64,000 nucleotides of DNA. Source: a virus. The stretch covers positions 1-64,000 of the IMG/VR virus record IMGVR_UViG_3300048687_000070, one strand, 5' to 3'. The notes beneath the pieces were generated by a model. That model did not search any database. It saw only the letters and a program-made list of their open reading frames with translations, and was not told where the DNA came from. Numbering within the stretch: position 1 is the first letter of the stretch; every line of letters begins with the position of its first letter. Shown here in pieces: positions 1-64,000 of this stretch. The position numbers were made by a program, and so were the translations under genes.

Positions 1-2
1 GC

Positions 3-743
3 AAAGCCCTCGAGGCGTACATCGCGGACGACAAGTTCACCGAAGCGTGGACCGCGACCGGGACGGTCGTTGGCGCCATCACCGCCCTCATCAAACGGAC
101 CCTCGCGGGCGCCGACGTCATCTCCTACATCACCGACGTCCCCATCGGGAGCAGGGCGTTCGACATTGAGGCCGACCCGTGGGCCGGTGCCCAGGAGATC
201 GCAGCCGCGGCCGGCGCCGAGGTGTTTAGCAATGCGGACGGCGTGTTCGTCATCGCCACACTCCCGGACCTGCTGACCACACCGCCCGTATGGGCGGTCG
301 AGGCGACCGAGGGTGGCGTCTACATTTCCGGCAACCGGGCCATGACCAGCGACAACGTGTTCAACGGTGTGATGGCTCGCGGGGAGAACACGACGGACGA
401 CGCCCCGCCCGTCAGCGCGCTGATCGTCGACAACGATTCAGGCTCACCCACCTATTGGGGCGGCCCGTTCGGCAAGCGGCCCAAGTTCATCTCCTCGTCG
501 ACGCTCACCACGGTGGACGCGTGCGCGGCAGCCGCCTCACTGGAGCTCGCCAAGGCCAAGGCGCCGAATGCGAGCGGCGACATCTCCTCGCTGCCTAATC
601 CAGCGCTGGAGCCGGGCGATGTCATCCGCCTCGCGCACCCCGACGGCGTGCGTGAACTCCATCAGGCTGCGTCGTTCGCCGTCCCGCTCGACGAGGGCGG
701 CGACTTCCCCATCACCACGATCAGCGCCAAGGAGGATGCGTGA
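3..743 (+). CDS. Minor tail protein (DUF5047-like), 5'-truncated by window edge
   Basis: Frame open from window start (KALEAYIADDKF...), includes ORF 222..743; motifs SPTYWGGPFGKRPKF and NPALEPGDVI typical of actinophage minor tail proteins. Confidence 0.7.
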   Translation, partial: KALEAYIADDKFTEAWTATGTVVGAITALIKRTLAGADVISYITDVPIGSRAFDIEADPWAGAQEIAAAAGAEVFSNADGVFVIATLPDLLTTPPVWAVEATEGGVYISGNRAMTSDNVFNGVMARGENTTDDAPPVSALIVDNDSGSPTYWGGPFGKRPKFISSSTLTTVDACAAAASLELAKAKAPNASGDISSLPNPALEPGDVIRLAHPDGVRELHQAASFAVPLDEGGDFPITTISAKEDA

Positions 744-1399
744 AATCCGGGCACGCCTCAACGCGCGACCTCGCCGCAGCCCTCAAGCAGTCGGCGCAAC
801 GGACAGGGGAGACCAGCCCATCCGTGCGCGGCGCGGACTGGCGGACCGCCGTCGTCACCGCAGTCGGCGACGGAACAGTTACCGCGGACGGCATTGTGTG
901 GCGCTGCCTGGAGACGTACTCGATGCCGCTCGTTGGTGATGTCGCGGTCGTCTCCCAGTCCGGGGCAGGGAGTTGCGTCGCCTTCGGTCGCCTCTCCTCC
1001 GGCGACCCGGGATGGGTACAGCCGTCCCTCGGCACCGGCTACACGCAGGGCAACACCACGTCCCAGGGCAACCTCAACGGCCCGATCCGCTACCGGCGCA
1101 TCTGGCAAGGCGGCTGGTGGATGGAATGGGACGGCGGCGCCACCCGCACCAGCGGCGCCCAGACCGACAACATCCTCTCCAGCGCACTCGCCACCACATA
1201 CCGGCCTACTGCCCGCGCGTCGATGGTGGTCGCCCGAAACGCGACCGCGATCACCGGCGTAGCCGCATCCACGTCCGTCTTCCACTCCTGCAAGGCCGAC
1301 TTCCAGCAGGACGGAACTGTCTCCCTCGTCTCCGCCACAGGAGGCGACACGGAGACCGCCTGGTTCTCCCTCAAAGGGGTCCGCTACCCACTCAGCTAG
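740..1399 (+). CDS. Minor tail protein
   Basis: GTGA overlap with upstream gene; OB-like N-terminus, beta-rich C-terminus ending WFSLKGVRYPL; tail context. Confidence 0.6.
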   Translation: MKSGHASTRDLAAALKQSAQRTGETSPSVRGADWRTAVVTAVGDGTVTADGIVWRCLETYSMPLVGDVAVVSQSGAGSCVAFGRLSSGDPGWVQPSLGTGYTQGNTTSQGNLNGPIRYRRIWQGGWWMEWDGGATRTSGAQTDNILSSALATTYRPTARASMVVARNATAITGVAASTSVFHSCKADFQQDGTVSLVSATGGDTETAWFSLKGVRYPLS

Positions 1400-1407
1400 G
1401 AGGCCCT

Positions 1408-2043
1408 GTGCCCACCACAGACGCATACGGGCAGGGCATCCAACTTGCCTCGCTCACCGACGCCCCCGACCTCCCCAAAGCGATCTCGGATGTTGCGAAC
1501 GGTGTCATTCCCCGCGGGGTGATGCGGTTCGCGTCCGCGTCCGCCCGCGGCGCCACCCTCAGTTCCCCAGTGGCCGGGATGCTTGCCTGGCTTGCAGACT
1601 CCCGCTATCTCACCCTGTACGACGGTTCGGCCTGGGTCGTTATCTCGGCAGGAACGCAGGCATGGACTGCGGTGAGCCTCGCGACGGGATTCTCGAACAA
1701 CGACAACAACTCTCAAGGCAACTTGATGTACCGGGTAGTGAACCTGTTCGGCGAGCCCACCCTCATGTTCAAGGGTGGCCTGCACGTCGCGTACAGCGGC
1801 TCCCCATCGGTCATCGCCAACGGCGGCTACGTGACGTCGACACCGCTGCCCGCGACCGCGCGCCCGACCAACCTGCGCAGCCTCACCGGAGCCTGCTCCA
1901 CCGTCTCCTCCGACGTCCTCTCCGTGAAGATCGACGTTGGCACGGACGGCCGCATCCAGATCGTCGGCACCACCACCGCCACCGCCAACCCGAAGATCCA
2001 GCCCCCGTGGGTCAGCTTCAACAGCATCTTCTGCAGCCTCTGA
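1408..2043 (+). CDS. Minor tail / receptor-binding protein
   Basis: GTG after AGGAGG; RFASASARGATLSSPVAGMLAWL tail-fibre-like motif; C-terminus PWVSFNSI resembles that of the upstream gene. Confidence 0.6.
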   Translation: MPTTDAYGQGIQLASLTDAPDLPKAISDVANGVIPRGVMRFASASARGATLSSPVAGMLAWLADSRYLTLYDGSAWVVISAGTQAWTAVSLATGFSNNDNNSQGNLMYRVVNLFGEPTLMFKGGLHVAYSGSPSVIANGGYVTSTPLPATARPTNLRSLTGACSTVSSDVLSVKIDVGTDGRIQIVGTTTATANPKIQPPWVSFNSIFCSL

Positions 2044-2053
2044 GGAGCGCGTC

Positions 2054-2485
2054 ATGGCCACCGTCTGCAAGCTGTACCGCGGCGAAAAACCGCAGCTCAT
2101 CCCGCCCAACGTGTGGACGCTCGTCACCTACGAGAAGACCCTCTCCAACGACCGGTCGATGATGCGCGACCGGGCGCTGATCATGCCGCCGTTCGACGGC
2201 GACTTCATCTGGGCGCGCAACCTCCGCTGGGCGGCCATCGACATCCCAGACGGCGACACCCGCGTCCGCCAGATCATGTCCCGGTTCATCCGCGACCCGC
2301 ACGGCATCCGCGACGACACCGGGGCCGACGACCGGGTCGCCACACCCGGCCGCTCCTGGCAGACCGTGTGCTGGCCCTTCGCCGGCCAGGCCAATCAGGC
2401 CGTGGGCGTCGAGGTCTGGCACGACCACCACGAGGCGTGGCCCCTCGAGCACGCCCAATTCGTCGGCACAACCAGCGACTACTAG
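2054..2485 (+). CDS. Hypothetical virion-associated protein
   Basis: ATG after GAGGAG; lies between tail genes and lysin. Confidence 0.5.
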   Translation: MATVCKLYRGEKPQLIPPNVWTLVTYEKTLSNDRSMMRDRALIMPPFDGDFIWARNLRWAAIDIPDGDTRVRQIMSRFIRDPHGIRDDTGADDRVATPGRSWQTVCWPFAGQANQAVGVEVWHDHHEAWPLEHAQFVGTTSDY

Positions 2486-2495
2486 AAGAGGCACC

Positions 2496-3347
2496 ATGGC
2501 CAAGACCGGTCCACAGCGCTACCCCGGCGCCAGCACGTCGTACTGGTACGGCTCGAAGTACCCCGGCTCCGCGATGGAGTCCAACGTGGTCGTCTGGCAC
2601 ACCACGGAGGGCACTTCGCTCCCCGGCTACAGCGGGGGAGCGGAGGCGCCCAACTTCACCGCCAAGCCGGACTTCAAGGCCAAGCGGCTCGTCTGGTACC
2701 AGCACTTCGACTTCGACGTCTCCTCCCGAGCCCTCGTCAACCAGAGCGGCGGCGTCGAGACCAACACGCTCAACGCGTGCCAGGTCGAGATCGTCGGCAC
2801 CTGCGACCCGACCACCCACGCGAAGTGGACGAAGGCCGGCTACGCGCACCTGTACGCACCCGACCTGCCTGACTGGGCGATCCGGGACCTGGGCGCCTTC
2901 GCGAAGTGGGCCAACGAGCAGCACGGTGTCCCGCTGTCCTCCGGACTGACGTTCAAGGCGTACCCGTCCAGCTATGGCAACAGCTCCGTGCGCATGAGCG
3001 CAGCCCGCTGGAACTCGTTCAAGGGCCACTGCGGACACCAGCACGTACCTGAGAACGACCACGGCGACCCGGGCGCGCTGCCCATGGCCGCCATCCTCGC
3101 CGCCGCCAAGGGCGGCACCACCCCTTCGACGAGCGGAGACCTCGACATGGAAGCCAAGGCCGTCAGCGCCGCGGTGTGGGACCGGGACGAAATCCCCGCC
3201 CCGCCGTCCGCCAGCACGTTCAAGACCAACCCGACCTGGAAGGCCGGTTCGTACCTGAAGGAGCTGTACGAGCGGCAGCTCGACGTCCTCGAGCAGGTCG
3301 CCACCCTCGCCAAGAAGGTCGACGAACTCAGCAAGAAGGTGAGCTGA
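2496..3347 (+). CDS. Endolysin, N-acetylmuramoyl-L-alanine amidase (Amidase_2-like)
   Basis: Zn-amidase motifs VVWHTTEG and GHQHVPENDHGDPG; followed by holin. Confidence 0.85.
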   Translation: MAKTGPQRYPGASTSYWYGSKYPGSAMESNVVVWHTTEGTSLPGYSGGAEAPNFTAKPDFKAKRLVWYQHFDFDVSSRALVNQSGGVETNTLNACQVEIVGTCDPTTHAKWTKAGYAHLYAPDLPDWAIRDLGAFAKWANEQHGVPLSSGLTFKAYPSSYGNSSVRMSAARWNSFKGHCGHQHVPENDHGDPGALPMAAILAAAKGGTTPSTSGDLDMEAKAVSAAVWDRDEIPAPPSASTFKTNPTWKAGSYLKELYERQLDVLEQVATLAKKVDELSKKVS

Positions 3348-3348
3348 C

Positions 3349-3711
3349 ATGCGCATATTCGGCCGTGAACCTGCTGTCATCCTGGGCATCGTCTCCGGCG
3401 CCCTGTCCCTGCTCGTCACGTTCGGCATCGGCCTGTCCTCCGAACAGGCCGGCGCCATCGTCGCCGTCATCTCCGCCGTGTTCGCTGCGATCACCGCGTG
3501 GATGACCCGCCCGATCGTGCCGTCCGCGTTCACCGGCCTCGTCGCCGCGGTCGTCGCACTGCTGGCCGCCTTCCACTACGAGGTCGCCCCCGAAACCGTC
3601 GGCTCCCTCAACGCGCTCGTGCTCGCCGTCCTGGTGTTCATCACCCGCGGGCAGGTCACCCCGTCCTCACCGCCGGCCCCCGCCGCGGCGAACGGCCCGA
3701 CCAGCGTCTAG
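3349..3711 (+). CDS. Holin
   Basis: 120 aa, about 4 TM helices, MRIFGREPA start typical of actinophage holins, directly after lysin. Confidence 0.8.
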   Translation: MRIFGREPAVILGIVSGALSLLVTFGIGLSSEQAGAIVAVISAVFAAITAWMTRPIVPSAFTGLVAAVVALLAAFHYEVAPETVGSLNALVLAVLVFITRGQVTPSSPPAPAAANGPTSV

Positions 3712-3720
3712 GAGCAGCAC

Positions 3721-4017
3721 GTGCCCGATGAGCCGATCACCCTCGGCGAGCTCAGCCGACGCGTCGAGGATCGGCTCACCGACGTCCGCGACGACATCAA
3801 GCAACTCGGCGAACGCATCGACACCAAGGTCTCCCAAGAGGTCTACGACCTGCGGCACGAAGCACTCGCCGCCCGCGTCACCACCCTGGAAACCCTGCGG
3901 GAGAAAGACGCCGAACGCATCGTCGCCACACGACGATGGCTGATCGGAGCCGTCATTGTCCCCCTCGTCGGGATCCTCCTGCCCGTCATCATTCTGCTGC
4001 TGGGAGCGGGCTCATGA
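3721..4017 (+). CDS. Coiled-coil membrane protein (lysis cassette)
   Basis: N-terminal coiled coil and C-terminal TM helix. Confidence 0.6.
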   Translation: MPDEPITLGELSRRVEDRLTDVRDDIKQLGERIDTKVSQEVYDLRHEALAARVTTLETLREKDAERIVATRRWLIGAVIVPLVGILLPVIILLLGAGS

Positions 4018-4682
4018 CGCGATCAGCGATCCGCAAGGAAGAGAGCCGCTGGCGGCGAGGCGACTTCCTCGTCATCACATCCGCGATCCTGTTCGGCATC
4101 GCCATGGCATGGATCGTGCTGCGCGTCCAAGACCTCACCAGCGACCTCCAAACCCAGTACACCGCCCGCGACGCCCTCGCCCGCCAGGTCGAACGCCTCG
4201 GCGGGCAACCCGTCGCAGGACCACCCGGCTCCCGCGGCGAACCCGGCAAAACCGTGAAGGGGCCCCGCGGGCAGAACGGCGAGAAGGGGGAGACCGGCAA
4301 GCCCGGCAGCCCCGGACCGTCAGGCTCACCCGGCAAGAACGGCGGCGACGGGGACCAGGGCGACGAGGGAAGTACTGGCGAGCCCGGCCCTTCGGGATCG
4401 CCGGGCGCCGTAGGGGAGCAGGGAGCCGAAGGCTCTCAGGGCGAGCCCGGACCCGCAGGCCCTCAAGGGGAGCCGGGGCCGGCCGGAGCCGACGGCGAAG
4501 ACGGAGCGGACGGCCGCGACGGCAAGGACGGGCAGACCTGCCCCGACGGCTACTCCCTTCAGACGCCGGCCGCCGACCCCGACGCGCTCGTCTGCCGCCG
4601 CGACGCTGCACCCAACGACGGCGGTGACGAACCCGCGCCGCAGGCTGCCGGGTTGGACCCGACCCGCCGCCAGTACATCTAG
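4014..4682 (+). CDS. Membrane-anchored collagen-like protein
   Basis: ATGA overlap; TM helix, coiled coil, long Gly-X-Y run, C-terminal CPDGY...C pair. Confidence 0.8.
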   Translation: MTRSAIRKEESRWRRGDFLVITSAILFGIAMAWIVLRVQDLTSDLQTQYTARDALARQVERLGGQPVAGPPGSRGEPGKTVKGPRGQNGEKGETGKPGSPGPSGSPGKNGGDGDQGDEGSTGEPGPSGSPGAVGEQGAEGSQGEPGPAGPQGEPGPAGADGEDGADGRDGKDGQTCPDGYSLQTPAADPDALVCRRDAAPNDGGDEPAPQAAGLDPTRRQYI

Positions 4683-4690
4683 GAGCCCGT

Positions 4691-4876
4691 GTGCCTGACC
4701 CGATCCCTGTCACACCGCGCGTCGACGAGTCTGCCGCCGATATGAGCAGCCTCGTACAACTCGGCCTGGCCGAACCACAGCCCGTACCCGAACCACCGCC
4801 GCCCGCCACGGACCCGTTCCAGGAGCCCGTATACCCGGGCCTCCCCGGCGGGTACGTGCCCGATGAGCCCGCATGA
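4691..4876 (+). CDS. Small Pro-rich hypothetical protein
   Basis: GTG after AGGAG; last gene before terminator. Confidence 0.5.
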   Translation: MPDPIPVTPRVDESAADMSSLVQLGLAEPQPVPEPPPPATDPFQEPVYPGLPGGYVPDEPA

Positions 4877-4878
4877 CA

Positions 4879-4916
4879 GTGCCCCGCCCTCCTGCTTCGG
4901 CAGGGGTGCGGGGCGC
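4879..4916. terminator. Bidirectional hairpin terminator
   Basis: GTGCCCCGCCCTCCTGC-TTCG-GCAGGGGTGCGGGGCGC between convergent genes. Confidence 0.7.
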
Positions 4917-4932
4917 TTCGTCGTGTTCGGGG

Positions 4933-5583
4933 CTAGTTCCAGCCGCCTGTGAAGTTGCTGTTCACCTGCGCCGAGCAGATGTTGTAACTCCCCGACGCGT
5001 GCCCCTTCTTCGTGTGGCCGTCGACCGTGACCGAGCAGTTGATGTCGCCGCCGCCCTGCAGCTGCGCCGACACGTGGAAGTACATGGCGTCATCGTTCAA
5101 CGTCAGCGTCTTCGTCATGGGCATTCCAGCGCCTTGCCGACTATCGCTGTCGCTGCCATACGTCGTGTCGACGCCCGCGGGCGCGGACCCCCACACCTTG
5201 AACACAACCTTCCCCGACGGCGCTTCGTCTTCGGCGGGCTTCGCCGCGGGCTTCTTGGCGGGGGTCGCAGCCTTCGGCTTGGCCGTCTTCGTGACCGTCA
5301 CGGTCGGCGCCGGCTTCGCCTTGCTGTCCTTGGCTGCGGGGGTCTTCGTCACCGTGACCGCAGGAGCGGGCTTCGAGCTTGCGACGGCCTTCTCGTCGCC
5401 GCCACCGGATGCGCCGATACCGACACCGATGAACAGGATCACGAACGCGGCGGGGATCACGAACCGCTTCTTCGCCCACTTCGGGCCGGACGGCGGCGGG
5501 AAGCCCGGCCCCGGCATTGCGGGCCCGGGCGGCACAGGCCCATTGAACGGCGGCTGGTGCGGCGGCGGTTGGTTGTACGACAT
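4933..5583 (-). CDS. Membrane protein with Pro-rich N-terminus and MmpS-like Ig-fold C-terminal domain
   Basis: ATG 5583 after GGGGGA; one TM; VVFKVWG...INCSVTVDG...C resembles MmpS-type domains. Confidence 0.6.
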   Translation of the reverse strand: MSYNQPPPHQPPFNGPVPPGPAMPGPGFPPPSGPKWAKKRFVIPAAFVILFIGVGIGASGGGDEKAVASSKPAPAVTVTKTPAAKDSKAKPAPTVTVTKTAKPKAATPAKKPAAKPAEDEAPSGKVVFKVWGSAPAGVDTTYGSDSDSRQGAGMPMTKTLTLNDDAMYFHVSAQLQGGGDINCSVTVDGHTKKGHASGSYNICSAQVNSNFTGGWN

Positions 5584-5732
5584 GAGTCCCCCCAAGTGAT
5601 GTGCGATGGCACATGACGGTAAGGGCGGATGTAGCGGCCATGAAAGACCAGTGATGGAGTTGTGACGAAAGCGTGAAGCTTCAACCGATCGGCGACAGGA
5701 GGGCCGGAGCCGACGGGCGCCGGCCCTCCGCC

Positions 5733-6197
5733 CTAGACGGGCTGCGTCAGCTTCATAAACCGGCCGGACGCCACAGTGTGCACGGTCGCCGTGAGGAACG
5801 TCAGAGCGGTCTTGCCGTCTGGTGTCGTTCGGGGAGTGACTGCGAAGTCGACGGGGCTCATGCGCGGCAACTCGGCCCGGTTGTACGGCGACCCGGGGAT
5901 GGTGATGGCGGCTTCGATGCCAAAGTAGGGCAACGGAGACAGGAACGCATGCAGGCGCCGAATCTCCGCCTCGGCCGAGAACGTCGACCTGTGGTCCGGG
6001 AGGACCAGCCCCAGGGTCGCCAGCGCCGACTGGGCGACAGGGCGCCGAGCGCCGAAATCGAACGGGGCGTAGTCGGGCTCCTCGCGGTCGATGCTCAGAT
6101 CGAGCTGCCACAGTTCCCCAGAGTTCGACGTGATGTTCTCGCCGAGAGGCGTATCGAAGCGGATCCACTCGACGGTTGCAGGCGCCGTAGTCGTCAT
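5733..6197 (-). CDS. Hypothetical protein
   Basis: ORF from MTTTAPATVEW with protein-like composition. Confidence 0.55.
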   Translation of the reverse strand: MTTTAPATVEWIRFDTPLGENITSNSGELWQLDLSIDREEPDYAPFDFGARRPVAQSALATLGLVLPDHRSTFSAEAEIRRLHAFLSPLPYFGIEAAITIPGSPYNRAELPRMSPVDFAVTPRTTPDGKTALTFLTATVHTVASGRFMKLTQPV

Positions 6198-6293
6198 GCC
6201 GCGAGGGTAGCGGGCGGCAGGGGGACGGGCGGGCCGCCGCAGTCGAGGTAGCGCATAACGTTCCCTGAAGCGCTGCGAGTTGACCATGAAGGA

Positions 6294-6319
6294 CTCTCGA
6301 TAACATGCCATATCGCGAG
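6294..6319. promoter_or_regulatory. Putative lox/res-like recombination site or operator
   Basis: CTCTCGATA-ACATGCCA-TATCGCGAG: 9-bp inverted arms (1 mismatch) with 8-bp asymmetric spacer, upstream of -10 TACAAT (6331) of the operon containing the Cre-like recombinase. Confidence 0.5.
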
Positions 6320-6341
6320 CGACAGAACGGTACAATTAGCT

Positions 6342-6728
6342 ATGGCTGACGACCTGACACTCGGAGAGATCCGCCGCGAACTTCAGCGCCTCACATCCAT
6401 GGCTGGCAGTGCCGAGCGCCCCAAGCCGACCCGCATCAACCCGCCCGATCACCAATGGCCCGGCCACGAGTGGGATCTGCGCGAGATGACGCCGCAGGGC
6501 GGCACCAAAGAGAAGGTGTGGGTGATCCGCACCGTCGACGAGCAGGACACCGCCGACGGCTTGGTGTACGTCTCCACCCCCGAGTCGATGTACCCCGGCA
6601 TCGACTTCGTCCCCCTCTACGCCTCCGATGCGCGACAGCTCGCGATGGCACTGCTCGCGGCAGCAGACCGGGCGGACCACCAAGCGCTCGACATACCGCG
6701 TCTCGAAGACCGACGGAAGGTGAGCTGA
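6342..6728 (+). CDS. Hypothetical protein
   Basis: Probably leaderless ATG 5 nt after TACAAT. Confidence 0.6.
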   Translation: MADDLTLGEIRRELQRLTSMAGSAERPKPTRINPPDHQWPGHEWDLREMTPQGGTKEKVWVIRTVDEQDTADGLVYVSTPESMYPGIDFVPLYASDARQLAMALLAAADRADHQALDIPRLEDRRKVS

Positions 6729-6730
6729 CG

Positions 6731-7309
6731 ATGAGCGTTAACGTCCGCCTCGGTGATGAACAGGGCCTCGACCGGAGTCGTCGCTATCTGCGACCCGTCG
6801 CCCGCCTCCCCCTTGAAGGGCAGCCCGACGACACACACTGGGCCGTGTACCAGTGGCTGCCCCAGTTCGAGGCATGGGCCACCGGAACCGCGCTGTGCGG
6901 CTACTCGACTCAGCAGGGCTCGCTCCCAGAAGACACCACAGTGACGTGCGTGAACTGCGAGGAGTACCGGCCAACCTACGAGCGGATGTTGGACCCCACG
7001 CACGTCCCCGGCAGCGACGTCCCGATGACCGCCGAGGAGCTGCGCGACACCCTCGCCGAGATCATTCACGGACACAGCCGCAAGGACTCCAGCGACTGGG
7101 ACATAAACCAGGCTATGAACGCCGTGGAAGCCCACGTCGCCTACCGCATCGAGCACTTCCTCGCCGAACAGACGCAGGAACAGGTCCCACCGACTGAAGG
7201 TGATCAGCGGCCCTGCGGCTACACGAAGCGGCACCCCTCGCACACGTTCATGCGTCTGGAAGTCCCCTTCCAGTGCCCCGGTGAGCACGAGGCGGGGGGC
7301 GAGCGATGA
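6731..7309 (+). CDS. Hypothetical protein with Cys motifs
   Basis: Coupled to flanking genes; ALCG...CVNC. Confidence 0.55.
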   Translation: MSVNVRLGDEQGLDRSRRYLRPVARLPLEGQPDDTHWAVYQWLPQFEAWATGTALCGYSTQQGSLPEDTTVTCVNCEEYRPTYERMLDPTHVPGSDVPMTAEELRDTLAEIIHGHSRKDSSDWDINQAMNAVEAHVAYRIEHFLAEQTQEQVPPTEGDQRPCGYTKRHPSHTFMRLEVPFQCPGEHEAGGER

Positions 7310-8325
7310 GCGGCGGCATCATCCCCCGCCAGCCAGACGCCGCCCCCGCCGTCCGTGACGCTGCGACGCTCGCCGTCCTCGCCGCGATGGAGCAGGCAGC
7401 CGAACAGCACCTCGACGCCATCCGCCCCAACAACACGAAACGCGGCTACGCCAACGACTGGAACCTCTGGACCGAGTTCCACGACTGGCTCGCCCAACAG
7501 ACCGGCCACCGGCTAGCGTTGACCGACGTCACGAAGGGCACGCTCGTCGGCTTCGTCGTCTGGCTCGACACCATCAAGCTCGCCGCGCCCACGTCGATCG
7601 ACCGGCGGATCACCGGGGTCACCGTCACCCTTCGGCGGGAGCACGGCATCGAGATCCCGAAGGAAGTCACCGTCGCCGCACGGCAAGCGCTGAAGCCGCT
7701 GAAGGCTGACGAGGAACGCCTCGCACGCGGCCGAGGAGCAGCCAAAGCTGCAACCCCTGACCAGCTCAGGCAGATGGCCGCCGCGGTACCGGACGGGCTC
7801 ACCGGCCTGCGCGACCGCGCCCTCTGGCTCATGGCCTTCTTCATCGCAGGGCGTTCCGCCGAAGTCGCCGCCCTCAAAGCCGAAGGCATCACCCTCCACA
7901 GCCAGGGCCTCAAAGTCCGAGTTCCCGGCGTCAAGGGAAAGCCTGCACGTGAAGTCGTCGTCGCCTACGACAGCAACCCTGACACCTGCCCCGTCCGGTC
8001 CTGGCTCACCTGGAAGGCAGCCAGCGGCATCACCACCGGAGCAGCCTTCCGCGCCATCGACGTCTGGGGTCACCTCGGCGACGGCCACCTCAGCGCCGAA
8101 GCCGTCCGCGAGATCATCGCCCGCAACGCCGAACGCGCAGGCGTCACCGTCCGCCTAACCGGCCACAGCATGCGCGCCGGATTCATCACCGCCTCACGCA
8201 TCGCAGGCAAGCGCGAAGAAAAGATCCGCGAACAGTCCGGCCACGCAGAAGGTAGCCCCATCTTCTGGCGCTACATCCGCGAAGCCGACAAGTGGGTCGA
8301 CGCGGCCAGCGAGGGCATCCTCTGA
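7306..8325 (+). CDS. Cre-like tyrosine recombinase (resolvase type)
   Basis: Catalytic motifs RDRAL...GRSAEV, GHSMRAGFIT, QSGH, WRY; short N-terminus (PNNTKRGYANDW) lacking an arm-binding domain. Confidence 0.9.
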   Translation: MSGGIIPRQPDAAPAVRDAATLAVLAAMEQAAEQHLDAIRPNNTKRGYANDWNLWTEFHDWLAQQTGHRLALTDVTKGTLVGFVVWLDTIKLAAPTSIDRRITGVTVTLRREHGIEIPKEVTVAARQALKPLKADEERLARGRGAAKAATPDQLRQMAAAVPDGLTGLRDRALWLMAFFIAGRSAEVAALKAEGITLHSQGLKVRVPGVKGKPAREVVVAYDSNPDTCPVRSWLTWKAASGITTGAAFRAIDVWGHLGDGHLSAEAVREIIARNAERAGVTVRLTGHSMRAGFITASRIAGKREEKIREQSGHAEGSPIFWRYIREADKWVDAASEGIL

Positions 8326-8350
8326 CCATCTGCGCGAAGGGAGCGCCTGC

Positions 8351-8668
8351 ATGAACGCAGAGATCCACCCCACGGCGGACCCGCACCGTTTCACGATCCA
8401 CGACGGAGACGAGTGGATCGGGGAGATCGTCAAGGATGAGGACATCGAGAACGGCGTCCTCATGAGCGACGAGCACCTCTGGCTAGTCGAGATCTGGAGC
8501 CAGATGGGCACCGGGAAGAAGTGGGAGAAGAGCTGCGAGACCTGGGAAGAGACTGAGGAGTTCGTGCGCCAGGCGCATCGGGAGATGGTGGGCGAGCGGC
8601 GTGAACTGACCAAGGGCTCGCGTCCGCCGACCATCAGTACACCGACGGGCGGCCAGCGGCGTCGATAG
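8351..8668 (+). CDS. Hypothetical protein
   Basis: RBS GGGAG; acidic 105-aa ORF. Confidence 0.55.
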   Translation: MNAEIHPTADPHRFTIHDGDEWIGEIVKDEDIENGVLMSDEHLWLVEIWSQMGTGKKWEKSCETWEETEEFVRQAHREMVGERRELTKGSRPPTISTPTGGQRRR

Positions 8669-8686
8669 CTGTGCCACACTGCCGGT

Positions 8687-8722
8687 GCGCCCCGCCTCTC
8701 ATCCCCCGTGGAGGCGGGGCGC
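8687..8722. terminator. Bidirectional hairpin terminator
   Basis: GCGCCCCGCCTC...GAGGCGGGGCGC between convergent genes. Confidence 0.65.
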
Positions 8723-8729
8723 TCGTGCG

Positions 8730-8915
8730 TCAGCTCTTCGCCTGGAGCACCTGCCCGACCTTCACCGACACGACCTCCACCGCGGTGCAGCCGGCGGCTT
8801 CTAGTTCGGCTTTGCGGTCTTCGGCGCTCTTCTTGTCGTAGTGGCAGACGGCGGCGTGATGCTTGCCGTTGCCGTCTGTCCAGGTCAGCCCGTAGTCATC
8901 CATGGTGATCGCCAT
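8730..8915 (-). CDS. Small hypothetical protein (leaderless)
   Basis: ATG 8915 lies 6 nt after the -10 of a RecA-NDp-type motif. Confidence 0.6.
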   Translation of the reverse strand: MAITMDDYGLTWTDGNGKHHAAVCHYDKKSAEDRKAELEAAGCTAVEVVSVKVGQVLQAKS

Positions 8916-8921
8916 GCCGAC

Positions 8922-8944
8922 ATTGTGGATCACGGCACTGACAA
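8922..8944 (-). promoter_or_regulatory. RecA-NDp (PafBC-type) promoter motif
   Basis: Minus strand TTGTCAGTG-N8-CACAAT. Confidence 0.6.
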
Positions 8945-9009
8945 TGGCGGCGCGCGGCGTCGGCGCGCGAGGCGCATCCTGGAAGCAGGCCCTCGGAAGC
9001 AGGTGCGTC

Positions 9010-9429
9010 ATGGGCTTTCAGCCGACGAGCGTAACCACGCCCTTCTTCGGGATCGCCGGGCAGTGGACGCGCTCCGACCGCGAGGTCGCTGCCCTGGTGA
9101 TGAACTTCCTGCGGGGGCGGCGAGTGATTCGCGACTACGGCCCCCGGGAGCCCATCGAGGTCGCCCACTGCCTCGCGTCGGCGCGACGGTGCCGCGAAAC
9201 GCTCAGTGAGTACCTGGACATGGCCAGGCCCGGCCGCGCCCTGGCGGAGTGGATTGTCGCCCTGCGGGAGGCGTTCATGGACTTCGAGCAGGCCGCAGGC
9301 CCGGATGGGGTTCGGTTCGTCGAGGATCCCGCCGCGTTCATGGACGCCCTCGATGAGCTCCGCGCGACGGTCCGAGAGGCCAGCCGGTTCGTGGCGAAGA
9401 AGGCGAACGTCGCTGACCTCCCGTCGTGA
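9010..9429 (+). CDS. Hypothetical protein
   Basis: ORF MGFQPTSVTTPFFG..., helical composition. Confidence 0.5.
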   Translation: MGFQPTSVTTPFFGIAGQWTRSDREVAALVMNFLRGRRVIRDYGPREPIEVAHCLASARRCRETLSEYLDMARPGRALAEWIVALREAFMDFEQAAGPDGVRFVEDPAAFMDALDELRATVREASRFVAKKANVADLPS

Positions 9430-9558
9430 TCAGCGGGGTCTCGCGCCATTTGATCGTCGTGGGCTGTGGAGGCGGCGCTGCTGCCGGTCGTCCGATGTGC
9501 CTCGGCTGCTATGCCGTCCTAGCCTGGAAATCTCTCGGGGCTGTCTCGGAGGTTCGTC

Positions 9559-10479
9559 ATGCCCCATACGGTCTGGTCGGGGGCGATCAGCTTCGGCCTG
9601 GTCACGATCCCGATCCGCGTGTCGTCAGCAACGGAAGATCACTCGATCCGTTTCCACCAGTACCACCTGGAGGACATGGCCCGGGTCCGCACCCGGAAGG
9701 TCTGCGAGATCGAGGACCGAGAGGTCACCCAGGACGAGATCGGCAAGGGCTACGAGATCTCCAAGGATCAGATCGTGCCGATCTCTGACGACGAGCTCGA
9801 CGACATGCCTCTGCCGACGGCGAAGGCCATCGAGATCGCCGCGTTTATCCCGTACTCGGATATTGATCCGATCCAGATCGGCGACGGCTACTACCTTGAG
9901 GCCGACGGCCAGGTCGCCAACAAGCCCTACGTCCTGCTGCGGCGGGCGCTCGAGAGGAGCGATAAAGCGGCGATCGCCAAGTTCGCCTGGCACGGCAGGG
10001 AGCGCCTCGGCCTCCTCCGCGTGAAGGGCGAGACGATCGCCTTGCACGCCCTGAAGTGGCCCGACGAGGTCCGCTCGCCCGCCGGGATCGCCCCCAAGCC
10101 CGTCGACCTCGCCGAGAAGGAGATAGACGAGGCCCTGCTGCTCGTCGACTCGATGACCCGCGAGGAGGGCATCGACGGGGCGGACTGGGCCACCGACCGG
10201 TACACAGCCGCCCTCGAGGACGTCATCCACGCGAAGGCAGACGGCAAGGCTCCGCCCAAGGCCGAGGGAGACAAGGAGCCGACCGGGGATGTCGTCGACC
10301 TCATGTCGGCGCTGGAGCAGTCCGTGCGCCGCGCGAAGGAAGGCCGCGGCGACGGCAGGGATGCGGACGTGCACGAGCTGAAGCCGAAGAAGAAGACCGC
10401 GGCCAAGAAGATGACGGCGAAGAGTACGGCGAAGAAGACGACCAAGAAGGCTGCCTCAAAGAAGACGCGATCGGCCTGA
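9559..10479 (+). CDS. ku: Non-homologous end joining protein Ku
   Basis: VWSGAISFGLVTIPI, EIGKGYE, KPYVLLRRAL, VVDLMSALEQSV and Lys-rich tail diagnostic of bacterial Ku. Confidence 0.97.
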   Translation: MPHTVWSGAISFGLVTIPIRVSSATEDHSIRFHQYHLEDMARVRTRKVCEIEDREVTQDEIGKGYEISKDQIVPISDDELDDMPLPTAKAIEIAAFIPYSDIDPIQIGDGYYLEADGQVANKPYVLLRRALERSDKAAIAKFAWHGRERLGLLRVKGETIALHALKWPDEVRSPAGIAPKPVDLAEKEIDEALLLVDSMTREEGIDGADWATDRYTAALEDVIHAKADGKAPPKAEGDKEPTGDVVDLMSALEQSVRRAKEGRGDGRDADVHELKPKKKTAAKKMTAKSTAKKTTKKAASKKTRSA

Positions 10480-10492
10480 CCAGGGTCGACGC

Positions 10493-10858
10493 TCAGGCCC
10501 AGTCGTCGGACATCCACGTCTTCCGGCCGCGCAGCCCCGGCAGCGGATTGCACAGCGAGCAGGCGTCCATCCGCCGTTGCCCCACCTCGGCCAGCAGCTC
10601 TTCCGGCAGGTAGAAGTCGACGGGCGGCGGCTGCTTACGGCAGTTGCCGCGGTGGATGCAGTCGAGCGCGTCCTCGGTGCGGGACGGTTCGATGGTGAAG
10701 CGGCGCTCCCGGTACGAGGCCTCTTTCATGCGTTCCCAGTTGGCTGCCTGCTTCTCCAGCTCGGCGATCGTCTGCCGGGTCTGCTGCAGCTGGTACTCCA
10801 GCCACGCCGCTACGGCCCTGTGCTTAGCGAGGCGCTCCTCCGGATCTAGGTCGTGCAT
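10493..10858 (-). CDS. DUF6233-like protein
   Basis: IHRGNC...DACSLCNP Cys/His motif; coiled-coil N-terminus. Confidence 0.7.
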   Translation of the reverse strand: MHDLDPEERLAKHRAVAAWLEYQLQQTRQTIAELEKQAANWERMKEASYRERRFTIEPSRTEDALDCIHRGNCRKQPPPVDFYLPEELLAEVGQRRMDACSLCNPLPGLRGRKTWMSDDWA

Positions 10859-10866
10859 GCGTTCGA
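10851..10866. promoter_or_regulatory. Putative LexA (SOS) box overlapping start codon
   Basis: Minus strand TCGAAC-GCAT-GCACGA immediately after -10 TAGAAT. Confidence 0.55.
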
Positions 10867-10914
10867 TTCTATGCTTGCGTCGTGCACGCGACGATCAGGG
10901 GAGACGATGGCCGC

Positions 10915-11106
10915 ATGGACCCCGCAGGCAGATACCGGCTCACGTTCGCGATCGACGGGAGCACAGTCATGGCCGGCTGGTGGGAGAAGGTGGGGAACGC
11001 GGAGGGCAAGTTCGCGGCTTGGAAGCGAGACCACGATGGCATTGCTGGCGCCCGCATCACCCTCGTCGACACCGAGACCGGCGAGACACTGACGTCCTGG
11101 CCGTAA
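10915..11106 (+). CDS. Small hypothetical protein
   Basis: MDPAGRYRLTFAIDGSTVMAGWW...LTSWP. Confidence 0.6.
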   Translation: MDPAGRYRLTFAIDGSTVMAGWWEKVGNAEGKFAAWKRDHDGIAGARITLVDTETGETLTSWP

Positions 11107-11114
11107 CCCCGGCG

Positions 11115-11137
11115 TTGTCGGTGCCTGCCGATATCCT
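11115..11137 (+). promoter_or_regulatory. RecA-NDp (PafBC-type) promoter motif
   Basis: TTGTCGGTG-N8-TATCCT; no convincing downstream ORF. Confidence 0.5.
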
Positions 11138-11210
11138 GGCGTCTGTCAGTGCTTGCTGCGCTCGAGCCCTGCTTCCCTGTACAGCGACGGGGGAGCAGGG
11201 CACGCTGCTG

Positions 11211-11405
11211 TCAGAAGGGCCGGTTGCTCGGGCAGAGAGGCGTTGAGCACCGATAGCTGACCACGCCGAGCGGATCGACGCTGTCCTCCAATGTGCCCGT
11301 GGCCTGGCGCCAGCTTGGTCGTATCGGCTTCTGGCAATCCTCGCAGAGCGGGCGAGGGAGTAGGCGCTTCTCGGATTGGCGGCATGACCGCGGCAGGTTG
11401 TCCAT
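11211..11405 (-). CDS. Small zinc-ribbon-like protein
   Basis: CEDC...CSTPLC. Confidence 0.35.
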   Translation of the reverse strand: MDNLPRSCRQSEKRLLPRPLCEDCQKPIRPSWRQATGTLEDSVDPLGVVSYRCSTPLCPSNRPF

Positions 11406-11453
11406 GCCGGGACCGTCCCACGGAAAACCGGGTTTGTCCGAGGCGCCTTCCCC

Positions 11454-11666
11454 CTATGCCGCGTCGGCTTCGGGCTCGGGATGCCGGACGAGCCGCTTGA
11501 GCTTCATCTCGACCTGGAGGCGGGGCAGCTCGGCCTCGGCGGCGAATGTGCCGATCCGCTCCTGTACCGCGAGCGCGGTCTCCACGGTCAGTGTCCCTTC
11601 CTGGATCTGCGTCCAGGCGGAACGTTCCAGCTCAACAAGGTCCGAGGGAAAGTCGATGTCGCTCAC
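11454..11666 (-). CDS. Small hypothetical protein
   Basis: MSDIDFPSDLVELER...KRLVRH, helical composition. Confidence 0.6.
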   Translation of the reverse strand: MSDIDFPSDLVELERSAWTQIQEGTLTVETALAVQERIGTFAAEAELPRLQVEMKLKRLVRHPEPEADAA

Positions 11667-11751
11667 GGCGAGATCATAGATCGTTCACCGGTCATCCACG
11701 GCGACAGGTCGCCTGTCGCGGCGTGCGTATCTTTTCTAGTTCTTCTTGATT

Positions 11752-11767
11752 GCCAATCTAGATTGGC
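11752..11767. promoter_or_regulatory. Perfect 16-bp palindromic operator between -35 and -10
   Basis: TTGATT-[GCCAATCTAGATTGGC]-TAGCTT, then ATG 6 nt later. Confidence 0.6.
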
Positions 11768-11779
11768 TAGCTTGGTCTC

Positions 11780-12097
11780 ATGACGAGTGAGACTCCACAG
11801 CGCCTCATTCCCACCGGCTTCTGCTGGTGCGGTTGCGGCACTGAGACCGGCCTCGGCAGCTTCTTCACCCGAGGCCACGACAAGATCGCCGAAGCCGCCT
11901 TCATCGCCGCGCAACACGGCGGCTCCGTCGCCCGCCTCCTCGCGGACAACGACTTCGGCCCCGACGCCGAGCAATCTGTACGCGAGGCAGCCCTGGAGAG
12001 GGGCGGCTGGATCCACTGCTCAGTCGCCGGATGCAAATACGTCGGAGCCGAAGCCAGCGTCCGCAACCACGAAGCCAAACCCCACAAGGAGAAGTGA
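11780..12097 (+). CDS. Cys/His-rich (zinc-binding) hypothetical protein
   Basis: CWCGCG...GHD and C-terminal CxxxxC...HxxxxH. Confidence 0.65.
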   Translation: MTSETPQRLIPTGFCWCGCGTETGLGSFFTRGHDKIAEAAFIAAQHGGSVARLLADNDFGPDAEQSVREAALERGGWIHCSVAGCKYVGAEASVRNHEAKPHKEK

Positions 12098-12382
12098 GTG
12101 AGCTACGAGATCAACCTGAATTTCCCGCACTTCGACTGGACCGTGCAGATGCCTGCGGTCCCGGCCAAGGGCGACGTCGTCGACTGGAGCGACTCCGAGA
12201 TCGGCGACACAAAGTGGCTTGTCACGGAGGTGATCTACACCGCCTCTCCCGACAGGGAAGGCTCCATCTACCTCGCCCTAGACCCGGGCGATGACTACAC
12301 AAAGGAACGGTCGGAACGCTTCAAGGCCGACCGGGTCGCCGCACTCAAGGCCAGCGCCGATGAAGAGGAGGCAGCTCAGTGA
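12098..12382 (+). CDS. Hypothetical protein
   Basis: Adjacent to upstream stop; RBS AGGAG. Confidence 0.55.
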   Translation: MSYEINLNFPHFDWTVQMPAVPAKGDVVDWSDSEIGDTKWLVTEVIYTASPDREGSIYLALDPGDDYTKERSERFKADRVAALKASADEEEAAQ

Positions 12383-12795
12383 TCAGCAAGACGGGCCGCT
12401 ACTGGTCCACCGGAATCACTGTGGTGTGGAGCGAGCGCGCCCACACAATCAACGGCGTGCCTCACGGAGGATGGCGCGCCTCGCTCGACTTCTGTGACGA
12501 CGGCTTCGTCACCAACAGGACCGACGACGGACACGTCTCTACCGAGGGTGCGTTGCACACCCGCTACTTCATCCGGGACGACGGCGGCGAGAACGGTCTG
12601 ACCGTCGCGATCAACAGCCTGATCGAAGACGCCGCACGCCTCGACATCGACTTCCAGTCCTGGGACGCCGAGGCGCCGATGCTCTATTACAAGGGTGACG
12701 GCGAAGACCCCAACTCCGTACCCCCGCCCGGCTGGCGCGAGACGCTTCGAGCCGAAGCCGAACGCATCGGATGGCGCACTTACACAACCGTCTGA
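12379..12795 (+). CDS. Hypothetical protein
   Basis: GTGA overlap; followed by terminator. Confidence 0.6.
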   Translation: MISKTGRYWSTGITVVWSERAHTINGVPHGGWRASLDFCDDGFVTNRTDDGHVSTEGALHTRYFIRDDGGENGLTVAINSLIEDAARLDIDFQSWDAEAPMLYYKGDGEDPNSVPPPGWRETLRAEAERIGWRTYTTV

Positions 12796-12807
12796 GCCAG
12801 CACGATA

Positions 12808-12842
12808 CGAAGCCCCGGCCAGGACAAGTGGCCGGGGCTTCG
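12808..12842. terminator. Bidirectional hairpin terminator
   Basis: CGAAGCCCCGGCCA...TGGCCGGGGCTTCG. Confidence 0.7.
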
Positions 12843-12851
12843 CCATGCAGA

Positions 12852-13031
12852 TTACGCCGCCTCCACGATCTCCCCACGCGCCGCCGCCGCCCACTCCACG
12901 ACGAGGAGCTCGTAGCGGGCCCGCTGCTCGGGGGTGAGCCGCACGGCAGGGTGCGGCCACAGCTCGCGGATCTCTTCATTCACGACCGCGGCCGAGCGCG
13001 CACGGCCCGAGGCCGGGGGAGTGGAGGGCAT
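12852..13031 (-). CDS. Small hypothetical protein (59 aa, not in ORF track)
   Basis: Hand translation MPSTPPASGRARSAAVVNEEIRELW...GEIVEAA*; leaderless start after RecA-NDp motif. Confidence 0.65.
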   Translation of the reverse strand: MPSTPPASGRARSAAVVNEEIRELWPHPAVRLTPEQRARYELLVVEWAAAARGEIVEAA

Positions 13032-13037
13032 GCGTCC

Positions 13038-13060
13038 ACGCTAGTCCGTGGCACTGACAG
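13038..13060 (-). promoter_or_regulatory. RecA-NDp (PafBC-type) promoter motif
   Basis: Minus strand CTGTCAGTG-N8-TAGCGT, 6 nt, ATG. Confidence 0.65.
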
Positions 13061-13095
13061 TGATCCATAGGGCAGCAGAACCGGCATATACCGAT

Positions 13096-13332
13096 CTACG
13101 GCTGCGGCAACTCCGTCACGAACGTGCCGATGCCCGGCTGCATCTCCGCGAGGCCTTCCTGGCGAAGCTCCTTCAACACCCGCCGCGCAGTCATCTGGGA
13201 GATGCCGAACTCGCCGCACATGTCCACGACGCTGGGCAGCCGCTCGCCGGGCGGGTACGTACCGTCGGCGATCCGCTCCGCCATCACGTCGTACACCTGT
13301 CGCCACCTGGGTACATCCGGCTCCCACTTCAT
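13096..13332 (-). CDS. GntR-family winged-helix protein (DNA-binding domain only)
   Basis: IADGTYPPGERLPS...FGISQMTARRVL...GIGTFV. Confidence 0.9.
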   Translation of the reverse strand: MKWEPDVPRWRQVYDVMAERIADGTYPPGERLPSVVDMCGEFGISQMTARRVLKELRQEGLAEMQPGIGTFVTELPQP

Positions 13333-13490
13333 GATCCCGACGCTAAGACCGCCATGCCGGACAGGCGAGACGAGATCGCTCAGTCCGCCTATCGCGCCTA
13401 TCGCACCGGAGTATCGTTCAAAACCCAAGAACCCCCGCATCCGAGGCAACGGACCGGGGGCAGGCCGACGGCAACCAGCGGAGCGTCGAC

Positions 13491-13823
13491 ATGACCCAGC
13501 CTAGCCAGCACACGGCAACCGGCGAAGCTACTCGCGCGGCGCTCATCGACGAGGCCACCGCAGCGACCGGGATCCTCCCGCCCCACGACCGTCTCGTCGA
13601 CCTCGCCGCCCAGCTACGCACTGAACTGCGTGACCTGCTTCCTGTTGTGCAGGCTCGCGCCGACGGTATGAACCGGGGAACCACCGACTGGTACTCGTGC
13701 GACCGGGCCCTCGCCGGCGCCCGCGAAACCCTTGAGGGCGATCTGGGGGTCGGGCTGCGGTCCGCCGCTTTGCGTGTCGCCAGTCTCGGCCGGCTCCTTC
13801 GGGCGCTCGACGCCTACCGGTGA
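13491..13823 (+). CDS. DUF6415-like hypothetical protein
   Basis: Helical ORF divergent from the GntR gene; RBS GGAG. Confidence 0.55.
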   Translation: MTQPSQHTATGEATRAALIDEATAATGILPPHDRLVDLAAQLRTELRDLLPVVQARADGMNRGTTDWYSCDRALAGARETLEGDLGVGLRSAALRVASLGRLLRALDAYR

Positions 13824-13978
13824 CCTGCGGTTCACCCCAGAGCGTGACCGGTCGTCACACACGGGTGTGAAAAGAGTGCAGCAACCCTTGCACTGTGCAC
13901 CCTTTCCGGCATATGACATTGAACGCGAAAGTAAGTAGCGAGGAGGCCGCGCCCAGACCCCGCCCGGCCTACCGCCCG

Positions 13979-14212
13979 CTAGCGGAGTAGTTCGGAGATG
14001 TGCACTCGCAGCACGCGGGCGATCTTGAGGAGGGTCGTAATGGTCGGATTACCCTGACCGGATTCAATGCCCTGGTAGACGCTGCGGCTCACGGGGACAG
14101 CCAGGAGGACTTCTTCCTGGGTGAGATTGCGGTCCAGGCGTGCGGCGCGGATGCGGTTGCCGATGGCGCGGCGCTCGCTGAGCAGCCAGGCGTCGTCATC
14201 GGGGTGGTCCAC
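13979..14212 (-). CDS. XRE-family HTH regulator
   Basis: IRAARLDRNLTQEEV...IESGQGNPTITTLLKIARVL. Confidence 0.9.
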   Translation of the reverse strand: MDHPDDDAWLLSERRAIGNRIRAARLDRNLTQEEVLLAVPVSRSVYQGIESGQGNPTITTLLKIARVLRVHISELLR

Positions 14213-14363
14213 CCGTAAACGCTCTGCCGTTCATGATCACAAGTCAGCCCGGTATATCGGGCATTTTTTGATCATGGTTGGCCGGTGTCCGGCGTGTACC
14301 CATCGCGAGGAGATCGAACAGCCCTGCGGCATATGCAGCAGGGCTACAGGTAGTGTGAGTAAT

Positions 14364-14379
14364 TCGTACACACGTTCGC
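14364..14379. promoter_or_regulatory. Putative LexA (SOS) box
   Basis: TCGTAC-ACAC-GTTCGC just downstream of -10-like TAGTGT (14351). Confidence 0.5.
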
Positions 14380-14478
14380 TCGAAGGGGTGAACATCCGTG
14401 GCCCTGTGGATGCCGTTAGACAGAGAGGGAACCATGCGCACCGCCCCGCATTGGCAGGCCACACACAGGAGAACCGAC

Positions 14479-14724
14479 ATGGAGCGCCAGCAGATCCTCG
14501 ACCTCTATACATGGGAGGCCGGTGTCTGCTTCCGCCATCCCGCCAAGGGGGAGCAGCCGACGGCACTCGTGCAGGAGGTTCATCCGCGGACGGGGCCCAG
14601 TGAGGAAGTCCGCGCATGCGCGGACTGTGTGGTCGACCTCGAGCAGCAGCGCTGGCTTGCCGCCTGCGAAAGCGGTCACGCCTACCGCCCGGGACATGCT
14701 GGTGAGGCGCCTGATCAGGCGTAG
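14479..14724 (+). CDS. Small Cys-containing hypothetical protein
   Basis: RBS AGGAG; CFRH...ACADC. Confidence 0.6.
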   Translation: MERQQILDLYTWEAGVCFRHPAKGEQPTALVQEVHPRTGPSEEVRACADCVVDLEQQRWLAACESGHAYRPGHAGEAPDQA

Positions 14725-14738
14725 TCGCCGGGGAGGGC

Positions 14739-15052
14739 CTGGGGAGCAGAGTCCCACTGGGGGGCGCATGGAGAGGGTGGCGGAGTCTAGTCACTACTCC
14801 TCAGGTCAACTCAGGCCTACTCGATACCAGCAGGTCAGGCCGTAAGCGGACCCCTCGCCGAGCAAACGCCCAGCGTCCACGCCGAAGGGTCATCAGAACC
14901 ACCAGTAGAGCCAACCTCCCCATCCCACCTAGATCTCTGCCGGTGGGGCGGGTGCCTCTCGTTGGGCTCTGAACTGCACATACGCCGGTCGGGGGCTGGT
15001 CACTCCTCGCCATCAACCGAAAGATCATTTTCGCTGGGGAGGATCTGGGGAG
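14739..15052. other. Putative attP region with CTGGGGAG arm-type repeats
   Basis: Non-coding gap at integrase 3' end; CTGGGGAG at 14739, 15034 and 15045 plus a variant at 14757. Confidence 0.5.
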
Positions 15053-16397
15053 ATCCAAGTTCAAGCGGATCATCAGGAGCCGCAGGCGACTCCACGGCCC
15101 CCGCCGACATGAAGCGACCAATCGCCTCACGCCCACGGCTGCCAGACTTCGGCATGAAGTGCACGTAAGTCCTCAGGGTAAACCCGGGATCCGAGTGCCC
15201 CAGCCAGTCGGCCAACTTCCCGATGTCCTCACCCTCCGAGAGCACCACACTCGCGAACGTGTGCCGCAACACGTGAAAGCCGTAATGCCGGGGCATGCTC
15301 CACGCCACCTTGTCCCACCCCCGCCGGCCGCCCTTCGGCTCCACGGGAGTCACCACCGGAGGGTCAATGAGGCCGGCCTTCACCAGAGCAGGCTTCCATG
15401 TGCGGTTGTTGAAGCTGTCCCTGTTGACCGCCCCACCCCGCTTGGTGTTCGAGTACCGCGATGTCACCAGCAACCTGACGGTCACCTTCGGCCGGTCCTC
15501 CCAGGCCAGGTTCGGACGGTCCGGATCCACCCACGGCAGCGTCACCTCCTGCGTCGGGAAAAGGTTCTGGTACTCCTTGACCGCCGCCGCCAGCTCCGGC
15601 GGGCACGGCGCCACACGCTCCTTGTTGCCCTTCGGGGGACCGAAGCCGAACTGCCCATTGGCCTTGATCACTTGCCGCACCACGTGGATGTCCTCGCCGT
15701 CGATGTCGTCCGGCGAGAAGCCGAACGCCTCCCCTTGCCGCAGGCCGGCGCCGAGCCCGAGCAGAAGCAGCACGGCGTACCGCTCCGGAAGGGCGTCGCG
15801 GACCGCGGCCACGGTCTCCTGAGGCCAGGCGATGGCCTTGGACTTCGGGATCCTGGGGGGCTTGAGGTCCGGATCGCGAAACGGGTTCGCGGGGATCCTC
15901 TTGGCCTTATGGGCGGCCTGCAGGATGGATGAGAAGTGGGCCCACGTGACAACCAGTGTGCCGACGTCGACACTCCGGTTCACCTTCGCCTGCCATGCGC
16001 GGATCTCGTCGAAGCCGATCCGGTTCAGGGGGAGGCTGCCAACGTGCGGCACGATGTGCCTGAACACCCGCGACCGAACGTTGAACTTGGAGCTTGGCGG
16101 GTAGCGGGTGGTGGGCCACCAGTAGTCATTGATGTAGTCGGCCAGGGCCATGGTGCCGTCGCGCGGGTCGTACCAGTCGCCGCGCCCACTGTCCGTCTGG
16201 GCGTTGGCCAGCCAGTCCTTCGCCGCCCCCAGCTGCTTGTCGGGGAACGACCGGGAACGCACACCGGGAATGCCGGTGACCTTGTACCGCATGCCCTGGC
16301 CGTGGCGTTTGGTGGGAACTCGGGTCGGCTTCTTCTTCGGGTCGTCCGGATCGGGCGGGCCCTGCTTGTACCACCGGTCCTCGATGTAGCCGGGCAT
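15000..16397 (-). CDS. int: Tyrosine integrase
   Basis: AGLRQGEAFG, FHVLRHTFAS, WLGH, TLRTYVH; long N-terminal arm-binding region; next to repressor. Confidence 0.95.
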   Translation of the reverse strand: MPGYIEDRWYKQGPPDPDDPKKKPTRVPTKRHGQGMRYKVTGIPGVRSRSFPDKQLGAAKDWLANAQTDSGRGDWYDPRDGTMALADYINDYWWPTTRYPPSSKFNVRSRVFRHIVPHVGSLPLNRIGFDEIRAWQAKVNRSVDVGTLVVTWAHFSSILQAAHKAKRIPANPFRDPDLKPPRIPKSKAIAWPQETVAAVRDALPERYAVLLLLGLGAGLRQGEAFGFSPDDIDGEDIHVVRQVIKANGQFGFGPPKGNKERVAPCPPELAAAVKEYQNLFPTQEVTLPWVDPDRPNLAWEDRPKVTVRLLVTSRYSNTKRGGAVNRDSFNNRTWKPALVKAGLIDPPVVTPVEPKGGRRGWDKVAWSMPRHYGFHVLRHTFASVVLSEGEDIGKLADWLGHSDPGFTLRTYVHFMPKSGSRGREAIGRFMSAGAVESPAAPDDPLELGSPQILPSENDLSVDGEE

Positions 16398-16419
16398 CCG
16401 TGCTCCCTGGTCCGTGAGT

Positions 16420-16863
16420 TCAGGCCGCGGCAGATCCGGGTGAGTCCATGGTGACGATCTCCCCGCGCCACAGCTGGAACCACTGTCCTCCGTCGAGGAA
16501 CTCCTCGATGGAGGGATTCAGGGTGTGCACGAACTCCTCCACGGATGCGGTAGGGGAGACGTAGAGGATGACGTCGCCCTTGTCCTCGCGTATGTACACG
16601 GGAGGCGTCGGCACGAGACGGGAGGGCTTGAACGTGACGCGGAGGGGGCTCTGCGGGTGGTCGGCCGAAAGGAACTCGCCCTCCCACAGCTGGAACCACT
16701 CGGCGTTCGCGAGGAAGTCACGGAGGGTTCCGTTGAGGGAGGGGATGAAGTCGCGCGGCTTGGCCTCTTGGGCGACGCGGATCTCGACGAGCCCGCGTTC
16801 CTCGCGCCAGTCGGATACGACTCCCGGCGGCAGGTCGTCGGCCTTGTAGACAACGCGCAGCAT
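16420..16863 (-). CDS. Hypothetical protein with internal tandem duplication
   Basis: Two ~65-aa repeats, each ending WFQLWxGE; co-oriented with repressor and integrase. Confidence 0.7.
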   Translation of the reverse strand: MLRVVYKADDLPPGVVSDWREERGLVEIRVAQEAKPRDFIPSLNGTLRDFLANAEWFQLWEGEFLSADHPQSPLRVTFKPSRLVPTPPVYIREDKGDVILYVSPTASVEEFVHTLNPSIEEFLDGGQWFQLWRGEIVTMDSPGSAAA

Positions 16864-17023
16864 GTGGCGCCCTCCCCTGTTGACGGTGCGCCTGTGACGG
16901 ATCGGTCGAAAGCGCACGGTTGTGGAAGGGTACGACCAGCGAACAGTTGGCCACAATGCGTTGCAGAAATATCTACTTGGGGACTTTTCCGATCACCGGG
17001 GTGCGAGTTGCGGGTGGGACGTG

Positions 17024-17452
17024 CTACTCCTCGCGACGCGCCCGCTCATCGGCTTCGATCATCGCGAGCCAGCGCTTCTGGTCCTGCTCCGACATGGCGC
17101 CGAGGTGGCCCATGATGATGCGCGCGGTGTTGCCGTAGCCGCGAAGTTCGGTCGCCTGGTAGTCGAGCCACTGATCCGCTGCGGCTTCCTTGACTCGCCG
17201 CTCGGACTTGCCCAGGGCGGCGGCGATCGCGCGGACGGTGACGACGTTGGGTGCGCTGGCCGGCGGGTTCTTGATGAGCTTCTGGAAGTACTGCCAGGAG
17301 ATGGATTCCCCGGTTACGGGGTCGGTGGCCGCCTTGCCGAGGTCGCGCAGGCTCCTGCCGTTGTCGAGCGCGTCCTGGATGAGCTGGGAGAGCGGTCCGA
17401 TGGGGGAGGGGTGGTCTGCGGGGGTGTCGGGAGCGGGTGCCGCTGCCGTCAT
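17024..17452 (-). CDS. Immunity repressor (HTH)
   Basis: RSLRDLGKAA...ISWQYFQKL...VRAIAAALG; divergent from cro-like gene. Confidence 0.75.
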   Translation of the reverse strand: MTAAAPAPDTPADHPSPIGPLSQLIQDALDNGRSLRDLGKAATDPVTGESISWQYFQKLIKNPPASAPNVVTVRAIAAALGKSERRVKEAAADQWLDYQATELRGYGNTARIIMGHLGAMSEQDQKRWLAMIEADERARREE

Positions 17453-17553
17453 GTCCTCGTCGTCCTCTCGGTTCACTCTTCCACCGACTGTATCTAGGGA
17501 ACGTGGCGTGCGCGGGAAAACTACCAGCTCAGTGCGTACAACCATCCTCGTTC

Positions 17554-17659
17554 GTAGACGAATCGTCTACAGATCAATGTTAGCCAGCTACAGGCCCCGC
17601 GGATAGCCGACATTCGGGCGACCCAATCTGTAGACGGGGCGACACTATTTGTGGTCTAC
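17554..17659. promoter_or_regulatory. Genetic-switch operators (GTAGAC half-sites)
   Basis: Palindrome GTAGACG-AAT-CGTCTAC (17554-17570); CGTCTACAGAT (17564) inverted as ATCTGTAGACG (17626); GTCTAC at 17654. Confidence 0.7.
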
Positions 17660-17699
17660 TCAGGTCAAGCCAAGGCCACTCCGAACCGCTGGAGAACCG

Positions 17700-17984
17700 T
17701 TGAGCTCTACCCGCTACACGCTCAAATCGCCCGCCGCGTTCAGGTGGGCCATGGAAAACCCTGGTCGCGGAGTTCCGTACTCGATCCGCACCCTCGCGGA
17801 AGCGAGCGGATGCAGCCCGGCGCTCATCCAGAAACTGGCCAACGGCAAGCAGACAACCGCAAACGTCCTCGACGCCCACTCCCTCGTGGAGTCCCTCGGC
17901 GTCGCCGTACTCGTCCTTTTCGCGCCCCCAGTGACACCAAAAAGTGTCACAGCGACTACGGACCATAGCTCTGAAGAGGAGTGA
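17700..17984 (+). CDS. Cro-like HTH protein
   Basis: TTG after GGAG; SIRTLAEASGCSPALIQKLANG. Confidence 0.8.
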   Translation: MSSTRYTLKSPAAFRWAMENPGRGVPYSIRTLAEASGCSPALIQKLANGKQTTANVLDAHSLVESLGVAVLVLFAPPVTPKSVTATTDHSSEEE

Positions 17985-18274
17985 AAGTGGCCCGCAGTAC
18001 CCCCCAGCACAAGCAGGCCGCCCCACCCGGCTACTGCTGGATCAACGAAGCCGCCGTCCGCACAGGCCGAAGCATCGAAACCCTGTACAAGGACCGCAAG
18101 ATCCAGCGCAAGGGCGGCCACCTCCACGGCCCCCGGTCCACGACCATCAACCGCAACGCGGCCTGGCGCATCGCCGACATCGACGCCTGGCTCGCCAGCG
18201 CCAAGGACCTCGGCCCCGACGCAGACCAGCTCCACAACAGCCGGCCCGCCGAACCCGCCCGCGCCGCCGCCTAG
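17981..18274 (+). CDS. Excisionase/AlpA-like DNA-binding protein
   Basis: INEAAVRTGRSIETLYKDR...GPRS...AWRIADIDAWL. Confidence 0.7.
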   Translation: MKVARSTPQHKQAAPPGYCWINEAAVRTGRSIETLYKDRKIQRKGGHLHGPRSTTINRNAAWRIADIDAWLASAKDLGPDADQLHNSRPAEPARAAA

Positions 18275-18365
18275 AGCGGCAAACGGCCCCGACCGCCGGG
18301 CTCTCACACACCGGCAATCAGGGCCTCCGAGATCCACCTTCACCACTGAGAAGAAAGGGGACCCC

Positions 18366-19322
18366 GTGTCTCCGATGATCGCAGATCAGCCGAACGAGTT
18401 GATCCTCACCGAGTCCCGCACCATGCGGGCCCAGACCGCCGGCCGCGTCGACGTCCTCGACAAGGTCAAGGCGCTGGCACTGCTGCCCGACGGCATGCAC
18501 GCCACCACCGAAGGCATCGCGGCCTACTACGAGGTTGGCCAGGACGCCATCGAGAGCATCGTCCGACGGCACCGCGAAGAGCTGACCGAGAACGGCATGG
18601 AGACACTCCGCGGCGAGGCTCTGCGCGTCTTCAATGAGACTGTCAGCCTGACAGTCTCATCCCGGCGGAGCTCCCTGCGCGTCTTCTCCCGCCGAGCGAT
18701 CCTGAACGTCGGCCAGCTTCTGACCGACTCGGACGTCGCCCGCCAGGTCCGCACGTATCTGCTCGACGCCGAGGCCGAGACGGCTGACCAGTTCATGGTG
18801 CCGACGACGTTCGCCGGCGCGCTGGAGCTTGCCGCGCGACAGGCCCGCGAGTTGGAGGACGCCCGAGCCGAAAACTCGGAGCTGGTCGCGACGAACGCCC
18901 GCCTGTCGCCCAAGGCTCGCGTCGCGGACGACTACGAGGCCAACCCCGGGATCACTCCGACGGTGTTCCACAAGACGCACTTCCCCGAAGTCGGGGAGCG
19001 GGACTTCTTCGACCACCTGTACCGCAAGGACTACCTGATCGACCAGCGGAACACCCGCTGGGACGAGCGCAACAAGGAGTGGAAGGACGGCCCGGAGCAC
19101 GCACATCCGACTGCCAAGGGCAAGCGCTACTTCTACCTGGCGCCGAAGCTCGACCGGAACCGGGTGCGCCGCCAGCAGACCCTCGTGATTCCGGGCGAGG
19201 CGGAGCTGGACCTGGTCGCGGCGCTGGAGCGGGATGGGCTGCCGTCACGGAACCGGCCGGCTCTTCCGGGTGCTCAGGTCGTTCGCATGCCGCGGCAGCG
19301 GCGGAGTGGCGGTGCGGCATGA
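18366..19322 (+). CDS. Antirepressor-like DNA-binding protein
   Basis: VPTTFAGALELAA linker and PKA motif with KilA-C/ANT-like C-terminus. Confidence 0.7.
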   Translation: MSPMIADQPNELILTESRTMRAQTAGRVDVLDKVKALALLPDGMHATTEGIAAYYEVGQDAIESIVRRHREELTENGMETLRGEALRVFNETVSLTVSSRRSSLRVFSRRAILNVGQLLTDSDVARQVRTYLLDAEAETADQFMVPTTFAGALELAARQARELEDARAENSELVATNARLSPKARVADDYEANPGITPTVFHKTHFPEVGERDFFDHLYRKDYLIDQRNTRWDERNKEWKDGPEHAHPTAKGKRYFYLAPKLDRNRVRRQQTLVIPGEAELDLVAALERDGLPSRNRPALPGAQVVRMPRQRRSGGAA

Positions 19323-19795
19323 CGGACCGCCTGTCGCCGCAGCGCGAATCCGAGATCCGCGAGCGTGCCGAGGCTGCGACGCCCGGCCCGTGGACGGTGG
19401 AAGCGGACCGCCAGAGGCTGCACCGCTACGTGTTGGACGCGGACGGGCTCGTCTACATCGACTTCGGGTACGTCGGGAACCGCACCCAGGACGACGCCGA
19501 GTTCACCGCCCACGCCCGCGCCGACGTGCCTGCGCTCCTCGCCGAGTTGGCTGCGGTCCGCGCCGAACGCGACGAGCTACAGGCCCGCTCCCGCAGGCTG
19601 ATCGAGCAGTGGAACAAGCGGGCCGAGACGTGGGCGCCGCTGTCCAGTCCGGAGAAGAACCCGGAGACGTTCGATCACTACCGAGCCCTGTGCAGCGCTT
19701 ACTGCGAGACCGCCGACAACCTGCACAACGTCCTCAACGGCCTCGACCCGGACGTTCCGTGGCACCTCCGCAAGTCCGAGGAGACGACGTCATGA
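19319..19795 (+). CDS. Ead/Ea22-like early protein
   Basis: IRERAEAATPGPW...DAEFTAHARADVPALLAE. Confidence 0.6.
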   Translation: MTDRLSPQRESEIRERAEAATPGPWTVEADRQRLHRYVLDADGLVYIDFGYVGNRTQDDAEFTAHARADVPALLAELAAVRAERDELQARSRRLIEQWNKRAETWAPLSSPEKNPETFDHYRALCSAYCETADNLHNVLNGLDPDVPWHLRKSEETTS

Positions 19796-20031
19796 GCGCT
19801 CTCGCCTTCCTCACCCACCTGTCCGGCGGCGACCTGCCCGCCACCGCGGTCCGCGAGTCGCGCTGTCTGAAGGCGCCGATTGGCTGCGGTCAGCCGCTGG
19901 TCTCCCCGGAGGCCACCGCCCGCGTCTTCCGCCGCGCTTCCGAGGCGGCCCGCTACCACGCCGAATGGCAGATCACGGGCTTGTGCCCGGACTGCCAGGA
20001 CGCCCTCGACGTCGAGGAGGCAGACCTGTGA
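19792..20031 (+). CDS. Small Cys-motif protein
   Basis: ATGA overlap; CLKAPIGCG...LCPDCQ. Confidence 0.55.
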   Translation: MSALAFLTHLSGGDLPATAVRESRCLKAPIGCGQPLVSPEATARVFRRASEAARYHAEWQITGLCPDCQDALDVEEADL

Positions 20032-20468
20032 GCACCGACATCGCCGCCCTGGACACGTCGCTGGCCCGTGTGGAGCCGGCCGCGATCCTCCTGGAGGCCG
20101 CCTATAAGGCGCACTCCCGTTCCGACCGGATCGGTGACGCGAACGCCGCATGGCTGGTGACTCACCCGTCCGTCAACTACCCGAGCAGCACGCCCGATGG
20201 CTGGGATCACCACATCGCCCAGCTCACCAAGTTGAACGAGCTGCACCGCAAGGTCGCGGAGTTCAACCGGCTCCATCCGGTCGGCACACCGGTCAGCGCC
20301 TACCCCGGCTGCCGCCCCGAGTTCGACAGCAACTGCACCCGCCTGCACACCGTGACCCGCAGCCGCGCCGAAGTTCTGAGCGGCCACACCGCCGTCGTCT
20401 GGGTCAAAGGCGAAAGCTCCTGCATCCAGCTCTCTCACATCGACATCCGCACCGGAGGCGCCAAGTGA
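20028..20468 (+). CDS. Hypothetical early protein
   Basis: GTGA overlap; FNRLHPVGTPV motif. Confidence 0.55.
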   Translation: MSTDIAALDTSLARVEPAAILLEAAYKAHSRSDRIGDANAAWLVTHPSVNYPSSTPDGWDHHIAQLTKLNELHRKVAEFNRLHPVGTPVSAYPGCRPEFDSNCTRLHTVTRSRAEVLSGHTAVVWVKGESSCIQLSHIDIRTGGAK

Positions 20469-20716
20469 CTGCCCACATCATCGGCGGCCTGGTCTACGAC
20501 CTCGCTGACGGCCCGGTCGGCGCCGAGTTCAACCGCAGCGCCTTCGACGGCAGCCCGCAGCAGCGCCTCGTGCTCGGCGAGGGCAACGGCAAGCTCTCCG
20601 TCTCCCTCACCACCACGACGGTCGAGGGCGTCGACGACCTGATCGAAGCCCTGCACCGCATCCGCGACGACAAGATCCGCCAGACCGTGATCGAGCAGCT
20701 GCCGGAGGTGGCGTAG
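20465..20716 (+). CDS. Hypothetical early protein
   Basis: GTGA overlap; RBS GGAGG. Confidence 0.55.
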   Translation: MTAHIIGGLVYDLADGPVGAEFNRSAFDGSPQQRLVLGEGNGKLSVSLTTTTVEGVDDLIEALHRIRDDKIRQTVIEQLPEVA

Positions 20717-21124
20717 ATGGACAGCGCCACGAGCGTCGTGCCTGCGCGGTTTGCGGGACAGGTCACGCGTACCGGTGATTGCTGGACCTGGACCGGAACC
20801 CTTCGCGACGACGGCTACGGAAAGTTCAGTGGCCGACAGGCTCATCGCGTGGTCTACGAGCACATGGTTGGCCCGATAGCAGCCGGCCTGGAACTAGATC
20901 ACCTGTGCCGGAACAAGGCCTGCGTCAATCCCACTCACCTGGATCCGGTGTCCCGGCTGGAGAACATCCGCCGTCGCTACTCGACCTACACACACTGCAA
21001 GTGGGGGCACGAGTTCACGCTCGACAACACGTACACGATGCCCAACGGGCGCCGAGCGTGCCGACGATGCCGTACCGCCGCGAGTGACCGTTATCGGGCA
21101 CGCCGGAAGGCGAGGAAGTCATGA
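20717..21124 (+). CDS. HNH endonuclease
   Basis: CWTWTG...AHRVVYE...DHLCRNKACVNPTHL...EN. Confidence 0.9.
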   Translation: MDSATSVVPARFAGQVTRTGDCWTWTGTLRDDGYGKFSGRQAHRVVYEHMVGPIAAGLELDHLCRNKACVNPTHLDPVSRLENIRRRYSTYTHCKWGHEFTLDNTYTMPNGRRACRRCRTAASDRYRARRKARKS

Positions 21125-21291
21125 TCCCTCGTCTCGCTGACGAAGAGGTCACGGAGCTCGCGAAGGTCGACCAGGCCGCCCACGAGGACTTCGGCCGCGA
21201 CGAGGGCAGTTGGACGCCGCCCCAGTGGCGCCGCTACTTCGCCGACATCGACGCCGTCCACGCCCAATTCCCGCACGGGGAGGCCGCATGA
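21121..21291 (+). CDS. Small hypothetical protein (not in ORF track)
   Basis: MIPRLADEEVTELAKV... with ATGA overlaps at both ends. Confidence 0.5.
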   Translation: MIPRLADEEVTELAKVDQAAHEDFGRDEGSWTPPQWRRYFADIDAVHAQFPHGEAA

Positions 21292-21650
21292 CCGCCGTCG
21301 TCCTAGAGCAGCCCGTCGCTGACGTCGTAGCGGTCCTCGAGCAGGCCGCCGCGGTTATCGAGGCCAATGGGTTCACCAAGCGCTACCTGTACGACCGCCG
21401 CCAGGCGGGGGCAGGGAAGTCGCTCCGGTTCTGCCGAGTCGACGTCATCGGCGCCCTGAATATCGCCGCCCACGGAACCCCGGTCTACGCCGGATCCCCG
21501 GCTGTGGCCTCCGCGGAAGCGGCACTGCTGGCGCGCATCACGGAGGCAGCAATCGTCACGTGGAACGACGCGACCGGGCGCACAGCGGCCGACGCCGTGG
21601 CCCTCCTGCGCAACACCGCAACAGAACTACAGGCGGAGGAGGCCAAGTGA
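21288..21650 (+). CDS. DUF6197-like protein
   Basis: LEQAAAVIEANG...WNDATGRTAADAVALLR. Confidence 0.6.
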   Translation: MTAVVLEQPVADVVAVLEQAAAVIEANGFTKRYLYDRRQAGAGKSLRFCRVDVIGALNIAAHGTPVYAGSPAVASAEAALLARITEAAIVTWNDATGRTAADAVALLRNTATELQAEEAK

Positions 21651-21844
21651 CCGCCATCGTCCCGGAGCCGGCGACCGCGCTGGAGGCCATCGTCGGCGCA
21701 CCCCGCCTCGCCGTCCCCGGCCTCAACGCCTGGCTCGGCAAGTCCGACTTCCAGCAGTCCCTCGACGACGGATTCACCGAGTCCTACGAGGACTTCTGCA
21801 CCCGCATCAGCAACACCGACACCACCACCGGGGGAACCGCATGA
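21647..21844 (+). CDS. Hypothetical early protein
   Basis: Overlap-coupled ORF. Confidence 0.5.
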   Translation: MTAIVPEPATALEAIVGAPRLAVPGLNAWLGKSDFQQSLDDGFTESYEDFCTRISNTDTTTGGTA

Positions 21845-22311
21845 CCATCCACCTTCCGCAGGACGCCTACATCAATGCGGTCGTCGAGGCGCTCACCGCC
21901 GCCGGGTTCGAGCCGGCCGAGGAATTCACCGACGACACCGACACCCGCGGCACCTACCAGTTCCTCCGCGCCGTCATCACCCTCGACGCCGACACCTCCG
22001 GTCTCGACCCGAAGCGGTTCCGGCACGGCCTGATCCTCATCTGGGAGTGGCACACCGGCATCGAAGCGGCCGAGGGTGAGCCCGAGCGCGGCCCGTCGTG
22101 GGAGTGGGCCCGCCTCGTCGACGAGCACGGGCAGTCCGGCGAACGCGAGGGCTTCACCGCGCTCGGCTACCCGTCGCCCGCCTACATCGTCGAAAGCCTC
22201 CGCGCGCTCATCGCCCACCGCAACCAGTCCACGCCCGCCGCCGCGTGGGAGCACGCCGACGAGCTGGACGCCGCCTGCCAGACGTGGGGTGCGAAGGAGG
22301 CAGGCCAGTGA
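21841..22311 (+). CDS. Hypothetical early protein
   Basis: Overlap-coupled ORF. Confidence 0.55.
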   Translation: MTIHLPQDAYINAVVEALTAAGFEPAEEFTDDTDTRGTYQFLRAVITLDADTSGLDPKRFRHGLILIWEWHTGIEAAEGEPERGPSWEWARLVDEHGQSGEREGFTALGYPSPAYIVESLRALIAHRNQSTPAAAWEHADELDAACQTWGAKEAGQ

Positions 22312-22493
22312 ACGCCGGAGACGCCTACCGCACCGCACAGTTCCTCGCCGACGACGGCCACACCGACTCGGACGCGCTCACCCACGCCGACATCGACGTC
22401 GCCGCAGACCTCGCCGGCGCCAACCGGCCCGAGACAAGCAACGACCGGCACACCGTCCGCCTCGCCCTCGACACCATCGGAGGCCAGCAATGA
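22308..22493 (+). CDS. Hypothetical early protein
   Basis: Overlap-coupled ORF. Confidence 0.5.
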   Translation: MNAGDAYRTAQFLADDGHTDSDALTHADIDVAADLAGANRPETSNDRHTVRLALDTIGGQQ

Positions 22494-22981
22494 ACCTCGC
22501 CCAGGATCTCCGCACCCGCGCCAAGCACCGCGGCATGAAGCCGTGGGAGCTCATCCAGAAGATCGGACGTCTCGAGCGGGAGAGCGCCGCCAAGGACCGG
22601 GAAGCCGACGCCCTCACCTGCACGCTGGTCCAACTCGCCACCGAAGTCGACGGACTGAAGCGGGAGCGCAACGACCTGAAGGACAGCCTCGACGCCGCCG
22701 CCGTCGACTACGCGGGCCTCAACCAGGATCTCGAAGCGGCGAACGCCGAGGTGGCCCGGCTCCGCGACGAACTCGCCCCGCACCGAGCGGCCGAGGCCAA
22801 CGTGAACGCGGTCGACGTCCCGCCGATGGAACGCGACACCAGCGCCGTCGAGGACCAGGCGACCGCGCCGATCGAAGTCCTCACCCTGCCGCAGGCGTTC
22901 GGCACCGACCCGGCGCACGTCCCGTCGTGGGCCCGCGACACCGACACCCAGCCGATCCCGCGCGCCAACCCGGCCGCCTGA
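22490..22981 (+). CDS. Coiled-coil protein
   Basis: Long heptad region. Confidence 0.6.
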   Translation: MNLAQDLRTRAKHRGMKPWELIQKIGRLERESAAKDREADALTCTLVQLATEVDGLKRERNDLKDSLDAAAVDYAGLNQDLEAANAEVARLRDELAPHRAAEANVNAVDVPPMERDTSAVEDQATAPIEVLTLPQAFGTDPAHVPSWARDTDTQPIPRANPAA

Positions 22982-23089
22982 CTCGCCGGGCCGCCGGATG
23001 ACACCGGCCGGCCAGGCCCGGCGCCCAAACGAAAAGCCCCGGATGCTTCCGACACCCGGGGGACCACCAGCATCCCACAGGGAGATCCC

Positions 23090-24133
23090 GTGACCACGAT
23101 CAACGCCCATCAGCTCGGTCGACTCATCGACAAGACGGTCGACCACATGGGCTCCGCGTATGTCGAAACGCTCAACGGCATCCGTCTCGACGTCGACGCC
23201 CAGTACCTGTACGCGGTCGCCTCCGACCGGTACACGATCGCCGTCGCCCGCTACCAGCTGAACGCCGACGAGCAGCAGGAGCCGTGGGCGCGCACCATCC
23301 CCGCCACCTACCTGCGCTCCATCCGCGAGTGGCTCCAGCAGATCGAAGGCGCCGGACTCGTCACGATCAGCACCAACGAGGACCGGCTCACCTTCAAGAG
23401 CCCGCACAGCGAACTGACGATCTCCGTCAGCCCCGGCATCGAATTCCCCGACTGGCGCGGCATCCTCCGCCTGCAGATCGAGCAGGCAGCCGACGGCAGC
23501 GAGACCTTCCCTGCTCTCAACCCCGGCTTCCTGGCCCGCTTCAACAACGGCGACACCGTGCGTCTCCGGATCACGGGAGACGACAAGCCGGTGCTGTTCT
23601 TCGCCGAAGACTTCCTCGGCGCACAGATGCCCACCAAGCACGCCGGCATCTACCCGGTCGGCAAGGAGGACTTCAACGGCGCCCACCAGGCGTGGCTGTG
23701 GACGCTCGCCGCCGGCGCCAAGGACTCCAGCATGGACGGCCCCGCCTTCGAGGAAGACCGGCCCCGCTACGAGGCCACCACCGACATCCGTAAGACCGGC
23801 GAGGCACTGCTGCAGCAGACGCTCGGCTCGGGCTGGGACATGAGCGGCAAGTCGACCCGCCTCCCCGACGAGTTCCTCGCCCACGTCATCGGCGCAGTCA
23901 ACGGCTGGTCTGCCTTCCGATACCTCAACGCCCTGTACAACGCCGACCCGCGAGCCGCCGCCGCGATCGTCGCCGAGGTAGCCGACGAACTCGACTCCGG
24001 AGAGATCGGCGAGTTCGCATGGGACGCCGCCAAGAAGGCCGGCTTCGACCCGCAGCAGTGGCACGACGACTACGAGGCCCACCGCAAGGAGCGCGCCGAG
24101 AAGGACGCCGCCAAGACCGAGACCGCCGCCTGA
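23090..24133 (+). CDS. DNA polymerase III beta-clamp-like domain protein
   Basis: LNGIRLD...AVASDRYTIA and EFPDWRGIL resemble beta-clamp LNGV...VATDGHRLA and FPDY. Confidence 0.6.
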   Translation: MTTINAHQLGRLIDKTVDHMGSAYVETLNGIRLDVDAQYLYAVASDRYTIAVARYQLNADEQQEPWARTIPATYLRSIREWLQQIEGAGLVTISTNEDRLTFKSPHSELTISVSPGIEFPDWRGILRLQIEQAADGSETFPALNPGFLARFNNGDTVRLRITGDDKPVLFFAEDFLGAQMPTKHAGIYPVGKEDFNGAHQAWLWTLAAGAKDSSMDGPAFEEDRPRYEATTDIRKTGEALLQQTLGSGWDMSGKSTRLPDEFLAHVIGAVNGWSAFRYLNALYNADPRAAAAIVAEVADELDSGEIGEFAWDAAKKAGFDPQQWHDDYEAHRKERAEKDAAKTETAA

Positions 24134-24255
24134 CCAACAACCACAGACCGCCGTGTCGAGCCCGCCCCCAGGGCTCCACGGCACCAGGCCCGCCGGGGCG
24201 ACCCCCCCCCGGAGCCCCGGCGGGCCTCCCTTCGCACACCCTTTTGGAGCTCGAA

Positions 24256-24546
24256 ATGCAGAACATGAGCCGCGAGGAACTCATCAGCCTCCTCGACAAC
24301 ATCAAGGACCGCGTTGCCTCCGGTGACAGCCTCGAAGGCAATCTCCAGTACCTGCTCGCCGATGTTGATGCCGAACATCCCTACGACGTAGCCGCCACCT
24401 TCCGAGTCGGCAACCGGACGGGGCAGGGCGGCTGCATCCTGATCGGCGCCGACTCCGGCCCTCTCGGCTGCAAGTGCGGCGACACGGTCGGCCCGTTCGA
24501 CGCGAAGACCGGCCGCTGCGAGACCTGCACCGAGGCCGCCGCATGA
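24256..24546 (+). CDS. Hypothetical protein
   Basis: RBS GGAG; C-terminal CxC...CxxC. Confidence 0.5.
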   Translation: MQNMSREELISLLDNIKDRVASGDSLEGNLQYLLADVDAEHPYDVAATFRVGNRTGQGGCILIGADSGPLGCKCGDTVGPFDAKTGRCETCTEAAA

Positions 24547-25418
24547 CCACGATCGCCGAGCCGACGACCACCGAGGCGCCCGCCCTGGGCCTGCACACGG
24601 ACCTCTCCAACGAGGCCTACCACGCGGACAAGACGAGCCTGTCGTCGTCCGGCGCCCGCAAGCTCCTGCCGCCGTCCTGCCCCGCCAAGTTCCGCTGGGA
24701 GCAGGACAACCCGCAGCCGGCCAGCAAGACGTTCGACTACGGCAACGCCGCCCACAAACTCGTGCTCGGCAACGGCCCGCAGCTCGTCGTCATCGACCAC
24801 GACACCTGGAACACCAAGGCCGCCAAGGCCGCGGTCGCCGAGGCCCGCGCCATGGGCGCCATCCCCCTCAAGCGGCACGAGATGCAGATGGTCGCCGACA
24901 TGGCCACCGCCATCCGACGCCACCCGCTCGCCGCCGCGCTCCTCGACCCCGCCTACGGGGCGCCCGAACAGTCCGGGTTCTGGATCGACGGCCCGTCCGG
25001 GATCCGGCGCCGAGTCCGCTTCGACTGGCTGCCCTCCATGCAGGGAGGCCGACTGATCGTCCCCGACTACAAGACAGCCGCCGACGCCAGCGACGACGCC
25101 TTCCAGAAGGCCATCGACAAGTACGGCTACAACCAGCAAGCCGCCTGGTACGAGGAAGCCGCCCAAGCCCTCGACTTCGGAGACGAGACCACCGAACTCC
25201 TCTTCGTGGTCCAGGAGAAGACGGCCCCCTACCTGGTCAACGTCATCGGCCTCGACTACTTCGCCCGCGAGATCGGCCGCGCCAAGAACCGGGCCGCCAT
25301 CGAGACCTTCGCCGAGTGCACCGAGAGCGGCAACTGGCCCGGCTACGCCGACGAAAACCCCAACTACGTGCCTCTGCCCGGCTGGGCCGAGAACCGCGAC
25401 AAGGAGATCTACCTGTGA
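24543..25418 (+). CDS. RecE-like PD-(D/E)XK exonuclease (DUF3799-like)
   Basis: SNEAYH...LSSSGARKL, GNAAHKLVL, RVRFDWL...PDYKT, YNQQAAWY. Confidence 0.9.
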   Translation: MTTIAEPTTTEAPALGLHTDLSNEAYHADKTSLSSSGARKLLPPSCPAKFRWEQDNPQPASKTFDYGNAAHKLVLGNGPQLVVIDHDTWNTKAAKAAVAEARAMGAIPLKRHEMQMVADMATAIRRHPLAAALLDPAYGAPEQSGFWIDGPSGIRRRVRFDWLPSMQGGRLIVPDYKTAADASDDAFQKAIDKYGYNQQAAWYEEAAQALDFGDETTELLFVVQEKTAPYLVNVIGLDYFAREIGRAKNRAAIETFAECTESGNWPGYADENPNYVPLPGWAENRDKEIYL

Positions 25419-26287
25419 GCTTCCCCGCCCCCACCCAGCCGGCCACCCAGATCGGGCAGGCCACCGCGATCGAGCTCTCGCGTGCCGAGGCCGAGGTCAA
25501 GGCCGCCGTGTTCGTCGCCAAGCAGAACCCGCGCAACATCCAGACCGCGCAGGCCGAAATGCGCTTCGTGTGCAGCCAGCTCGCCGTCGCCGAGAAGGCG
25601 TTCTTCTCGTACCCGAAGGCGAAGCAGATCATCAAGGGCCCGTCCATCCACCTCGCCCGCGAACTCGCCCTGATCTGGGGCAACCTCCAGCACGGAACCA
25701 TGGAACTGTCCCGCGACACCGCGGCCGGCCAGTCCGAGATCCTCGCCTACGCCTGGGACCTGGAGCGCAACTCCCGCAGCTCCCAGATCTTCATCGCCCC
25801 GCACGTCACGGACACCAAGCAGGGCAAGAAGAACCTCACCGATCTTCGCGACATCTACGAGAACAACAGCAACCTCGGCGCCCGCCGCCTCCGAGAAGCG
25901 ATCTTCGCGGTCCTGCCGGCCTGGTTCGTCGCCGAAGCCGTGACGCTCTGCCAGCAGACGATCGACAACGGCAACGGAACCCCGCTCGCAGAGCGGATCG
26001 AAACGGCCGTCCGCGAGTACAAGGCCGTCGGCGTCACGCTCCAGCAGCTGGAGAAGAAGCTCGGCCGACCGCAGGCCGAGTGGACCGACAAGGACGCAGG
26101 CGAACTCCAGGTCATCTACCAGTCCGTGTACCGCGGCGAGATCACCCGCGACCAGGCCTTCCCGCCCGAGCACATCACCGGCGCCGAGATCACCAAGAAG
26201 CGCGAGACGCCGACGGCGAACGACCACGCGCAGGAACCCAAGCCCGAGCCGGCCGACTGGCCCGAGACCGTACAGCCCCCGCAGTAG
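25415..26287 (+). CDS. Putative single-strand annealing recombinase
   Basis: Directly after RecE-like gene; IKGPSIHLARELA...WGN, AWDLE motifs. Confidence 0.6.
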   Translation: MSFPAPTQPATQIGQATAIELSRAEAEVKAAVFVAKQNPRNIQTAQAEMRFVCSQLAVAEKAFFSYPKAKQIIKGPSIHLARELALIWGNLQHGTMELSRDTAAGQSEILAYAWDLERNSRSSQIFIAPHVTDTKQGKKNLTDLRDIYENNSNLGARRLREAIFAVLPAWFVAEAVTLCQQTIDNGNGTPLAERIETAVREYKAVGVTLQQLEKKLGRPQAEWTDKDAGELQVIYQSVYRGEITRDQAFPPEHITGAEITKKRETPTANDHAQEPKPEPADWPETVQPPQ

Positions 26288-26347
26288 CCCGCACACGCCT
26301 GACCCGGCTGCGGGCAATGCAGCCGGGTCCCCAACAGGAGACCACAC

Positions 26348-26623
26348 ATGACCAACCAGACGTCCGACTTCCGCTCCACCTCCGCGCAGGAGTGGGCTGA
26401 CGCCCTCCAGACGAGCAAGCTCCAGCCCGGCCCGACCTTCGGCTACCAGATGGTCGACGGCACCTGGACCTGCGCCCTGCACCTCGCCATCAGCAGCGAG
26501 CTCACGGCCGACGCGCAGCGCCTCCTCGCCGCCGAACTCCAGCAGGCCATCAGCGACACCGTGAACCGCGTCCTCTACCTGGACCCCGTCAGCGTCCGCG
26601 TCCGCGAGGAGGCGGCCCGATGA
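26348..26623 (+). CDS. Hypothetical protein
   Basis: RBS AGGAG. Confidence 0.55.
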   Translation: MTNQTSDFRSTSAQEWADALQTSKLQPGPTFGYQMVDGTWTCALHLAISSELTADAQRLLAAELQQAISDTVNRVLYLDPVSVRVREEAAR

Positions 26624-27015
26624 AGGCACTGACCATCAAACAGCCCTGGGCGGACGCGATCGCCCACAGCACGAAGCGGACCGAGAACCGCACCTGGACC
26701 ACTCGCTACCGCGGCCCGATCCTCATCCACGCCGGCGTCAGCTACGACCGCCACGCCGACCTGCCCGACGGCACCGTCGTACTCGACTGGCCCGACTACC
26801 GGGGCGCGATCATCGCGACCGCCGAACTCGCCGACGTCCACTTCTCTGCTGGTTGCTGCACGCCGTGGGGCGAACCGGACGTCTACCACTGGCAGCTCAC
26901 CGAGGTGTACGCCCTGCCGGAGCCCGTACTCACCAAGGGACGCCTGCAGCTGTGGACGCCAGCGCCCGCCATCATCCGCGCCGCCCTCGACCAGGTCGAG
27001 GAGGACGCGTCATGA
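26620..27015 (+). CDS. ASCH domain protein
   Basis: MKALTIKQPWA...KRTENRTW...YRGPILIHAG...KGRLQLW. Confidence 0.9.
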   Translation: MKALTIKQPWADAIAHSTKRTENRTWTTRYRGPILIHAGVSYDRHADLPDGTVVLDWPDYRGAIIATAELADVHFSAGCCTPWGEPDVYHWQLTEVYALPEPVLTKGRLQLWTPAPAIIRAALDQVEEDAS

Positions 27016-27377
27016 GCGCCCAACTTCAGTTCCCCGAGCCGGTCCACGGCGCCATCAGCCCCGCCGCGGCCGAGCAGGCGAAGGCCAACGGCATAGCCCG
27101 CGCCACCGAGAACACGAACCCCGACTGGGCGACGGCCTGCCGCAACGCGATCACCGTCATGGCCCGCCGCGGCATCCCGTTCCAGGCCGCCGACCTCATC
27201 GCCGAACGCCTCGTCGACGAGCCGGACTCCACCGCCCGCTGGGGCGCCGCCTTCAACGGCGCCGCCCGCGCAGGCCTCATCGAGGAAGCCGGCTTCGTCA
27301 AGTCCAAGCGCGCCACCGTCCACGGCTCCATCTGCAAGCAGTGGACCGGCACCGCGCAGGGGAGGGCCGCCGCGTGA
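27012..27377 (+). CDS. Hypothetical DNA-binding protein
   Basis: WGAAFNGAARAGLI...SKRATVHG. Confidence 0.55.
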   Translation: MSAQLQFPEPVHGAISPAAAEQAKANGIARATENTNPDWATACRNAITVMARRGIPFQAADLIAERLVDEPDSTARWGAAFNGAARAGLIEEAGFVKSKRATVHGSICKQWTGTAQGRAAA

Positions 27378-27637
27378 AAGAGGACGTCCTCGCCGCGATC
27401 GCCACGTTCGCGACGCTCACCGAGCTCATCACCTGGCTCCTCATCGCCGCCGCCGCCATCGGCTACACGGTCATCGGCTGGCTCACCTACCGGATCGTCC
27501 ACCTCACCGCCGCCGCCATCGCCGACCGGCACCGCCTCCGCCGCGACCTCCGCCGCCTGGAGAGCTACATCAACCACCCCAGCGTCCGCCGCTACCACGA
27601 CAGCGTCCAACCCGCCCGGAAGGAGGAGACGCCATGA
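27374..27637 (+). CDS. Small membrane protein
   Basis: One TM segment; overlap-coupled. Confidence 0.5.
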   Translation: MKEDVLAAIATFATLTELITWLLIAAAAIGYTVIGWLTYRIVHLTAAAIADRHRLRRDLRRLESYINHPSVRRYHDSVQPARKEETP

Positions 27638-28485
27638 CCAGCACCAAGACCCTCCCGCCGCACGGAACCTACGCCCGCGCCAACGGCAGCCCCGGAAGGC
27701 GCCCCGCATGCCACTGCGAGCCGTGCCGGACCACACGTAACCGCATCAAGAAGCGCAACAAGGTCAACCGAGAGCTCGGCCGCGCAGCCATGGTCAACGC
27801 CACCTCCGCGCGAGCCCACTTGGCATTACTGCGGCAGACCATGACCTGGCCGCAGATCGCGGACCGCACCTCCTGCGAAGAAGGGCACCTCCGGGAGATC
27901 GCTGTCGGCAAGGTTCCGACCATCCGGCGCACCACGCTCAACAAAGTGCTCGCAACGAAGCCCGAGCCGCCAGCCCCCGGCAAGTTCGTCGACGCCACCG
28001 GCACCATCCGCCGGGTACGTGCCCTCCGAGCCGTCGGCTACTCGGCGACGAACATCGCCACATCGTTCGGGTTCGCCGAGACCCACGTCCGCCAGATCTC
28101 CCGCGGCACCCAGCCGACCGTGCGGCAGCGCATCGCCGACAAGATCGCCGCCGTCTACGCGGAAATCAGCAACCTGCCTGTACCCATCGGTGCGGGCGCG
28201 ACCATGTCCCGCAACTACGCGGCAGCCCAAGGATGGGCGCCACCCGGAGCCTGGGACGACATCGACGACCCAAACTCCACGCCGGATACGACGGTCATCG
28301 AGCTCAACTTCCACGAGCGTGCCGAACTCCGCCGCGAAGAGATCATCCACTTCGCCTGGTGCGGCCACACCCCCGAGCAGATCCTCGACCGCCTCAACGG
28401 CGAAGTGTCCATCTCCACCGTCCGCGCCGTCGTGCACGAGTGGCGCACCGGGGAGAAGCGCGACCGGAAGCAGGTGGCCGCGTGA
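27634..28485 (+). CDS. Multi-HTH DNA-binding protein
   Basis: HGTY...CHCEPC followed by HTH-like segments (MTWPQIAD, GYSATNIA, GHTPEQI). Confidence 0.65.
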   Translation: MTSTKTLPPHGTYARANGSPGRRPACHCEPCRTTRNRIKKRNKVNRELGRAAMVNATSARAHLALLRQTMTWPQIADRTSCEEGHLREIAVGKVPTIRRTTLNKVLATKPEPPAPGKFVDATGTIRRVRALRAVGYSATNIATSFGFAETHVRQISRGTQPTVRQRIADKIAAVYAEISNLPVPIGAGATMSRNYAAAQGWAPPGAWDDIDDPNSTPDTTVIELNFHERAELRREEIIHFAWCGHTPEQILDRLNGEVSISTVRAVVHEWRTGEKRDRKQVAA

Positions 28486-28913
28486 ACGCCAACCGTGTCG
28501 GCGCCGGCCAGCGCGAACGCCTCTACGCCTCCACCACCGTCACCTTCGACGGCGACCTCGACCTCATCGCCATCGACCGTGCCCTCAACGGTGAACACGT
28601 GAAACTCACCGCCGATGAGAAGCGGTACGCGGCACGGATCCTCGACGCCCGCGGATATGACTTGACTGCCATCGGGAAGCGCATCGGCTCCGACCGCACC
28701 ACCGTCGAGGGCTGGAAGAGGAACGACTGGAAGCCCGGCCCTTCGTCCATACCGCCGACGTACAGCCTCCCCGCCGAGCCGAAGTGCGGCGAGCCCCGCA
28801 TGTACCGCCGACACCTCAAGAACGGCGAGAAGCCGTGCGACGCCTGCCGCGCCGCCAACGCTGCCGCCGACCGCCGATACCGGCTCACCGGCAGCCGCGC
28901 ACCAGCCGCGTGA
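28482..28913 (+). CDS. HTH protein with C-terminal Cys motif
   Basis: GYDLTAIGKRIGSDRTTV; CGE...HLKNGEKPCDAC. Confidence 0.6.
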   Translation: MNANRVGAGQRERLYASTTVTFDGDLDLIAIDRALNGEHVKLTADEKRYAARILDARGYDLTAIGKRIGSDRTTVEGWKRNDWKPGPSSIPPTYSLPAEPKCGEPRMYRRHLKNGEKPCDACRAANAAADRRYRLTGSRAPAA

Positions 28914-28974
28914 CCGGCCGCCGCGCCGGGACCTGACCAACCCGCCTCACCCGCTCCGCCAGAGAGAAGTTCTC

Positions 28975-30000
28975 ATGCCCTGGGTCCGTTTGGACGATCG
29001 CTTCCCCTCGCACCGCAAGGTGGCGCTGCTGTCCGATCGCGCCTTCAGGCTGTACATCTCGGGCCTCTGCTGGTGCTCGGAGAACCTCACCGAAGGCAAG
29101 ATCCTCGACCGTGAACTCGCCGTCGTGTCCCGAGTCCGAGGCCTCAAGGCCGCCGCGAAAGAGCTCGAAGAAGCCCACCTGTGGGATCGGGTTAGCGGCG
29201 GCTGGCAGATCCACGACTACCTCGAATACAACCCCGAGCGCGCCAAGATCCAGGCCGATCGTCAGGCCAATGCCGCCCGGCAGCAGTCATTCCGCGACCG
29301 GAAGAAAGCGGAGCGCGCAGCCAAGAAGGTCGCCGAAGAAGCAGCCCGTAACGCCATGCGTAACGGCGTTACGGACCCTGCCGAGAACGGCGAAAACGAT
29401 ACGACGGCGACAGGAACGCGACACGACGACGACACGACGACGCGAGAAAGCCACGCGCAAAATCAGCGATCGTCGCAGGTCAGCGAGATTCGTAACGCCG
29501 TTAATAACGGCACCCCCGTCCCACTCCCCGTAGTTCCTCCTACGGAGGAACTACAACAACAGAAAGCTAGCTACGAAGAGCCCGCCCGCATCGGCGATCG
29601 CCCCCGCATCCCCGATGCCTCGCGCCCCCTCGTCGACAAGATCACCGCCCAAGGCATGGTCGTCGGCTGGGACCTGCAGCCCAACGAGTGGTTCCTCATC
29701 GACGCCCTCATCCGTCGCTGCGGCGTGGACGCCCTCGTCGTCTCCGCGGTCGGCAGCTGGCAGGGCGCCCGCAGACAGCCCCGTTCCGCCCGCTACTTCA
29801 TCCCGGCATGGCGAGACGTGCCCGACGCGATCACCCCAGAAGCGCCCCACGAACACTCCCTGCCCATCGCGGTCGGACAGGTCGTTCCGATCAACGGCCA
29901 GCAGCGCCCCGCCACTTCAGACCTCCGCACCCAACAGGCGATCGAGACCGGTCGCCGCCTGCAAGCCCTCGCCGACGCCAAGAACCAGGAGAACCGATGA
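28975..30000 (+). CDS. Replication initiator-like protein
   Basis: MPWVRLDDRFPSHRKV...WQIHDYLEYNP N-terminus; central low-complexity region with DNA repeats, as in lambda O-type initiators. Confidence 0.7.
   Translation: MPWVRLDDRFPSHRKVALLSDRAFRLYISGLCWCSENLTEGKILDRELAVVSRVRGLKAAAKELEEAHLWDRVSGGWQIHDYLEYNPERAKIQADRQANAARQQSFRDRKKAERAAKKVAEEAARNAMRNGVTDPAENGENDTTATGTRHDDDTTTRESHAQNQRSSQVSEIRNAVNNGTPVPLPVVPPTEELQQQKASYEEPARIGDRPRIPDASRPLVDKITAQGMVVGWDLQPNEWFLIDALIRRCGVDALVVSAVGSWQGARRQPRSARYFIPAWRDVPDAITPEAPHEHSLPIAVGQVVPINGQQRPATSDLRTQQAIETGRRLQALADAKNQENR
29347..29511. repeat. Putative replication origin iterons within initiator gene
   Basis: CGTAACG at 29347, 29359, inverted at 29367, and 29491; ACACGACG repeats 29401-29440. 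Confidence 0.55.
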
Positions 30001-30683
30001 TCAGCTACGAAGAGGCCGGACAGCTCCTAGGTCTCGCCGCCGCCCGAGACCAGCGCACCGTCGGAGACGCCGACGTCCTCGCCTGGCACGCAGACCTCAA
30101 CACGGCGGGCGTCTCCTACGCCGACGCCAGCGCCGCCCTCACCCGCTTCTACGCCGTCGACATGGCCGGCCTCGAACCCGAGAAGCGCCGCCGCGTCACC
30201 ACCCCCGACGTCATCGGCATCGCCCGCAAGATCCGCAACGAGCGCCTCGCCAACTTCACCTACGAACCGCCACCCGGTGACTCCGACCCGGACTATGTCC
30301 GGCGCCTCCGCGGCCAGATCGAAGCCACCGCCAGCGGGCAGGTACCGCCACCGCGGGAGCGCCCCGCCCTGGAGGGCGAGCCCAGCGCGCAGATGCGAGC
30401 CCTCGTTGCCGGGATCGGGCGCCCCGTCGCCGACACCGACGAGGAAGCCGCCGCGGAGGCCGAGCGCGACACCGTCCGCCGCTCCGGACCGCTCGGCCGG
30501 GAGTGCCCCAAGTGCGCGGCTGCCATCGGCCGGCCGTGTCGCACACCCCGCGGCAAGGAGCGTGCACCGCATCCGGCCCGCAAGGGCGAGACAGCGAACC
30601 CCGAGGAAGAGCGCGCCGAGATGGACCGGCGCCGCGCCGCCTCCGCCGCCTCCCTGCAACGCCGCCAAGAGGAGATCGCCTGA
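29997..30683 (+). CDS. Putative helicase loader-like protein with zinc finger
   Basis: AAARDQRTVGDADVLAW N-terminus after initiator; CPKC...PC...H. Confidence 0.55.
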   Translation: MISYEEAGQLLGLAAARDQRTVGDADVLAWHADLNTAGVSYADASAALTRFYAVDMAGLEPEKRRRVTTPDVIGIARKIRNERLANFTYEPPPGDSDPDYVRRLRGQIEATASGQVPPPRERPALEGEPSAQMRALVAGIGRPVADTDEEAAAEAERDTVRRSGPLGRECPKCAAAIGRPCRTPRGKERAPHPARKGETANPEEERAEMDRRRAASAASLQRRQEEIA

Positions 30684-30976
30684 TGGACGCCAACGACCCG
30701 CGCATGGACCTCGTCGACTGCGAGCTCGCCCGCATGCGCTACGAGGCCGGCGACACCGGCATCCAGATCGCAGAAGGCTGGGCGGCCGCCGCGGTGTACG
30801 CGATCCTCGCCGTCCACGAAGGCCGGGCCAAAGACCCGCGATCCTTCCCGGGCTTCGGTGACGGCACTCCGGAGGAGACAGCCCGCCGCATCGTCGCCCG
30901 GCTCCTCGACGCCGGATGGCGACCACCGGACGCCGAATGCCTCGACGTGCCGGAGATCCCGGAGTCTGCGTCGTGA
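30683..30976 (+). CDS. Hypothetical protein
   Basis: TGATG coupling. Confidence 0.5.
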   Translation: MDANDPRMDLVDCELARMRYEAGDTGIQIAEGWAAAAVYAILAVHEGRAKDPRSFPGFGDGTPEETARRIVARLLDAGWRPPDAECLDVPEIPESAS

Positions 30977-31290
30977 GCGACTTCGAGCCGGAGATCGACG
31001 ACATCCGGGCGATGCGCCGCGAGAACGGCGGCGCCGACCTGAAGGCGTTCCTCCGCCAGCAGATCGCGAACGGCCGCACCCGCCGTGAACAGCCCGCCGC
31101 AGGGCCGGTGTTGAAGCCGCCCGGCCACCGCCCCGGCGCCTGGCCGCCCGGTTGTAGCCCGCCCGGCCCACCGCCGGAACGCCAGATACCCGACCACGTG
31201 TGGCGGGCCGCAGCCCGCCACACCAGCAACGAGACCAACCGACCCGACGAGCCGTGCGACTGCGGCAACTGCCCTGAGGAGACCCGATGA
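30973..31290 (+). CDS. Hypothetical protein
   Basis: GTGA coupling. Confidence 0.5.
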   Translation: MSDFEPEIDDIRAMRRENGGADLKAFLRQQIANGRTRREQPAAGPVLKPPGHRPGAWPPGCSPPGPPPERQIPDHVWRAAARHTSNETNRPDEPCDCGNCPEETR

Positions 31291-31592
31291 CCCTGCATTC
31301 CGGCGCCCCGATGCCCGACAGCCTGCGGCACTTCATGCGCGCCAAGCAGCACCCGGCCCGCTCCGTGCCGTGCCCGCACTGCGGGGCGCACGCCCACCAG
31401 CCGTGCCATCTCCGCACTGCCAACCGGCAGTTGGTTCAGCCGCACCCGCAGCGGGTCTCGGACTGGGCGCAGACGACGGCCTGCTGCCCCGAGTGCCAGG
31501 TCGAGCCGGCCATCCAGTGCCACGACGACGGCCGCGCCCGCAACACCGTTCACGCCCGCCGCTACCAGGAAGCCGAGGAAGTCGCCGCATGA
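31287..31592 (+). CDS. Tandem zinc-finger protein
   Basis: Two CPxC...C...HxxR repeats. Confidence 0.7.
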   Translation: MTLHSGAPMPDSLRHFMRAKQHPARSVPCPHCGAHAHQPCHLRTANRQLVQPHPQRVSDWAQTTACCPECQVEPAIQCHDDGRARNTVHARRYQEAEEVAA

Positions 31593-31933
31593 CCGCCAAC
31601 CGCAAGGCTCGCACTGAGGGCGACACGGCGATCTCCCGGGTCGTGGGGCAGAACCTCAAGCGCCTGCGGGCCGCCCGTGGGCTGTCCCAGCGCCGACTGG
31701 TGGCACTGGCGCAGGAGAAGGGTTTCCGCCTCAATCACGCCTCGTACTCCCGAATCGAGCTGGGCCGCAATGCGAAGGGCGGGCTGCGCGCGGTCACCGT
31801 TGACGAACTGGTGGCCTACGCCACGGTTCTCGAGGTCCGGCCCGAGCGCTTGCTTGAGGAGCCGACGTGTCTCGCCTGCTGCGGCGCGCCGCCTGCAGGG
31901 TTCGCATGCCGCGAGTGCGGAGCCGAGTCGTGA
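31589..31933 (+). CDS. XRE-family HTH protein
   Basis: NLKRLRAARGLSQRRL...YSRIELG. Confidence 0.85.
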   Translation: MTANRKARTEGDTAISRVVGQNLKRLRAARGLSQRRLVALAQEKGFRLNHASYSRIELGRNAKGGLRAVTVDELVAYATVLEVRPERLLEEPTCLACCGAPPAGFACRECGAES

Positions 31934-32145
31934 CTGCGCTCGACCGCCTGATGGCGGAGTCTCTGCCGACAGGCACGTTCGGTCACGCCGTCCCCGAGAG
32001 GCCGCGCGTCCTCGAGCGGCGGTCCCTCTGGACGGCGACCGAGCAGGCCGCCCATGTGGCAGCGCTGGAAGCCGAGTTGGACCGCCTCGAAGGCCGTGGC
32101 ACCGGCAAGCCGGCGCTGCGGGTGATTGACGGCGAGGCCGCGTGA
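31930..32145 (+). CDS. Hypothetical protein
   Basis: Overlap-coupled ORF. Confidence 0.5.
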   Translation: MTALDRLMAESLPTGTFGHAVPERPRVLERRSLWTATEQAAHVAALEAELDRLEGRGTGKPALRVIDGEAA

Positions 32146-32347
32146 TGCCGCGCGTCGTGTCCCGCCTGGGTGACCGGTGGCCGCCCGGGTCGCGCCCGCG
32201 GGGCCTGTGCGGCGGTCTGGAGCACCGCTGGACGCCTCAACCCGGCCCCGGCGGCCCTCGCGTCGTCCGGGAGGCTCCTGGGCGCTCTCAGAGCCGCACA
32301 GGGCGTCGCGGCGCCACTGGCCTCAACCCCGGGCCGTGGGGCCGCGG

Positions 32348-32551
32348 ATGACCACCCCGCCCGCCCCGCGCTGCGCCGCCTGCCGTCGCCGCCTGAGGCG
32401 CCCCACCACATCGGGTCTCGGCCCGGTCTGCGAGAAGCGCCTCCAGCCCATCCACACCCCGACCGCCGCGAGCAGCGGGCCAGTGCCCGTGACCGACGGC
32501 CAGGTCGAACTGCCGCTGACCGAACACCAACCAACCCTCTGGAGCCTGTAA
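32348..32551 (+). CDS. DUF6011-like zinc-binding protein
   Basis: CAACRRRL...SGLGPVC. Confidence 0.65.
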   Translation: MTTPPAPRCAACRRRLRRPTTSGLGPVCEKRLQPIHTPTAASSGPVPVTDGQVELPLTEHQPTLWSL

Positions 32552-32988
32552 TGACCACACGAGTTCGCACCCATACGCCGGACCGCGAGAACCCGGACGG
32601 CTCGACGACGATCCACCTGAAGCGCGCCTGCAACGGCTGCGGTCTGAAGCTCGGTGACGTCGAGGACTGGGACGTCGACGACCGCGGTGAACTGACCGAC
32701 GTGCGTGACGAGTGCGCGCACTGCCAGCCGGTCGTCGAAGCGGAGCTCGCCGGCTGCCGTACCTGGGAGTTGCTGCCGCGGAACATCGCCCGCGTCGACA
32801 ACGACATCGACCAGTACGGGGTGTTCGCGAAGGGCCACTGGCAGGAGGTCGACGGCAAGCTGCAGGTTGTCGGGCTGCGCATCGGCGCGGGCGAGGACCG
32901 GGTGGTGGCCCGATTCGGCGACTGGATCATCCGCCGCCCGGACGGGACGTGGGCCGTGCACGCCGCGCCGAAGGAGGCGCAGCGATGA
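32551..32988 (+). CDS. Hypothetical protein
   Basis: TAATG coupling; ARFGDWIIR motif. Confidence 0.55.
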   Translation: MTTRVRTHTPDRENPDGSTTIHLKRACNGCGLKLGDVEDWDVDDRGELTDVRDECAHCQPVVEAELAGCRTWELLPRNIARVDNDIDQYGVFAKGHWQEVDGKLQVVGLRIGAGEDRVVARFGDWIIRRPDGTWAVHAAPKEAQR

Positions 32989-33194
32989 CCGATCCCCGTG
33001 TCCGCGCTCTCGCCGAGGCCTACCACCGCACCGTCCAGCCGAAGACCACGGAGCCCCGGGCGTGGAACGACCTGACCGGTGCCGAGCAGAACCGGCTCCT
33101 GTGGGACGCCGAGCGCTGGCTCACCGCAGCCGTCGAGGCCGGTATCGCACCCGCCCAAGAGATCAGCAGCCCGACCCGAAGGAGCAGCAAGTGA
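32985..33194 (+). CDS. Hypothetical protein
   Basis: ATGA coupling. Confidence 0.5.
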   Translation: MTDPRVRALAEAYHRTVQPKTTEPRAWNDLTGAEQNRLLWDAERWLTAAVEAGIAPAQEISSPTRRSSK

Positions 33195-33469
33195 CCACCT
33201 ACCGAATCGAGTTCGGCCCGGCCTGGCCCGTCCCGCCGATCACCGTCGACTTCAGTGACCGCACTCAGGCTGCCCGCACTGTCGCCGAGCACGCCATCCC
33301 TCACCTGCGTCCCGTCCTCGCCGAGAAGGGGCGGTCGGAGCTGGCGGACTGCTTCTTCCAGACCAACCGGGAGCTGACGGCGGGCCAGTTCATGTGGCTC
33401 GACCTGGCGGGCGAGAAGGCCGCCCAGTTCTGCCCGGCCCGGCTGACCGTCGTGGAGGCGCAGCGATGA
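33191..33469 (+). CDS. Hypothetical protein
   Basis: GTGA coupling. Confidence 0.5.
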   Translation: MTTYRIEFGPAWPVPPITVDFSDRTQAARTVAEHAIPHLRPVLAEKGRSELADCFFQTNRELTAGQFMWLDLAGEKAAQFCPARLTVVEAQR

Positions 33470-33858
33470 GTGCCCCGACTCGTATCCAGCGCCGCCGTAC
33501 CGCCGGGTGGCGCGCCCCGGAGGGTGCCGTGTATGTCGGTCGCCCGACCCGCTTCGGGAACCCGGCTCGCCTGATCCGTGTCGACCACGGCCAGTTGATC
33601 GTCCGCTGGGATCTGAACGGCATCCCTGTCGGCACTTGGCCGGCCGACGGAGTGGATGCCCGCCGCTACGCCACCGAGCTGTACGCATCGTGGATCAACC
33701 AGCCCGAGCAGGAGAGCGCCCGGAAGCTTTTCCGCGCCCTGCTGTATGGCCGCGATCTCCTGTGCTGGTGCCCGCTCCCGGAGCCCGGCCAGCCCGACCA
33801 CTGCCACGGTGCGGTGCTGCTGCGGCTCAGCAACTCGACGGCCGGGGTGCAGCGATGA
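33466..33858 (+). CDS. DUF4326 domain protein
   Basis: AVYVGRPTRFGNP...LYGRDLLCWCP...CHGAVL. Confidence 0.85.
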   Translation: MSAPTRIQRRRTAGWRAPEGAVYVGRPTRFGNPARLIRVDHGQLIVRWDLNGIPVGTWPADGVDARRYATELYASWINQPEQESARKLFRALLYGRDLLCWCPLPEPGQPDHCHGAVLLRLSNSTAGVQR

Positions 33859-34277
33859 CCGGCCAGCCCGCCGTGATCGAGTGCCTGTACGGCATTGAGG
33901 CCGGTCACTACGACGGCAACGACGAGTGGCAGCCGCAGCGTGTCGTCGCCTTCCGGATCACGAAGAAGACCGCTCGGCGGATCTACTACGACGCCAACCT
34001 GACCGGCAACCGGGCGGCGCAGATCCGCTTTGTGCCACGGCAGTTGATCGAGGCCGAGGGCACGGTCTGCCGCAAGTCCGCTGGTTGGTGGGAGTCCGAC
34101 CTTCAGCTGTGGCTGGAGCCGCCGCAGACATGGCCGCCCAAGCAGCAGCCGGACTTGAACCAGCTGAAGTCCGAGATGGCCGCAGCGCACCCCGACCGCG
34201 GCGGCACAGATGAGGCGTTCATCGCGGCCAGGCGCCGATACGAGGACGCAAAGGCCGCCAGCACCCCCGCCCCGTGA
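33855..34277 (+). CDS. Protein with C-terminal J-domain-like HPD segment
   Basis: MAAAHPDRGGTDEAFIAARRRYE. Confidence 0.6.
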   Translation: MTGQPAVIECLYGIEAGHYDGNDEWQPQRVVAFRITKKTARRIYYDANLTGNRAAQIRFVPRQLIEAEGTVCRKSAGWWESDLQLWLEPPQTWPPKQQPDLNQLKSEMAAAHPDRGGTDEAFIAARRRYEDAKAASTPAP

Positions 34278-34351
34278 TCACAGCAGCGCACCGCCCGGCG
34301 CGTATCCGGGCGGTGCTCCGCCGATCGTCCCACAGCCCACAGGAGAACCCC

Positions 34352-35353
34352 ATGACTGAGAAGCCCGAGACCTGCCCGAACTGCCATCACTCGCACCACC
34401 TGCCCGGCACTGAGTGCGCGACCCCGGTCAACCACGGCCCGAACCGATTCCACCTCTGCCTCTGCCTGGCCCGACCGGGCGCGGCGGCTGCTTGCCCGCC
34501 CCAGATGACCTGCCAGGGCGGGACGCTCGGATACAGCGACATCTGGTATCTCCAGCGCGGGCACACCGTGTCGACACCAGACGGAGAGATCTCGCCGGAA
34601 GTCCTGACCGCCGCCCCGTCTGCGCCCGCCGACCAGAACCTCCGCGACCGCATCCGCCGCGCGATTTGCGAGGCTGAGGGCTTCGCTTGGGACACCGACA
34701 TGCTGGAGCCCGACGAGTACGGCGAAGTCGCCGACGCCGTCCTGGCCGTCCTCCCCGCGGGGGCCACGGCTGACATCCGGAAGCTCGTCAAGCGCCTTGT
34801 CGCCCACGCGAAGGGCTTTCAGGACGTGCTCGACGAGGGCGATAGCGGGGCGTGGGGGAGGACGGTCGGCGCGGACATCGAGGAGCTGCGTGCCGCTGTG
34901 GTCGACCGTCCCGCGCCCGCCGACCGGGCCGCCGTGGCAGACGTCGCAGCGGCCATCGTCGCGGCGCTCCAGGAGCGGGCCGGTGAACTGTCCGATCTGG
35001 CCGAGGAGCAGATGCGCCCGAGCCTGGAAGAGCGAGCGCAGGAGTGGCGCGAGGCAGCGTCCGTCGCGCGCCGCATGGTCGACGAGGCGCAGCAGGCTCC
35101 GCCCGCCGTCGATCGCCGCGACGTGCAGGCCGTCCTCACCGAAACCGTCGCCGTGTACGCCGCCGACCGGCTCGGCGTGAGCGTGGCCGATGTCCTGGAC
35201 GCCGCCGCCGACGCTTCGGCCGCCAAGCGCGCCCCGACACGGCCTGCCGGGTGGGCGCAGGGCCGGGAGTGGAAAGCCGACCTGCTCCACCAGCAGGCCG
35301 ACGCGATGCGGGCCGCCGACGAGGCGCAGCAGGCGGGGGAGGGTCGTGGCTGA
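34352..35353 (+). CDS. Mosaic hypothetical protein
   Basis: RBS AGGAG; repeated APAD and DEAQQA linkers. Confidence 0.6.
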   Translation: MTEKPETCPNCHHSHHLPGTECATPVNHGPNRFHLCLCLARPGAAAACPPQMTCQGGTLGYSDIWYLQRGHTVSTPDGEISPEVLTAAPSAPADQNLRDRIRRAICEAEGFAWDTDMLEPDEYGEVADAVLAVLPAGATADIRKLVKRLVAHAKGFQDVLDEGDSGAWGRTVGADIEELRAAVVDRPAPADRAAVADVAAAIVAALQERAGELSDLAEEQMRPSLEERAQEWREAASVARRMVDEAQQAPPAVDRRDVQAVLTETVAVYAADRLGVSVADVLDAAADASAAKRAPTRPAGWAQGREWKADLLHQQADAMRAADEAQQAGEGRG

Positions 35354-35711
35354 CGACCAGGCGACGTGGGGCCGCTACGGAACGCCGTGCGCCAACGAGC
35401 GCTACCTCGCGCACTTCGGGCTGCAGGTCGATCCGTGGCGGCTCGATGAGTGCCGGGAGTGCGAGTTCTGCGGGAGCTGCCAGATCCACATCTGCTACCG
35501 CGACGACGCGTCCACGCTCCTGCACCGCGACTGGTTCAAGGACTTCGCGAACCCAGACGACACCGTGTGCGGGCATGTGGGCGGACCGGCGCATCTCGTG
35601 CCGAGCCAATACCAGCCCCGGCCCTGCCAGCTCCCGGCCGGCCATGAGGGCAAGCACCGGTCCCGCATGGGCTGGTCCTGGCCCGTCGCCAAGACAGCAC
35701 CCGCCAACTAG
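35346..35711 (+). CDS. Cys/His-rich hypothetical protein
   Basis: CRECEFCGSC; CQLPAGHEGKH. Confidence 0.5.
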   Translation: MADDQATWGRYGTPCANERYLAHFGLQVDPWRLDECRECEFCGSCQIHICYRDDASTLLHRDWFKDFANPDDTVCGHVGGPAHLVPSQYQPRPCQLPAGHEGKHRSRMGWSWPVAKTAPAN

Positions 35712-35732
35712 CCCACCCACCTGGAGGAATCC

Positions 35733-36131
35733 GTGTCATATCCGCAACTGCTCACCCCCGCCGAGAAGCTCACCGACGCGAAGGAGCGGCTGAGTATCCC
35801 GACGGTCGTCGCCATCTGCGGCTCCACCCGCTTCATGGACGACATGAACGCCGCCGACGCCGAGCTCACGTGGGCCGGCCACATCGTCGTCAAGCCCGGC
35901 TGCAACATGAAGCAGCCCCACGAACTGTGGGCCGACGAGACGGAAGCCGAGGCCGGGAAGCAGCGGCTCGACGATCTCCACCGGGCGAAGGTCAGGCTCG
36001 CCGACCAGGTGCTCGTCGTCGGCAACTACGTGGGCGACTCGACCCGCGCGGAGATCGCCTACGCGCGGGAGTTGGGCAAGCCCGTCACGTTCACCCACCC
36101 CGAGGTGGACCCGGCAGGGGATGCGGCCTGA
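35733..36131 (+). CDS. Nucleoside 2-deoxyribosyltransferase-like protein
   Basis: AICGSTRF...LHRAKVRLADQVLVV...YVGDSTRAEIAYARELGKPV. Confidence 0.65.
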   Translation: MSYPQLLTPAEKLTDAKERLSIPTVVAICGSTRFMDDMNAADAELTWAGHIVVKPGCNMKQPHELWADETEAEAGKQRLDDLHRAKVRLADQVLVVGNYVGDSTRAEIAYARELGKPVTFTHPEVDPAGDAA

Positions 36132-36394
36132 TGCCCCGATTCCGTAAGCGGCCTGTCGAGATCGAGGCGCAGCAGTTCACCCGCGAGACGTTCCGCGCCG
36201 GAGTCCGCTTCGTACCGCTCGACCAGTTCGGATCGGCCGGAGAGGCGGACGACGGCACCGTCTTCATGACCATCAAGACGCTCGAAGGCGTCATGCGCGT
36301 CGACGAAGGCGACTGGATCATCCGAGGCGTCGAAGGCGAGCACTACCCCTGCAAGCCCGCGATCTTCGACAAGACCTACGAGCCCGCCAACTAG
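36131..36394 (+). CDS. Conserved phage protein
   Basis: FRKRPVEIEA...IKTLEG...GDWIIRGVEGEHYPCKPAIF. Confidence 0.7.
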   Translation: MPRFRKRPVEIEAQQFTRETFRAGVRFVPLDQFGSAGEADDGTVFMTIKTLEGVMRVDEGDWIIRGVEGEHYPCKPAIFDKTYEPAN

Positions 36395-36458
36395 CCCACC
36401 CCCTTGGGGTGGGGCGGCATCCTCCGCCGCCCCACCCCGCACCGACAGGAGACGCACC

Positions 36459-37043
36459 GTGCATGATCCGCTGACCGTCGCGTTCGAGATCCGCCGCCCC
36501 TGGCCACGGACCGAAAACTGGAAGACTGAGCAAGCCGCGCGCACCGGACAGCGCTGGCAGATCGGCGCCGCCTTCTGGGTGCTCGCTGGCCGTGGCCTCT
36601 ACTGGCCCTGCATGATCACCGTCTGGCACCGGGACCCGTCTGGCTATGACGACACCACCTGTCACGGCAAGCGGTGGCGTCTCCACCTTCACCACTGGCG
36701 CATTCAGGTGTCGCTCCTACAGCATCTGCGCCGCCGCCTCCGTACCCGGTGCGCATGGTGCGGCGGGCGTGACCGAAAGGGTGACGCGATCAACGTGTCC
36801 CATGACTGGGACCGCCCGCGAACCCGGTGGTGGCAGGGCGAACGGGGTCTCTACCACCGCGACTGCTCGCTGATCAGGAGCGCTCACTCGACCTGCGTCT
36901 GTGATCAGCCCGTACTCGAACACGACGGGTGGGGGAGGTGCGCGCGCTGCACTCGTCACCGGAGCTACGGCGCGACAGCCGAGTGGATAGACCGGGCCCG
37001 AATGCTGTCTGCCCTCCCGCACGGAGAGCGGAGCCAGTCGTGA
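36459..37043 (+). CDS. Trp/Cys-rich hypothetical protein
   Basis: RBS AGGAG; MHDPLTVAFEIRRPWP. Confidence 0.55.
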   Translation: MHDPLTVAFEIRRPWPRTENWKTEQAARTGQRWQIGAAFWVLAGRGLYWPCMITVWHRDPSGYDDTTCHGKRWRLHLHHWRIQVSLLQHLRRRLRTRCAWCGGRDRKGDAINVSHDWDRPRTRWWQGERGLYHRDCSLIRSAHSTCVCDQPVLEHDGWGRCARCTRHRSYGATAEWIDRARMLSALPHGERSQS

Positions 37044-37237
37044 CCGCCCGCCGACAGCCCGTCATGCCGTCGCTGCGTATGTGGCAGATCCTCACCCGCT
37101 GCTACCGCGGCGAGAACCGCGGCGATGTCCTTGAACGCGCCCTCGTCATGCTCGCCAACGCCGACGGCCACCTGCTGCCCAACGGGCAGATCAAGAACGG
37201 CGTCGGCGGCAGGCCTGTCACCCGGAGGCCGTCATGA
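37040..37237 (+). CDS. Hypothetical protein
   Basis: GTGA coupling. Confidence 0.45.
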   Translation: MTARRQPVMPSLRMWQILTRCYRGENRGDVLERALVMLANADGHLLPNGQIKNGVGGRPVTRRPS

Positions 37238-37394
37238 CCGGCCCGTCGTCCACCCCCCGCGCCGAGCACACGCCCCGCCCCAACGTTTGGTGGATCACCA
37301 CCGTCGGATGGTCCGGCGAGCAGGTCATAGCCGACGACGCTCCCGACCCCAAGCCGAACCGGGCCACCCGACGAGCCGCACGACGGAGGAAGAA

Positions 37395-37601
37395 GTGAAC
37401 CGCCACACCGCCAACACGATCACCGACGAAGCCCTCGACGCCCTGTACGACGAGCTCGACGCCCTCCGCGTCCCCGGCGCCGACGGTGCGCCGACCGTGC
37501 CGCTGTACCGGTGGCAGGACGAACGCCGCCGCCGCGTCATAGCCGAACGCGAACTCGCCGGCGTCCGCGCCGAACTCGCCCGGCGCCGCAACCACCGCTG
37601 A
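37395..37601 (+). CDS. Hypothetical protein
   Basis: TANTITDEALDALYDEL motif. Confidence 0.5.
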   Translation: MNRHTANTITDEALDALYDELDALRVPGADGAPTVPLYRWQDERRRRVIAERELAGVRAELARRRNHR

Positions 37602-37642
37602 GCCACAGCCCGCCCCGCACGCCCGCCAAGGAGCACCACGCC

Positions 37643-38281
37643 ATGCACCTCGACGACGCCACTGTCCCCGCCTGCTCGATCTGCCGCAGCGGCCTGTACG
37701 AGTACGAGTTGAACCACCAGGCCTGCCGGCCGTGTGCCGACCGCATTGACCAGCAGCTGCGGGGGCTCGCCGGATCGGACGGCCTGTACGCCCGCCTGCG
37801 CCTTGCTCTCACCCCCGGATCGGGCGGGGGCGGCCCCGCGGTCTCGGGGAGCCGCACAGCCCCGCTCCCGGTCCGCCTGGAGCCGCTGTCGCTGTCGTCC
37901 CGCGGCGGCATCGTCACGATCCTGCAGACCTGGCTCGTCGACTGGCACGAGCAGCTCGCGTACCGGTACCCGCGGTGGGACGGCAACCTGCAGCAGCAGT
38001 GTGACCAGGCCGTCCAACGCCTCCGCGTCCTCCTGCCCTGGGCGGTCGAACAGCACCCCGCCATCGCAGAGTTCGCCCACGAACTGGCCACGATCACGCG
38101 CCAGTGCCGCGGACAGGTCGACGGCGAACGCCCGCCCCGCCGCGTCCACGTCGAATGCGGCTGCGGGCAACGGCTCAGCTTCACGCTCGACACGCTCGGG
38201 CTGCGCTGCCCCACCTGCCAGACCCAGCACGGGCACGGGGAGCTGTTGCGGCTCCCGCTGGCGGAGAGACGGGCGGCGTGA
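37643..38281 (+). CDS. Zinc-binding protein, last early gene (possible late regulator)
   Basis: CSIC...CRPC; SGSRTAPLPV; CGC...CPTC; followed by terminator. Confidence 0.6.
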   Translation: MHLDDATVPACSICRSGLYEYELNHQACRPCADRIDQQLRGLAGSDGLYARLRLALTPGSGGGGPAVSGSRTAPLPVRLEPLSLSSRGGIVTILQTWLVDWHEQLAYRYPRWDGNLQQQCDQAVQRLRVLLPWAVEQHPAIAEFAHELATITRQCRGQVDGERPPRRVHVECGCGQRLSFTLDTLGLRCPTCQTQHGHGELLRLPLAERRAA

Positions 38282-38322
38282 AGCACTCGACCCGCTAACA
38301 GATCTCCGAATCCACGACGAGT

Positions 38323-38358
38323 AAGGCCCCCGTCAGGCATTGGCCTGGCGGGGGCCTT
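38323..38358 (+). terminator. Terminator ending early operon
   Basis: AAGGCCCCCGTCAGGC-ATTG-GCCTGGCGGGGGCCTT. Confidence 0.7.
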
Positions 38359-38380
38359 CTGCATCCCTGAAGGAGTCTCC

Positions 38381-38569
38381 ATGAAAGACATCGCCAATGC
38401 CGACCCTGCCGTCCTCGCCATCCTTGGTGGAACCGCATGCACCATCACCTTGATTATCGTCGTCGGATGGATCGCTAACGGCATCGTCCAGGCAGGTGAC
38501 CGGACTGGCGTCGCCGCGTGCTTCCGGGCCCTCGGCGAACTGGTGAAGTCGTTTCGGCGACGAGCGTGA
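38381..38569 (+). CDS. Small membrane protein
   Basis: RBS AAGGAG; one TM. Confidence 0.55.
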   Translation: MKDIANADPAVLAILGGTACTITLIIVVGWIANGIVQAGDRTGVAACFRALGELVKSFRRRA

Positions 38570-38841
38570 CCTCAATCCCGGGACGGCACCCGGGCGGCCA
38601 GGTTCCCCAGCAGGTACCGGGCGAACTCCTCGTCGACCCTGTCGCCGTCGAGGACCGCGGCGAGCAGCATCAGCAGCTCCTGCGCCTCCTCCAACGTCAA
38701 CAGGGGGAGGCGCACGGCCGGCGGATCCACGGCCATCGGCACGTCAGGGAAATCGTCCACGAGCAGCACAACGACACGGCCCCCACCTCGACACGAGGTG
38801 GGGGCCGCGGTCGTGCGTGCGGGGTCAGGCGGCAACGGGCC

Positions 38842-39165
38842 TCAGCCCGCGTCAGGCAGCTGCTCATCCGCAGGCAGCGGCGGCACCTCCTTGAGCCCGG
38901 CCGCCTTCGCGGCCTCTCGCCGCGGATCCCTCAACACCGATCGGATCCACGACTTCGTCAACCCCAGCCGTGCAGCCAGCGCATCCATCGGCACCCCACG
39001 CCGGTTAGCCGCACTCAACGCCAAATTCCGGCGCAACTTCAGCCGGCTCACCGCAGCATCCGACGCCAGCCAGCGATGCCATACCGCCGCGAACGCCAAC
39101 AATGCCTGACCGGATAAGTGGTCCCACTTGTCCTTCACGAGGCCCCCCAGAGGTTGAAGCCACAA
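38842..39165 (-). CDS. Small HTH-like protein (start uncertain)
   Basis: GVPMDALAARLGLTKSWIRSVL. Confidence 0.4.
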   Translation of the reverse strand: MWLQPLGGLVKDKWDHLSGQALLAFAAVWHRWLASDAAVSRLKLRRNLALSAANRRGVPMDALAARLGLTKSWIRSVLRDPRREAAKAAGLKEVPPLPADEQLPDAG

Positions 39166-39432
39166 CCCGTTGAAAGGTCACCGTCAGACGGAATGCGGGC
39201 CTCGACAAGAGCGCAGAACGGCGCACACAACGCCCCCGCAACTGCGACGGCGCAGCAACGGGGGCGCATGCGGGGCTCGCGGGGGAGCCGTCTCAGGCGC
39301 GAGAAACCTCGAGCCCCTCCGGCAGTACCGGTCGCGGCCAGTCGAATACCTCCGCCAGGAGCATCCGCGCCGCGGTGTCGTGCTCGAACTCCGACCGGTT
39401 CGGCGGCATTGCCAGAAGGCGAGGGCTCGGTG

Positions 39433-40026
39433 CTAGGCGCCGGCCACGCTAGTGCTCATGCCAACGATCAGCGCTTTGCCGGTGGAGCGACTCACTAAGC
39501 CTTGGGCGACTAGTAGCTGAAGTCCACGGCGGACGGTGAGTTGACTGACGCCGAACTCGAAGGCCAAGGACACGACTCCAGGAAGCTGCGCCCCCGTGTC
39601 GTAATCTCCGGACGTGATCTGTTGCGAGATCTGCTCGGCGACAAGCTCAGGCATTGAGATCTTCCGCCGCCTGCTCTCCTTGTCCACGGCGAGACCTCGC
39701 AGGAAGAGAGCTTCCTTCGCGGCCTTGGCGCGAGGAGATGCGGCCTGCTTAGGGGGCTGCCAGCCTTGATCCCGATCAGCGACAGTCGGGACGTGTGCCC
39801 GATTGTGGATTGCGCCCTCGGTGCGTATCGCGGCGAGTTCAGCGACTTCCGCCTCCCGTCGAGACTCGAACCACTGGACTCGCTCCCCGCGGACATCTGG
39901 CCACCAGGTCTTGGCGTGTTCCAGGGCGTGCTGCTTCCACCGGCGGTGCGGGTTGCTAGAGATCCCGACGTACAGGAGGCGGTCGTCCGCGTCGTAGAGG
40001 CGGTATAGAGCGGTCCGTTCCGTCAT
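39433..40026 (-). CDS. GIY-YIG domain / GntR winged-helix fusion
   Basis: ALYRLYDADDRLLYVGIS...R...E...HN, then GAQLPG...EFGVSQLTVRRGL. Confidence 0.8.
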   Translation of the reverse strand: MTERTALYRLYDADDRLLYVGISSNPHRRWKQHALEHAKTWWPDVRGERVQWFESRREAEVAELAAIRTEGAIHNRAHVPTVADRDQGWQPPKQAASPRAKAAKEALFLRGLAVDKESRRRKISMPELVAEQISQQITSGDYDTGAQLPGVVSLAFEFGVSQLTVRRGLQLLVAQGLVSRSTGKALIVGMSTSVAGA

Positions 40027-40772
40027 TCTGGCCTCCGGCTATACCGTGCCAGCGCGCCCTGGGTTGTGGACGCTTCCTGAAGTGAGAGCGCCCATGGTCC
40101 GGTGTTGGTGTCCATGTCCTTGCCGAAGCCCACCCACTTGCCGATCATGCGTGTGCCTGTCGGCTCGACGAGCATCTGGATCGCCCCGTGGTAGCGGGCG
40201 CCCCGGTAGTAGCCGTCGGTTGCGGTCTGCTCAACCCAGGTGCCGGTAATGACGCTGCCGTCGACCGTCAGGTCCATGGTCAGCGGGGAGTCCGGGTTCG
40301 TGGACGCGCCAGGGAGGGATCGGACCGTGAGGCGGTTCCCACGCTGGAGCACGAGCACGTAGTGCTGGGCGACGAAGGTCTCGTCGCGCCCACTGGAGTA
40401 GAACTCGTAGCGCGACAGCCAGACACCGTTGTAGCTGCTCCGGGGGGACGCCTGGGGTACCGGGCCCGGGGCCGGCGGGGCGACACCTTCCGGAGATGGC
40501 CGGACGTCGTGACCACCAGAGCCGTCTTCGGAGACGTGAGGGAAGTTGGCCGACGCGGAGAAGCCGAGCTCCTCGACCGCCATTCCGGTTACTGCTTCAA
40601 GGGCGCGAATGTAGGGCGGCTGAGGGCGCCGTGTCTGCCCTGACTCCCATCGTTGGACGAGCCGCTTGTTGGCTGCTGCTGCCCCGTTCTCCTTGAGCGC
40701 GGATGCGAAGCCCTCCTGACTCAGGAGCATGCCCATGCGGACAGCCCGGAGTGTGGCGTTTGGTGTCGTCAT
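40023..40772 (-). CDS. XRE-HTH regulator with C-terminal beta-barrel domain
   Basis: LRAVRMGMLLSQEGFA...VQRWESG; all-beta C-terminal domain. Confidence 0.75.
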   Translation of the reverse strand: MTTPNATLRAVRMGMLLSQEGFASALKENGAAAANKRLVQRWESGQTRRPQPPYIRALEAVTGMAVEELGFSASANFPHVSEDGSGGHDVRPSPEGVAPPAPGPVPQASPRSSYNGVWLSRYEFYSSGRDETFVAQHYVLVLQRGNRLTVRSLPGASTNPDSPLTMDLTVDGSVITGTWVEQTATDGYYRGARYHGAIQMLVEPTGTRMIGKWVGFGKDMDTNTGPWALSLQEASTTQGALARYSRRPE

Positions 40773-40919
40773 GCAAGTAACGGTAGCCAGCGAAGCTAGG
40801 GAATGACACCGGTTTGACGCCCTAATGACGTCAAAGGGACGTCACGTTTGCCGTCGCGGGAAGCGGAGGTGCGGGGTCACTGTGTGGTCATGACTGATCA
40901 CGGCATGCCCCCGGCTCGG

Positions 40920-41138
40920 CTATTCCTCGGTCCCTGGCGTCTCGCTGGCGCCAGCGGCCAGCACGATCCGCCGCACCTGTTGGCGGGTGTACCCCGTCGC
41001 GTCGCAGATGTCCTTCTGGGTTACGCCGTCGCTGTCGGCGTCCCGAATGGCGACAGCAAGCGCCTGGCGCAGGACTTCAGTCCGCATCTCGGCGTCCCTG
41101 AACTGCTTCGCCACCTGCTCCAGTGATCGCTTGTCCAT
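40920..41138 (-). CDS. Small HTH repressor (Kor/TraR-like position)
   Basis: GVTQKDICDATGYTRQQVRRI; divergent from transfer operon. Confidence 0.7.
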   Translation of the reverse strand: MDKRSLEQVAKQFRDAEMRTEVLRQALAVAIRDADSDGVTQKDICDATGYTRQQVRRIVLAAGASETPGTEE

Positions 41139-41212
41139 GCAAGTTAGTGTCCCATCCGCTGGCATGTGACATGACGTTACGTGAACAGCTCGAAATTGCC
41201 TAGGTCTAACGC

Positions 41213-41242
41213 TTGACGGAGGGAACATCGTGTTCCTATGGT
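41213..41242 (+). promoter_or_regulatory. Transfer-operon promoter with operator
   Basis: TTGACG-18 nt-TATGGT with palindrome GGAACA-TCG-TGTTCC (41222-41236) in the spacer. Confidence 0.7.
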
Positions 41243-41346
41243 GGAGCTCGTTGGAAGGCAAGACGCCAACAAAAATGGCCCCGCCCGGTGTTGGAGCACC
41301 GAAGCGAGGCCTAGGTCAGACGCCCTCAGTACAGGGAGACCAACTC

Positions 41347-41790
41347 ATGAGCACAACCGTACAGCCCGCGCCCCTGGCGCTGGAGTCCACTTCCCGTCTC
41401 GTCCCGGCGATGGTTGGCCGGCCGGGCGCCACGCAGACCGTATGGATCACCTGCCCCGCATGGTGCTCCCAGGACCACCTCGCTGACCGTGAGGTCGCGA
41501 TCGAGGACATCGACCACTACTCGACCCCGTCGGGCTGGAGTGTCGGTTCGATCCTCGCCCCTGACGAGGCCGTGCACGACCTGTACGTGCGGGTCCACTC
41601 GGACCCGATGCACGAGCTGCCCGCTCTGCGTGAGGCGCATGTCCTCCTCGGCAACGGCTCGCCGTTCGACTCGTACCTGACGCCGGACATGGCGGAGGCG
41701 ACGGCCGACGAGCTGGTCGCCATGGCCTCCCAGATCCGCCAGGCCGCCACCATCGCCCGCGAGCAGCAGGTCGGGGAGGTGTCGTCATGA
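41347..41790 (+). CDS. DUF6907-like protein
   Basis: CPAWCSQDH...DIDH; first gene of operon. Confidence 0.65.
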   Translation: MSTTVQPAPLALESTSRLVPAMVGRPGATQTVWITCPAWCSQDHLADREVAIEDIDHYSTPSGWSVGSILAPDEAVHDLYVRVHSDPMHELPALREAHVLLGNGSPFDSYLTPDMAEATADELVAMASQIRQAATIAREQQVGEVSS

Positions 41791-42005
41791 CGACCACCCT
41801 GAGCCCCGCCGACGTTGCCGCCCACGAGCTGGCCTCCTATGTCCGTCCCCGCCGGATCCTGCAGCGTTTCCCGGCTGGTGGCCCGCGCGGCTCCTGGCCG
41901 GCGGAGGAGTACGCGAACCAGCGTCGCCTGGAGGGTCAGCCCGCCGAGGTCGTGATGGATCTTCGGTCTGACGCGTTCCTGGTGATCGTCCGGGAGGCGT
42001 CGTGA
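41787..42005 (+). CDS. Hypothetical protein
   Basis: ATGA coupling. Confidence 0.55.
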   Translation: MTTTLSPADVAAHELASYVRPRRILQRFPAGGPRGSWPAEEYANQRRLEGQPAEVVMDLRSDAFLVIVREAS

Positions 42006-42265
42006 GTGGCTCTCGGTTGACGTCCGCGGTGCAGGCGGTGATTGCGGTCGGTCGGGCGATGCGGGCTGCGGATCCGTTGCCGGATGCGTCGCCGTGGCTG
42101 GTGTTTGAGCTGCGGGATCCGGCCGGCGAGCTGCTTTTTGACGGTCATCTGTCGTGGCTGGGTGCGGAGCGGGTGGTGGCGGTGTTGGAGGCGGCTGCGG
42201 CCGTGCAGCACCGTCGGCCGGCCGCTCCGACTCGCCCGCGGTTGCATCTGGTGCGTAACCCCTAG
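42002..42265 (+). CDS. Hypothetical protein
   Basis: GTGA coupling. Confidence 0.5.
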   Translation: MSGSRLTSAVQAVIAVGRAMRAADPLPDASPWLVFELRDPAGELLFDGHLSWLGAERVVAVLEAAAAVQHRRPAAPTRPRLHLVRNP

Positions 42266-42350
42266 ACCGCCGCGGTCGACGGTCGATCCCCCCATCCCGT
42301 CGGCCGCGGCGCCCACCCACACCCCAACTTCCCGAGAGGGCTTGATCGTG

Positions 42351-42590
42351 ATGTCTCCGTTCCTGTCCGACGCCGATCTGGGCGTCACCGACATCGGCCG
42401 CAAGAAGCGCGCCTCGACGACCGTCGGCGACGTGTCGGACGCCTACGCCGCCCAGCTGATCGACGAGTACCTGGCCGCGCGCGCCGCCCGCAGCTTCGAG
42501 CTCATGGCGTTGATCCGCGACCACGCCGCCGCGATCGACCCGCTCCTCGTCGACGAGCTCGACGGCATCGACTACCCGGCCGCCGCCTGA
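42351..42590 (+). CDS. Hypothetical protein
   Basis: ORF MSPFLSDADLG... Confidence 0.5.
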   Translation: MSPFLSDADLGVTDIGRKKRASTTVGDVSDAYAAQLIDEYLAARAARSFELMALIRDHAAAIDPLLVDELDGIDYPAAA

Positions 42591-42733
42591 TGTGGGGCCA
42601 GCTGCTGGTCATCGTCATCGTCGGCGCCCTGTTCCTCGCGACGGGCTGGCTTCGGTGGCGCATCGAGCAGCCGGAGCGGGTCGAGTGTCGTGGCCACGGC
42701 TGCTGCCACACCTGCTGCAAGGGAGCTGCGTGA
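42590..42733 (+). CDS. Small membrane protein with Cys-rich tail (not in ORF track)
   Basis: MWGQLLVIVIVGALFLATGW...CRGHGCCHTCCKGAA; TGATG coupling at both ends. Confidence 0.55.
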   Translation: MWGQLLVIVIVGALFLATGWLRWRIEQPERVECRGHGCCHTCCKGAA

Positions 42734-43113
42734 TGGCCGCCGTTGACATCACGTCGTTCGGCTACCTGCACGACGGGCCGCCGGCCGCGCACCTGACGGT
42801 CGATCTGCGCCAGCACTTCCGCGACCCGCACGTTAGCCCGGAGCTGCGCCACATGACCGCCGACGACGAGCCGGTCCGTACCGCGGTCCTGAACACGCCC
42901 GGCCTCTCTGCGCTGGTGCAGGCCGTGACCGCGGCGGTCGAGGCGTTCGCGTCCGGCCCGTCCGCCGGTGCCGTCACGGTCGCCGCCGGGTGTGCGGGAG
43001 GCCGGCATCGCGCTCCCACATTTGCCCGCGCTCTTGCCGACCTGCTTTCTGCAGCCGGCCACCAAATCACCGTCCAACACCGCGACATGGACAAGCCCGT
43101 CGTCCAGCGGTGA
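42733..43113 (+). CDS. Stand-alone RapZ C-terminal domain protein
   Basis: ITSFGYLH...DLRQHFRDPH...AGCAGGRHRA...HRD matches RapZ SFGFK...DVRFLPNP...GCTGGxHRS...HRD. Confidence 0.85.
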   Translation: MAAVDITSFGYLHDGPPAAHLTVDLRQHFRDPHVSPELRHMTADDEPVRTAVLNTPGLSALVQAVTAAVEAFASGPSAGAVTVAAGCAGGRHRAPTFARALADLLSAAGHQITVQHRDMDKPVVQR

Positions 43114-43120
43114 ACCGGCA

Positions 43121-43162
43121 GCCCCGATGGTCGCAGGCCGGGTTCGACTCCCGGCCGGGGCA
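43121..43162 (+). ncRNA. tRNA-like minihelix (acceptor stem and T arm only)
   Basis: GCCCCG...CCGGG-TTCGACT-CCCGG-C-CGGGGC-A; no D or anticodon arm. Confidence 0.55.
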
Positions 43163-43201
43163 CGCACCACCAACTCGTTCACCGAATCAAAGGAGTACGT
43201 C

Positions 43202-43432
43202 ATGGGCCTGTGGCCGCGCAGCAACCGTTTCGAGGACGCCCGTCAGCAGCCGATCAGCGAGAGCAGCACGCGTGAGGCGGTGTCGAACCTGTCCGCGATG
43301 GCGAAGGCGTCGGAGGCCTCCGGGGACAGCCAGTCGGCGGCGACGGCGCGGGAGGCGTTGGACATGGAGCTGGACACCCTCCACGAGATCAGGAACCTGC
43401 AGGCGCACGGATTCAAGCAGCCGAAGCGCTAA
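43202..43432 (+). CDS. Hypothetical protein
   Basis: RBS AAGGAG. Confidence 0.55.
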   Translation: MGLWPRSNRFEDARQQPISESSTREAVSNLSAMAKASEASGDSQSAATAREALDMELDTLHEIRNLQAHGFKQPKR

Positions 43433-43575
43433 CCCCCTGGTCGCCGCGGGCGGGTGTTCACGGTTCCCCTCCGTCCCGCCCGCGGCTCCCAGCCTCGGCC
43501 CGAGTTCCCGTCGTATGCCGCAAGGCAGACCGAGGCGCGCACCACCAACCGAACCCAACCCGAGAGGAGCCCTTC

Positions 43576-43725
43576 ATGGGCCTGCGCGACAAGATTTTTG
43601 GCACGCCGGAGCAGCAGGAGCACAACGCCCGCTTCAACAACCGGGACACCGACCCGGACAGCGAGGAGTACCTGGCCTCCCACGACCGGGTCATCGCCGC
43701 GGAGAAGACGGCGAAGAAGGCGTGA
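43576..43725 (+). CDS. Small hypothetical protein (not in ORF track)
   Basis: RBS GAGGAG; MGLRDKIFGTPEQQEH...KKA*. Confidence 0.5.
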   Translation: MGLRDKIFGTPEQQEHNARFNNRDTDPDSEEYLASHDRVIAAEKTAKKA

Positions 43726-43907
43726 TGGCCGCCTACCACTGCAAGCAGGACGAGACGCACGCCGAACTGCACGCCGGCGGGGCGAACCTGCCGTGCACCC
43801 AGTGCAAGGCCCACGCGAACAGCATGCCCATCGCGGGCGGCTGTCTGATCGTGACGCTCGTGTCCACCGCCATTGGCGCACTGCTGTACGGCCGGAAGAA
43901 GACCTGA
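43725..43907 (+). CDS. Small membrane protein
   Basis: MAAYHC...CTQC plus C-terminal TM. Confidence 0.5.
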   Translation: MAAYHCKQDETHAELHAGGANLPCTQCKAHANSMPIAGGCLIVTLVSTAIGALLYGRKKT

Positions 43908-43939
43908 ATCCGAACCAACCGCCTGGAGAGGAGGCCGTC

Positions 43940-44143
43940 ATGCGGCCCCTGAAAGTCCTGCTCGTGACGGCCGTCCTCGCCCTGTTCGGCGCCTGCCCGT
44001 CGCTCGCCACCGCCCTCGGTGACGCGCTCGGCCTCGTGTTCGGCGGCGCCGCACAGATCGTCACCCAGCCCGCGCTGTTGCTCGCCGTGGCCCTCGGTGG
44101 CCTCGTTGCCGTCGTCGCCCGGCGTGGCCGGAGGGCCATCTGA
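43940..44143 (+). CDS. Small hydrophobic Spd-like protein
   Basis: 67 aa, hydrophobic throughout, upstream of traB-like gene. Confidence 0.55.
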   Translation: MRPLKVLLVTAVLALFGACPSLATALGDALGLVFGGAAQIVTQPALLLAVALGGLVAVVARRGRRAI

Positions 44144-44430
44144 TGCCGATCACCCTGCCCGCGTTCCTGACCCGCCATAAGGAGAGCCCGGTGTCCGAGA
44201 CCACCGCCCCTGCCGAGAACGGACCCAATGTCCTGATGCGGTTCCTCACCCTGGGAGGAGCTATCGCGATCGTCACCGGGTCCGGCAGCTACGGGGCCGA
44301 GGACTGCCACTGGAAGTGCCTCGGCTGCGACGACACGGACAACGGCATCCCCCGATGGGGCTGGAACGCGCGGGACGCAGCCAACGCCCACGCGGGGCAG
44401 TGCCGGGCGATGCCGAAGCCGGGGGCGTGA
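44143..44430 (+). CDS. Mobile-element transfer-associated protein
   Basis: MRFLTLGGA...WKCLGC...ANAHAGQCRAMPKP. Confidence 0.55.
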   Translation: MPITLPAFLTRHKESPVSETTAPAENGPNVLMRFLTLGGAIAIVTGSGSYGAEDCHWKCLGCDDTDNGIPRWGWNARDAANAHAGQCRAMPKPGA

Positions 44431-44431
44431 C

Positions 44432-45244
44432 GTGAACAGCCCACCTTCCCGCGCCCGGTGGGATCCGCTCGTCGCGGTATCCCTGATCGCCGGTGTCGGC
44501 TTCACTGCGATCGCCGAGTACCAGCTCGCCAGAAAGATCGGCTCCCCGGTACCCGTGGCGGTACTACTGCCCGTGGCATTGGACGTGTACGTGGTCGCCG
44601 CCATCCGCCGCTCTCGCGGCCGGGACATCGCACTCGCACTCCTCCTCATGGGCGTCGCGCAGGTGTCGGCGCACATGCTCGAAGCCGGCGTCGTCGAGAT
44701 TTCAGTACCGCTCGTCGCGGCCGTCTCCGTCCTGGTACCGCTCGTCATCTGGCGGGTGCACGCGCTGGCGGTACTGCCGAAGAAGCAGCCCGCCGGTACC
44801 GGTACCGCCCCGGCCGTGAGCGAGCCGGTTCCGGACGCCACCGTCGAGCGAGTACCGGCATCCGCGCCCGCCCCGGTACCGCCTGCGGTACCGGTACCGC
44901 CCGCGAGCCGCCCGGAACTCGAGGCCGTACCGGAAGCAGTACCGGCCCCGGTACCGGTACGGCCGCGCCGCCCGAACAGCCAGAAGACGCCGCGCAGTAC
45001 CGCCCCGAAGTCCCGGCAGAAGAAGACCGGTACCGGCTCGTTCGACGACCACGTCCGCACCGCCATCGGCTGGCTCGGCGACGAACCGGACCTGTCCGGT
45101 ACCGCCATCGGCGAGCGGCTCGGTACCGGCGACTCCTACGGCCGCCGCGTGCGCCGCGAAGCCCTCGCGAAGGCCGGTACCGAACCGGCTCCTGGCCCCG
45201 AGCACCGGGACCACAACACCGACCAAATCCTCACCGGAAGCTGA
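44432..45244 (+). CDS. SpdB/DUF2637-like membrane protein with C-terminal HTH
   Basis: About 4 TM helices, Pro/Val linker, LSGTAIGERLGTGDSYGRRVRR HTH; directly upstream of FtsK-type gene. Confidence 0.7.
   Translation: MNSPPSRARWDPLVAVSLIAGVGFTAIAEYQLARKIGSPVPVAVLLPVALDVYVVAAIRRSRGRDIALALLLMGVAQVSAHMLEAGVVEISVPLVAAVSVLVPLVIWRVHALAVLPKKQPAGTGTAPAVSEPVPDATVERVPASAPAPVPPAVPVPPASRPELEAVPEAVPAPVPVRPRRPNSQKTPRSTAPKSRQKKTGTGSFDDHVRTAIGWLGDEPDLSGTAIGERLGTGDSYGRRVRREALAKAGTEPAPGPEHRDHNTDQILTGS
44518..45181. repeat. Intragenic GGTACC palindrome array
   Basis: 12 perfect GGTACC and about 22 GTAC cores counted by hand, in more than one reading frame. Confidence 0.85.
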
Positions 45245-45247
45245 CCC

Positions 45248-47389
45248 ATGAGCGCCCACCACACCGCGCCGGCCGACCCGAAGCCCGCCCTGAAACTCGT
45301 TCCCTCGACCGACACGGCCGTGCAGGTGTCGACTCGCCCGGAGCGGCGCCGCCTGCGCGCGGACCGACTGCGGCGCATCGTCGTCGCCACCCGCAACAAC
45401 CCGGGGTACCGGCTCGCCGTCCGGCACGGCGCCTACACCCTCGGCGGGACCCGCATCCTGACCCGTCGCGCCTGGGACGCACGGACCGCGGCCCGGTACG
45501 AGCGGATGATGCGCATCGCCGAAGCGTCCGGGAACGAGGAGGCCACACGGGTGTGGGAGCAGCGGGCCCACGCCTACCGGTTCGCCCGGCGCCGCGGACG
45601 CATGGAACTCCTGCAACTGATCCTCAACGCGCCCAAGGCGGTAGCCATGGGCGCGGGCGCAACCGCTGGCGTTCTCCTGCTGCTCGGGATGATGCTGGCC
45701 GCTGCCAGGGAAGACATCAGTGACGTCCTCGTCCCGCTCAACGCCGTGATTCAGCTGGTCAGCTGGGTTGCGTTCATCGCGGGCGTCGTCTGGCGGCCGT
45801 TGCTGGTGTCGCTGCCGTTCCTCGCTCTGGCCGGGGCGTGGGCGGTCGGACGCCACCAGAAGTCCGCACCGGTATGGGCACTGCCCGTCGACCCCGGCGA
45901 GCAGGGCATCGTCCCGGACGAGAACGCCATCATGCGGGCGCTGGGCAAGCTGAGCATCGCGGAGCTCAATGCGGCCATCAAGGAGGGCTGGCAGCCGCGT
46001 TGGGTGCAGGGCACCGTCCGCTCCGGCAACGGCTATCACGCCCAGCTGCAGCTTCCTCTTGGCGCCCCCGTCGAGATGATCATCAAGAAGAAGAATGTTC
46101 TCGCGCACAACCTGCTCCGCAAGCCCGTCGAAGTGTGGCCCACCGAGCCGCCCCGCATGCCTGGCGTCCTCGACCTGTGGGTCGCCGACCAGGGCTCCCT
46201 GTCCGGGAAGATCCCGAGTTGGCCGCTGCTGCACGAGGGCACGACCGACTACTTCGAGGGCGTTCCCCTCGGCGTGTCCCAGCGCGGTGATCCGATCATC
46301 GGGAAACTGATGGCCGCGAACTACATGGTCGGCGGGATCATGGGATCCGGTAAATCGTCGCTGGTCATCTCGCTGCTTCTGGGCGCCGCCCTCGATCCGA
46401 TCGTCGACATCGAGGCCTACGTCATGGCCTACAACGTCGACTACGACCCGCTCAAGCCCCGCATGAGCGTCCTGGTCAAGGGCGACGACGACGAGCAGCT
46501 GAAGACCGCCCTCGACCGGCTGCGCAGCCTGACCAACGAGGTCACCGAACGCGGCAAGCTGCTGGAGGAGCTCGGCGGCGAGACCACCAAGCTGACGCGG
46601 GAGCTTTCGCTGAGGGACCAGCGGATGCGGCCCAAGGTCATCGTTTTCGACGAGTGCCACGAGCTGTTCATGCACAAGGGCTACGGCAAAGAGGCCGCTG
46701 AACTGGCCATTCGCGTCATGAAGAAGGCCCGCAAGGTCGGTATCACCCTCATCTGGGTCACCGTGTCGCCGACCGCCGACAGCATCCCGCGCGACGTCAC
46801 CCGCAACACGAGTCACCGTGTCGCGTTCGCCGTCGGCGACCACGTCGCCAACGACGGACTGCTCGGCTCCGGCCGCCACAAGGCCGGCATCACCGCCACC
46901 ACACTCATCCCCGGCGAGGACGTCGGCACCGCCGTCACCGTCGGCTTCACCAGCAAGCCGTTCGAGGTGGTGCGCGCCCACTACGTGGCCCGCGACCCGG
47001 AAAAGAACATCGACCAGGTCACGCCCGTCGTCGAGCGCTCCTTGACGGCGTACAAGCGCGGCGACGTGTGGGAGGTGCCCGCACCCGAGAGGGTCGACCA
47101 CCTCGTCGACATCGCGAAAGTCCTCGGCCACGAACCCAAGCTGCTCACCCAGGACGTCCTGCACGAACTCCACAACCTGAACCCGGACGTCTACGGCGAG
47201 TGGACGTTCCGGGACCTGCGCAGCGTCCTCGACACGGCCGGCCACGGCGAGTACAAGACCGGCGGGCGCCAGCACGTCAGCCTCGACCGCATCCTCGACG
47301 CCATCGCCGCCCGCGACGAATACGCCTCCGAGGACGCCGTAGAGATCGGCTACAGCGAGGGAGGCGATGAGGGAGGAAGCGATACGTGA
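45248..47389 (+). CDS. traB: FtsK/SpoIIIE-family conjugative DNA translocase (TraB-like)
   Basis: N-terminal TMs; Walker A GIMGSGKSS; Walker B VIVFDECHE; KARKVGITLI; C-terminal winged-helix-like region; Spd-like neighbours. Confidence 0.85.
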   Translation: MSAHHTAPADPKPALKLVPSTDTAVQVSTRPERRRLRADRLRRIVVATRNNPGYRLAVRHGAYTLGGTRILTRRAWDARTAARYERMMRIAEASGNEEATRVWEQRAHAYRFARRRGRMELLQLILNAPKAVAMGAGATAGVLLLLGMMLAAAREDISDVLVPLNAVIQLVSWVAFIAGVVWRPLLVSLPFLALAGAWAVGRHQKSAPVWALPVDPGEQGIVPDENAIMRALGKLSIAELNAAIKEGWQPRWVQGTVRSGNGYHAQLQLPLGAPVEMIIKKKNVLAHNLLRKPVEVWPTEPPRMPGVLDLWVADQGSLSGKIPSWPLLHEGTTDYFEGVPLGVSQRGDPIIGKLMAANYMVGGIMGSGKSSLVISLLLGAALDPIVDIEAYVMAYNVDYDPLKPRMSVLVKGDDDEQLKTALDRLRSLTNEVTERGKLLEELGGETTKLTRELSLRDQRMRPKVIVFDECHELFMHKGYGKEAAELAIRVMKKARKVGITLIWVTVSPTADSIPRDVTRNTSHRVAFAVGDHVANDGLLGSGRHKAGITATTLIPGEDVGTAVTVGFTSKPFEVVRAHYVARDPEKNIDQVTPVVERSLTAYKRGDVWEVPAPERVDHLVDIAKVLGHEPKLLTQDVLHELHNLNPDVYGEWTFRDLRSVLDTAGHGEYKTGGRQHVSLDRILDAIAARDEYASEDAVEIGYSEGGDEGGSDT

Positions 47390-47532
47390 GGGAGAAATCC
47401 CTCCGCGCCTCCCCACCTGCCTCCCCACGCCTGACCTGCACAAAGGCCCGGTTGGGGAGGCAAGGGAGGCAAGGGAGGCAGCCCTCCCAAGACCCCGGAA
47501 AACGCGCTGCGGCCTCCCCTCGGCTGCCTCCC
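47359..47532. repeat. Putative clt (cis-acting locus of transfer) with GGGAGGCA repeats
   Basis: GGGAGGCA tandem at 47455, 47464, 47473; inverted TGCCTCCC at 47418, 47525; variants at 47359, 47371, 47406, 47511; directly 3' of traB. Confidence 0.7.
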
Positions 47533-47562
47533 TCCCCACCCCGACACCGAAGGAGAACCGGC

Positions 47563-48192
47563 ATGAGCGGCACGGTGAAAGTGCAGCAGATGACGGTCGA
47601 CGGGGCACCGTACACGTGCCCCGAGTGCGACTCGCACACGTTCACACTCGACGGCCACCCGGTCTTCGACGCGCTCCCCGCGATAGCCAACTGCGACTTC
47701 TCGCACCACTGGGACGACTCGTTGATCACCGGTGACACGCTCGTGATGATCCGCGGTTCGCGTACCGGCCGCCCCCGCGCCCACGACGAGGACACGTTCG
47801 ACGTCACCCACAACGGCATCCGGTTCGAAGGCACCCTCGTACCCGAACTCGTCTACGACGACCTCCGTCAGGCCGGCCGCATCTACTGGAAGCGGATCAT
47901 CAAGCCCACCGTGCGGAAGAAGAAGCGGGCCGCGCTGCGCACCCTCGCCCGCCCCGGAAAGCAGGCTGCACGCAAGGCCCGCGACGCCGCATCGGCAACC
48001 AAGGCCGCCACCATCGCCGCCGCCTGGACCGCCCAGACCGGCGGCTACCAAGACGACGCCGACTACCAGAGCGAGTCCGTCATCCCCTGCGGAGCGGGCT
48101 GCACCGACGGCTACTTCCCCCTCGACACCCATATCCACGGCGCCGCCCAAGTCCGGTGCTCCGTATGCCACGGAACCGGCGAAACCCTGTAA
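47563..48192 (+). CDS. Zinc-ribbon hypothetical protein
   Basis: RBS AAGGAG; CPEC, CGAGC, CSVCHGTG. Confidence 0.6.
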   Translation: MSGTVKVQQMTVDGAPYTCPECDSHTFTLDGHPVFDALPAIANCDFSHHWDDSLITGDTLVMIRGSRTGRPRAHDEDTFDVTHNGIRFEGTLVPELVYDDLRQAGRIYWKRIIKPTVRKKKRAALRTLARPGKQAARKARDAASATKAATIAAAWTAQTGGYQDDADYQSESVIPCGAGCTDGYFPLDTHIHGAAQVRCSVCHGTGETL

Positions 48193-48206
48193 GGAGATCC
48201 AACCCC

Positions 48207-48695
48207 ATGACCATGCCGCTGCCCGAGCCGCGCCCGACCATCCAGGCCGGGCAGCGGCAGCTCTCCCCGGAGACCCGGAAGATTCTCGACGAGATCGAGA
48301 CCGTGTACAGCAAGTCCGTACCGACATCGGTGCGCGTTGAGGAAGTGCCGCACCCGGCCCCGCCAGCCGTCCAGCAGCCCGGCCGGCCCCCCATGAGCCC
48401 GCGGGCGACCGGGGTGTCCGTGATGCTCGTCGCCGGCGGCTTCTTCTCCCTGTGCCTCGGCGCGGCGACCTCGATGGTCCTGTACTTCTCGCAGGCCGCC
48501 AACGAGACCGTCGTCATCACCCTGTGCGCGGCGCCCCCCGCCGTGTTCCTGTCGCTCGGCGCCCTCGTCAAGAAGATCCGCAAGGCGATGCCCGACGAGC
48601 ACCACCACCACTACGAGGCGCCAGTGTTCCAGGACCAGCGCACCACCCACACCGAGACCCGCGGCGTGTGGGCGCGCACCAACAACACGCAGTAG
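48207..48695 (+). CDS. Two-TM membrane protein (SpdD-like position)
   Basis: RBS AAGGAG; Pro-rich N-terminus, 2 TMs, HHHHYEAPV. Confidence 0.6.
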   Translation: MTMPLPEPRPTIQAGQRQLSPETRKILDEIETVYSKSVPTSVRVEEVPHPAPPAVQQPGRPPMSPRATGVSVMLVAGGFFSLCLGAATSMVLYFSQAANETVVITLCAAPPAVFLSLGALVKKIRKAMPDEHHHHYEAPVFQDQRTTHTETRGVWARTNNTQ

Positions 48696-48780
48696 TTGAC
48701 GCGTTGACGTGGGCGAACGTAACGTGTGATTCGCTGGTCTTAAGTGTCAAGAGGGCTACCTGATGCAGGTGGCCCTCTTT
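48696..48780 (+). promoter_or_regulatory. Putative late promoter followed by terminator/attenuator hairpin
   Basis: TTGACG(48696)-18 nt-TAACGT; hairpin AAGAGGGCTACCTG-ATG-CAGGTGGCCCTCTTT 48749-48780. Confidence 0.55.
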
Positions 48781-48798
48781 GCGTTCCCGGAGGTGACC

Positions 48799-49035
48799 AT
48801 GACCGCCTCCACCCGCGGCCTGCTCACGGAGGGCGAGGCCGCCTACTACGCGGGCCGGCCCGGCGCCACGATCCGCCGGTGGGCCCACGAAGGCCGCATC
48901 CACCGGCACGGCTCGGGCCGCGGCAACGTCCGCTACAGCGTGTTCGAGCTCCCCAAAGCCGAACGCGACGAATGGACCCGCGCGCTGCTCGCGCCCGGCG
49001 CAACCCCACCTCTCCCCGCGGTCCGCGCCGCATAG
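48799..49035 (+). CDS. MerR/excisionase-like HTH protein
   Basis: LLTEGEAAYYAGRPGATIRRWAHEGRI. Confidence 0.7.
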   Translation: MTASTRGLLTEGEAAYYAGRPGATIRRWAHEGRIHRHGSGRGNVRYSVFELPKAERDEWTRALLAPGATPPLPAVRAA

Positions 49036-49146
49036 ACCGGGGCGGCTGCTCACCGCCCCGACGTCCCGCCGCCCCACTACCCCCCAGGTACAGGCGGCGG
49101 GACACCCCCACCCCGCGCCACGCGGCGCCCAGTTGAAGGAGGCCGC

Positions 49147-49533
49147 GTGGCCGACAACCTCAGCGCGACAGCCGAGAACCTCGCCCTGGACTGGCTCACA
49201 GGCGTCGGCGCACCGACCCGGCCCAGCGCGCCGCTCAAGGTCGCACTCGTCACCGCCAACGGCTCTGACACCACCGCAGGCACCGAAGTCACCGGCGGCT
49301 CCTACACGCGGCAGACGCTCACCGTCGCCGCAGCCGCAACCGGCGCCACCGCCAACGCGGCCGACATCGTGTTCACCGGCATGCCCGCCACAACCATCGT
49401 CGGAGTCGAAGTCTGGGACAGCGCCAGCACCCCGATACGCCTCTGGTACGGGGCGCTCGCCACCCCCCGCACGCCAGCCGCCGGAGACGACAGCCGCTTC
49501 ACCGCAGGACAGCTCACTCTGTCCCTGTCCTGA
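49147..49533 (+). CDS. Virion structural (tail-fibre-associated) protein
   Basis: EVTGGSYTRQ...NAADIVF motif; Thr/Ala/Gly-rich beta composition. Confidence 0.65.
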   Translation: MADNLSATAENLALDWLTGVGAPTRPSAPLKVALVTANGSDTTAGTEVTGGSYTRQTLTVAAAATGATANAADIVFTGMPATTIVGVEVWDSASTPIRLWYGALATPRTPAAGDDSRFTAGQLTLSLS

Positions 49534-49545
49534 CAGGGAGGCGCC

Positions 49546-50655
49546 ATGCCGTCGCTCTCCCTCCTCGTGGACAACTTCAACGACAACGACATGGGCCCCG
49601 AATGGGGCGACTCCTACGCCGGCGCCACCGAGACCGGAGGCCGGGCCCGCGTCCCCGTCGTAGCAGGAACCTACGCCGGCTACCAGACCGGCCGAGCCTG
49701 GACCTTCGCCGGCGCCACCGTCTACCTCAAGCTCGCCACCAGGCCCGCCGCATCCACAGGCACCGACGTGTCCGCGAACTTCCTCGTAACCAGCAGCGTC
49801 GACGGCACGTCGATCGGCTTCAAGTACAACGCGGTCACCGCCATGCTGCGCATGCAGTCGAACGTCGACTACTACGACACGGACGGCGTCGAGATCGCCT
49901 ACTCGGCGACCGATCACCTGTGGCTGAGACTCCGCGAAGACGGCACCAACGTCTACTGGGACACCTCGCCGAACGGCAGCACGTGGACCAACCGGCGGAC
50001 GCTCGCCACCCCCTCCTGGATTACAGCGGCCGTCGACACGTGCGCGCTCGACCTGTACGCCTACCGCAACGCAGGCGTCAGCGACTACGCCGAGTTCGAC
50101 AACGTCAACACGATGTCCGACGGGGCTGTGTGGGACCTGGTGGCAGCCCTGTCGGGCCAGTCGGCCCTCACGGCAGCAGTCAAGTCGACGACAGTCCTGA
50201 CAGCCGCACTGAGCGCGGAAAGCAGCCTCACCGCATCCGCCACACAGGCCCTGAACGTGTCGGCCGACCTCGCTGTAACAGGCACGCTGACCGCCGACCT
50301 GAACAACACCGAGATTCCGGAGGTGGCAGCAATGGCCGCCGGAGACCTCGACCTGTACATCGAGCAAGGCGCCACGTTCGTCCAGACGTACACGGTCACC
50401 GACCTCGACTTCACATGGGCCGGCTGGGCGGCGCGAGGCCAGATCCGGTCCGCCGCCAACAGCGCGGGCGAACTCCTCCTCGACCTCACCGCACACCTGA
50501 CCGTCGATGGGCCCGCCGTGCGCCTCGCCATTCCCGCCACCGTCACCCAGACCCTCACCCGCAACGGGCGCTGGGACCTGGAGATGGTCAACGGGCCGAC
50601 CGTCGTCCGCATCCTCAACGGGCGCGTCCACATCAGCCCGGAGGTGACCCGGTGA
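49546..50655 (+). CDS. Virion structural protein (lectin-like N-terminus, BppU-like C-terminus)
   Basis: WLRLREDG...WDTSPNG; DLYIEQGATF...WDLEM...RILNGRVHISPEVTR. Confidence 0.6.
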   Translation: MPSLSLLVDNFNDNDMGPEWGDSYAGATETGGRARVPVVAGTYAGYQTGRAWTFAGATVYLKLATRPAASTGTDVSANFLVTSSVDGTSIGFKYNAVTAMLRMQSNVDYYDTDGVEIAYSATDHLWLRLREDGTNVYWDTSPNGSTWTNRRTLATPSWITAAVDTCALDLYAYRNAGVSDYAEFDNVNTMSDGAVWDLVAALSGQSALTAAVKSTTVLTAALSAESSLTASATQALNVSADLAVTGTLTADLNNTEIPEVAAMAAGDLDLYIEQGATFVQTYTVTDLDFTWAGWAARGQIRSAANSAGELLLDLTAHLTVDGPAVRLAIPATVTQTLTRNGRWDLEMVNGPTVVRILNGRVHISPEVTR

Positions 50656-52577
50656 AAATCCAGGTCACCGGCGAAACCACCGCCGACGAGATCACCGTCA
50701 ACGGCGGCAAGCCCTCCACCGTCATCGAAGTCGCCGCCGGGCTCGTCTCCTCCGTCAACGGGCGCACCGGCGGAGTCGACGGCCTCGCCGAAACCGCCGC
50801 CATCCCCGGCATCGCCGCCGACGTCGCCACCGGCATCAGCGACGCCGCGGTCGGCGCCCACAACGGGCAGACCGCAGGCGTGCATGGCATCCCCGACACG
50901 ACGGCGCTCCTCACCGCCGTCCCGTTCGACGACGACGCCATCCGCGACATCACCGCCAACTCGCAGGCGGGCACCAGTAGTCATGCGGCCCGCGCCGACC
51001 ACACACATGGCGGAGGCGGCGGGAGCGGCCTCACCGGCGTCTACGACGTCACCCGCGGGCCGTACAACGCTGTCGGCAACGGCAGCCACGACGACCTCGA
51101 TGCGATCCAGGACGCGCTCGACGACGCGTATGCAGCCGGCGGCGGCATCGTCTACCTGCCGCCCGGACGCACCTACGCGATCAGCGACTACCTGCACATC
51201 CTCACCGGGACGACGGTCCTAGCGCACGGGGCCACCATCAAGGGCATCGCCAACCGCGGCCTCGTGAAGCTGTTCCGGGACTCGGAGACGACGACGACCG
51301 GCTACAACGGGCACTCCCGGATCCGGATCCGTGGCGGTATCTGGGACGTCAACGCCGCCAACGCGGGCGTCGGCACGGTCACGGCGATCGTCGACGGATT
51401 CCTGATGGGCCACAACAACGACGTGCTCTTCGACGGCGTCACCGTGCGAAACGTGTCCGGCGCGCACGGCATCGACATGACTGCCTCGCAGAACGTGCGG
51501 ATCATCGGCTGCCGCTTCGAAGGGTTCAAAGACAACACCAGCGACCAGTCCTCCAGCTTCCGTGAGGCGATCCAGCTCGACTACGCGATGACCGGCTCTG
51601 GTATCAACGGCGCCTTCGACAACACGCCTTCGCGGAACGTGTACATCGAGGGCTGCTACTTCGGGCCGTCCTCCCGCCTCGGCGGCTTCGGGCGTGCGGT
51701 CGGCTCCCACACCAGCGTCAGCGCGACCGTCTGGTGCGAGAACATCCACATCCGTGGCTGCCGCATCGAAGCCACCACGCAAGAGGGCATCCGTGCCTAC
51801 GCGTGGCGCAACGCCGTCATCGCCGACAACATCATCTCCGGAACCGGCCTCTCCGGAATCATGGTCACCGGGCCCGACCCGGCCGTCGCCGGATACGCCA
51901 ACCTGTGCCAGAACATCAGCGTCGACAACAACACCGTCGCCGCACCCGGCTCCGCCAGCGGCAGCCCCATCCGCGTCACCGGATACGCCACCGCCCGGCC
52001 CACCGGCATCACCATCACCCGCAACACCGTGACCGGATCCCTGTCGACCGGCATCTACGTGTCCCAGGCCGACACCCCGCAGATCGCCACCAACCGAATC
52101 CTGGCCTGCACCAGCAGCAGCATCTACGCGATCAACAGCGCCGCTCCGCACATCGCGACCAACCATGTCAACGGAGCTGGCGGTGCCAGCATCGGCGTCG
52201 ACACCTGCACCGGCGGACACGTCACCGGCAACGACGTCGAAGGCGCCGGAGGCCACGGCATCCTCATCGCCGGCGCCTCCAACGTCAGCGTCGCCACCAA
52301 CCGCGTCGTCGGCGCCATCGGATCAGGCATCCGGGCTGCAGGCACCGGCACGGTCCGGCCCCGGATCATCGGCAACACCATCCTCCGGAACGGCGTCGCC
52401 GCCACCTTCGGGCTCGACGTCGCCGCCTCGGCCACCGACGCCCTGGTCATCAACAACGACCTCACCGGCTCGACATGGCCCGGCAGCACCGCCTACAACC
52501 TGGTCGGCACCCGGCAAATCCTCGACTGGACAGGCGCCGTAGGCGTCACCGCCCCCGGCCAGAACCTCGCCAGCTAG
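50652..52577 (+). CDS. Tailspike / right-handed parallel beta-helix protein
   Basis: YNAVGNGSHDDLDAIQDALD...GGIVYLPPGRTY pectate-lyase-like start; repeated IxxNxI beta-helix rungs. Confidence 0.85.
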   Translation: MKIQVTGETTADEITVNGGKPSTVIEVAAGLVSSVNGRTGGVDGLAETAAIPGIAADVATGISDAAVGAHNGQTAGVHGIPDTTALLTAVPFDDDAIRDITANSQAGTSSHAARADHTHGGGGGSGLTGVYDVTRGPYNAVGNGSHDDLDAIQDALDDAYAAGGGIVYLPPGRTYAISDYLHILTGTTVLAHGATIKGIANRGLVKLFRDSETTTTGYNGHSRIRIRGGIWDVNAANAGVGTVTAIVDGFLMGHNNDVLFDGVTVRNVSGAHGIDMTASQNVRIIGCRFEGFKDNTSDQSSSFREAIQLDYAMTGSGINGAFDNTPSRNVYIEGCYFGPSSRLGGFGRAVGSHTSVSATVWCENIHIRGCRIEATTQEGIRAYAWRNAVIADNIISGTGLSGIMVTGPDPAVAGYANLCQNISVDNNTVAAPGSASGSPIRVTGYATARPTGITITRNTVTGSLSTGIYVSQADTPQIATNRILACTSSSIYAINSAAPHIATNHVNGAGGASIGVDTCTGGHVTGNDVEGAGGHGILIAGASNVSVATNRVVGAIGSGIRAAGTGTVRPRIIGNTILRNGVAATFGLDVAASATDALVINNDLTGSTWPGSTAYNLVGTRQILDWTGAVGVTAPGQNLAS

Positions 52578-52587
52578 GAGACCCGTC

Positions 52588-52920
52588 ATGCCCCGCACCA
52601 CACTCACCGCCGTCCAGGCTTCGCGCGCGGGCACGACGCTCCCGACCGCGACCGCGGGCGATGCTGTCAACGGCAATCAGATCAACAACGACGGCCGCGT
52701 CGTCCTCATCGTCAAGAACACCAACGCGGCCACGACCGCACGCACGATCACCTTTGCGACCACGGTGAAGGTCGACGGGCTCACCGCACCCACCCGCAGC
52801 GAGACCATCCCCGCAGGCGAGACCCAGGCGTTCGGGCTGTTCCCGCCCAACGACTACGGCACCGTGCTCCAGATCAACGTCGACAACGCCGAGCTCACCA
52901 TCAGCGCCATCCACGTGTGA
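52588..52920 (+). CDS. Putative virion protein
   Basis: NNDGRVVLIVKNT...FGLFPPNDYG. Confidence 0.55.
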   Translation: MPRTTLTAVQASRAGTTLPTATAGDAVNGNQINNDGRVVLIVKNTNAATTARTITFATTVKVDGLTAPTRSETIPAGETQAFGLFPPNDYGTVLQINVDNAELTISAIHV

Positions 52921-53011
52921 GCGACAGGAACGTTACGACCCTGCCACAGGCGTACCCGCGTGTGCGCGATGCCTCTACTCTCCCTATGTCAACAGGACAT
53001 TGGGGGGATTC

Positions 53012-53188
53012 ATGGCAAAGATCAGAACACGGCAGAAGATGGGATGGATCGCGATCACGTTCCACTGGACGATGATCGTATGCACTGTGGGGCTCTGGAC
53101 GCCCATCTACCTGGCTGCACGCAGAAGGCGCGTCACCATCACACAGATCCCCAACGGATACCAAGGGCCCGTACCGCCCATGCGCTAG
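53012..53188 (+). CDS. Small membrane protein
   Basis: FHWTMIVCTVGLWTPIY TM hairpin. Confidence 0.55.
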   Translation: MAKIRTRQKMGWIAITFHWTMIVCTVGLWTPIYLAARRRRVTITQIPNGYQGPVPPMR

Positions 53189-53211
53189 GCGACGTACAGG
53201 TGGGGTGACTG

Positions 53212-53595
53212 ATGCCCGTTGCCCCGCCTACACGATGTTGCATCGCTGCATGCCATGAGCTGGCCATCAAGCGTGGTCGATGTGAGGAGCATCAGCCTGA
53301 GCCATGGGCTGATCGCCCCTCGCCTCAAGAGCGTTACGGCATGAGCAGTGGCACGATGCGCGCACTCAAGGCCAGGGTCATGCAGCGTGATCACGGATGC
53401 TGCTATGTGTGCGGCGGCGAGGACGCCGACGAGCTGGAACACAAGATCCCCGTGAGCCAGGGCGGAGCCGCACGTGACCTCGACAACCTCGGACTGATCC
53501 ACTCCGAGCCCTGCCACCGCGAGAAGACCGCGCGCGAAGCCCTCGAAGGCAGCCGGCGCGCCCGCGCCAAGCGCGCGACCCGATCCCGGGGGTAG
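53212..53595 (+). CDS. Terminase-associated HNH endonuclease
   Basis: RDHGCCYVCG...EHKIPVSQGG...DNL...CHREKT, directly before terminase. Confidence 0.85.
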   Translation: MPVAPPTRCCIAACHELAIKRGRCEEHQPEPWADRPSPQERYGMSSGTMRALKARVMQRDHGCCYVCGGEDADELEHKIPVSQGGAARDLDNLGLIHSEPCHREKTAREALEGSRRARAKRATRSRG

Positions 53596-53717
53596 GGGAG
53601 TCAAAATCACGGCGCAAGATCACTGGGGGACCGACGCGGCCAGTCAGGATGGCGCGCGCTCACTACGTACATAAGGGGCAGGCCTCCGACCTGCGGCGAT
53701 GCCGAGGGGAGACGATC

Positions 53718-54182
53718 ATGCCTCGTACCGCCAAGCCGGCGACCCTGAAGTTGATCGAGGGCCGGGCGGTCGGCCGGGACTCCGGGGGCCGCAAGGTCGA
53801 GAAGGGGCCGGCCTTCAAGCGGGTCCCGCCGGAGGCCCCGGAGTGGCTGTCCGAGGAGGCGGCCGCGGAGTGGGAGCGGGTGATGCCGGAGCTGTCCCGC
53901 CTGGATCTGGTGAAGGAGTCGGACCGGGCGGCCCTGGCGTCCTACTGCGAGGCGTGGGCGACGTTCCGCGAGGCGACGGAGACGGTTCAACGCGACGGTC
54001 TGACGATCGAGGCGCGGCAGGGAACGCTCGCGCACCCTGCGGTGGCGATCGCCCGCGCGGCGGGCCGCGAAGTGCGGTCGTGGGCGGCGCACTTCGGGCT
54101 GACTCCGTCGACGGAGCAGGCTCTGGCGCGAAGCGGGGGCGACGATGGCGACGAAGCGAACCCGTTCGCCGGCTCCGGCTGA
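53718..54182 (+). CDS. Terminase small subunit (P27 family)
   Basis: PEWLSEEAAAEWERV...ALASYCEAW...HPAV...FGLTPS. Confidence 0.9.
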   Translation: MPRTAKPATLKLIEGRAVGRDSGGRKVEKGPAFKRVPPEAPEWLSEEAAAEWERVMPELSRLDLVKESDRAALASYCEAWATFREATETVQRDGLTIEARQGTLAHPAVAIARAAGREVRSWAAHFGLTPSTEQALARSGGDDGDEANPFAGSG

Positions 54183-55866
54183 GCTGGGGATCAGTGCCGA
54201 GGTCGCCTGGTACATGAAGGAGCGGGGTATCCCGCTGCCGGACTGCCCGCCGAAGGTGCAGACCCCGAATCCGGGCGAGGCGCCGGGTGCGGTGTTCGAT
54301 CCGGCGAAGGTGGACCGGGTACTGACGTCGTTCCATCTGCTGCGGCACACGCAGGGCAAGTGGGCGGGCAAGCCGCTGGATCCGGATCCGTGGCAGGTGG
54401 CCTATGTGCTTGCGCCCGTCTTCGGGTGGGTGCGCTGGGACGACGAGGCCGAGGGCTACGTGCGGATCGTCCGCAAACTGTACGTGGACGTGCCACGGCG
54501 TAACGGTAAGACGACGCTGTCGGGAGGCATCGCCGTCTACCTGATGGCGGCGGACTCCGAGCCGGGCGCCCAGGTGTACGCCGCGGCGACCAGCGAGAAG
54601 CAGGCCCGGTACACGTTCGACCCGATCAAGACGATCGCGGAGCGGGCGCCGGCGTTGAAGGGCAACGTCAAGGCGTACACGAAGAAGATCACGCACCCGG
54701 CGTCGGGCTCATACTTCACGGTGGTCTCGTCGGTGGCGGAGGCCCTGCATGGGGCGAATGTCCACGGTGGCATCATCGACGAGCTGCACGTCCACAAGAG
54801 CCCGGATCTCGTCGAGACGATCGAGACGGGCACCGGCTCCAGGCGTCAGCCTCTCGTGGTGATCATCACGACGGCGGATGAGGGCAAGCAGGAGTCGATC
54901 TACGACCGGAAGCGGCAGTACATCGAGCAGCTGGCCCGCGGCTCCCTGCACGACCTGGACACCTACGGCGTGGTGTGGGGCGCGGACGAGGACGACAATC
55001 CTCACGACGAGGCGACCTGGCGCAAGGCGAACCCCGGCTACGGCGTATCCCCTTCGGCCGCGTACCTGCGCGGCGCGTCCGCCGAGGCCCAGCAGTCGCC
55101 CGCGGACCTGGCGAAGTTTCTGCGCCTGCACTTGGGTATCCGCACCAAGCAGTCGACGCGCTTCCTGATGATGGACTCCTGGGACAACAACGCGGGCCTC
55201 GTCGACGAGGAGGCGCTGCGCGGCCGGGACACCTGGGGCGGCCTCGACCTCGCGTCGACGTCCGACCTGTGCGCGCTGTGCTGGCTGTTCCCGGACGACG
55301 AGACGGGAACGCTGGATGCGCTGTGGCGGTTCTGGACACCGGAGGACAACCTCAAGGCGCTGGACAAGCGCACCGCGGGCGCGGCGACGAAGTGGGTGCG
55401 GCAGGGCTACCTGACGACAACGCCCGGCAACGTCGCCGACTACGACTTCATCGTCGAGCAGATCAAGCGCGACCGGGACGCGTTCACGGTGAAGAGCATC
55501 GGCTACGACCCCTGGAACGCCTCGCAGTTGACGAACACACTGGTCGCGGAGCGGGCGCCGATGGTGAAGGTCCGGCAGGGCTTCGCCACCATGAGCCCGG
55601 TCTTGAAGGAGATTCAACGGCTGGTGCTGCAGGGCACCCCGCGGGCTCCGGCGTTGCGGCACGGCGGCCATCCGGTGGTGCGCTGGTGCGTCGACAACCT
55701 TGCCGTGACCATGGACCCGGCGGGCAATGTGAAGCCCGACAAGGCCAACTCGGGTGACAAGATCGATGGCGTGTCTGCGCTGGCCACCGCCATGGCAGAG
55801 ATCGTGGCCCGGCCCCCGAAGCGGCGTTCCGCATACGAGGACGCCGACGAAATGATGATCGTGTGA
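54145..55866 (+). CDS. Terminase large subunit
   Basis: VPRRNGKTT, IIDELH, ITTA, GLDLASTSD, KIDGVSA. Confidence 0.97.
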   Translation: MATKRTRSPAPAELGISAEVAWYMKERGIPLPDCPPKVQTPNPGEAPGAVFDPAKVDRVLTSFHLLRHTQGKWAGKPLDPDPWQVAYVLAPVFGWVRWDDEAEGYVRIVRKLYVDVPRRNGKTTLSGGIAVYLMAADSEPGAQVYAAATSEKQARYTFDPIKTIAERAPALKGNVKAYTKKITHPASGSYFTVVSSVAEALHGANVHGGIIDELHVHKSPDLVETIETGTGSRRQPLVVIITTADEGKQESIYDRKRQYIEQLARGSLHDLDTYGVVWGADEDDNPHDEATWRKANPGYGVSPSAAYLRGASAEAQQSPADLAKFLRLHLGIRTKQSTRFLMMDSWDNNAGLVDEEALRGRDTWGGLDLASTSDLCALCWLFPDDETGTLDALWRFWTPEDNLKALDKRTAGAATKWVRQGYLTTTPGNVADYDFIVEQIKRDRDAFTVKSIGYDPWNASQLTNTLVAERAPMVKVRQGFATMSPVLKEIQRLVLQGTPRAPALRHGGHPVVRWCVDNLAVTMDPAGNVKPDKANSGDKIDGVSALATAMAEIVARPPKRRSAYEDADEMMIV

Positions 55867-55878
55867 CGGGGGTGGGCT

Positions 55879-56097
55879 GTGTTCGCGTGGCGTCGTACCG
55901 CAGTGCGTAAGCGGGTTGTGGTGAACCTGGCGGACAAGGCTTTCTCCGGGGTGCTGTGGGCGCAGCGCGGCCCGCTCCTGGTCCTGCGCGACGTGGAACT
56001 GCTGGAGGCCGGCCGGGAGGCTGCGCGGGTGGATGGCGAGGTCGTCGTGGAGCGGTCCCGCATCGAGTTCACCCAGGTGCTGGCGGGCGGTGGCTGA
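55879..56097 (+). CDS. Small Sm-fold-like phage protein
   Basis: Beta-rich ORF between terminase and portal. Confidence 0.6.
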   Translation: MFAWRRTAVRKRVVVNLADKAFSGVLWAQRGPLLVLRDVELLEAGREAARVDGEVVVERSRIEFTQVLAGGG

Positions 56098-58031
56098 TGG
56101 CGTTCGTGGTGTCCTCTGGGCAGATGCAGCTGACGGGTGCGGGGTCGCTGCTGTCGTATGGGGCGGCGTCGCCGCTGTCGCAGGCATCGTGGGAATACGC
56201 GGCGATGTGGCGGGCTCAGCCGCAGGTGCGCACGGTGGTCAACTTCCTGGCCAGGAACATTGCGCAGCTCGGCCTGCACACGTACCGCCGGGTGTCGGAC
56301 ACGGACCGGCAGCGCCTGACGGATCATCCTGTGGCGCAGCTCCTCGGCGAGCCGCTGCCACGGGTGACGACATACCGGCTCATTGAGCGCCTGATCTCGG
56401 ATCTGGCGATCTACGACGAGGCGTACTGGATCAAATGGAATCGTGACGGCCGCCGACTGCTGCTCCCGGTCCCGCCCACGCTGATCCGCCCCTCTGAGGG
56501 CAACTGGGTCGCACCCAAGGAGTACGTGACGGCCGGCGGGATCAAGTTCGATCCGGAGCAGGTCGTGCACTTCCACGGCTATTCGCCGGAGGATCTAGTC
56601 GTCGGGGCCTCGCCGTTGGATGCCCTGCGTGCGCTGCTCCTTGAGGAGAGCGAGTCGACGAAGCAGCGGGCCGCGATGTGGCGCAACGGCGCCCGCGCGA
56701 CCGGTGTGCTGGTGCGTCCCGCGGATGCCGAACCGTGGTCGCCGGAGGCGAAGCGGCGGTTCGGTGAGATGTGGCGGACGTTCTCGCAGGGGGGTGGCGC
56801 CGAGGGCGGTACGCCGATCCTTGAGGACGGCATGACGTATGACCAGATCGCGATCGATCCGCAGCGCGCCCAGTACATCGAGTCCCGCAAGCTGTCGCGC
56901 GAGGAGGTCGCTGCGGCCTACCACATTCCTCCGCCGCTGGTCGGGATCCTGGATCACGCGACGTACTCGAACATCACCGAGCAGCACAAGATTCTCTATC
57001 AGGACACGCTCGGCCCTTGGCTGACGATGGTGCAGCAGGAGGTTTCGGCGAACCTGCTCTCCGACCTGCCGGACAGCAAGGACGTCTACGTCGAGTTCAA
57101 CATCGCGGAGAAAATGCGCGGGAGCTTCGAGGAGCAGGCCGCCGCCGCGTCGACGGCGACGGGCGGGCCGTGGATGACCCGCAATGAGCAGCGCGCCCGG
57201 TTCAATCTGCCGCAACTGCCGGACGGCGACGAGCTGATCACGCCGATGAACGTCACCGAGGGCGGGATGGCATCACCTCGGGACACCGCGCCGGAGCCTG
57301 ACGCACTCCCAAAAGCGCGAGCCCGGCAGGTGACCACCAAGGCCGGGCAGCCTTCGGAGGCGTCTCCGCTCGATGACCTGCGCGAGCAGTTCGCGACGGA
57401 GCTCGGTGGTCTCACCGACGCGCAGTTCGCCGACCTTGTCGAGTCGGCGCCGGGTGGCGTGGATACGGTGAGGGCCTGGTGGGAGAGCGGGCGCGCGGTG
57501 CGCCAGGCCCGCTTCCTGAAGGTCATCAACGACTACATGGTCCGCGCTGGCCTGCTTGCAGCGCGCCGCGTCCTGGATGAGTTCAACGCGTCCGGAGATG
57601 GCTGGTCCGCAGAGGTGATGGATCCCTGGCTGGCCGCGGCGGCACTGCACCACGCGGAACTGCATGACGCGGCCGGCCAGCAGGCGGCGGTGGAGGCGGC
57701 CGAAGCCCCGACCGAGGAGGGCGGCATCGCGGGCGCCCTGCTTCTGGCCGGCGGCCTGTGGGCGCTGGCCGCACTGCGGCGCAGCGAGACCGCGGTGACC
57801 GAGGCGGTGTCCTTCGGTGGTCACGATGCCGCGACGGCGTCCGGACTGAGCCACAAGGAGTGGCACACGACGAGCGGTCATCCCCGCTCGCAGCATGCCG
57901 CCTTGAACGGGGAGAAGGTCCCCGTCGACGCCCTGTTCTCCAACGGGCTGCGTTGGCCCGGCGATGCGACGGGCGATGCGGATGAGACAGCGAACTGCCG
58001 CTGCGTATTGACGTATTCACTGACGGAGTAG
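56097..58031 (+). CDS. HK97-family portal protein fused to MuF-like C-terminal domain
   Basis: EEVAAAYHIPP, WMTRNEQR portal motifs; KEWHT...RSQH...LNGE...PGD...NCRC MuF motif. Confidence 0.9.
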   Translation: MAFVVSSGQMQLTGAGSLLSYGAASPLSQASWEYAAMWRAQPQVRTVVNFLARNIAQLGLHTYRRVSDTDRQRLTDHPVAQLLGEPLPRVTTYRLIERLISDLAIYDEAYWIKWNRDGRRLLLPVPPTLIRPSEGNWVAPKEYVTAGGIKFDPEQVVHFHGYSPEDLVVGASPLDALRALLLEESESTKQRAAMWRNGARATGVLVRPADAEPWSPEAKRRFGEMWRTFSQGGGAEGGTPILEDGMTYDQIAIDPQRAQYIESRKLSREEVAAAYHIPPPLVGILDHATYSNITEQHKILYQDTLGPWLTMVQQEVSANLLSDLPDSKDVYVEFNIAEKMRGSFEEQAAAASTATGGPWMTRNEQRARFNLPQLPDGDELITPMNVTEGGMASPRDTAPEPDALPKARARQVTTKAGQPSEASPLDDLREQFATELGGLTDAQFADLVESAPGGVDTVRAWWESGRAVRQARFLKVINDYMVRAGLLAARRVLDEFNASGDGWSAEVMDPWLAAAALHHAELHDAAGQQAAVEAAEAPTEEGGIAGALLLAGGLWALAALRRSETAVTEAVSFGGHDAATASGLSHKEWHTTSGHPRSQHAALNGEKVPVDALFSNGLRWPGDATGDADETANCRCVLTYSLTE

Positions 58032-58033
58032 CC

Positions 58034-58921
58034 ATGCGGATCAAATCCTGCCCGGTGCGGATCAAGGCCGCGGGCACCCATGAAGGCACCGACGAGGGCG
58101 TGTTCGAGGCCATCGTCGCCGCCTACAACCTGGACAGCGTCGGCGACAAGATCGCGCCGGGCGCATTCGCCGAGACCCTCGCCGAGTGGAAGGGGCGCGG
58201 CGACCCGATCCCGGTCCTGTGGTCGCACATGTCCCACGACCCCGAGTACCACATCGGCTACGTCGAGGATGCCGAGGAGCGCCCTGAGGGCCTGTGGGTG
58301 AAGGCCCGCATCGACCTCGACGAGGGCACGAAGGCCGCCCAGGTCTACAAGCTGATGAAGGGCCGCCGGGTCACCCAGTTCTCCTTCGCCTACGACGTGG
58401 AAGAGGGCTCCTGGGTCGACGAGAAGGAAGGCCCCGGCCACTACGAGCTGCGCAAGCTGAAGCTGTACGAGGTGGGCCCGACACTGATCGGAGCCAATCA
58501 GGCCACCGAGCTGCTGGACGTGAAGTCCGCGGCCGGTGCCTCTCTGCGCATCGCCATGGACGGCGCGACCACGCAGTTCGCCGACGAGGCGTGCACGGCC
58601 GTCGAGAAGGCCATGGACGACCACCTCACGCACGTGCGCGAGGCCGTGACCGCGGCCATCGACGCCAAGGCTGGCAGGACGCTGTCGGCCGCCAACGAGG
58701 AACGCGTTCGTGAGATCGCGCGCCTTTCCACGGAGCTGCTGGACTCCCTGCCCTCCAGCACCGAAGACGCCGAGAAGGCCACGCCGACCCCGCCTGAGTC
58801 CGCCTCGCCGCAGGAGCCTGCGGCCAAGGCCGACGAGCAGGCCCGGCCCGGAACCGCCTCGCTCCGTCTGCGCACCGACATCGAGGTTTTCGCCCTCGGT
58901 GCCTCCACGCTCACGGACTGA
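58034..58921 (+). CDS. HK97-family prohead protease
   Basis: DSVGDKIAPGAF, PVLWSH, FSFAY, LYEVGPTLIGAN. Confidence 0.92.
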   Translation: MRIKSCPVRIKAAGTHEGTDEGVFEAIVAAYNLDSVGDKIAPGAFAETLAEWKGRGDPIPVLWSHMSHDPEYHIGYVEDAEERPEGLWVKARIDLDEGTKAAQVYKLMKGRRVTQFSFAYDVEEGSWVDEKEGPGHYELRKLKLYEVGPTLIGANQATELLDVKSAAGASLRIAMDGATTQFADEACTAVEKAMDDHLTHVREAVTAAIDAKAGRTLSAANEERVREIARLSTELLDSLPSSTEDAEKATPTPPESASPQEPAAKADEQARPGTASLRLRTDIEVFALGASTLTD

Positions 58922-58930
58922 GGAGACTCA

Positions 58931-60241
58931 ATGAGCAAGGTCAAGGAGCTCACGGACGAGCTCACGCATCACTTGAAGGCCCTGCAGGACATCTCGGCGA
59001 AGACCGAGGAAGAGAACCGGGACTTCACCGACGAGGAGCGTTCGCTCGTCGTCGAGCACATGGAAAAGGCCAAGGCCGCCAAGGAGTCTCTGACCCAGGC
59101 CAAGGCGGACGGCGACATGCTGAAGGCCATCGCCGAGCTCGGTGACAGCATCGGTGTCACCGAGACCAAGAGCGAGAAGCGCACCCCGTCCGGGCTGATC
59201 GTGCCCGAGCGCAAGAGCGTTGGCGAGCACTACGTCGACTCGCCGGAGTACAAGAGCCTGCTGGCCACCGCCCCCAACGGAGGGTTCGGCGCCAAGCAGC
59301 GCGTGCAGTCCCTGCCGACCGGGTTCAAGAGCCTGGTCACCGGCACCTCGGACACCTCCGGCGGCGCGTTCGTGCAGAACGACTACCTCGGCCTGCAGGT
59401 CGCCGCAGACGCCTTCCAGCGCCCGCTGACCCTGCGCGACGTCGTCACGTCCGGCACGACGACGTCCGACACCGTCGAGTACGTGCGGATGACCAGCTAC
59501 ACCAACAACGCGGCCCCGGTGGCGGAGGCCACGTCGTCGGCAGCCCCGACGGCTCCGGGCGGAGCGGGCGCCCTGGTCAACAACGCGGGGGGCGGCTACA
59601 AGCCGGAGTCGGCGCTGGCCGCGGCGAAGGTCACCACGCCGGTCCGCACGATCGCCCACTGGATCCCGATCACGAAACGGGCCCTGTCGGACGCCGCGCA
59701 GATCCGCACCCTCATCGACGCCTTCCTCCGCTACGGCCTGGAGGAGGAGCTCGAAGACCAGATGATCGGCGGTGACGGCACCGGCGAGAACTTCGAGGGC
59801 CTCGGCAACGTGTCAGGCGTGCAGGCGCAGGCCTGGGACACCAACGCGCTCACCACGCTACGCAAGGCCAAGACGAAGGTCCGCCTCGTCGGCCGCTCGC
59901 TGGCCAACGCCTACCTGCTCAACCCGGCCGACCTGGAGTCCATCGACCTCCTGCAGGACAACGAGGCCCGCTACTACTTCGGCGGCCCTGCCGGCGTCGG
60001 CACTGCAGGCACCCTGTGGGGCCTGCCGGTCATCGAGACCGAGGCCGTCCCCTCAGGCGTCGGCTACGTCGGCGACTTCCGCAAGGCGATCCTGTGGGAC
60101 CGCGAGCAGGCATCGATCAGCGTCACCGACAGCCACGCCGACTTCTTCGTCCGCAACCTCGTCGCGATCCTCGCCGAGATGCGGGCCGCGTTCGGCGTCA
60201 TCCAGCCCAACGCCTTCGTCGAGGTCGACCTCACCGCCTAA
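58931..60241 (+). CDS. Major capsid protein (HK97 fold)
   Basis: Coiled-coil delta domain; KPES...TIAHWIPITKRAL...LNPAD...LWGLPV...FVRNLVAILAEMR. Confidence 0.95.
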   Translation: MSKVKELTDELTHHLKALQDISAKTEEENRDFTDEERSLVVEHMEKAKAAKESLTQAKADGDMLKAIAELGDSIGVTETKSEKRTPSGLIVPERKSVGEHYVDSPEYKSLLATAPNGGFGAKQRVQSLPTGFKSLVTGTSDTSGGAFVQNDYLGLQVAADAFQRPLTLRDVVTSGTTTSDTVEYVRMTSYTNNAAPVAEATSSAAPTAPGGAGALVNNAGGGYKPESALAAAKVTTPVRTIAHWIPITKRALSDAAQIRTLIDAFLRYGLEEELEDQMIGGDGTGENFEGLGNVSGVQAQAWDTNALTTLRKAKTKVRLVGRSLANAYLLNPADLESIDLLQDNEARYYFGGPAGVGTAGTLWGLPVIETEAVPSGVGYVGDFRKAILWDREQASISVTDSHADFFVRNLVAILAEMRAAFGVIQPNAFVEVDLTA

Positions 60242-60251
60242 GGAGGCTGAC

Positions 60252-60464
60252 ATGACGTACCTGAATGCAGCCGCCGGCGCGGCCCGGGAGGGCAAGCAGA
60301 CGGCGGCCGTCGCCGACGCAGGCGCGGCGACCTCGGTTGTCGCCGCTGGGGCCAACCCGACGAAGGCCGAGTACGACGCGCTGCGTGCCGACTATCTGGC
60401 GCTGCGCACCAAGGTCAACGCGCTGCTGGCGGCGATGCGCACGTCCGGCCAGCTCGCGCCGTGA
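60252..60464 (+). CDS. Head fibre/decoration-like protein
   Basis: PTKAEYDAL...KVNALLAAMRTSG. Confidence 0.6.
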   Translation: MTYLNAAAGAAREGKQTAAVADAGAATSVVAAGANPTKAEYDALRADYLALRTKVNALLAAMRTSGQLAP

Positions 60465-60805
60465 CGCTCATCAACTCGCGGATGGTTCGAGGGCGGTGTC
60501 CGTGCGGCGCCGAGCATGCGGCGTGCGGTCCGCCCTCCACCAGTCAGCCGGTCCTCGAACATCTGGAGGTGGCCGCCGTGGGCGGACCGCTGAAGAAGTA
60601 CACCGTCACCTCGGCCAGCGGCGTCGAAACGGTCATGAAGCTCAACCAGGCCGACGCCCGATTCCATGGCGTCCTGGGCGAGCCGGAGCCTGCTCCTGTC
60701 GCAGGCGAGGGCGAAGAGAAGGCCCCCGTGAAGAAGCGCGCCACCAGCAACAAGGCCCGGACCGCGGCCAACAAGGACGGCGGTACGAACGGTGGCGACG
60801 ACTGA
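60461..60805 (+). CDS. Hypothetical head-associated protein (start uncertain)
   Basis: Lys-rich C-terminus; position after capsid. Confidence 0.5.
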   Translation: MTLINSRMVRGRCPCGAEHAACGPPSTSQPVLEHLEVAAVGGPLKKYTVTSASGVETVMKLNQADARFHGVLGEPEPAPVAGEGEEKAPVKKRATSNKARTAANKDGGTNGGDD

Positions 60806-61346
60806 TTATCTGGCCGAACCGGCAGACCTGGCGATCTGGCTGGGCGTACCGGCCACGGACCCGAAGCTGCTACAGGCCCTGGCCGCGGCATCCAGCCGGT
60901 TCCGCGGCCAGGTTCGCCACCACGTCTCACTCGTCACCGACGACCTCCTGACGCTGGACGGCAACGGCTCGCGGTCGGTCCTGTTGCCCGCCGAGCCGGT
61001 CGCTGCCGTCACCTCGCTGCTACTGAACGGCGACCCGCTCGTGGACGGTACGGACTTCGAATGGTCCGAGGACGGCTATGTACGGCGCCTGGGCTGCGGC
61101 CTGTGGCCCAACAAGCTGCGCTGCATCCGGATCACGTACAGCCACGGCTACGCCGAGATTCCGGAGGACATCGCGGAGGCTGTTATCGATCAGGCGCGCG
61201 CCCAGCACGCTGTCCGACCTGGTGTGCAGTCCGTACAGGTGGGCGGCCAGTCGGTGGCGTTCGGCGCCCAGGCGTCGATCGGCGTGACCGCGCAGTGGTC
61301 GGCTGCGGTCGCCAAGTACCGGCTCAACCGGGGTGACCGGACATGA
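60792..61346 (+). CDS. Head-to-tail adaptor
   Basis: TLDGNG...LPAEPV...ITYSHGYAEIPEDI; synteny. Confidence 0.8.
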   Translation: MATTDYLAEPADLAIWLGVPATDPKLLQALAAASSRFRGQVRHHVSLVTDDLLTLDGNGSRSVLLPAEPVAAVTSLLLNGDPLVDGTDFEWSEDGYVRRLGCGLWPNKLRCIRITYSHGYAEIPEDIAEAVIDQARAQHAVRPGVQSVQVGGQSVAFGAQASIGVTAQWSAAVAKYRLNRGDRT

Positions 61347-61696
61347 CGCTGATGTTCGAACAGGCCATCGTCATCGTGAGGGCCCCGCTCGTCGCGGACC
61401 GCTACCAGAACAAGACGCGGGACTGGAGCAACGCTGCCCGTGTTCCCGTCGAGGGCGTCAACGTACAGCCGGCTGGCGCTCCCGTGCGCTCCGAGGAGGA
61501 CACCGTGGACCGGCAGACCACGGTCACCACATGGACCCTGCAGACACGGGAGGGCGTCGACCTCGATCTGATGGCGACGGACCGGGTCGAGTTCGACGGC
61601 ATGACGTTGGAAGTCGACGGCAAGGTCGGGCGCTGGCCCGATCCGTTCACCGGAGCCGTGCACCACGTCGAGGCCCGGCTGAAGGAGATCGACTAA
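61343..61696 (+). CDS. Head-to-tail stopper
   Basis: DRVEFDGMTLEVDG...HHVEARL. Confidence 0.8.
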   Translation: MTLMFEQAIVIVRAPLVADRYQNKTRDWSNAARVPVEGVNVQPAGAPVRSEEDTVDRQTTVTTWTLQTREGVDLDLMATDRVEFDGMTLEVDGKVGRWPDPFTGAVHHVEARLKEID

Positions 61697-62064
61697 TGGC
61701 CCGCACCCAGTTCATCCTGGACCGGCGCATGTTCAGTCAGATCGCTTCCAGTCCCGAGATGGCCGCGTACCTGCTCGCCCTGGCCAATCGCGGCAAGGCG
61801 ATCGCGGACGCGCTTGCCCCGTCCTATAGCGGCCCGACCTGGGGCGGCGGGACACGCGCGAACGACTACAAACGATCTCTGGAAGCGAAGTTGGACCGCA
61901 CCAGCTTCGGCTGGCGCAGCGAGATCGCAGCGAACGTCGCCTACGCCGTGCAGGTCGAGTTCGGCACCGGCCGCCCGTACACGTCCCAGGAGCGCCCCCA
62001 GGAAGGCCATTCACCGAAGTGGCGAACGCTGGGCCGCTCCCTGGAAGCCCTGAGGAGCACCTGA
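61696..62064 (+). CDS. HK97 gp10-like tail completion protein
   Basis: YAVQVEFGT motif. Confidence 0.75.
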   Translation: MARTQFILDRRMFSQIASSPEMAAYLLALANRGKAIADALAPSYSGPTWGGGTRANDYKRSLEAKLDRTSFGWRSEIAANVAYAVQVEFGTGRPYTSQERPQEGHSPKWRTLGRSLEALRST

Positions 62065-62267
62065 TGCCCCGTATCAAGCTCGCCCACTGGCTGGGCTCTC
62101 GCAGGCCCGGCGACGAGATCGACGTGAGCGACGGGGAGGCTGCCGCGCTCGCGCGCGACGGCCGTGTCGCAGAGGTCGTCGCACCGCCTGCAGCGCTCAT
62201 GCCAGAGCCCGCCCGGGAGGCGCCGGCCGAGCCCGAGCCTGTTGTGACGGGCCGCAAGCGGCGATGA
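62064..62267 (+). CDS. Small hypothetical protein
   Basis: TGATG coupling; PGDEIDVSDGEA. Confidence 0.5.
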   Translation: MPRIKLAHWLGSRRPGDEIDVSDGEAAALARDGRVAEVVAPPAALMPEPAREAPAEPEPVVTGRKRR

Positions 62268-62665
62268 CGCTGCCGGTGGCGCCGATGCCCGACGTCGAGC
62301 AGGTGGCCATCGGCCTGCTGTCCGAGGTCCTCGATCCTGCGGTGACGGTCACGAGCGAGTGGCCGGAGGGGCTCGCACAAACCCTGCCGGTCGTCGCCGT
62401 ATCCCTCGGCCCCGGAGGCGGATCCGGCGTCAAGGCGGTGACCGCCAACCGCGGACTCGACATCGACATCCTCGCCGAGACGAAGGGCGAGGCGTTCGAC
62501 TTGGCGGCGCTCGTCTCCGCTCAGCTTCTGGCAGCGCAGGGCACGGTCCGGCCCGGCGCCCGCATCTACGGCGTTGAGGAGACCAGCCTCATCTGGCTGC
62601 CTGACCAGGTCACGAACATCCCCCGCTATGTGCTGGTGATGTCCCTGGTGGTTCGCCCCGCGTAG
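62264..62665 (+). CDS. Tail terminator
   Basis: Position before major tail protein; LPDQVTNIPRY. Confidence 0.75.
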   Translation: MTLPVAPMPDVEQVAIGLLSEVLDPAVTVTSEWPEGLAQTLPVVAVSLGPGGGSGVKAVTANRGLDIDILAETKGEAFDLAALVSAQLLAAQGTVRPGARIYGVEETSLIWLPDQVTNIPRYVLVMSLVVRPA

Positions 62666-62746
62666 CTCGACCAACCCGCGCTCCCTCACCCATTTCACCC
62701 GTCGGCGTGTGGCCGTGCGGGTCCTCGCTATGCCTGGAGGCATCCC

Positions 62747-63310
62747 GTGGCAAACGACGCCGACAACGTGCGCGTTGGTCTCAACGGTTCTGTGTACATC
62801 GCCCCGAAGGGCACGACCGCCCCGGTCGATCTGGATGCGGCGTGGGCGGACGGCTGGGTGGATCTCGGCTACCTGTCGGACGACGGCGTGGAGATGTCGT
62901 ACTCGACGGACTCGGAGGACGTGGGCGCCTGGCAGTCCCTCAGCCCGATCCGGAAGATCCTGACGGGTGTCGACATGACGCTGGCGTTCACCGCGCTGGA
63001 GTTGAAGACGTCCACGATGACGCTCTACTTCCCGAGCGCCACGATGGAGGACATCGGCGGCTCGGTCCACAAGCTCAGCATCCCGGCCGCTCCGGCGCCG
63101 GATGAGCGGGCGATCGGTCTGGAGTGGGTCGACGGCGACATCAAGAACAGGCTCGTCATCGCCCGCGGCGAGGTCACCGACCGTGAGTCGATCACGATGG
63201 CCCGCTCCGGTGCGGTCGGTCTCGGCATGACCGTGTCCGCCTATGCCGACACAGCGCCGGAGATCGCCGTGTGGCTGTCCAACGACCCCGCATGGGGTGC
63301 CGCCGCGTAG
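62747..63310 (+). CDS. Major tail protein
   Basis: VYIAPKGT...LGYLSDDGV...AWQS. Confidence 0.9.
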   Translation: MANDADNVRVGLNGSVYIAPKGTTAPVDLDAAWADGWVDLGYLSDDGVEMSYSTDSEDVGAWQSLSPIRKILTGVDMTLAFTALELKTSTMTLYFPSATMEDIGGSVHKLSIPAAPAPDERAIGLEWVDGDIKNRLVIARGEVTDRESITMARSGAVGLGMTVSAYADTAPEIAVWLSNDPAWGAAA

Positions 63311-63388
63311 CTCCCTCTTCTCCCCGGCAGGCACGCACGCGGGTCGCGCCTGCCGGGGTCCAACCCGCGAACCCGCAAGGAGAACCGC

Positions 63389-63718
63389 ATGCCCAGCAAG
63401 ACCACCGGTACCGAGGTCGTCGACCTCAACTCGCTTGCCCAGCAGCGCCGCGATGCGCTGCCGGAGCCGACGACGTACAACCTGTTCGATGTCGAGTTCA
63501 CGCTGCCACCCATCAAGGGCCTGCCCTTCTCGCTGCAGGAGCGGGTCGGTGACCTCGACAACACCGTCGAGGTCCTCAAGGAGCTCCTCGGCGCTACGAA
63601 GGTCAAGGAGATGTATGCCGCCGGGTACACGTTCGGCGACCTGGAGCTGATCGCCGAGCAGTGGCAGCAGCGTTCCGGGATGGAGCCGGGGGAATCGGTG
63701 GCCTCCGCCGCTTCCTAG
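63389..63718 (+). CDS. Tail assembly chaperone (gpG)
   Basis: Follows major tail gene; slippery sequence near 3' end. Confidence 0.8.
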   Translation: MPSKTTGTEVVDLNSLAQQRRDALPEPTTYNLFDVEFTLPPIKGLPFSLQERVGDLDNTVEVLKELLGATKVKEMYAAGYTFGDLELIAEQWQQRSGMEPGESVASAAS

Positions 63719-64000
63719 AGCGGTACGGGGAGGCCGTCGAGTGGGACATCGCCCGGTACTGGCCGGGCCGGTCCCTGCTGGAGCTGTACCGCGGGGACAT
63801 GTCGTGGCGTGAGCTGCGGGTCTTCCTGAAGTTCCTGCCGGCGGATGCGGCGACCGCGCGCGCGGTACGCGGCTCGTCGGCGGAAGAGGACGCCTGGACG
63901 CTCGACCGGCAGCTGCTGGCGTCCGCCGTGGACGCGATCCGCGAGAACACGTTCGCCACGGTCAAGCTCGGCGGCGATCCGAAGAAGACCGGGCGCCTGA
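63688..64000 (+). CDS. Tail assembly chaperone -1 frameshift extension (gpGT), 3'-truncated
   Basis: GGGGGAA at 63688-63694; -1 frame reads IGGLRRFLERYGEAVEWDIARYW...MSWRELRVFLKFLP, open to window end. Confidence 0.8.

Follow-up and report, generated by a model that had tools for sequence, protein, structure and literature searches.

A plasmid-type TraB cassette with a candidate clt site in the genome of a predicted integrating siphophage

Conjugative phages and TraB transfer systems

The closest described systems are the Streptomyces plasmid-phages pZL12 and pFP4, which are reported both to conjugate and to form infective particles (PMC3583192, PMC4170104), with transfer of pZL12 reportedly requiring its tra gene (PMC3583192). 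With this precedent, a phage that has both conjugation and virions is not new in principle, and as far as these reports go it has been shown for plasmid-like, not integrating, Streptomyces phages. Among the TraB-clt-Spd systems of Streptomyces plasmids and AICEs (pSVH1, pWTY27, and the pCM32 type), the pWTY27 clt is reported to take in 16 bp of traA and the 159 bp next to it (PMC3583192), and in pSVH1 the Spd proteins are reported to direct intramycelial spreading together with TraB; in the same account traB-traR pairs act as kil-kor systems, pocks reflect growth retardation, and Thoma et al. (2015) suggest a possible role in spreading phage DNA for the SpdB2 homologues that actinophages carry (PMC4447253). 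TraB systems are reported to mobilize chromosomal DNA too (PMC11571958). Isolated actinophages such as Gilgamesh, Jaresh and AndoPrime also encode P-loop translocases of this superfamily (FtsK/SpoIIIE-like proteins, phrog_1358), which are discussed in connection with host development and not transfer, the available part of that source describing no clt or tra operon (PMC13587820). The conjugative prophage Phi1207.3 and the Streptococcus phage-ICE tandems are likewise phage-related elements that reportedly also move by cell contact, but on the available accounts they belong to another phylum and apparently use another mechanism, the conjugation functions of the tandems residing in a separate ICE.

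The locus described here lies in a 64,000-nt stretch (the window) of an 88-kb soil-metagenome record, and it resembles pZL12 (phage ZL12, GQ919031) in several respects. Both are tailed-phage genomes with an FtsK-like tra gene, membrane-protein neighbors and a divergent GntR-type regulator in a block directly upstream of the terminase, and the order is the same: GntR, a tra operon ending in the FtsK-like gene, a 70c homologue, and TerL. In pZL12 the 70c gene adjoins the FtsK-like tra gene, and its window homologue (48207-48695) has phage ZL12 as its sole match among 50,697 phage records (37% identity, E 7e-10); with pZL12.70c as phmmer query, loci L071, L081, L082, L097, L124 and L131 are matched as well. 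Virion genes and an FtsK-like tra module, the combination that marks a plasmid-phage, thus occur on one replicon here. However, pZL12 is maintained as an episome, a plasmid-prophage encoding ParA and ParB, whereas the 88-kb record has tyrosine integrases instead and, as regards partition genes of the pZL12/pFP4 type, no ParB_N or CbiA match. The pZL12 Tra and the window TraB are barely alignable (hhalign probability 47%), and the latter, unlike the former, belongs to the AICE clade. An earlier note on this DNA had proposed a candidate conjugative phage and had left it to be settled whether the arrangement was already described; the kind is in print as pZL12 and pFP4, but the window phage departs from it in its integrases, its lack of ParAB and its AICE-clade TraB.

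The likeness to the TraB-clt-Spd systems of plasmids and AICEs lies in a single, apparently membrane-anchored FtsK-like ATPase, a short-repeat cluster at or just 3' of the tra gene end (as reported for pWTY27), small membrane proteins encoded upstream, and a putative divergent repressor. The differences are that the window cassette lacks a private Rep, Int and att, that its carrier is a predicted virion-forming phage, that its small membrane proteins have no detectable similarity to annotated SpdB, and that its GntR domain has a GIY-YIG nuclease domain as fusion partner and not UTRA.

Organization of the cassette and its phage

The features of the cassette and of the phage unit holding it are listed in Table 1. 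The two hairpins enclose a self-contained cassette, the left one directly 3' of the last early gene and the right one after the last cassette gene, where it is followed by UUUGCGUU. Between them are divergent HTH regulators, small membrane proteins, the intact TraB-type FtsK ATPase, and GGGAGGC words at the traB stop codon, and all of the frames are intact. No ORF of at least 100 aa between 38.3 and 48.8 kb has an integrase, Rep or relaxase family match, the 64-kb window contains no tRNA, direct repeats flanking the cassette are limited to chance-level matches of 17 nt or less, and no att boundaries of its own were found. These absences support a cassette that, judging from its gene content, would rely on the phage for integration and replication. 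As a complete AICE, with its own Int, Rep and Tra between its own att sites by the criteria given in Ghinet et al. (2011), the cassette was rejected, Tra alone being present.

Table 1. Predicted features of the transfer cassette and the surrounding phage unit.
Feature	Coordinates	Strand	Evidence
Tyrosine integrase of the phage unit holding the cassette	15000..16397	-	phrog_1 integrase 9.3e-39
Hairpin terminator closing the early operon, left limit of cassette	38323..38358	+	16-bp stem, -44.3 kcal/mol, z -5.5, 0/200 shuffles fold as well
Regulator/nuclease fusion, GIY-YIG domain and GntR winged helix	39433..40026	-	Pfam GntR 6.3e-14, GIY-YIG 1e-07; phrog_3312 endonuclease 2.3e-20
XRE-type HTH protein, C-terminal domain of no assigned function	40023..40772	-	weak HTH_31 match, E 0.003
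Small HTH protein, divergent from tra operon, candidate Kor-like repressor	40920..41138	-	weak HTH_23, MarR_2 and KORA matches
Divergent control region, promoter-like site between two 15-nt direct repeats	41139..41346	.	consensus scan and repeat search
DUF6907 protein, first tra operon gene	41347..41790	+	Pfam DUF6907 1.5e-16
RapZ C-terminal-domain protein	42592..43113	+	Pfam PapZ_C 2.4e-25, phrog_18111 1.4e-47
Three small ORFs, two with predicted membrane helices, Spd-like by position only	43722..44430	+	hydropathy: 43722-43907 1 TM, 43940-44143 2 TM
Four-TM membrane protein, Pro-rich linker, C-terminal HTH-like end (DUF2637/HTH_17 cluster)	44432..45244	+	hydropathy, four TM; BLASTP clustering
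GGTACC/CGGTACCG array inside the 44432-45244 gene, possible second cis site	44546..45181	.	word counts over the 88-kb record
TraB-type FtsK-like dsDNA translocase (predicted), 713 aa, intact	45248..47389	+	motifs, homology, membrane helices
clt-like repeats, GGGAGGC(A) words in both orientations, spanning traB stop	47358..47545	.	word counts, enrichment, folding
Cys-rich protein (CxxC pairs), no assigned function	47563..48192	+	translation
Two-TM protein, homologue of pZL12.70c	48207..48695	+	hydropathy; phrog_19266 3.5e-38
Hairpin then U-rich tail, right limit of cassette	48749..48779	+	14-bp stem, z -3.3, 0/200 shuffles fold as well
TerS, TerL, portal, protease and major capsid of the phage unit holding the cassette	53649..60241	+	PHROG: TerS 1.6e-39, TerL 3.3e-150, portal 2.5e-141, capsid 8e-62

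Much of this organization had been described in the earlier note. The module that it had placed between an early-operon terminator (38.3 kb) and 48.7 kb is bounded by the two hairpins, but a consensus scan did not detect the late promoter proposed at 48.7 kb. Its intact 713-aa ATPase, repeat cluster after the ATPase gene, divergently transcribed HTH regulators (three minus-strand ORFs, with a strong GntR match and otherwise weak HTH matches), and lack of a private Rep, relaxase, integrase or flanking repeat were all recovered, as were the head, tail and lysis genes. Strong PHROG matches cover TerS, TerL, portal, capsid, major tail, tape measure, endolysin and holin; with the integrase and a replication initiator, the phage looks complete in its predicted gene content. 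The best explanation is that the host element is an integrase-bearing temperate siphophage, whose early and late operons are separated by a variable slot that holds the cassette.

Two of the leftwards-transcribed regulator genes have counterparts near traB elsewhere: the AICE-type loci L011 and L026 have homologues of the XRE-type protein (61-63% identity) beside traB, and homologues of the small HTH protein, whose start codon was picked from GC3, occupy the same divergent position in eight other TraB loci (52-71% identity). The operator-bearing promoter claimed for the operon corresponds to a promoter-like TTGACG-18-TATGGT (41213-41242, consensus scan), bracketed by the 15-nt direct repeat copies at 41198-41212 and 41309-41323; the arrangement is there, but one such site against 0.8 expected is not in itself significant.

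The rightwards-transcribed genes ahead of traB are also familiar from related loci. DUF6907 clusters are among the commonest neighbors upstream of traB, and homologues of the RapZ C-terminal-domain protein (69-76% identity) lie upstream of traB in L006, L032, L035 and L037. The three small ORFs have no family matches. The four-TM protein has no Pfam match itself but groups by BLASTP with 21 proteins encoded upstream of traB in other loci, the representative of this cluster matching DUF2637 (3.6e-17) and HTH_17 (7.7e-08). With four predicted TM segments and a position upstream of traB it fits the SpdB2-type trait, and no homology to a named SpdB was found, BLASTP against the annotated spdB of the L065 plasmid giving E 0.56. 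The Spd-like proteins of the earlier note thus stand as membrane proteins by hydropathy but not as SpdB homologues, and 'Spd-like' is used here as an analogy. Downstream of the repeat cluster, the Cys-rich protein has no family match, and a homologue with 47% identity is present in L071 in the same gene order.

TraB, the repeat cluster and related loci

The ATPase has Walker A (GIMGSGKS, residue 363) and Walker B (VIVFDE, 464) motifs and two N-terminal membrane helices predicted by a simple hydropathy window method (131-154 and 159-182). It matches phrog_1358 (FtsK/SpoIIIE-like; E 1.2e-20), its PDB matches are FtsK motors only, and the Pfam FtsK_SpoIIIE score (23.8 bits, E 3.6e-05) is just under the cut-off of 24. 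TraB of L065, an AICE-type 13.5-kb Streptomyces plasmid with a canonical layout (GntR, spdB, TraB, Prim-Pol, DUF3631, HTH, Int), matches it from end to end (30% identity, 713 aa, E 3e-68), and there is a further match to pCM32, which is similarly arranged (TraB, Prim-Pol, HTH, Int). Homologues in AICE and prophage loci have 57-76% identity, and among homologues with 48-76% identity 24 adjoin Prim-Pol or integrase genes. The C-terminal 90 or so residues, where a winged helix for recognition of the repeats would be expected, are conserved and align with plasmid TraB. A tblastn search of the 50,697 phage records returned nothing at E 1e-5 and 16 weak partial matches at E up to 1. A chromosomal FtsK was rejected, the window protein reaching 24.7 bits on the curated equivalog model NF007615, whose cut-off is 1566. 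On the comparison of plasmid/AICE TraB with chromosomal FtsK that the earlier note had proposed, the predicted protein is assigned to plasmid/AICE-type TraB and not to chromosomal FtsK.

The cluster at the end of traB contains five copies of GGGAGGCA at 47418-47532 (three direct, two inverted), with one further copy in the rest of the 88 kb, and folding of this region gives two long hairpins (z -4.6). Across 61 loci, the 30.5 kb of traB 3' ends contain 215 copies of AGGGAGGC and the remaining 1,179 kb contain 56, a 148-fold enrichment, and at least three copies lie within 500 bp of the traB 3' end in 42 of the 61, in AICE, phage and other contexts alike. Because of this recurrence and enrichment at the traB 3' end, the repeat cluster very likely represents the clt site of the putative TraB, and the conserved AGGGAGGC cluster offers, for a large clade of elements, a candidate TraB recognition word open to direct test. 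A point against is that the GGGAGGC word includes a Shine-Dalgarno-like core.

Terminase and TraB together in the same slot, which the earlier note had suggested surveying, is a recurrent arrangement: of the 53 related TraB loci whose downstream DNA extends for at least 5 kb, 13 (the window locus included) carry TerL, portal, protease or capsid genes in the same orientation 1.6-6.8 kb further downstream, and six of these 13 are from isolate genomes of six species. Besides pZL12, at least two phage lineages with unrelated structural genes have TraB-type genes in this slot. In the TraB tree the phage and AICE copies are interleaved, forcing at least eight changes of context, a pattern that fits passive exchange as well as selection. 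Seen from the terminase, the cassette is rarer. The TraB profile gives one clear match (L081) and one weak match (L089) in 80 loci with a related TerL (61-91% identity), and no clear match in any of the 22 such loci with at least 8 kb upstream; since most TerL relatives lack TraB, the cassette is accessory in the lineage of the window phage. In L081, whose TerL is 88% identical to that of the window, a divergent TraB-like gene fills the same slot, and in L072 TerS follows within about 3 kb of a homologue of the last early gene, the roughly 14 kb that includes the cassette having no counterpart. The earlier note had paired two observations that would speak against its reading, close relatives without the module and private att boundaries; most structural relatives are indeed without TraB, but att boundaries are not found.

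Proposed transfer of the phage genome and alternative explanations

We lean toward the reading that this is an AICE-derived, self-contained dsDNA-transfer cassette in an integrating temperate siphophage, with TraB moving the phage genome. What is observed are the parts and what they are homologous to, a repeat cluster that is conserved across loci, a cassette with no private integrase, Rep or att, and other prophages in which the layout recurs; that the phage genome itself is transferred we infer. The phage genome would circularize, by excision or after infection, and the tra operon would be derepressed from its own divergent control region. Membrane-anchored TraB hexamers would then bind the GGGAGGC repeats just 3' of traB through their C-terminal domain and pump the whole double-stranded phage genome, with clt in cis, into an adjacent compartment of the hypha or into another mycelium in contact; the small membrane proteins would perhaps help it to cross septal cross-walls. 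The incoming genome could integrate with the phage's own integrase or enter lytic growth.

If so, a chromosome-integrating phage would gain a route of spread that needs neither receptor nor virion, a gain tempered by the precedent of pZL12 and pFP4, episomal plasmid-phages in which the principle is already reported. Views of host range, phage resistance and the establishment of lysogeny in multicellular, compartmentalized bacteria would change, the line between prophages and AICEs would be redrawn, and Streptomyces 'prophage' predictions would carry another meaning for gene flow, given the reported mobilization of chromosomal DNA by TraB. More tentatively, and with somewhat more doubt than confidence, we suggest that integrating phages of mycelial actinomycetes routinely use AICE-type TraB-clt cassettes to move their whole genome as naked dsDNA between compartments and mycelia, so that virion and conjugation would be two routes of one element, and phages and AICEs a continuum repeatedly trading the cassette.

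An unlikely but serious alternative is that an AICE transfer arm recombined into a hypervariable early-late junction as passive cargo, perhaps expressed but with no role in phage spread, and lost or swapped like other mosaic cargo. The scarcity of the cassette among TerL relatives, the highly mosaic region upstream of TerS, the gap in L072, the interleaved tree, and the cassette's own regulators and terminators, as expected of an imported unit, are all in keeping with this. Against it, the frames are all intact, at least three GGGAGGC copies are kept in 12 of the 13 phage-context loci, remnants of Int, Rep or att are absent, and unrelated structural lineages have filled the same slot with TraB-type genes; moreover, a clt in cis would make the whole replicon a substrate, whatever the origin of the cassette.

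We regard it as improbable that the module has a within-host use only, spreading the phage genome over cross-walls inside one mycelium, with no mating, so that all compartments and spores carry the prophage or lytic growth reaches further. The several small membrane proteins, the reported role of the pSVH1 Spd proteins and the suggestion made for actinophage SpdB2 homologues would suit such a use, but plasmid TraB serves both the intramycelial and the intermycelial step.

A metagenomic chimera joining the cassette to the phage genes is very improbable. The contig does hold parts of related phages in series on both sides, and Logan contigs of the likely source run are fragmented, with no bridge over 43.95-45.19, 48.62-49.03 and 50.58-52.51 kb. 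However, read depth in that run holds evenly at about 100-120 throughout the 20 kb from 36.0 to 55.9 kb, barring two low bins (43968-44631 and 50608-51271), short pieces identical to parts of the cassette and of the packaging genes turn up, at depth 2-5, in three other soil runs from different studies, TraB adjoins TerL in isolate genomes, and L081 independently joins a TraB-like gene to the same TerS/TerL lineage. There is equally little to recommend another use of the pump, as a kil-like growth brake, an exclusion device or mainly a mobilizer of host chromosomal DNA: the reported kil-kor-like traB-traR pairs and growth-retardation pocks would agree with it, but the conserved cis docking-repeat cluster is needed for transfer and not for other roles.

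A second repeat array lies within the gene for the four-TM protein. It accounts for 12 of the 25 copies of GGTACC in the 88-kb record and for 10 of the 13 copies of CGGTACCG, and is read in two frames as PVP and GTG. This word is specific to the window, and the same place is taken by CGGGTACG arrays in L011 and L029.

The transfer cassette and its ATPase

The tra cassette is bounded by two hairpins and has three leftwards-transcribed regulatory genes diverging from a rightwards operon. The rightwards genes start at a promoter-like site between two 15-nt direct repeats and code, in order, for a DUF6907 protein, three small ORFs, a RapZ C-terminal-domain protein, further small ORFs (two with predicted membrane helices), a four-TM protein, the 713-aa ATPase, a Cys-rich protein, and a two-TM protein. 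No integrase, Rep or relaxase family matches are found in any cassette ORF of at least 100 aa, and the direct repeats flanking the cassette are no longer than 17 nt and look like chance, in agreement with the earlier note, which had described a module lacking such functions and flanking repeats of its own. There is no tRNA in the window.

Features of the cassette and the phage unit (positions in the 88-kb record, of which the window is the first part)
Feature	Position	Strand	Remarks
Candidate counterpart of Xer-like recombinase	7306-8325		downstream flank 8333-8661 similar to 78080-78410, 87%
Ku-like DNA-end-binding protein	9559-10479		partial left-hand phage copy; phrog_4873, E 1.5e-62
Integrase	15000-16397	-	opens complete middle unit
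Early operon	17981-38281		long; includes replication-initiator homologue 28975-30000
Hairpin, 16-bp stem	38323-38358		closes early operon
GIY-YIG/GntR fusion	39433-40026	-	leftward gene
XRE-type protein	40023-40772	-	leftward gene
Small HTH protein	40920-41138	-	leftward gene
RapZ C-terminal-domain protein	42592-43113		stand-alone domain
Four-TM protein	44432-45244	+	BLAST cluster maps to DUF2637 and HTH_17
GGTACC/CGGTACCG array	44546-45181		inside four-TM/HTH gene
713-aa ATPase (predicted TraB)	45248-47389		
Candidate clt	47418-47532		five copies of GGGAGGCA
pZL12.70c homologue	48207-48695		
Hairpin, 14-bp stem and U-rich tail	48749-48779		closes cassette
LtfC-like protein and 641-aa right-handed beta-helix 'tail spike' protein	49546-52577		upstream of TerS, distant from tail genes
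TerS, TerL, portal, protease, capsid	53.6-60.2 kb		middle unit
Major tail protein, 1455-aa tape measure, tail proteins, endolysin, holin, second tyrosine recombinase	beyond window		middle unit
Xer-like second tyrosine recombinase	77066-78103		L149:13066-14103; phrog_1, E 1.3e-35
Different integrase	81215-82468		opens next unit; 23% identical to integrase at 15000-16397

The ATPase has predicted membrane helices at residues 131–154 and 159–182, with Walker A and Walker B motifs at 363 and 464. It scores 23.8 bits against Pfam FtsK_SpoIIIE (threshold 24), matches phrog_1358 (E 1.2e-20), has FtsK motors as its only solved relatives by sequence, and misses the cut-off of a curated chromosomal FtsK model by far. 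It also matches 16 plasmid records, mostly small actinomycete plasmids, two of which were examined for layout. A 13.5-kb Streptomyces plasmid has a canonical integrative-conjugative organization (GntR, spdB, FtsK/SpoIIIE protein, Prim-Pol, DUF3631, HTH, integrase), and pCM32 is similar (TraB homologue, Prim-Pol, HTH, integrase), without GntR or an annotated spdB. The ATPase aligns end to end with the FtsK/SpoIIIE protein of the 13.5-kb plasmid (30% identity, E 3e-68); this alignment and the wide miss of the chromosomal model uphold the earlier proposal of a plasmid- or AICE-type TraB rather than a chromosomal FtsK, and from its sequence we assign the ATPase as a predicted TraB with high confidence. 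In a large protein collection, 870 of 8000 candidate proteins are related to it at E ≤ 0.001; among the 120 matches listed, the window's own aside, identities are 69–77%, and the named ones are nearly all from Streptomyces. Against 50,697 phage records there is no match at E 1e-5, and only 16 weak partial matches at E up to 1.

The fusion of a GIY-YIG nuclease domain with a GntR winged helix is unusual and occupies the position of the GntR-UTRA Kor/TraR repressor in plasmids. The stand-alone RapZ C-terminal-domain gene has homologues in five comparison loci (L006, L032, L035, L037, L092; 67–76% identity), and lies upstream of traB in phage as well as AICE contexts. The GGTACC/CGGTACCG array is dense (12 of the 25 GGTACC sites of the 88 kb), and is read in two frames. 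Its counterparts in L011 and L029 are CGGGTACG arrays, with 8 of 11 and 8 of 18 copies, respectively, at the equivalent position. The array is possibly a second cis site, to which the HTH end of the four-TM gene's own product might bind.

Repeat cluster and genomic contexts of related traB genes

The five GGGAGGCA copies behind traB are accompanied by only one other in the 88 kb. Relatives of TraB were collected with 10-kb flanks from 55 genome loci and nine IMG/VR loci, and repeats were counted in a zone that opens 150 bp ahead of the traB stop and closes 350 bp past it, in the 61 loci with sequence beyond the stop, window included. AGGGAGGC is present in 215 copies in these 30.5 kb of 3' zones vs 56 in the remaining 1,179 kb, a 148-fold enrichment, with at least three copies in 42 of the 61 loci; the 7-mer GGGAGGC reaches three copies or more in 52, and some loci use GGGGAGGC instead. 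The repeat cluster noted earlier behind the FtsK-like gene is thus kept across related traB 3' ends, and is found in AICE, phage and other contexts. The pSVH1 recognition word gives six scattered copies and no cluster. The window cluster agrees with two published descriptions: the clt of pWTY27 was mapped to the tra stop and the DNA immediately after it (PMC3583192), and clt regions are stated to contain direct 8-bp repeats that the cognate TraB recognizes (PMC4447253). We interpret the cluster as the clt belonging to this clade of TraB, and as a candidate docking site.

For the context survey, genes were called on all loci, proteins were clustered by BLASTP, and cluster representatives were scanned against Pfam and PHROGs. 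A TraB gene was called in 63 loci including the window (none in L054 and L055), of which 53 have at least 5 kb downstream. The pairing of terminase and TraB, which the earlier note had proposed to look for, recurs: 13 of these 53 loci, the window among them, carry a TerL, portal, prohead protease or capsid gene on the same strand 1.6–6.8 kb downstream, frequently in the order MerR-like, HNH, TerS, TerL, portal, protease, capsid, adaptor and tail protein, and six of them come from isolate genomes of six species. In 24 of the 63 the neighbourhood follows the AICE pattern: Prim-Pol or a related cluster together with an integrase, and in many cases a NUDIX gene and a GntR-UTRA regulator close by. 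Neither context is seen in 17 of the 53.

A quick maximum-likelihood tree of 61 rows (LG+G4, SH-aLRT support only) was rooted on two plasmid TraBs with long branches, after dropping the short TraB rows L028, L044, L052 and L061. Copies from phage contexts are scattered among those from AICE and other contexts. The phage label requires 10 changes, at least eight of these forced by well-supported branches, and is barely clustered, with 50 of 500 shuffles needing as few changes. One 'phage' row, L015, is doubtful, its capsid-cluster gene being on the opposite strand.

The record and its phage unit

The record is a single linear sequence of 88,184 bp labelled as an IMG/VR virus, with a CheckV completeness of 100, and the window is its first 64 kb; genes were called by third-position GC because GC is ~68%. 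It is composed of more than one phage unit. Self-BLAST of the record aligns 1-3702 with 71394-75087 (80%), several pieces at 8.3–14.0 kb with 78.1–80.4 kb, and 21121-25421 with 85969-88184 (up to 94%). The stretches 1-14032 and 71394-88184 belong to portions of related but different phages in series, with a tail-end/lysis region duplicated at 73–89% identity, and an early region is present twice in the record at up to 94%; the series may be a genuine tandem of prophages or a chimera of metagenome assembly. A circular contig had been suggested by a reading frame apparently crossing the contig ends, and was dropped since self-BLAST assigns these ends to portions of related phages.

The middle unit is complete and extends from its leftwards integrase to ~80.4 kb. 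Virion and lysis genes lie within it, from TerS and TerL through portal, protease, capsid, tail and tape measure to endolysin and holin. The second tyrosine recombinase near its right end is distinct from the integrase. A common att core was sought at both integrase junctions and none was found.

The linkage of cassette and packaging genes was followed in public sequencing runs. A soil-metagenome run holding 99% of the stretch's sampled words is the probable source run, and its depth is ~100–120 over 36.0–55.9 kb, except in two bins at Logan contig breaks. None of the runs listed for the stretch is an RNA run, which bears on its expression in neither direction. Logan's contigs leave 43.95–45.19, 48.62–49.03 and 50.58–52.51 kb uncovered, gaps that are evidence for neither side. 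The depth in the source run is not independent of the contig; short identical pieces of the cassette and packaging genes, found at depth 2–5 in soil runs of three kinds of separate origin in different studies, give weak independent support.

Structural relatives and plasmid-phage precedent

Eighty IMG/VR loci have a TerL 61–91% identical to that of the window. A TraB profile finds one clear match among them (L081, E 2.5e-33) and one weak (L089), and no clear TraB in the 22 TerL loci having at least 8 kb upstream. The L081 gene is partial at the contig start, 26% identical (tblastn), and matches Pfam FtsK_SpoIIIE (E 2.4e-07); after it come homologues of the window genes at 48207 and 52588 and of TerS, and then a TerL (88% identical). 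In the TerL loci, the 10 kb upstream of TerS have hardly anything in common with the early genes of the window; these loci are relatives by structural module only. Many of the contigs start ~580 bp upstream of TerL, at TerS, which would fit a genome end there; the LtfC-like and 'tail spike' genes would then occupy the far end of the packaged genome.

Since most TerL relatives are without a clear TraB and have unlike upstream regions, the cassette is accessory in this lineage; the early-late slot is variable, and a TraB-type gene has been acquired at least twice. The main rival reading is that the cassette is passive cargo. The earlier note had named, as the mark of an inserted AICE remnant, relatives lacking the module together with att boundaries of its own; the relatives do mostly lack TraB, but the cassette has no att boundaries. 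We have high confidence in the parts of the cassette and their family, in the conservation of the docking repeats, and in the finding that the layout recurs. We infer that the TraB pump would move the phage genome itself, from the clt in cis, the absence of other replicon functions from the cassette, and the plasmid-phage precedent.

PMC4170104, with reference to Chen et al. 2012 for pFP4, describes plasmid-phages that both propagate and conjugate in episomal form and that make infective particles as well. Transfer of pZL12 reportedly requires its tra gene (PMC3583192), and Thoma et al. 2015 suggested that actinophage-borne Spd homologues might serve to spread phage DNA. The pZL12 record (Streptomyces phage ZL12, 90,435 bp, circular) encodes ParA and ParB, and a GntR-UTRA regulator transcribed away from an operon whose last gene, pZL12.71c, is annotated as similar to FtsK/SpoIIIE; pZL12.70c and then a TerL follow. 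The only match of the window 48207 protein in the 50,697 phage records is pZL12.70c (37% identity, E 7e-10). The two Tra proteins are barely alignable, and, unlike pZL12, the 88-kb record has no ParB_N or ParA (CbiA) match. Within a literature whose subscription papers were covered to a limited extent, so that absence is unproven, no account of a TraB-bearing integrating phage was found under TraB and prophage or temperate phage, nor, with the same limited coverage, a paper joining AICE, capsid and Streptomyces; in excerpts of two AICE surveys, prophages are treated only as exclusions or as ancestral to modules.

The membrane protein pZL12.73c, encoded beside the pZL12 tra gene, has homologues upstream of traB in L003, L009, L043, L059 and L060, and upstream of TerL without a detectable TraB in the structural relatives L099, L104, L107 and L111. 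An ORF family of ~713 aa without a Pfam match is found in the same slot of four relatives (L089:3985-6123, L074, L093, L094), and only its last ~42 residues match the TraB profile, at the C-terminal end of the latter (59% probability). Proteins of ~670 aa are encoded at the TraB position, directly upstream of the pZL12.70c/48207 homologue, in L082:2345-4357, L124:4469-6490 and L131:3818-5848; Pfam gives only a weak dsrm match in L131 (E 0.005). A Walker A motif is present in two of these proteins, and the L124 protein reaches 40% probability against the TraB profile (hhalign) and E 0.12 against pZL12.71c (BLASTP); these proteins may be very divergent transfer ATPases.
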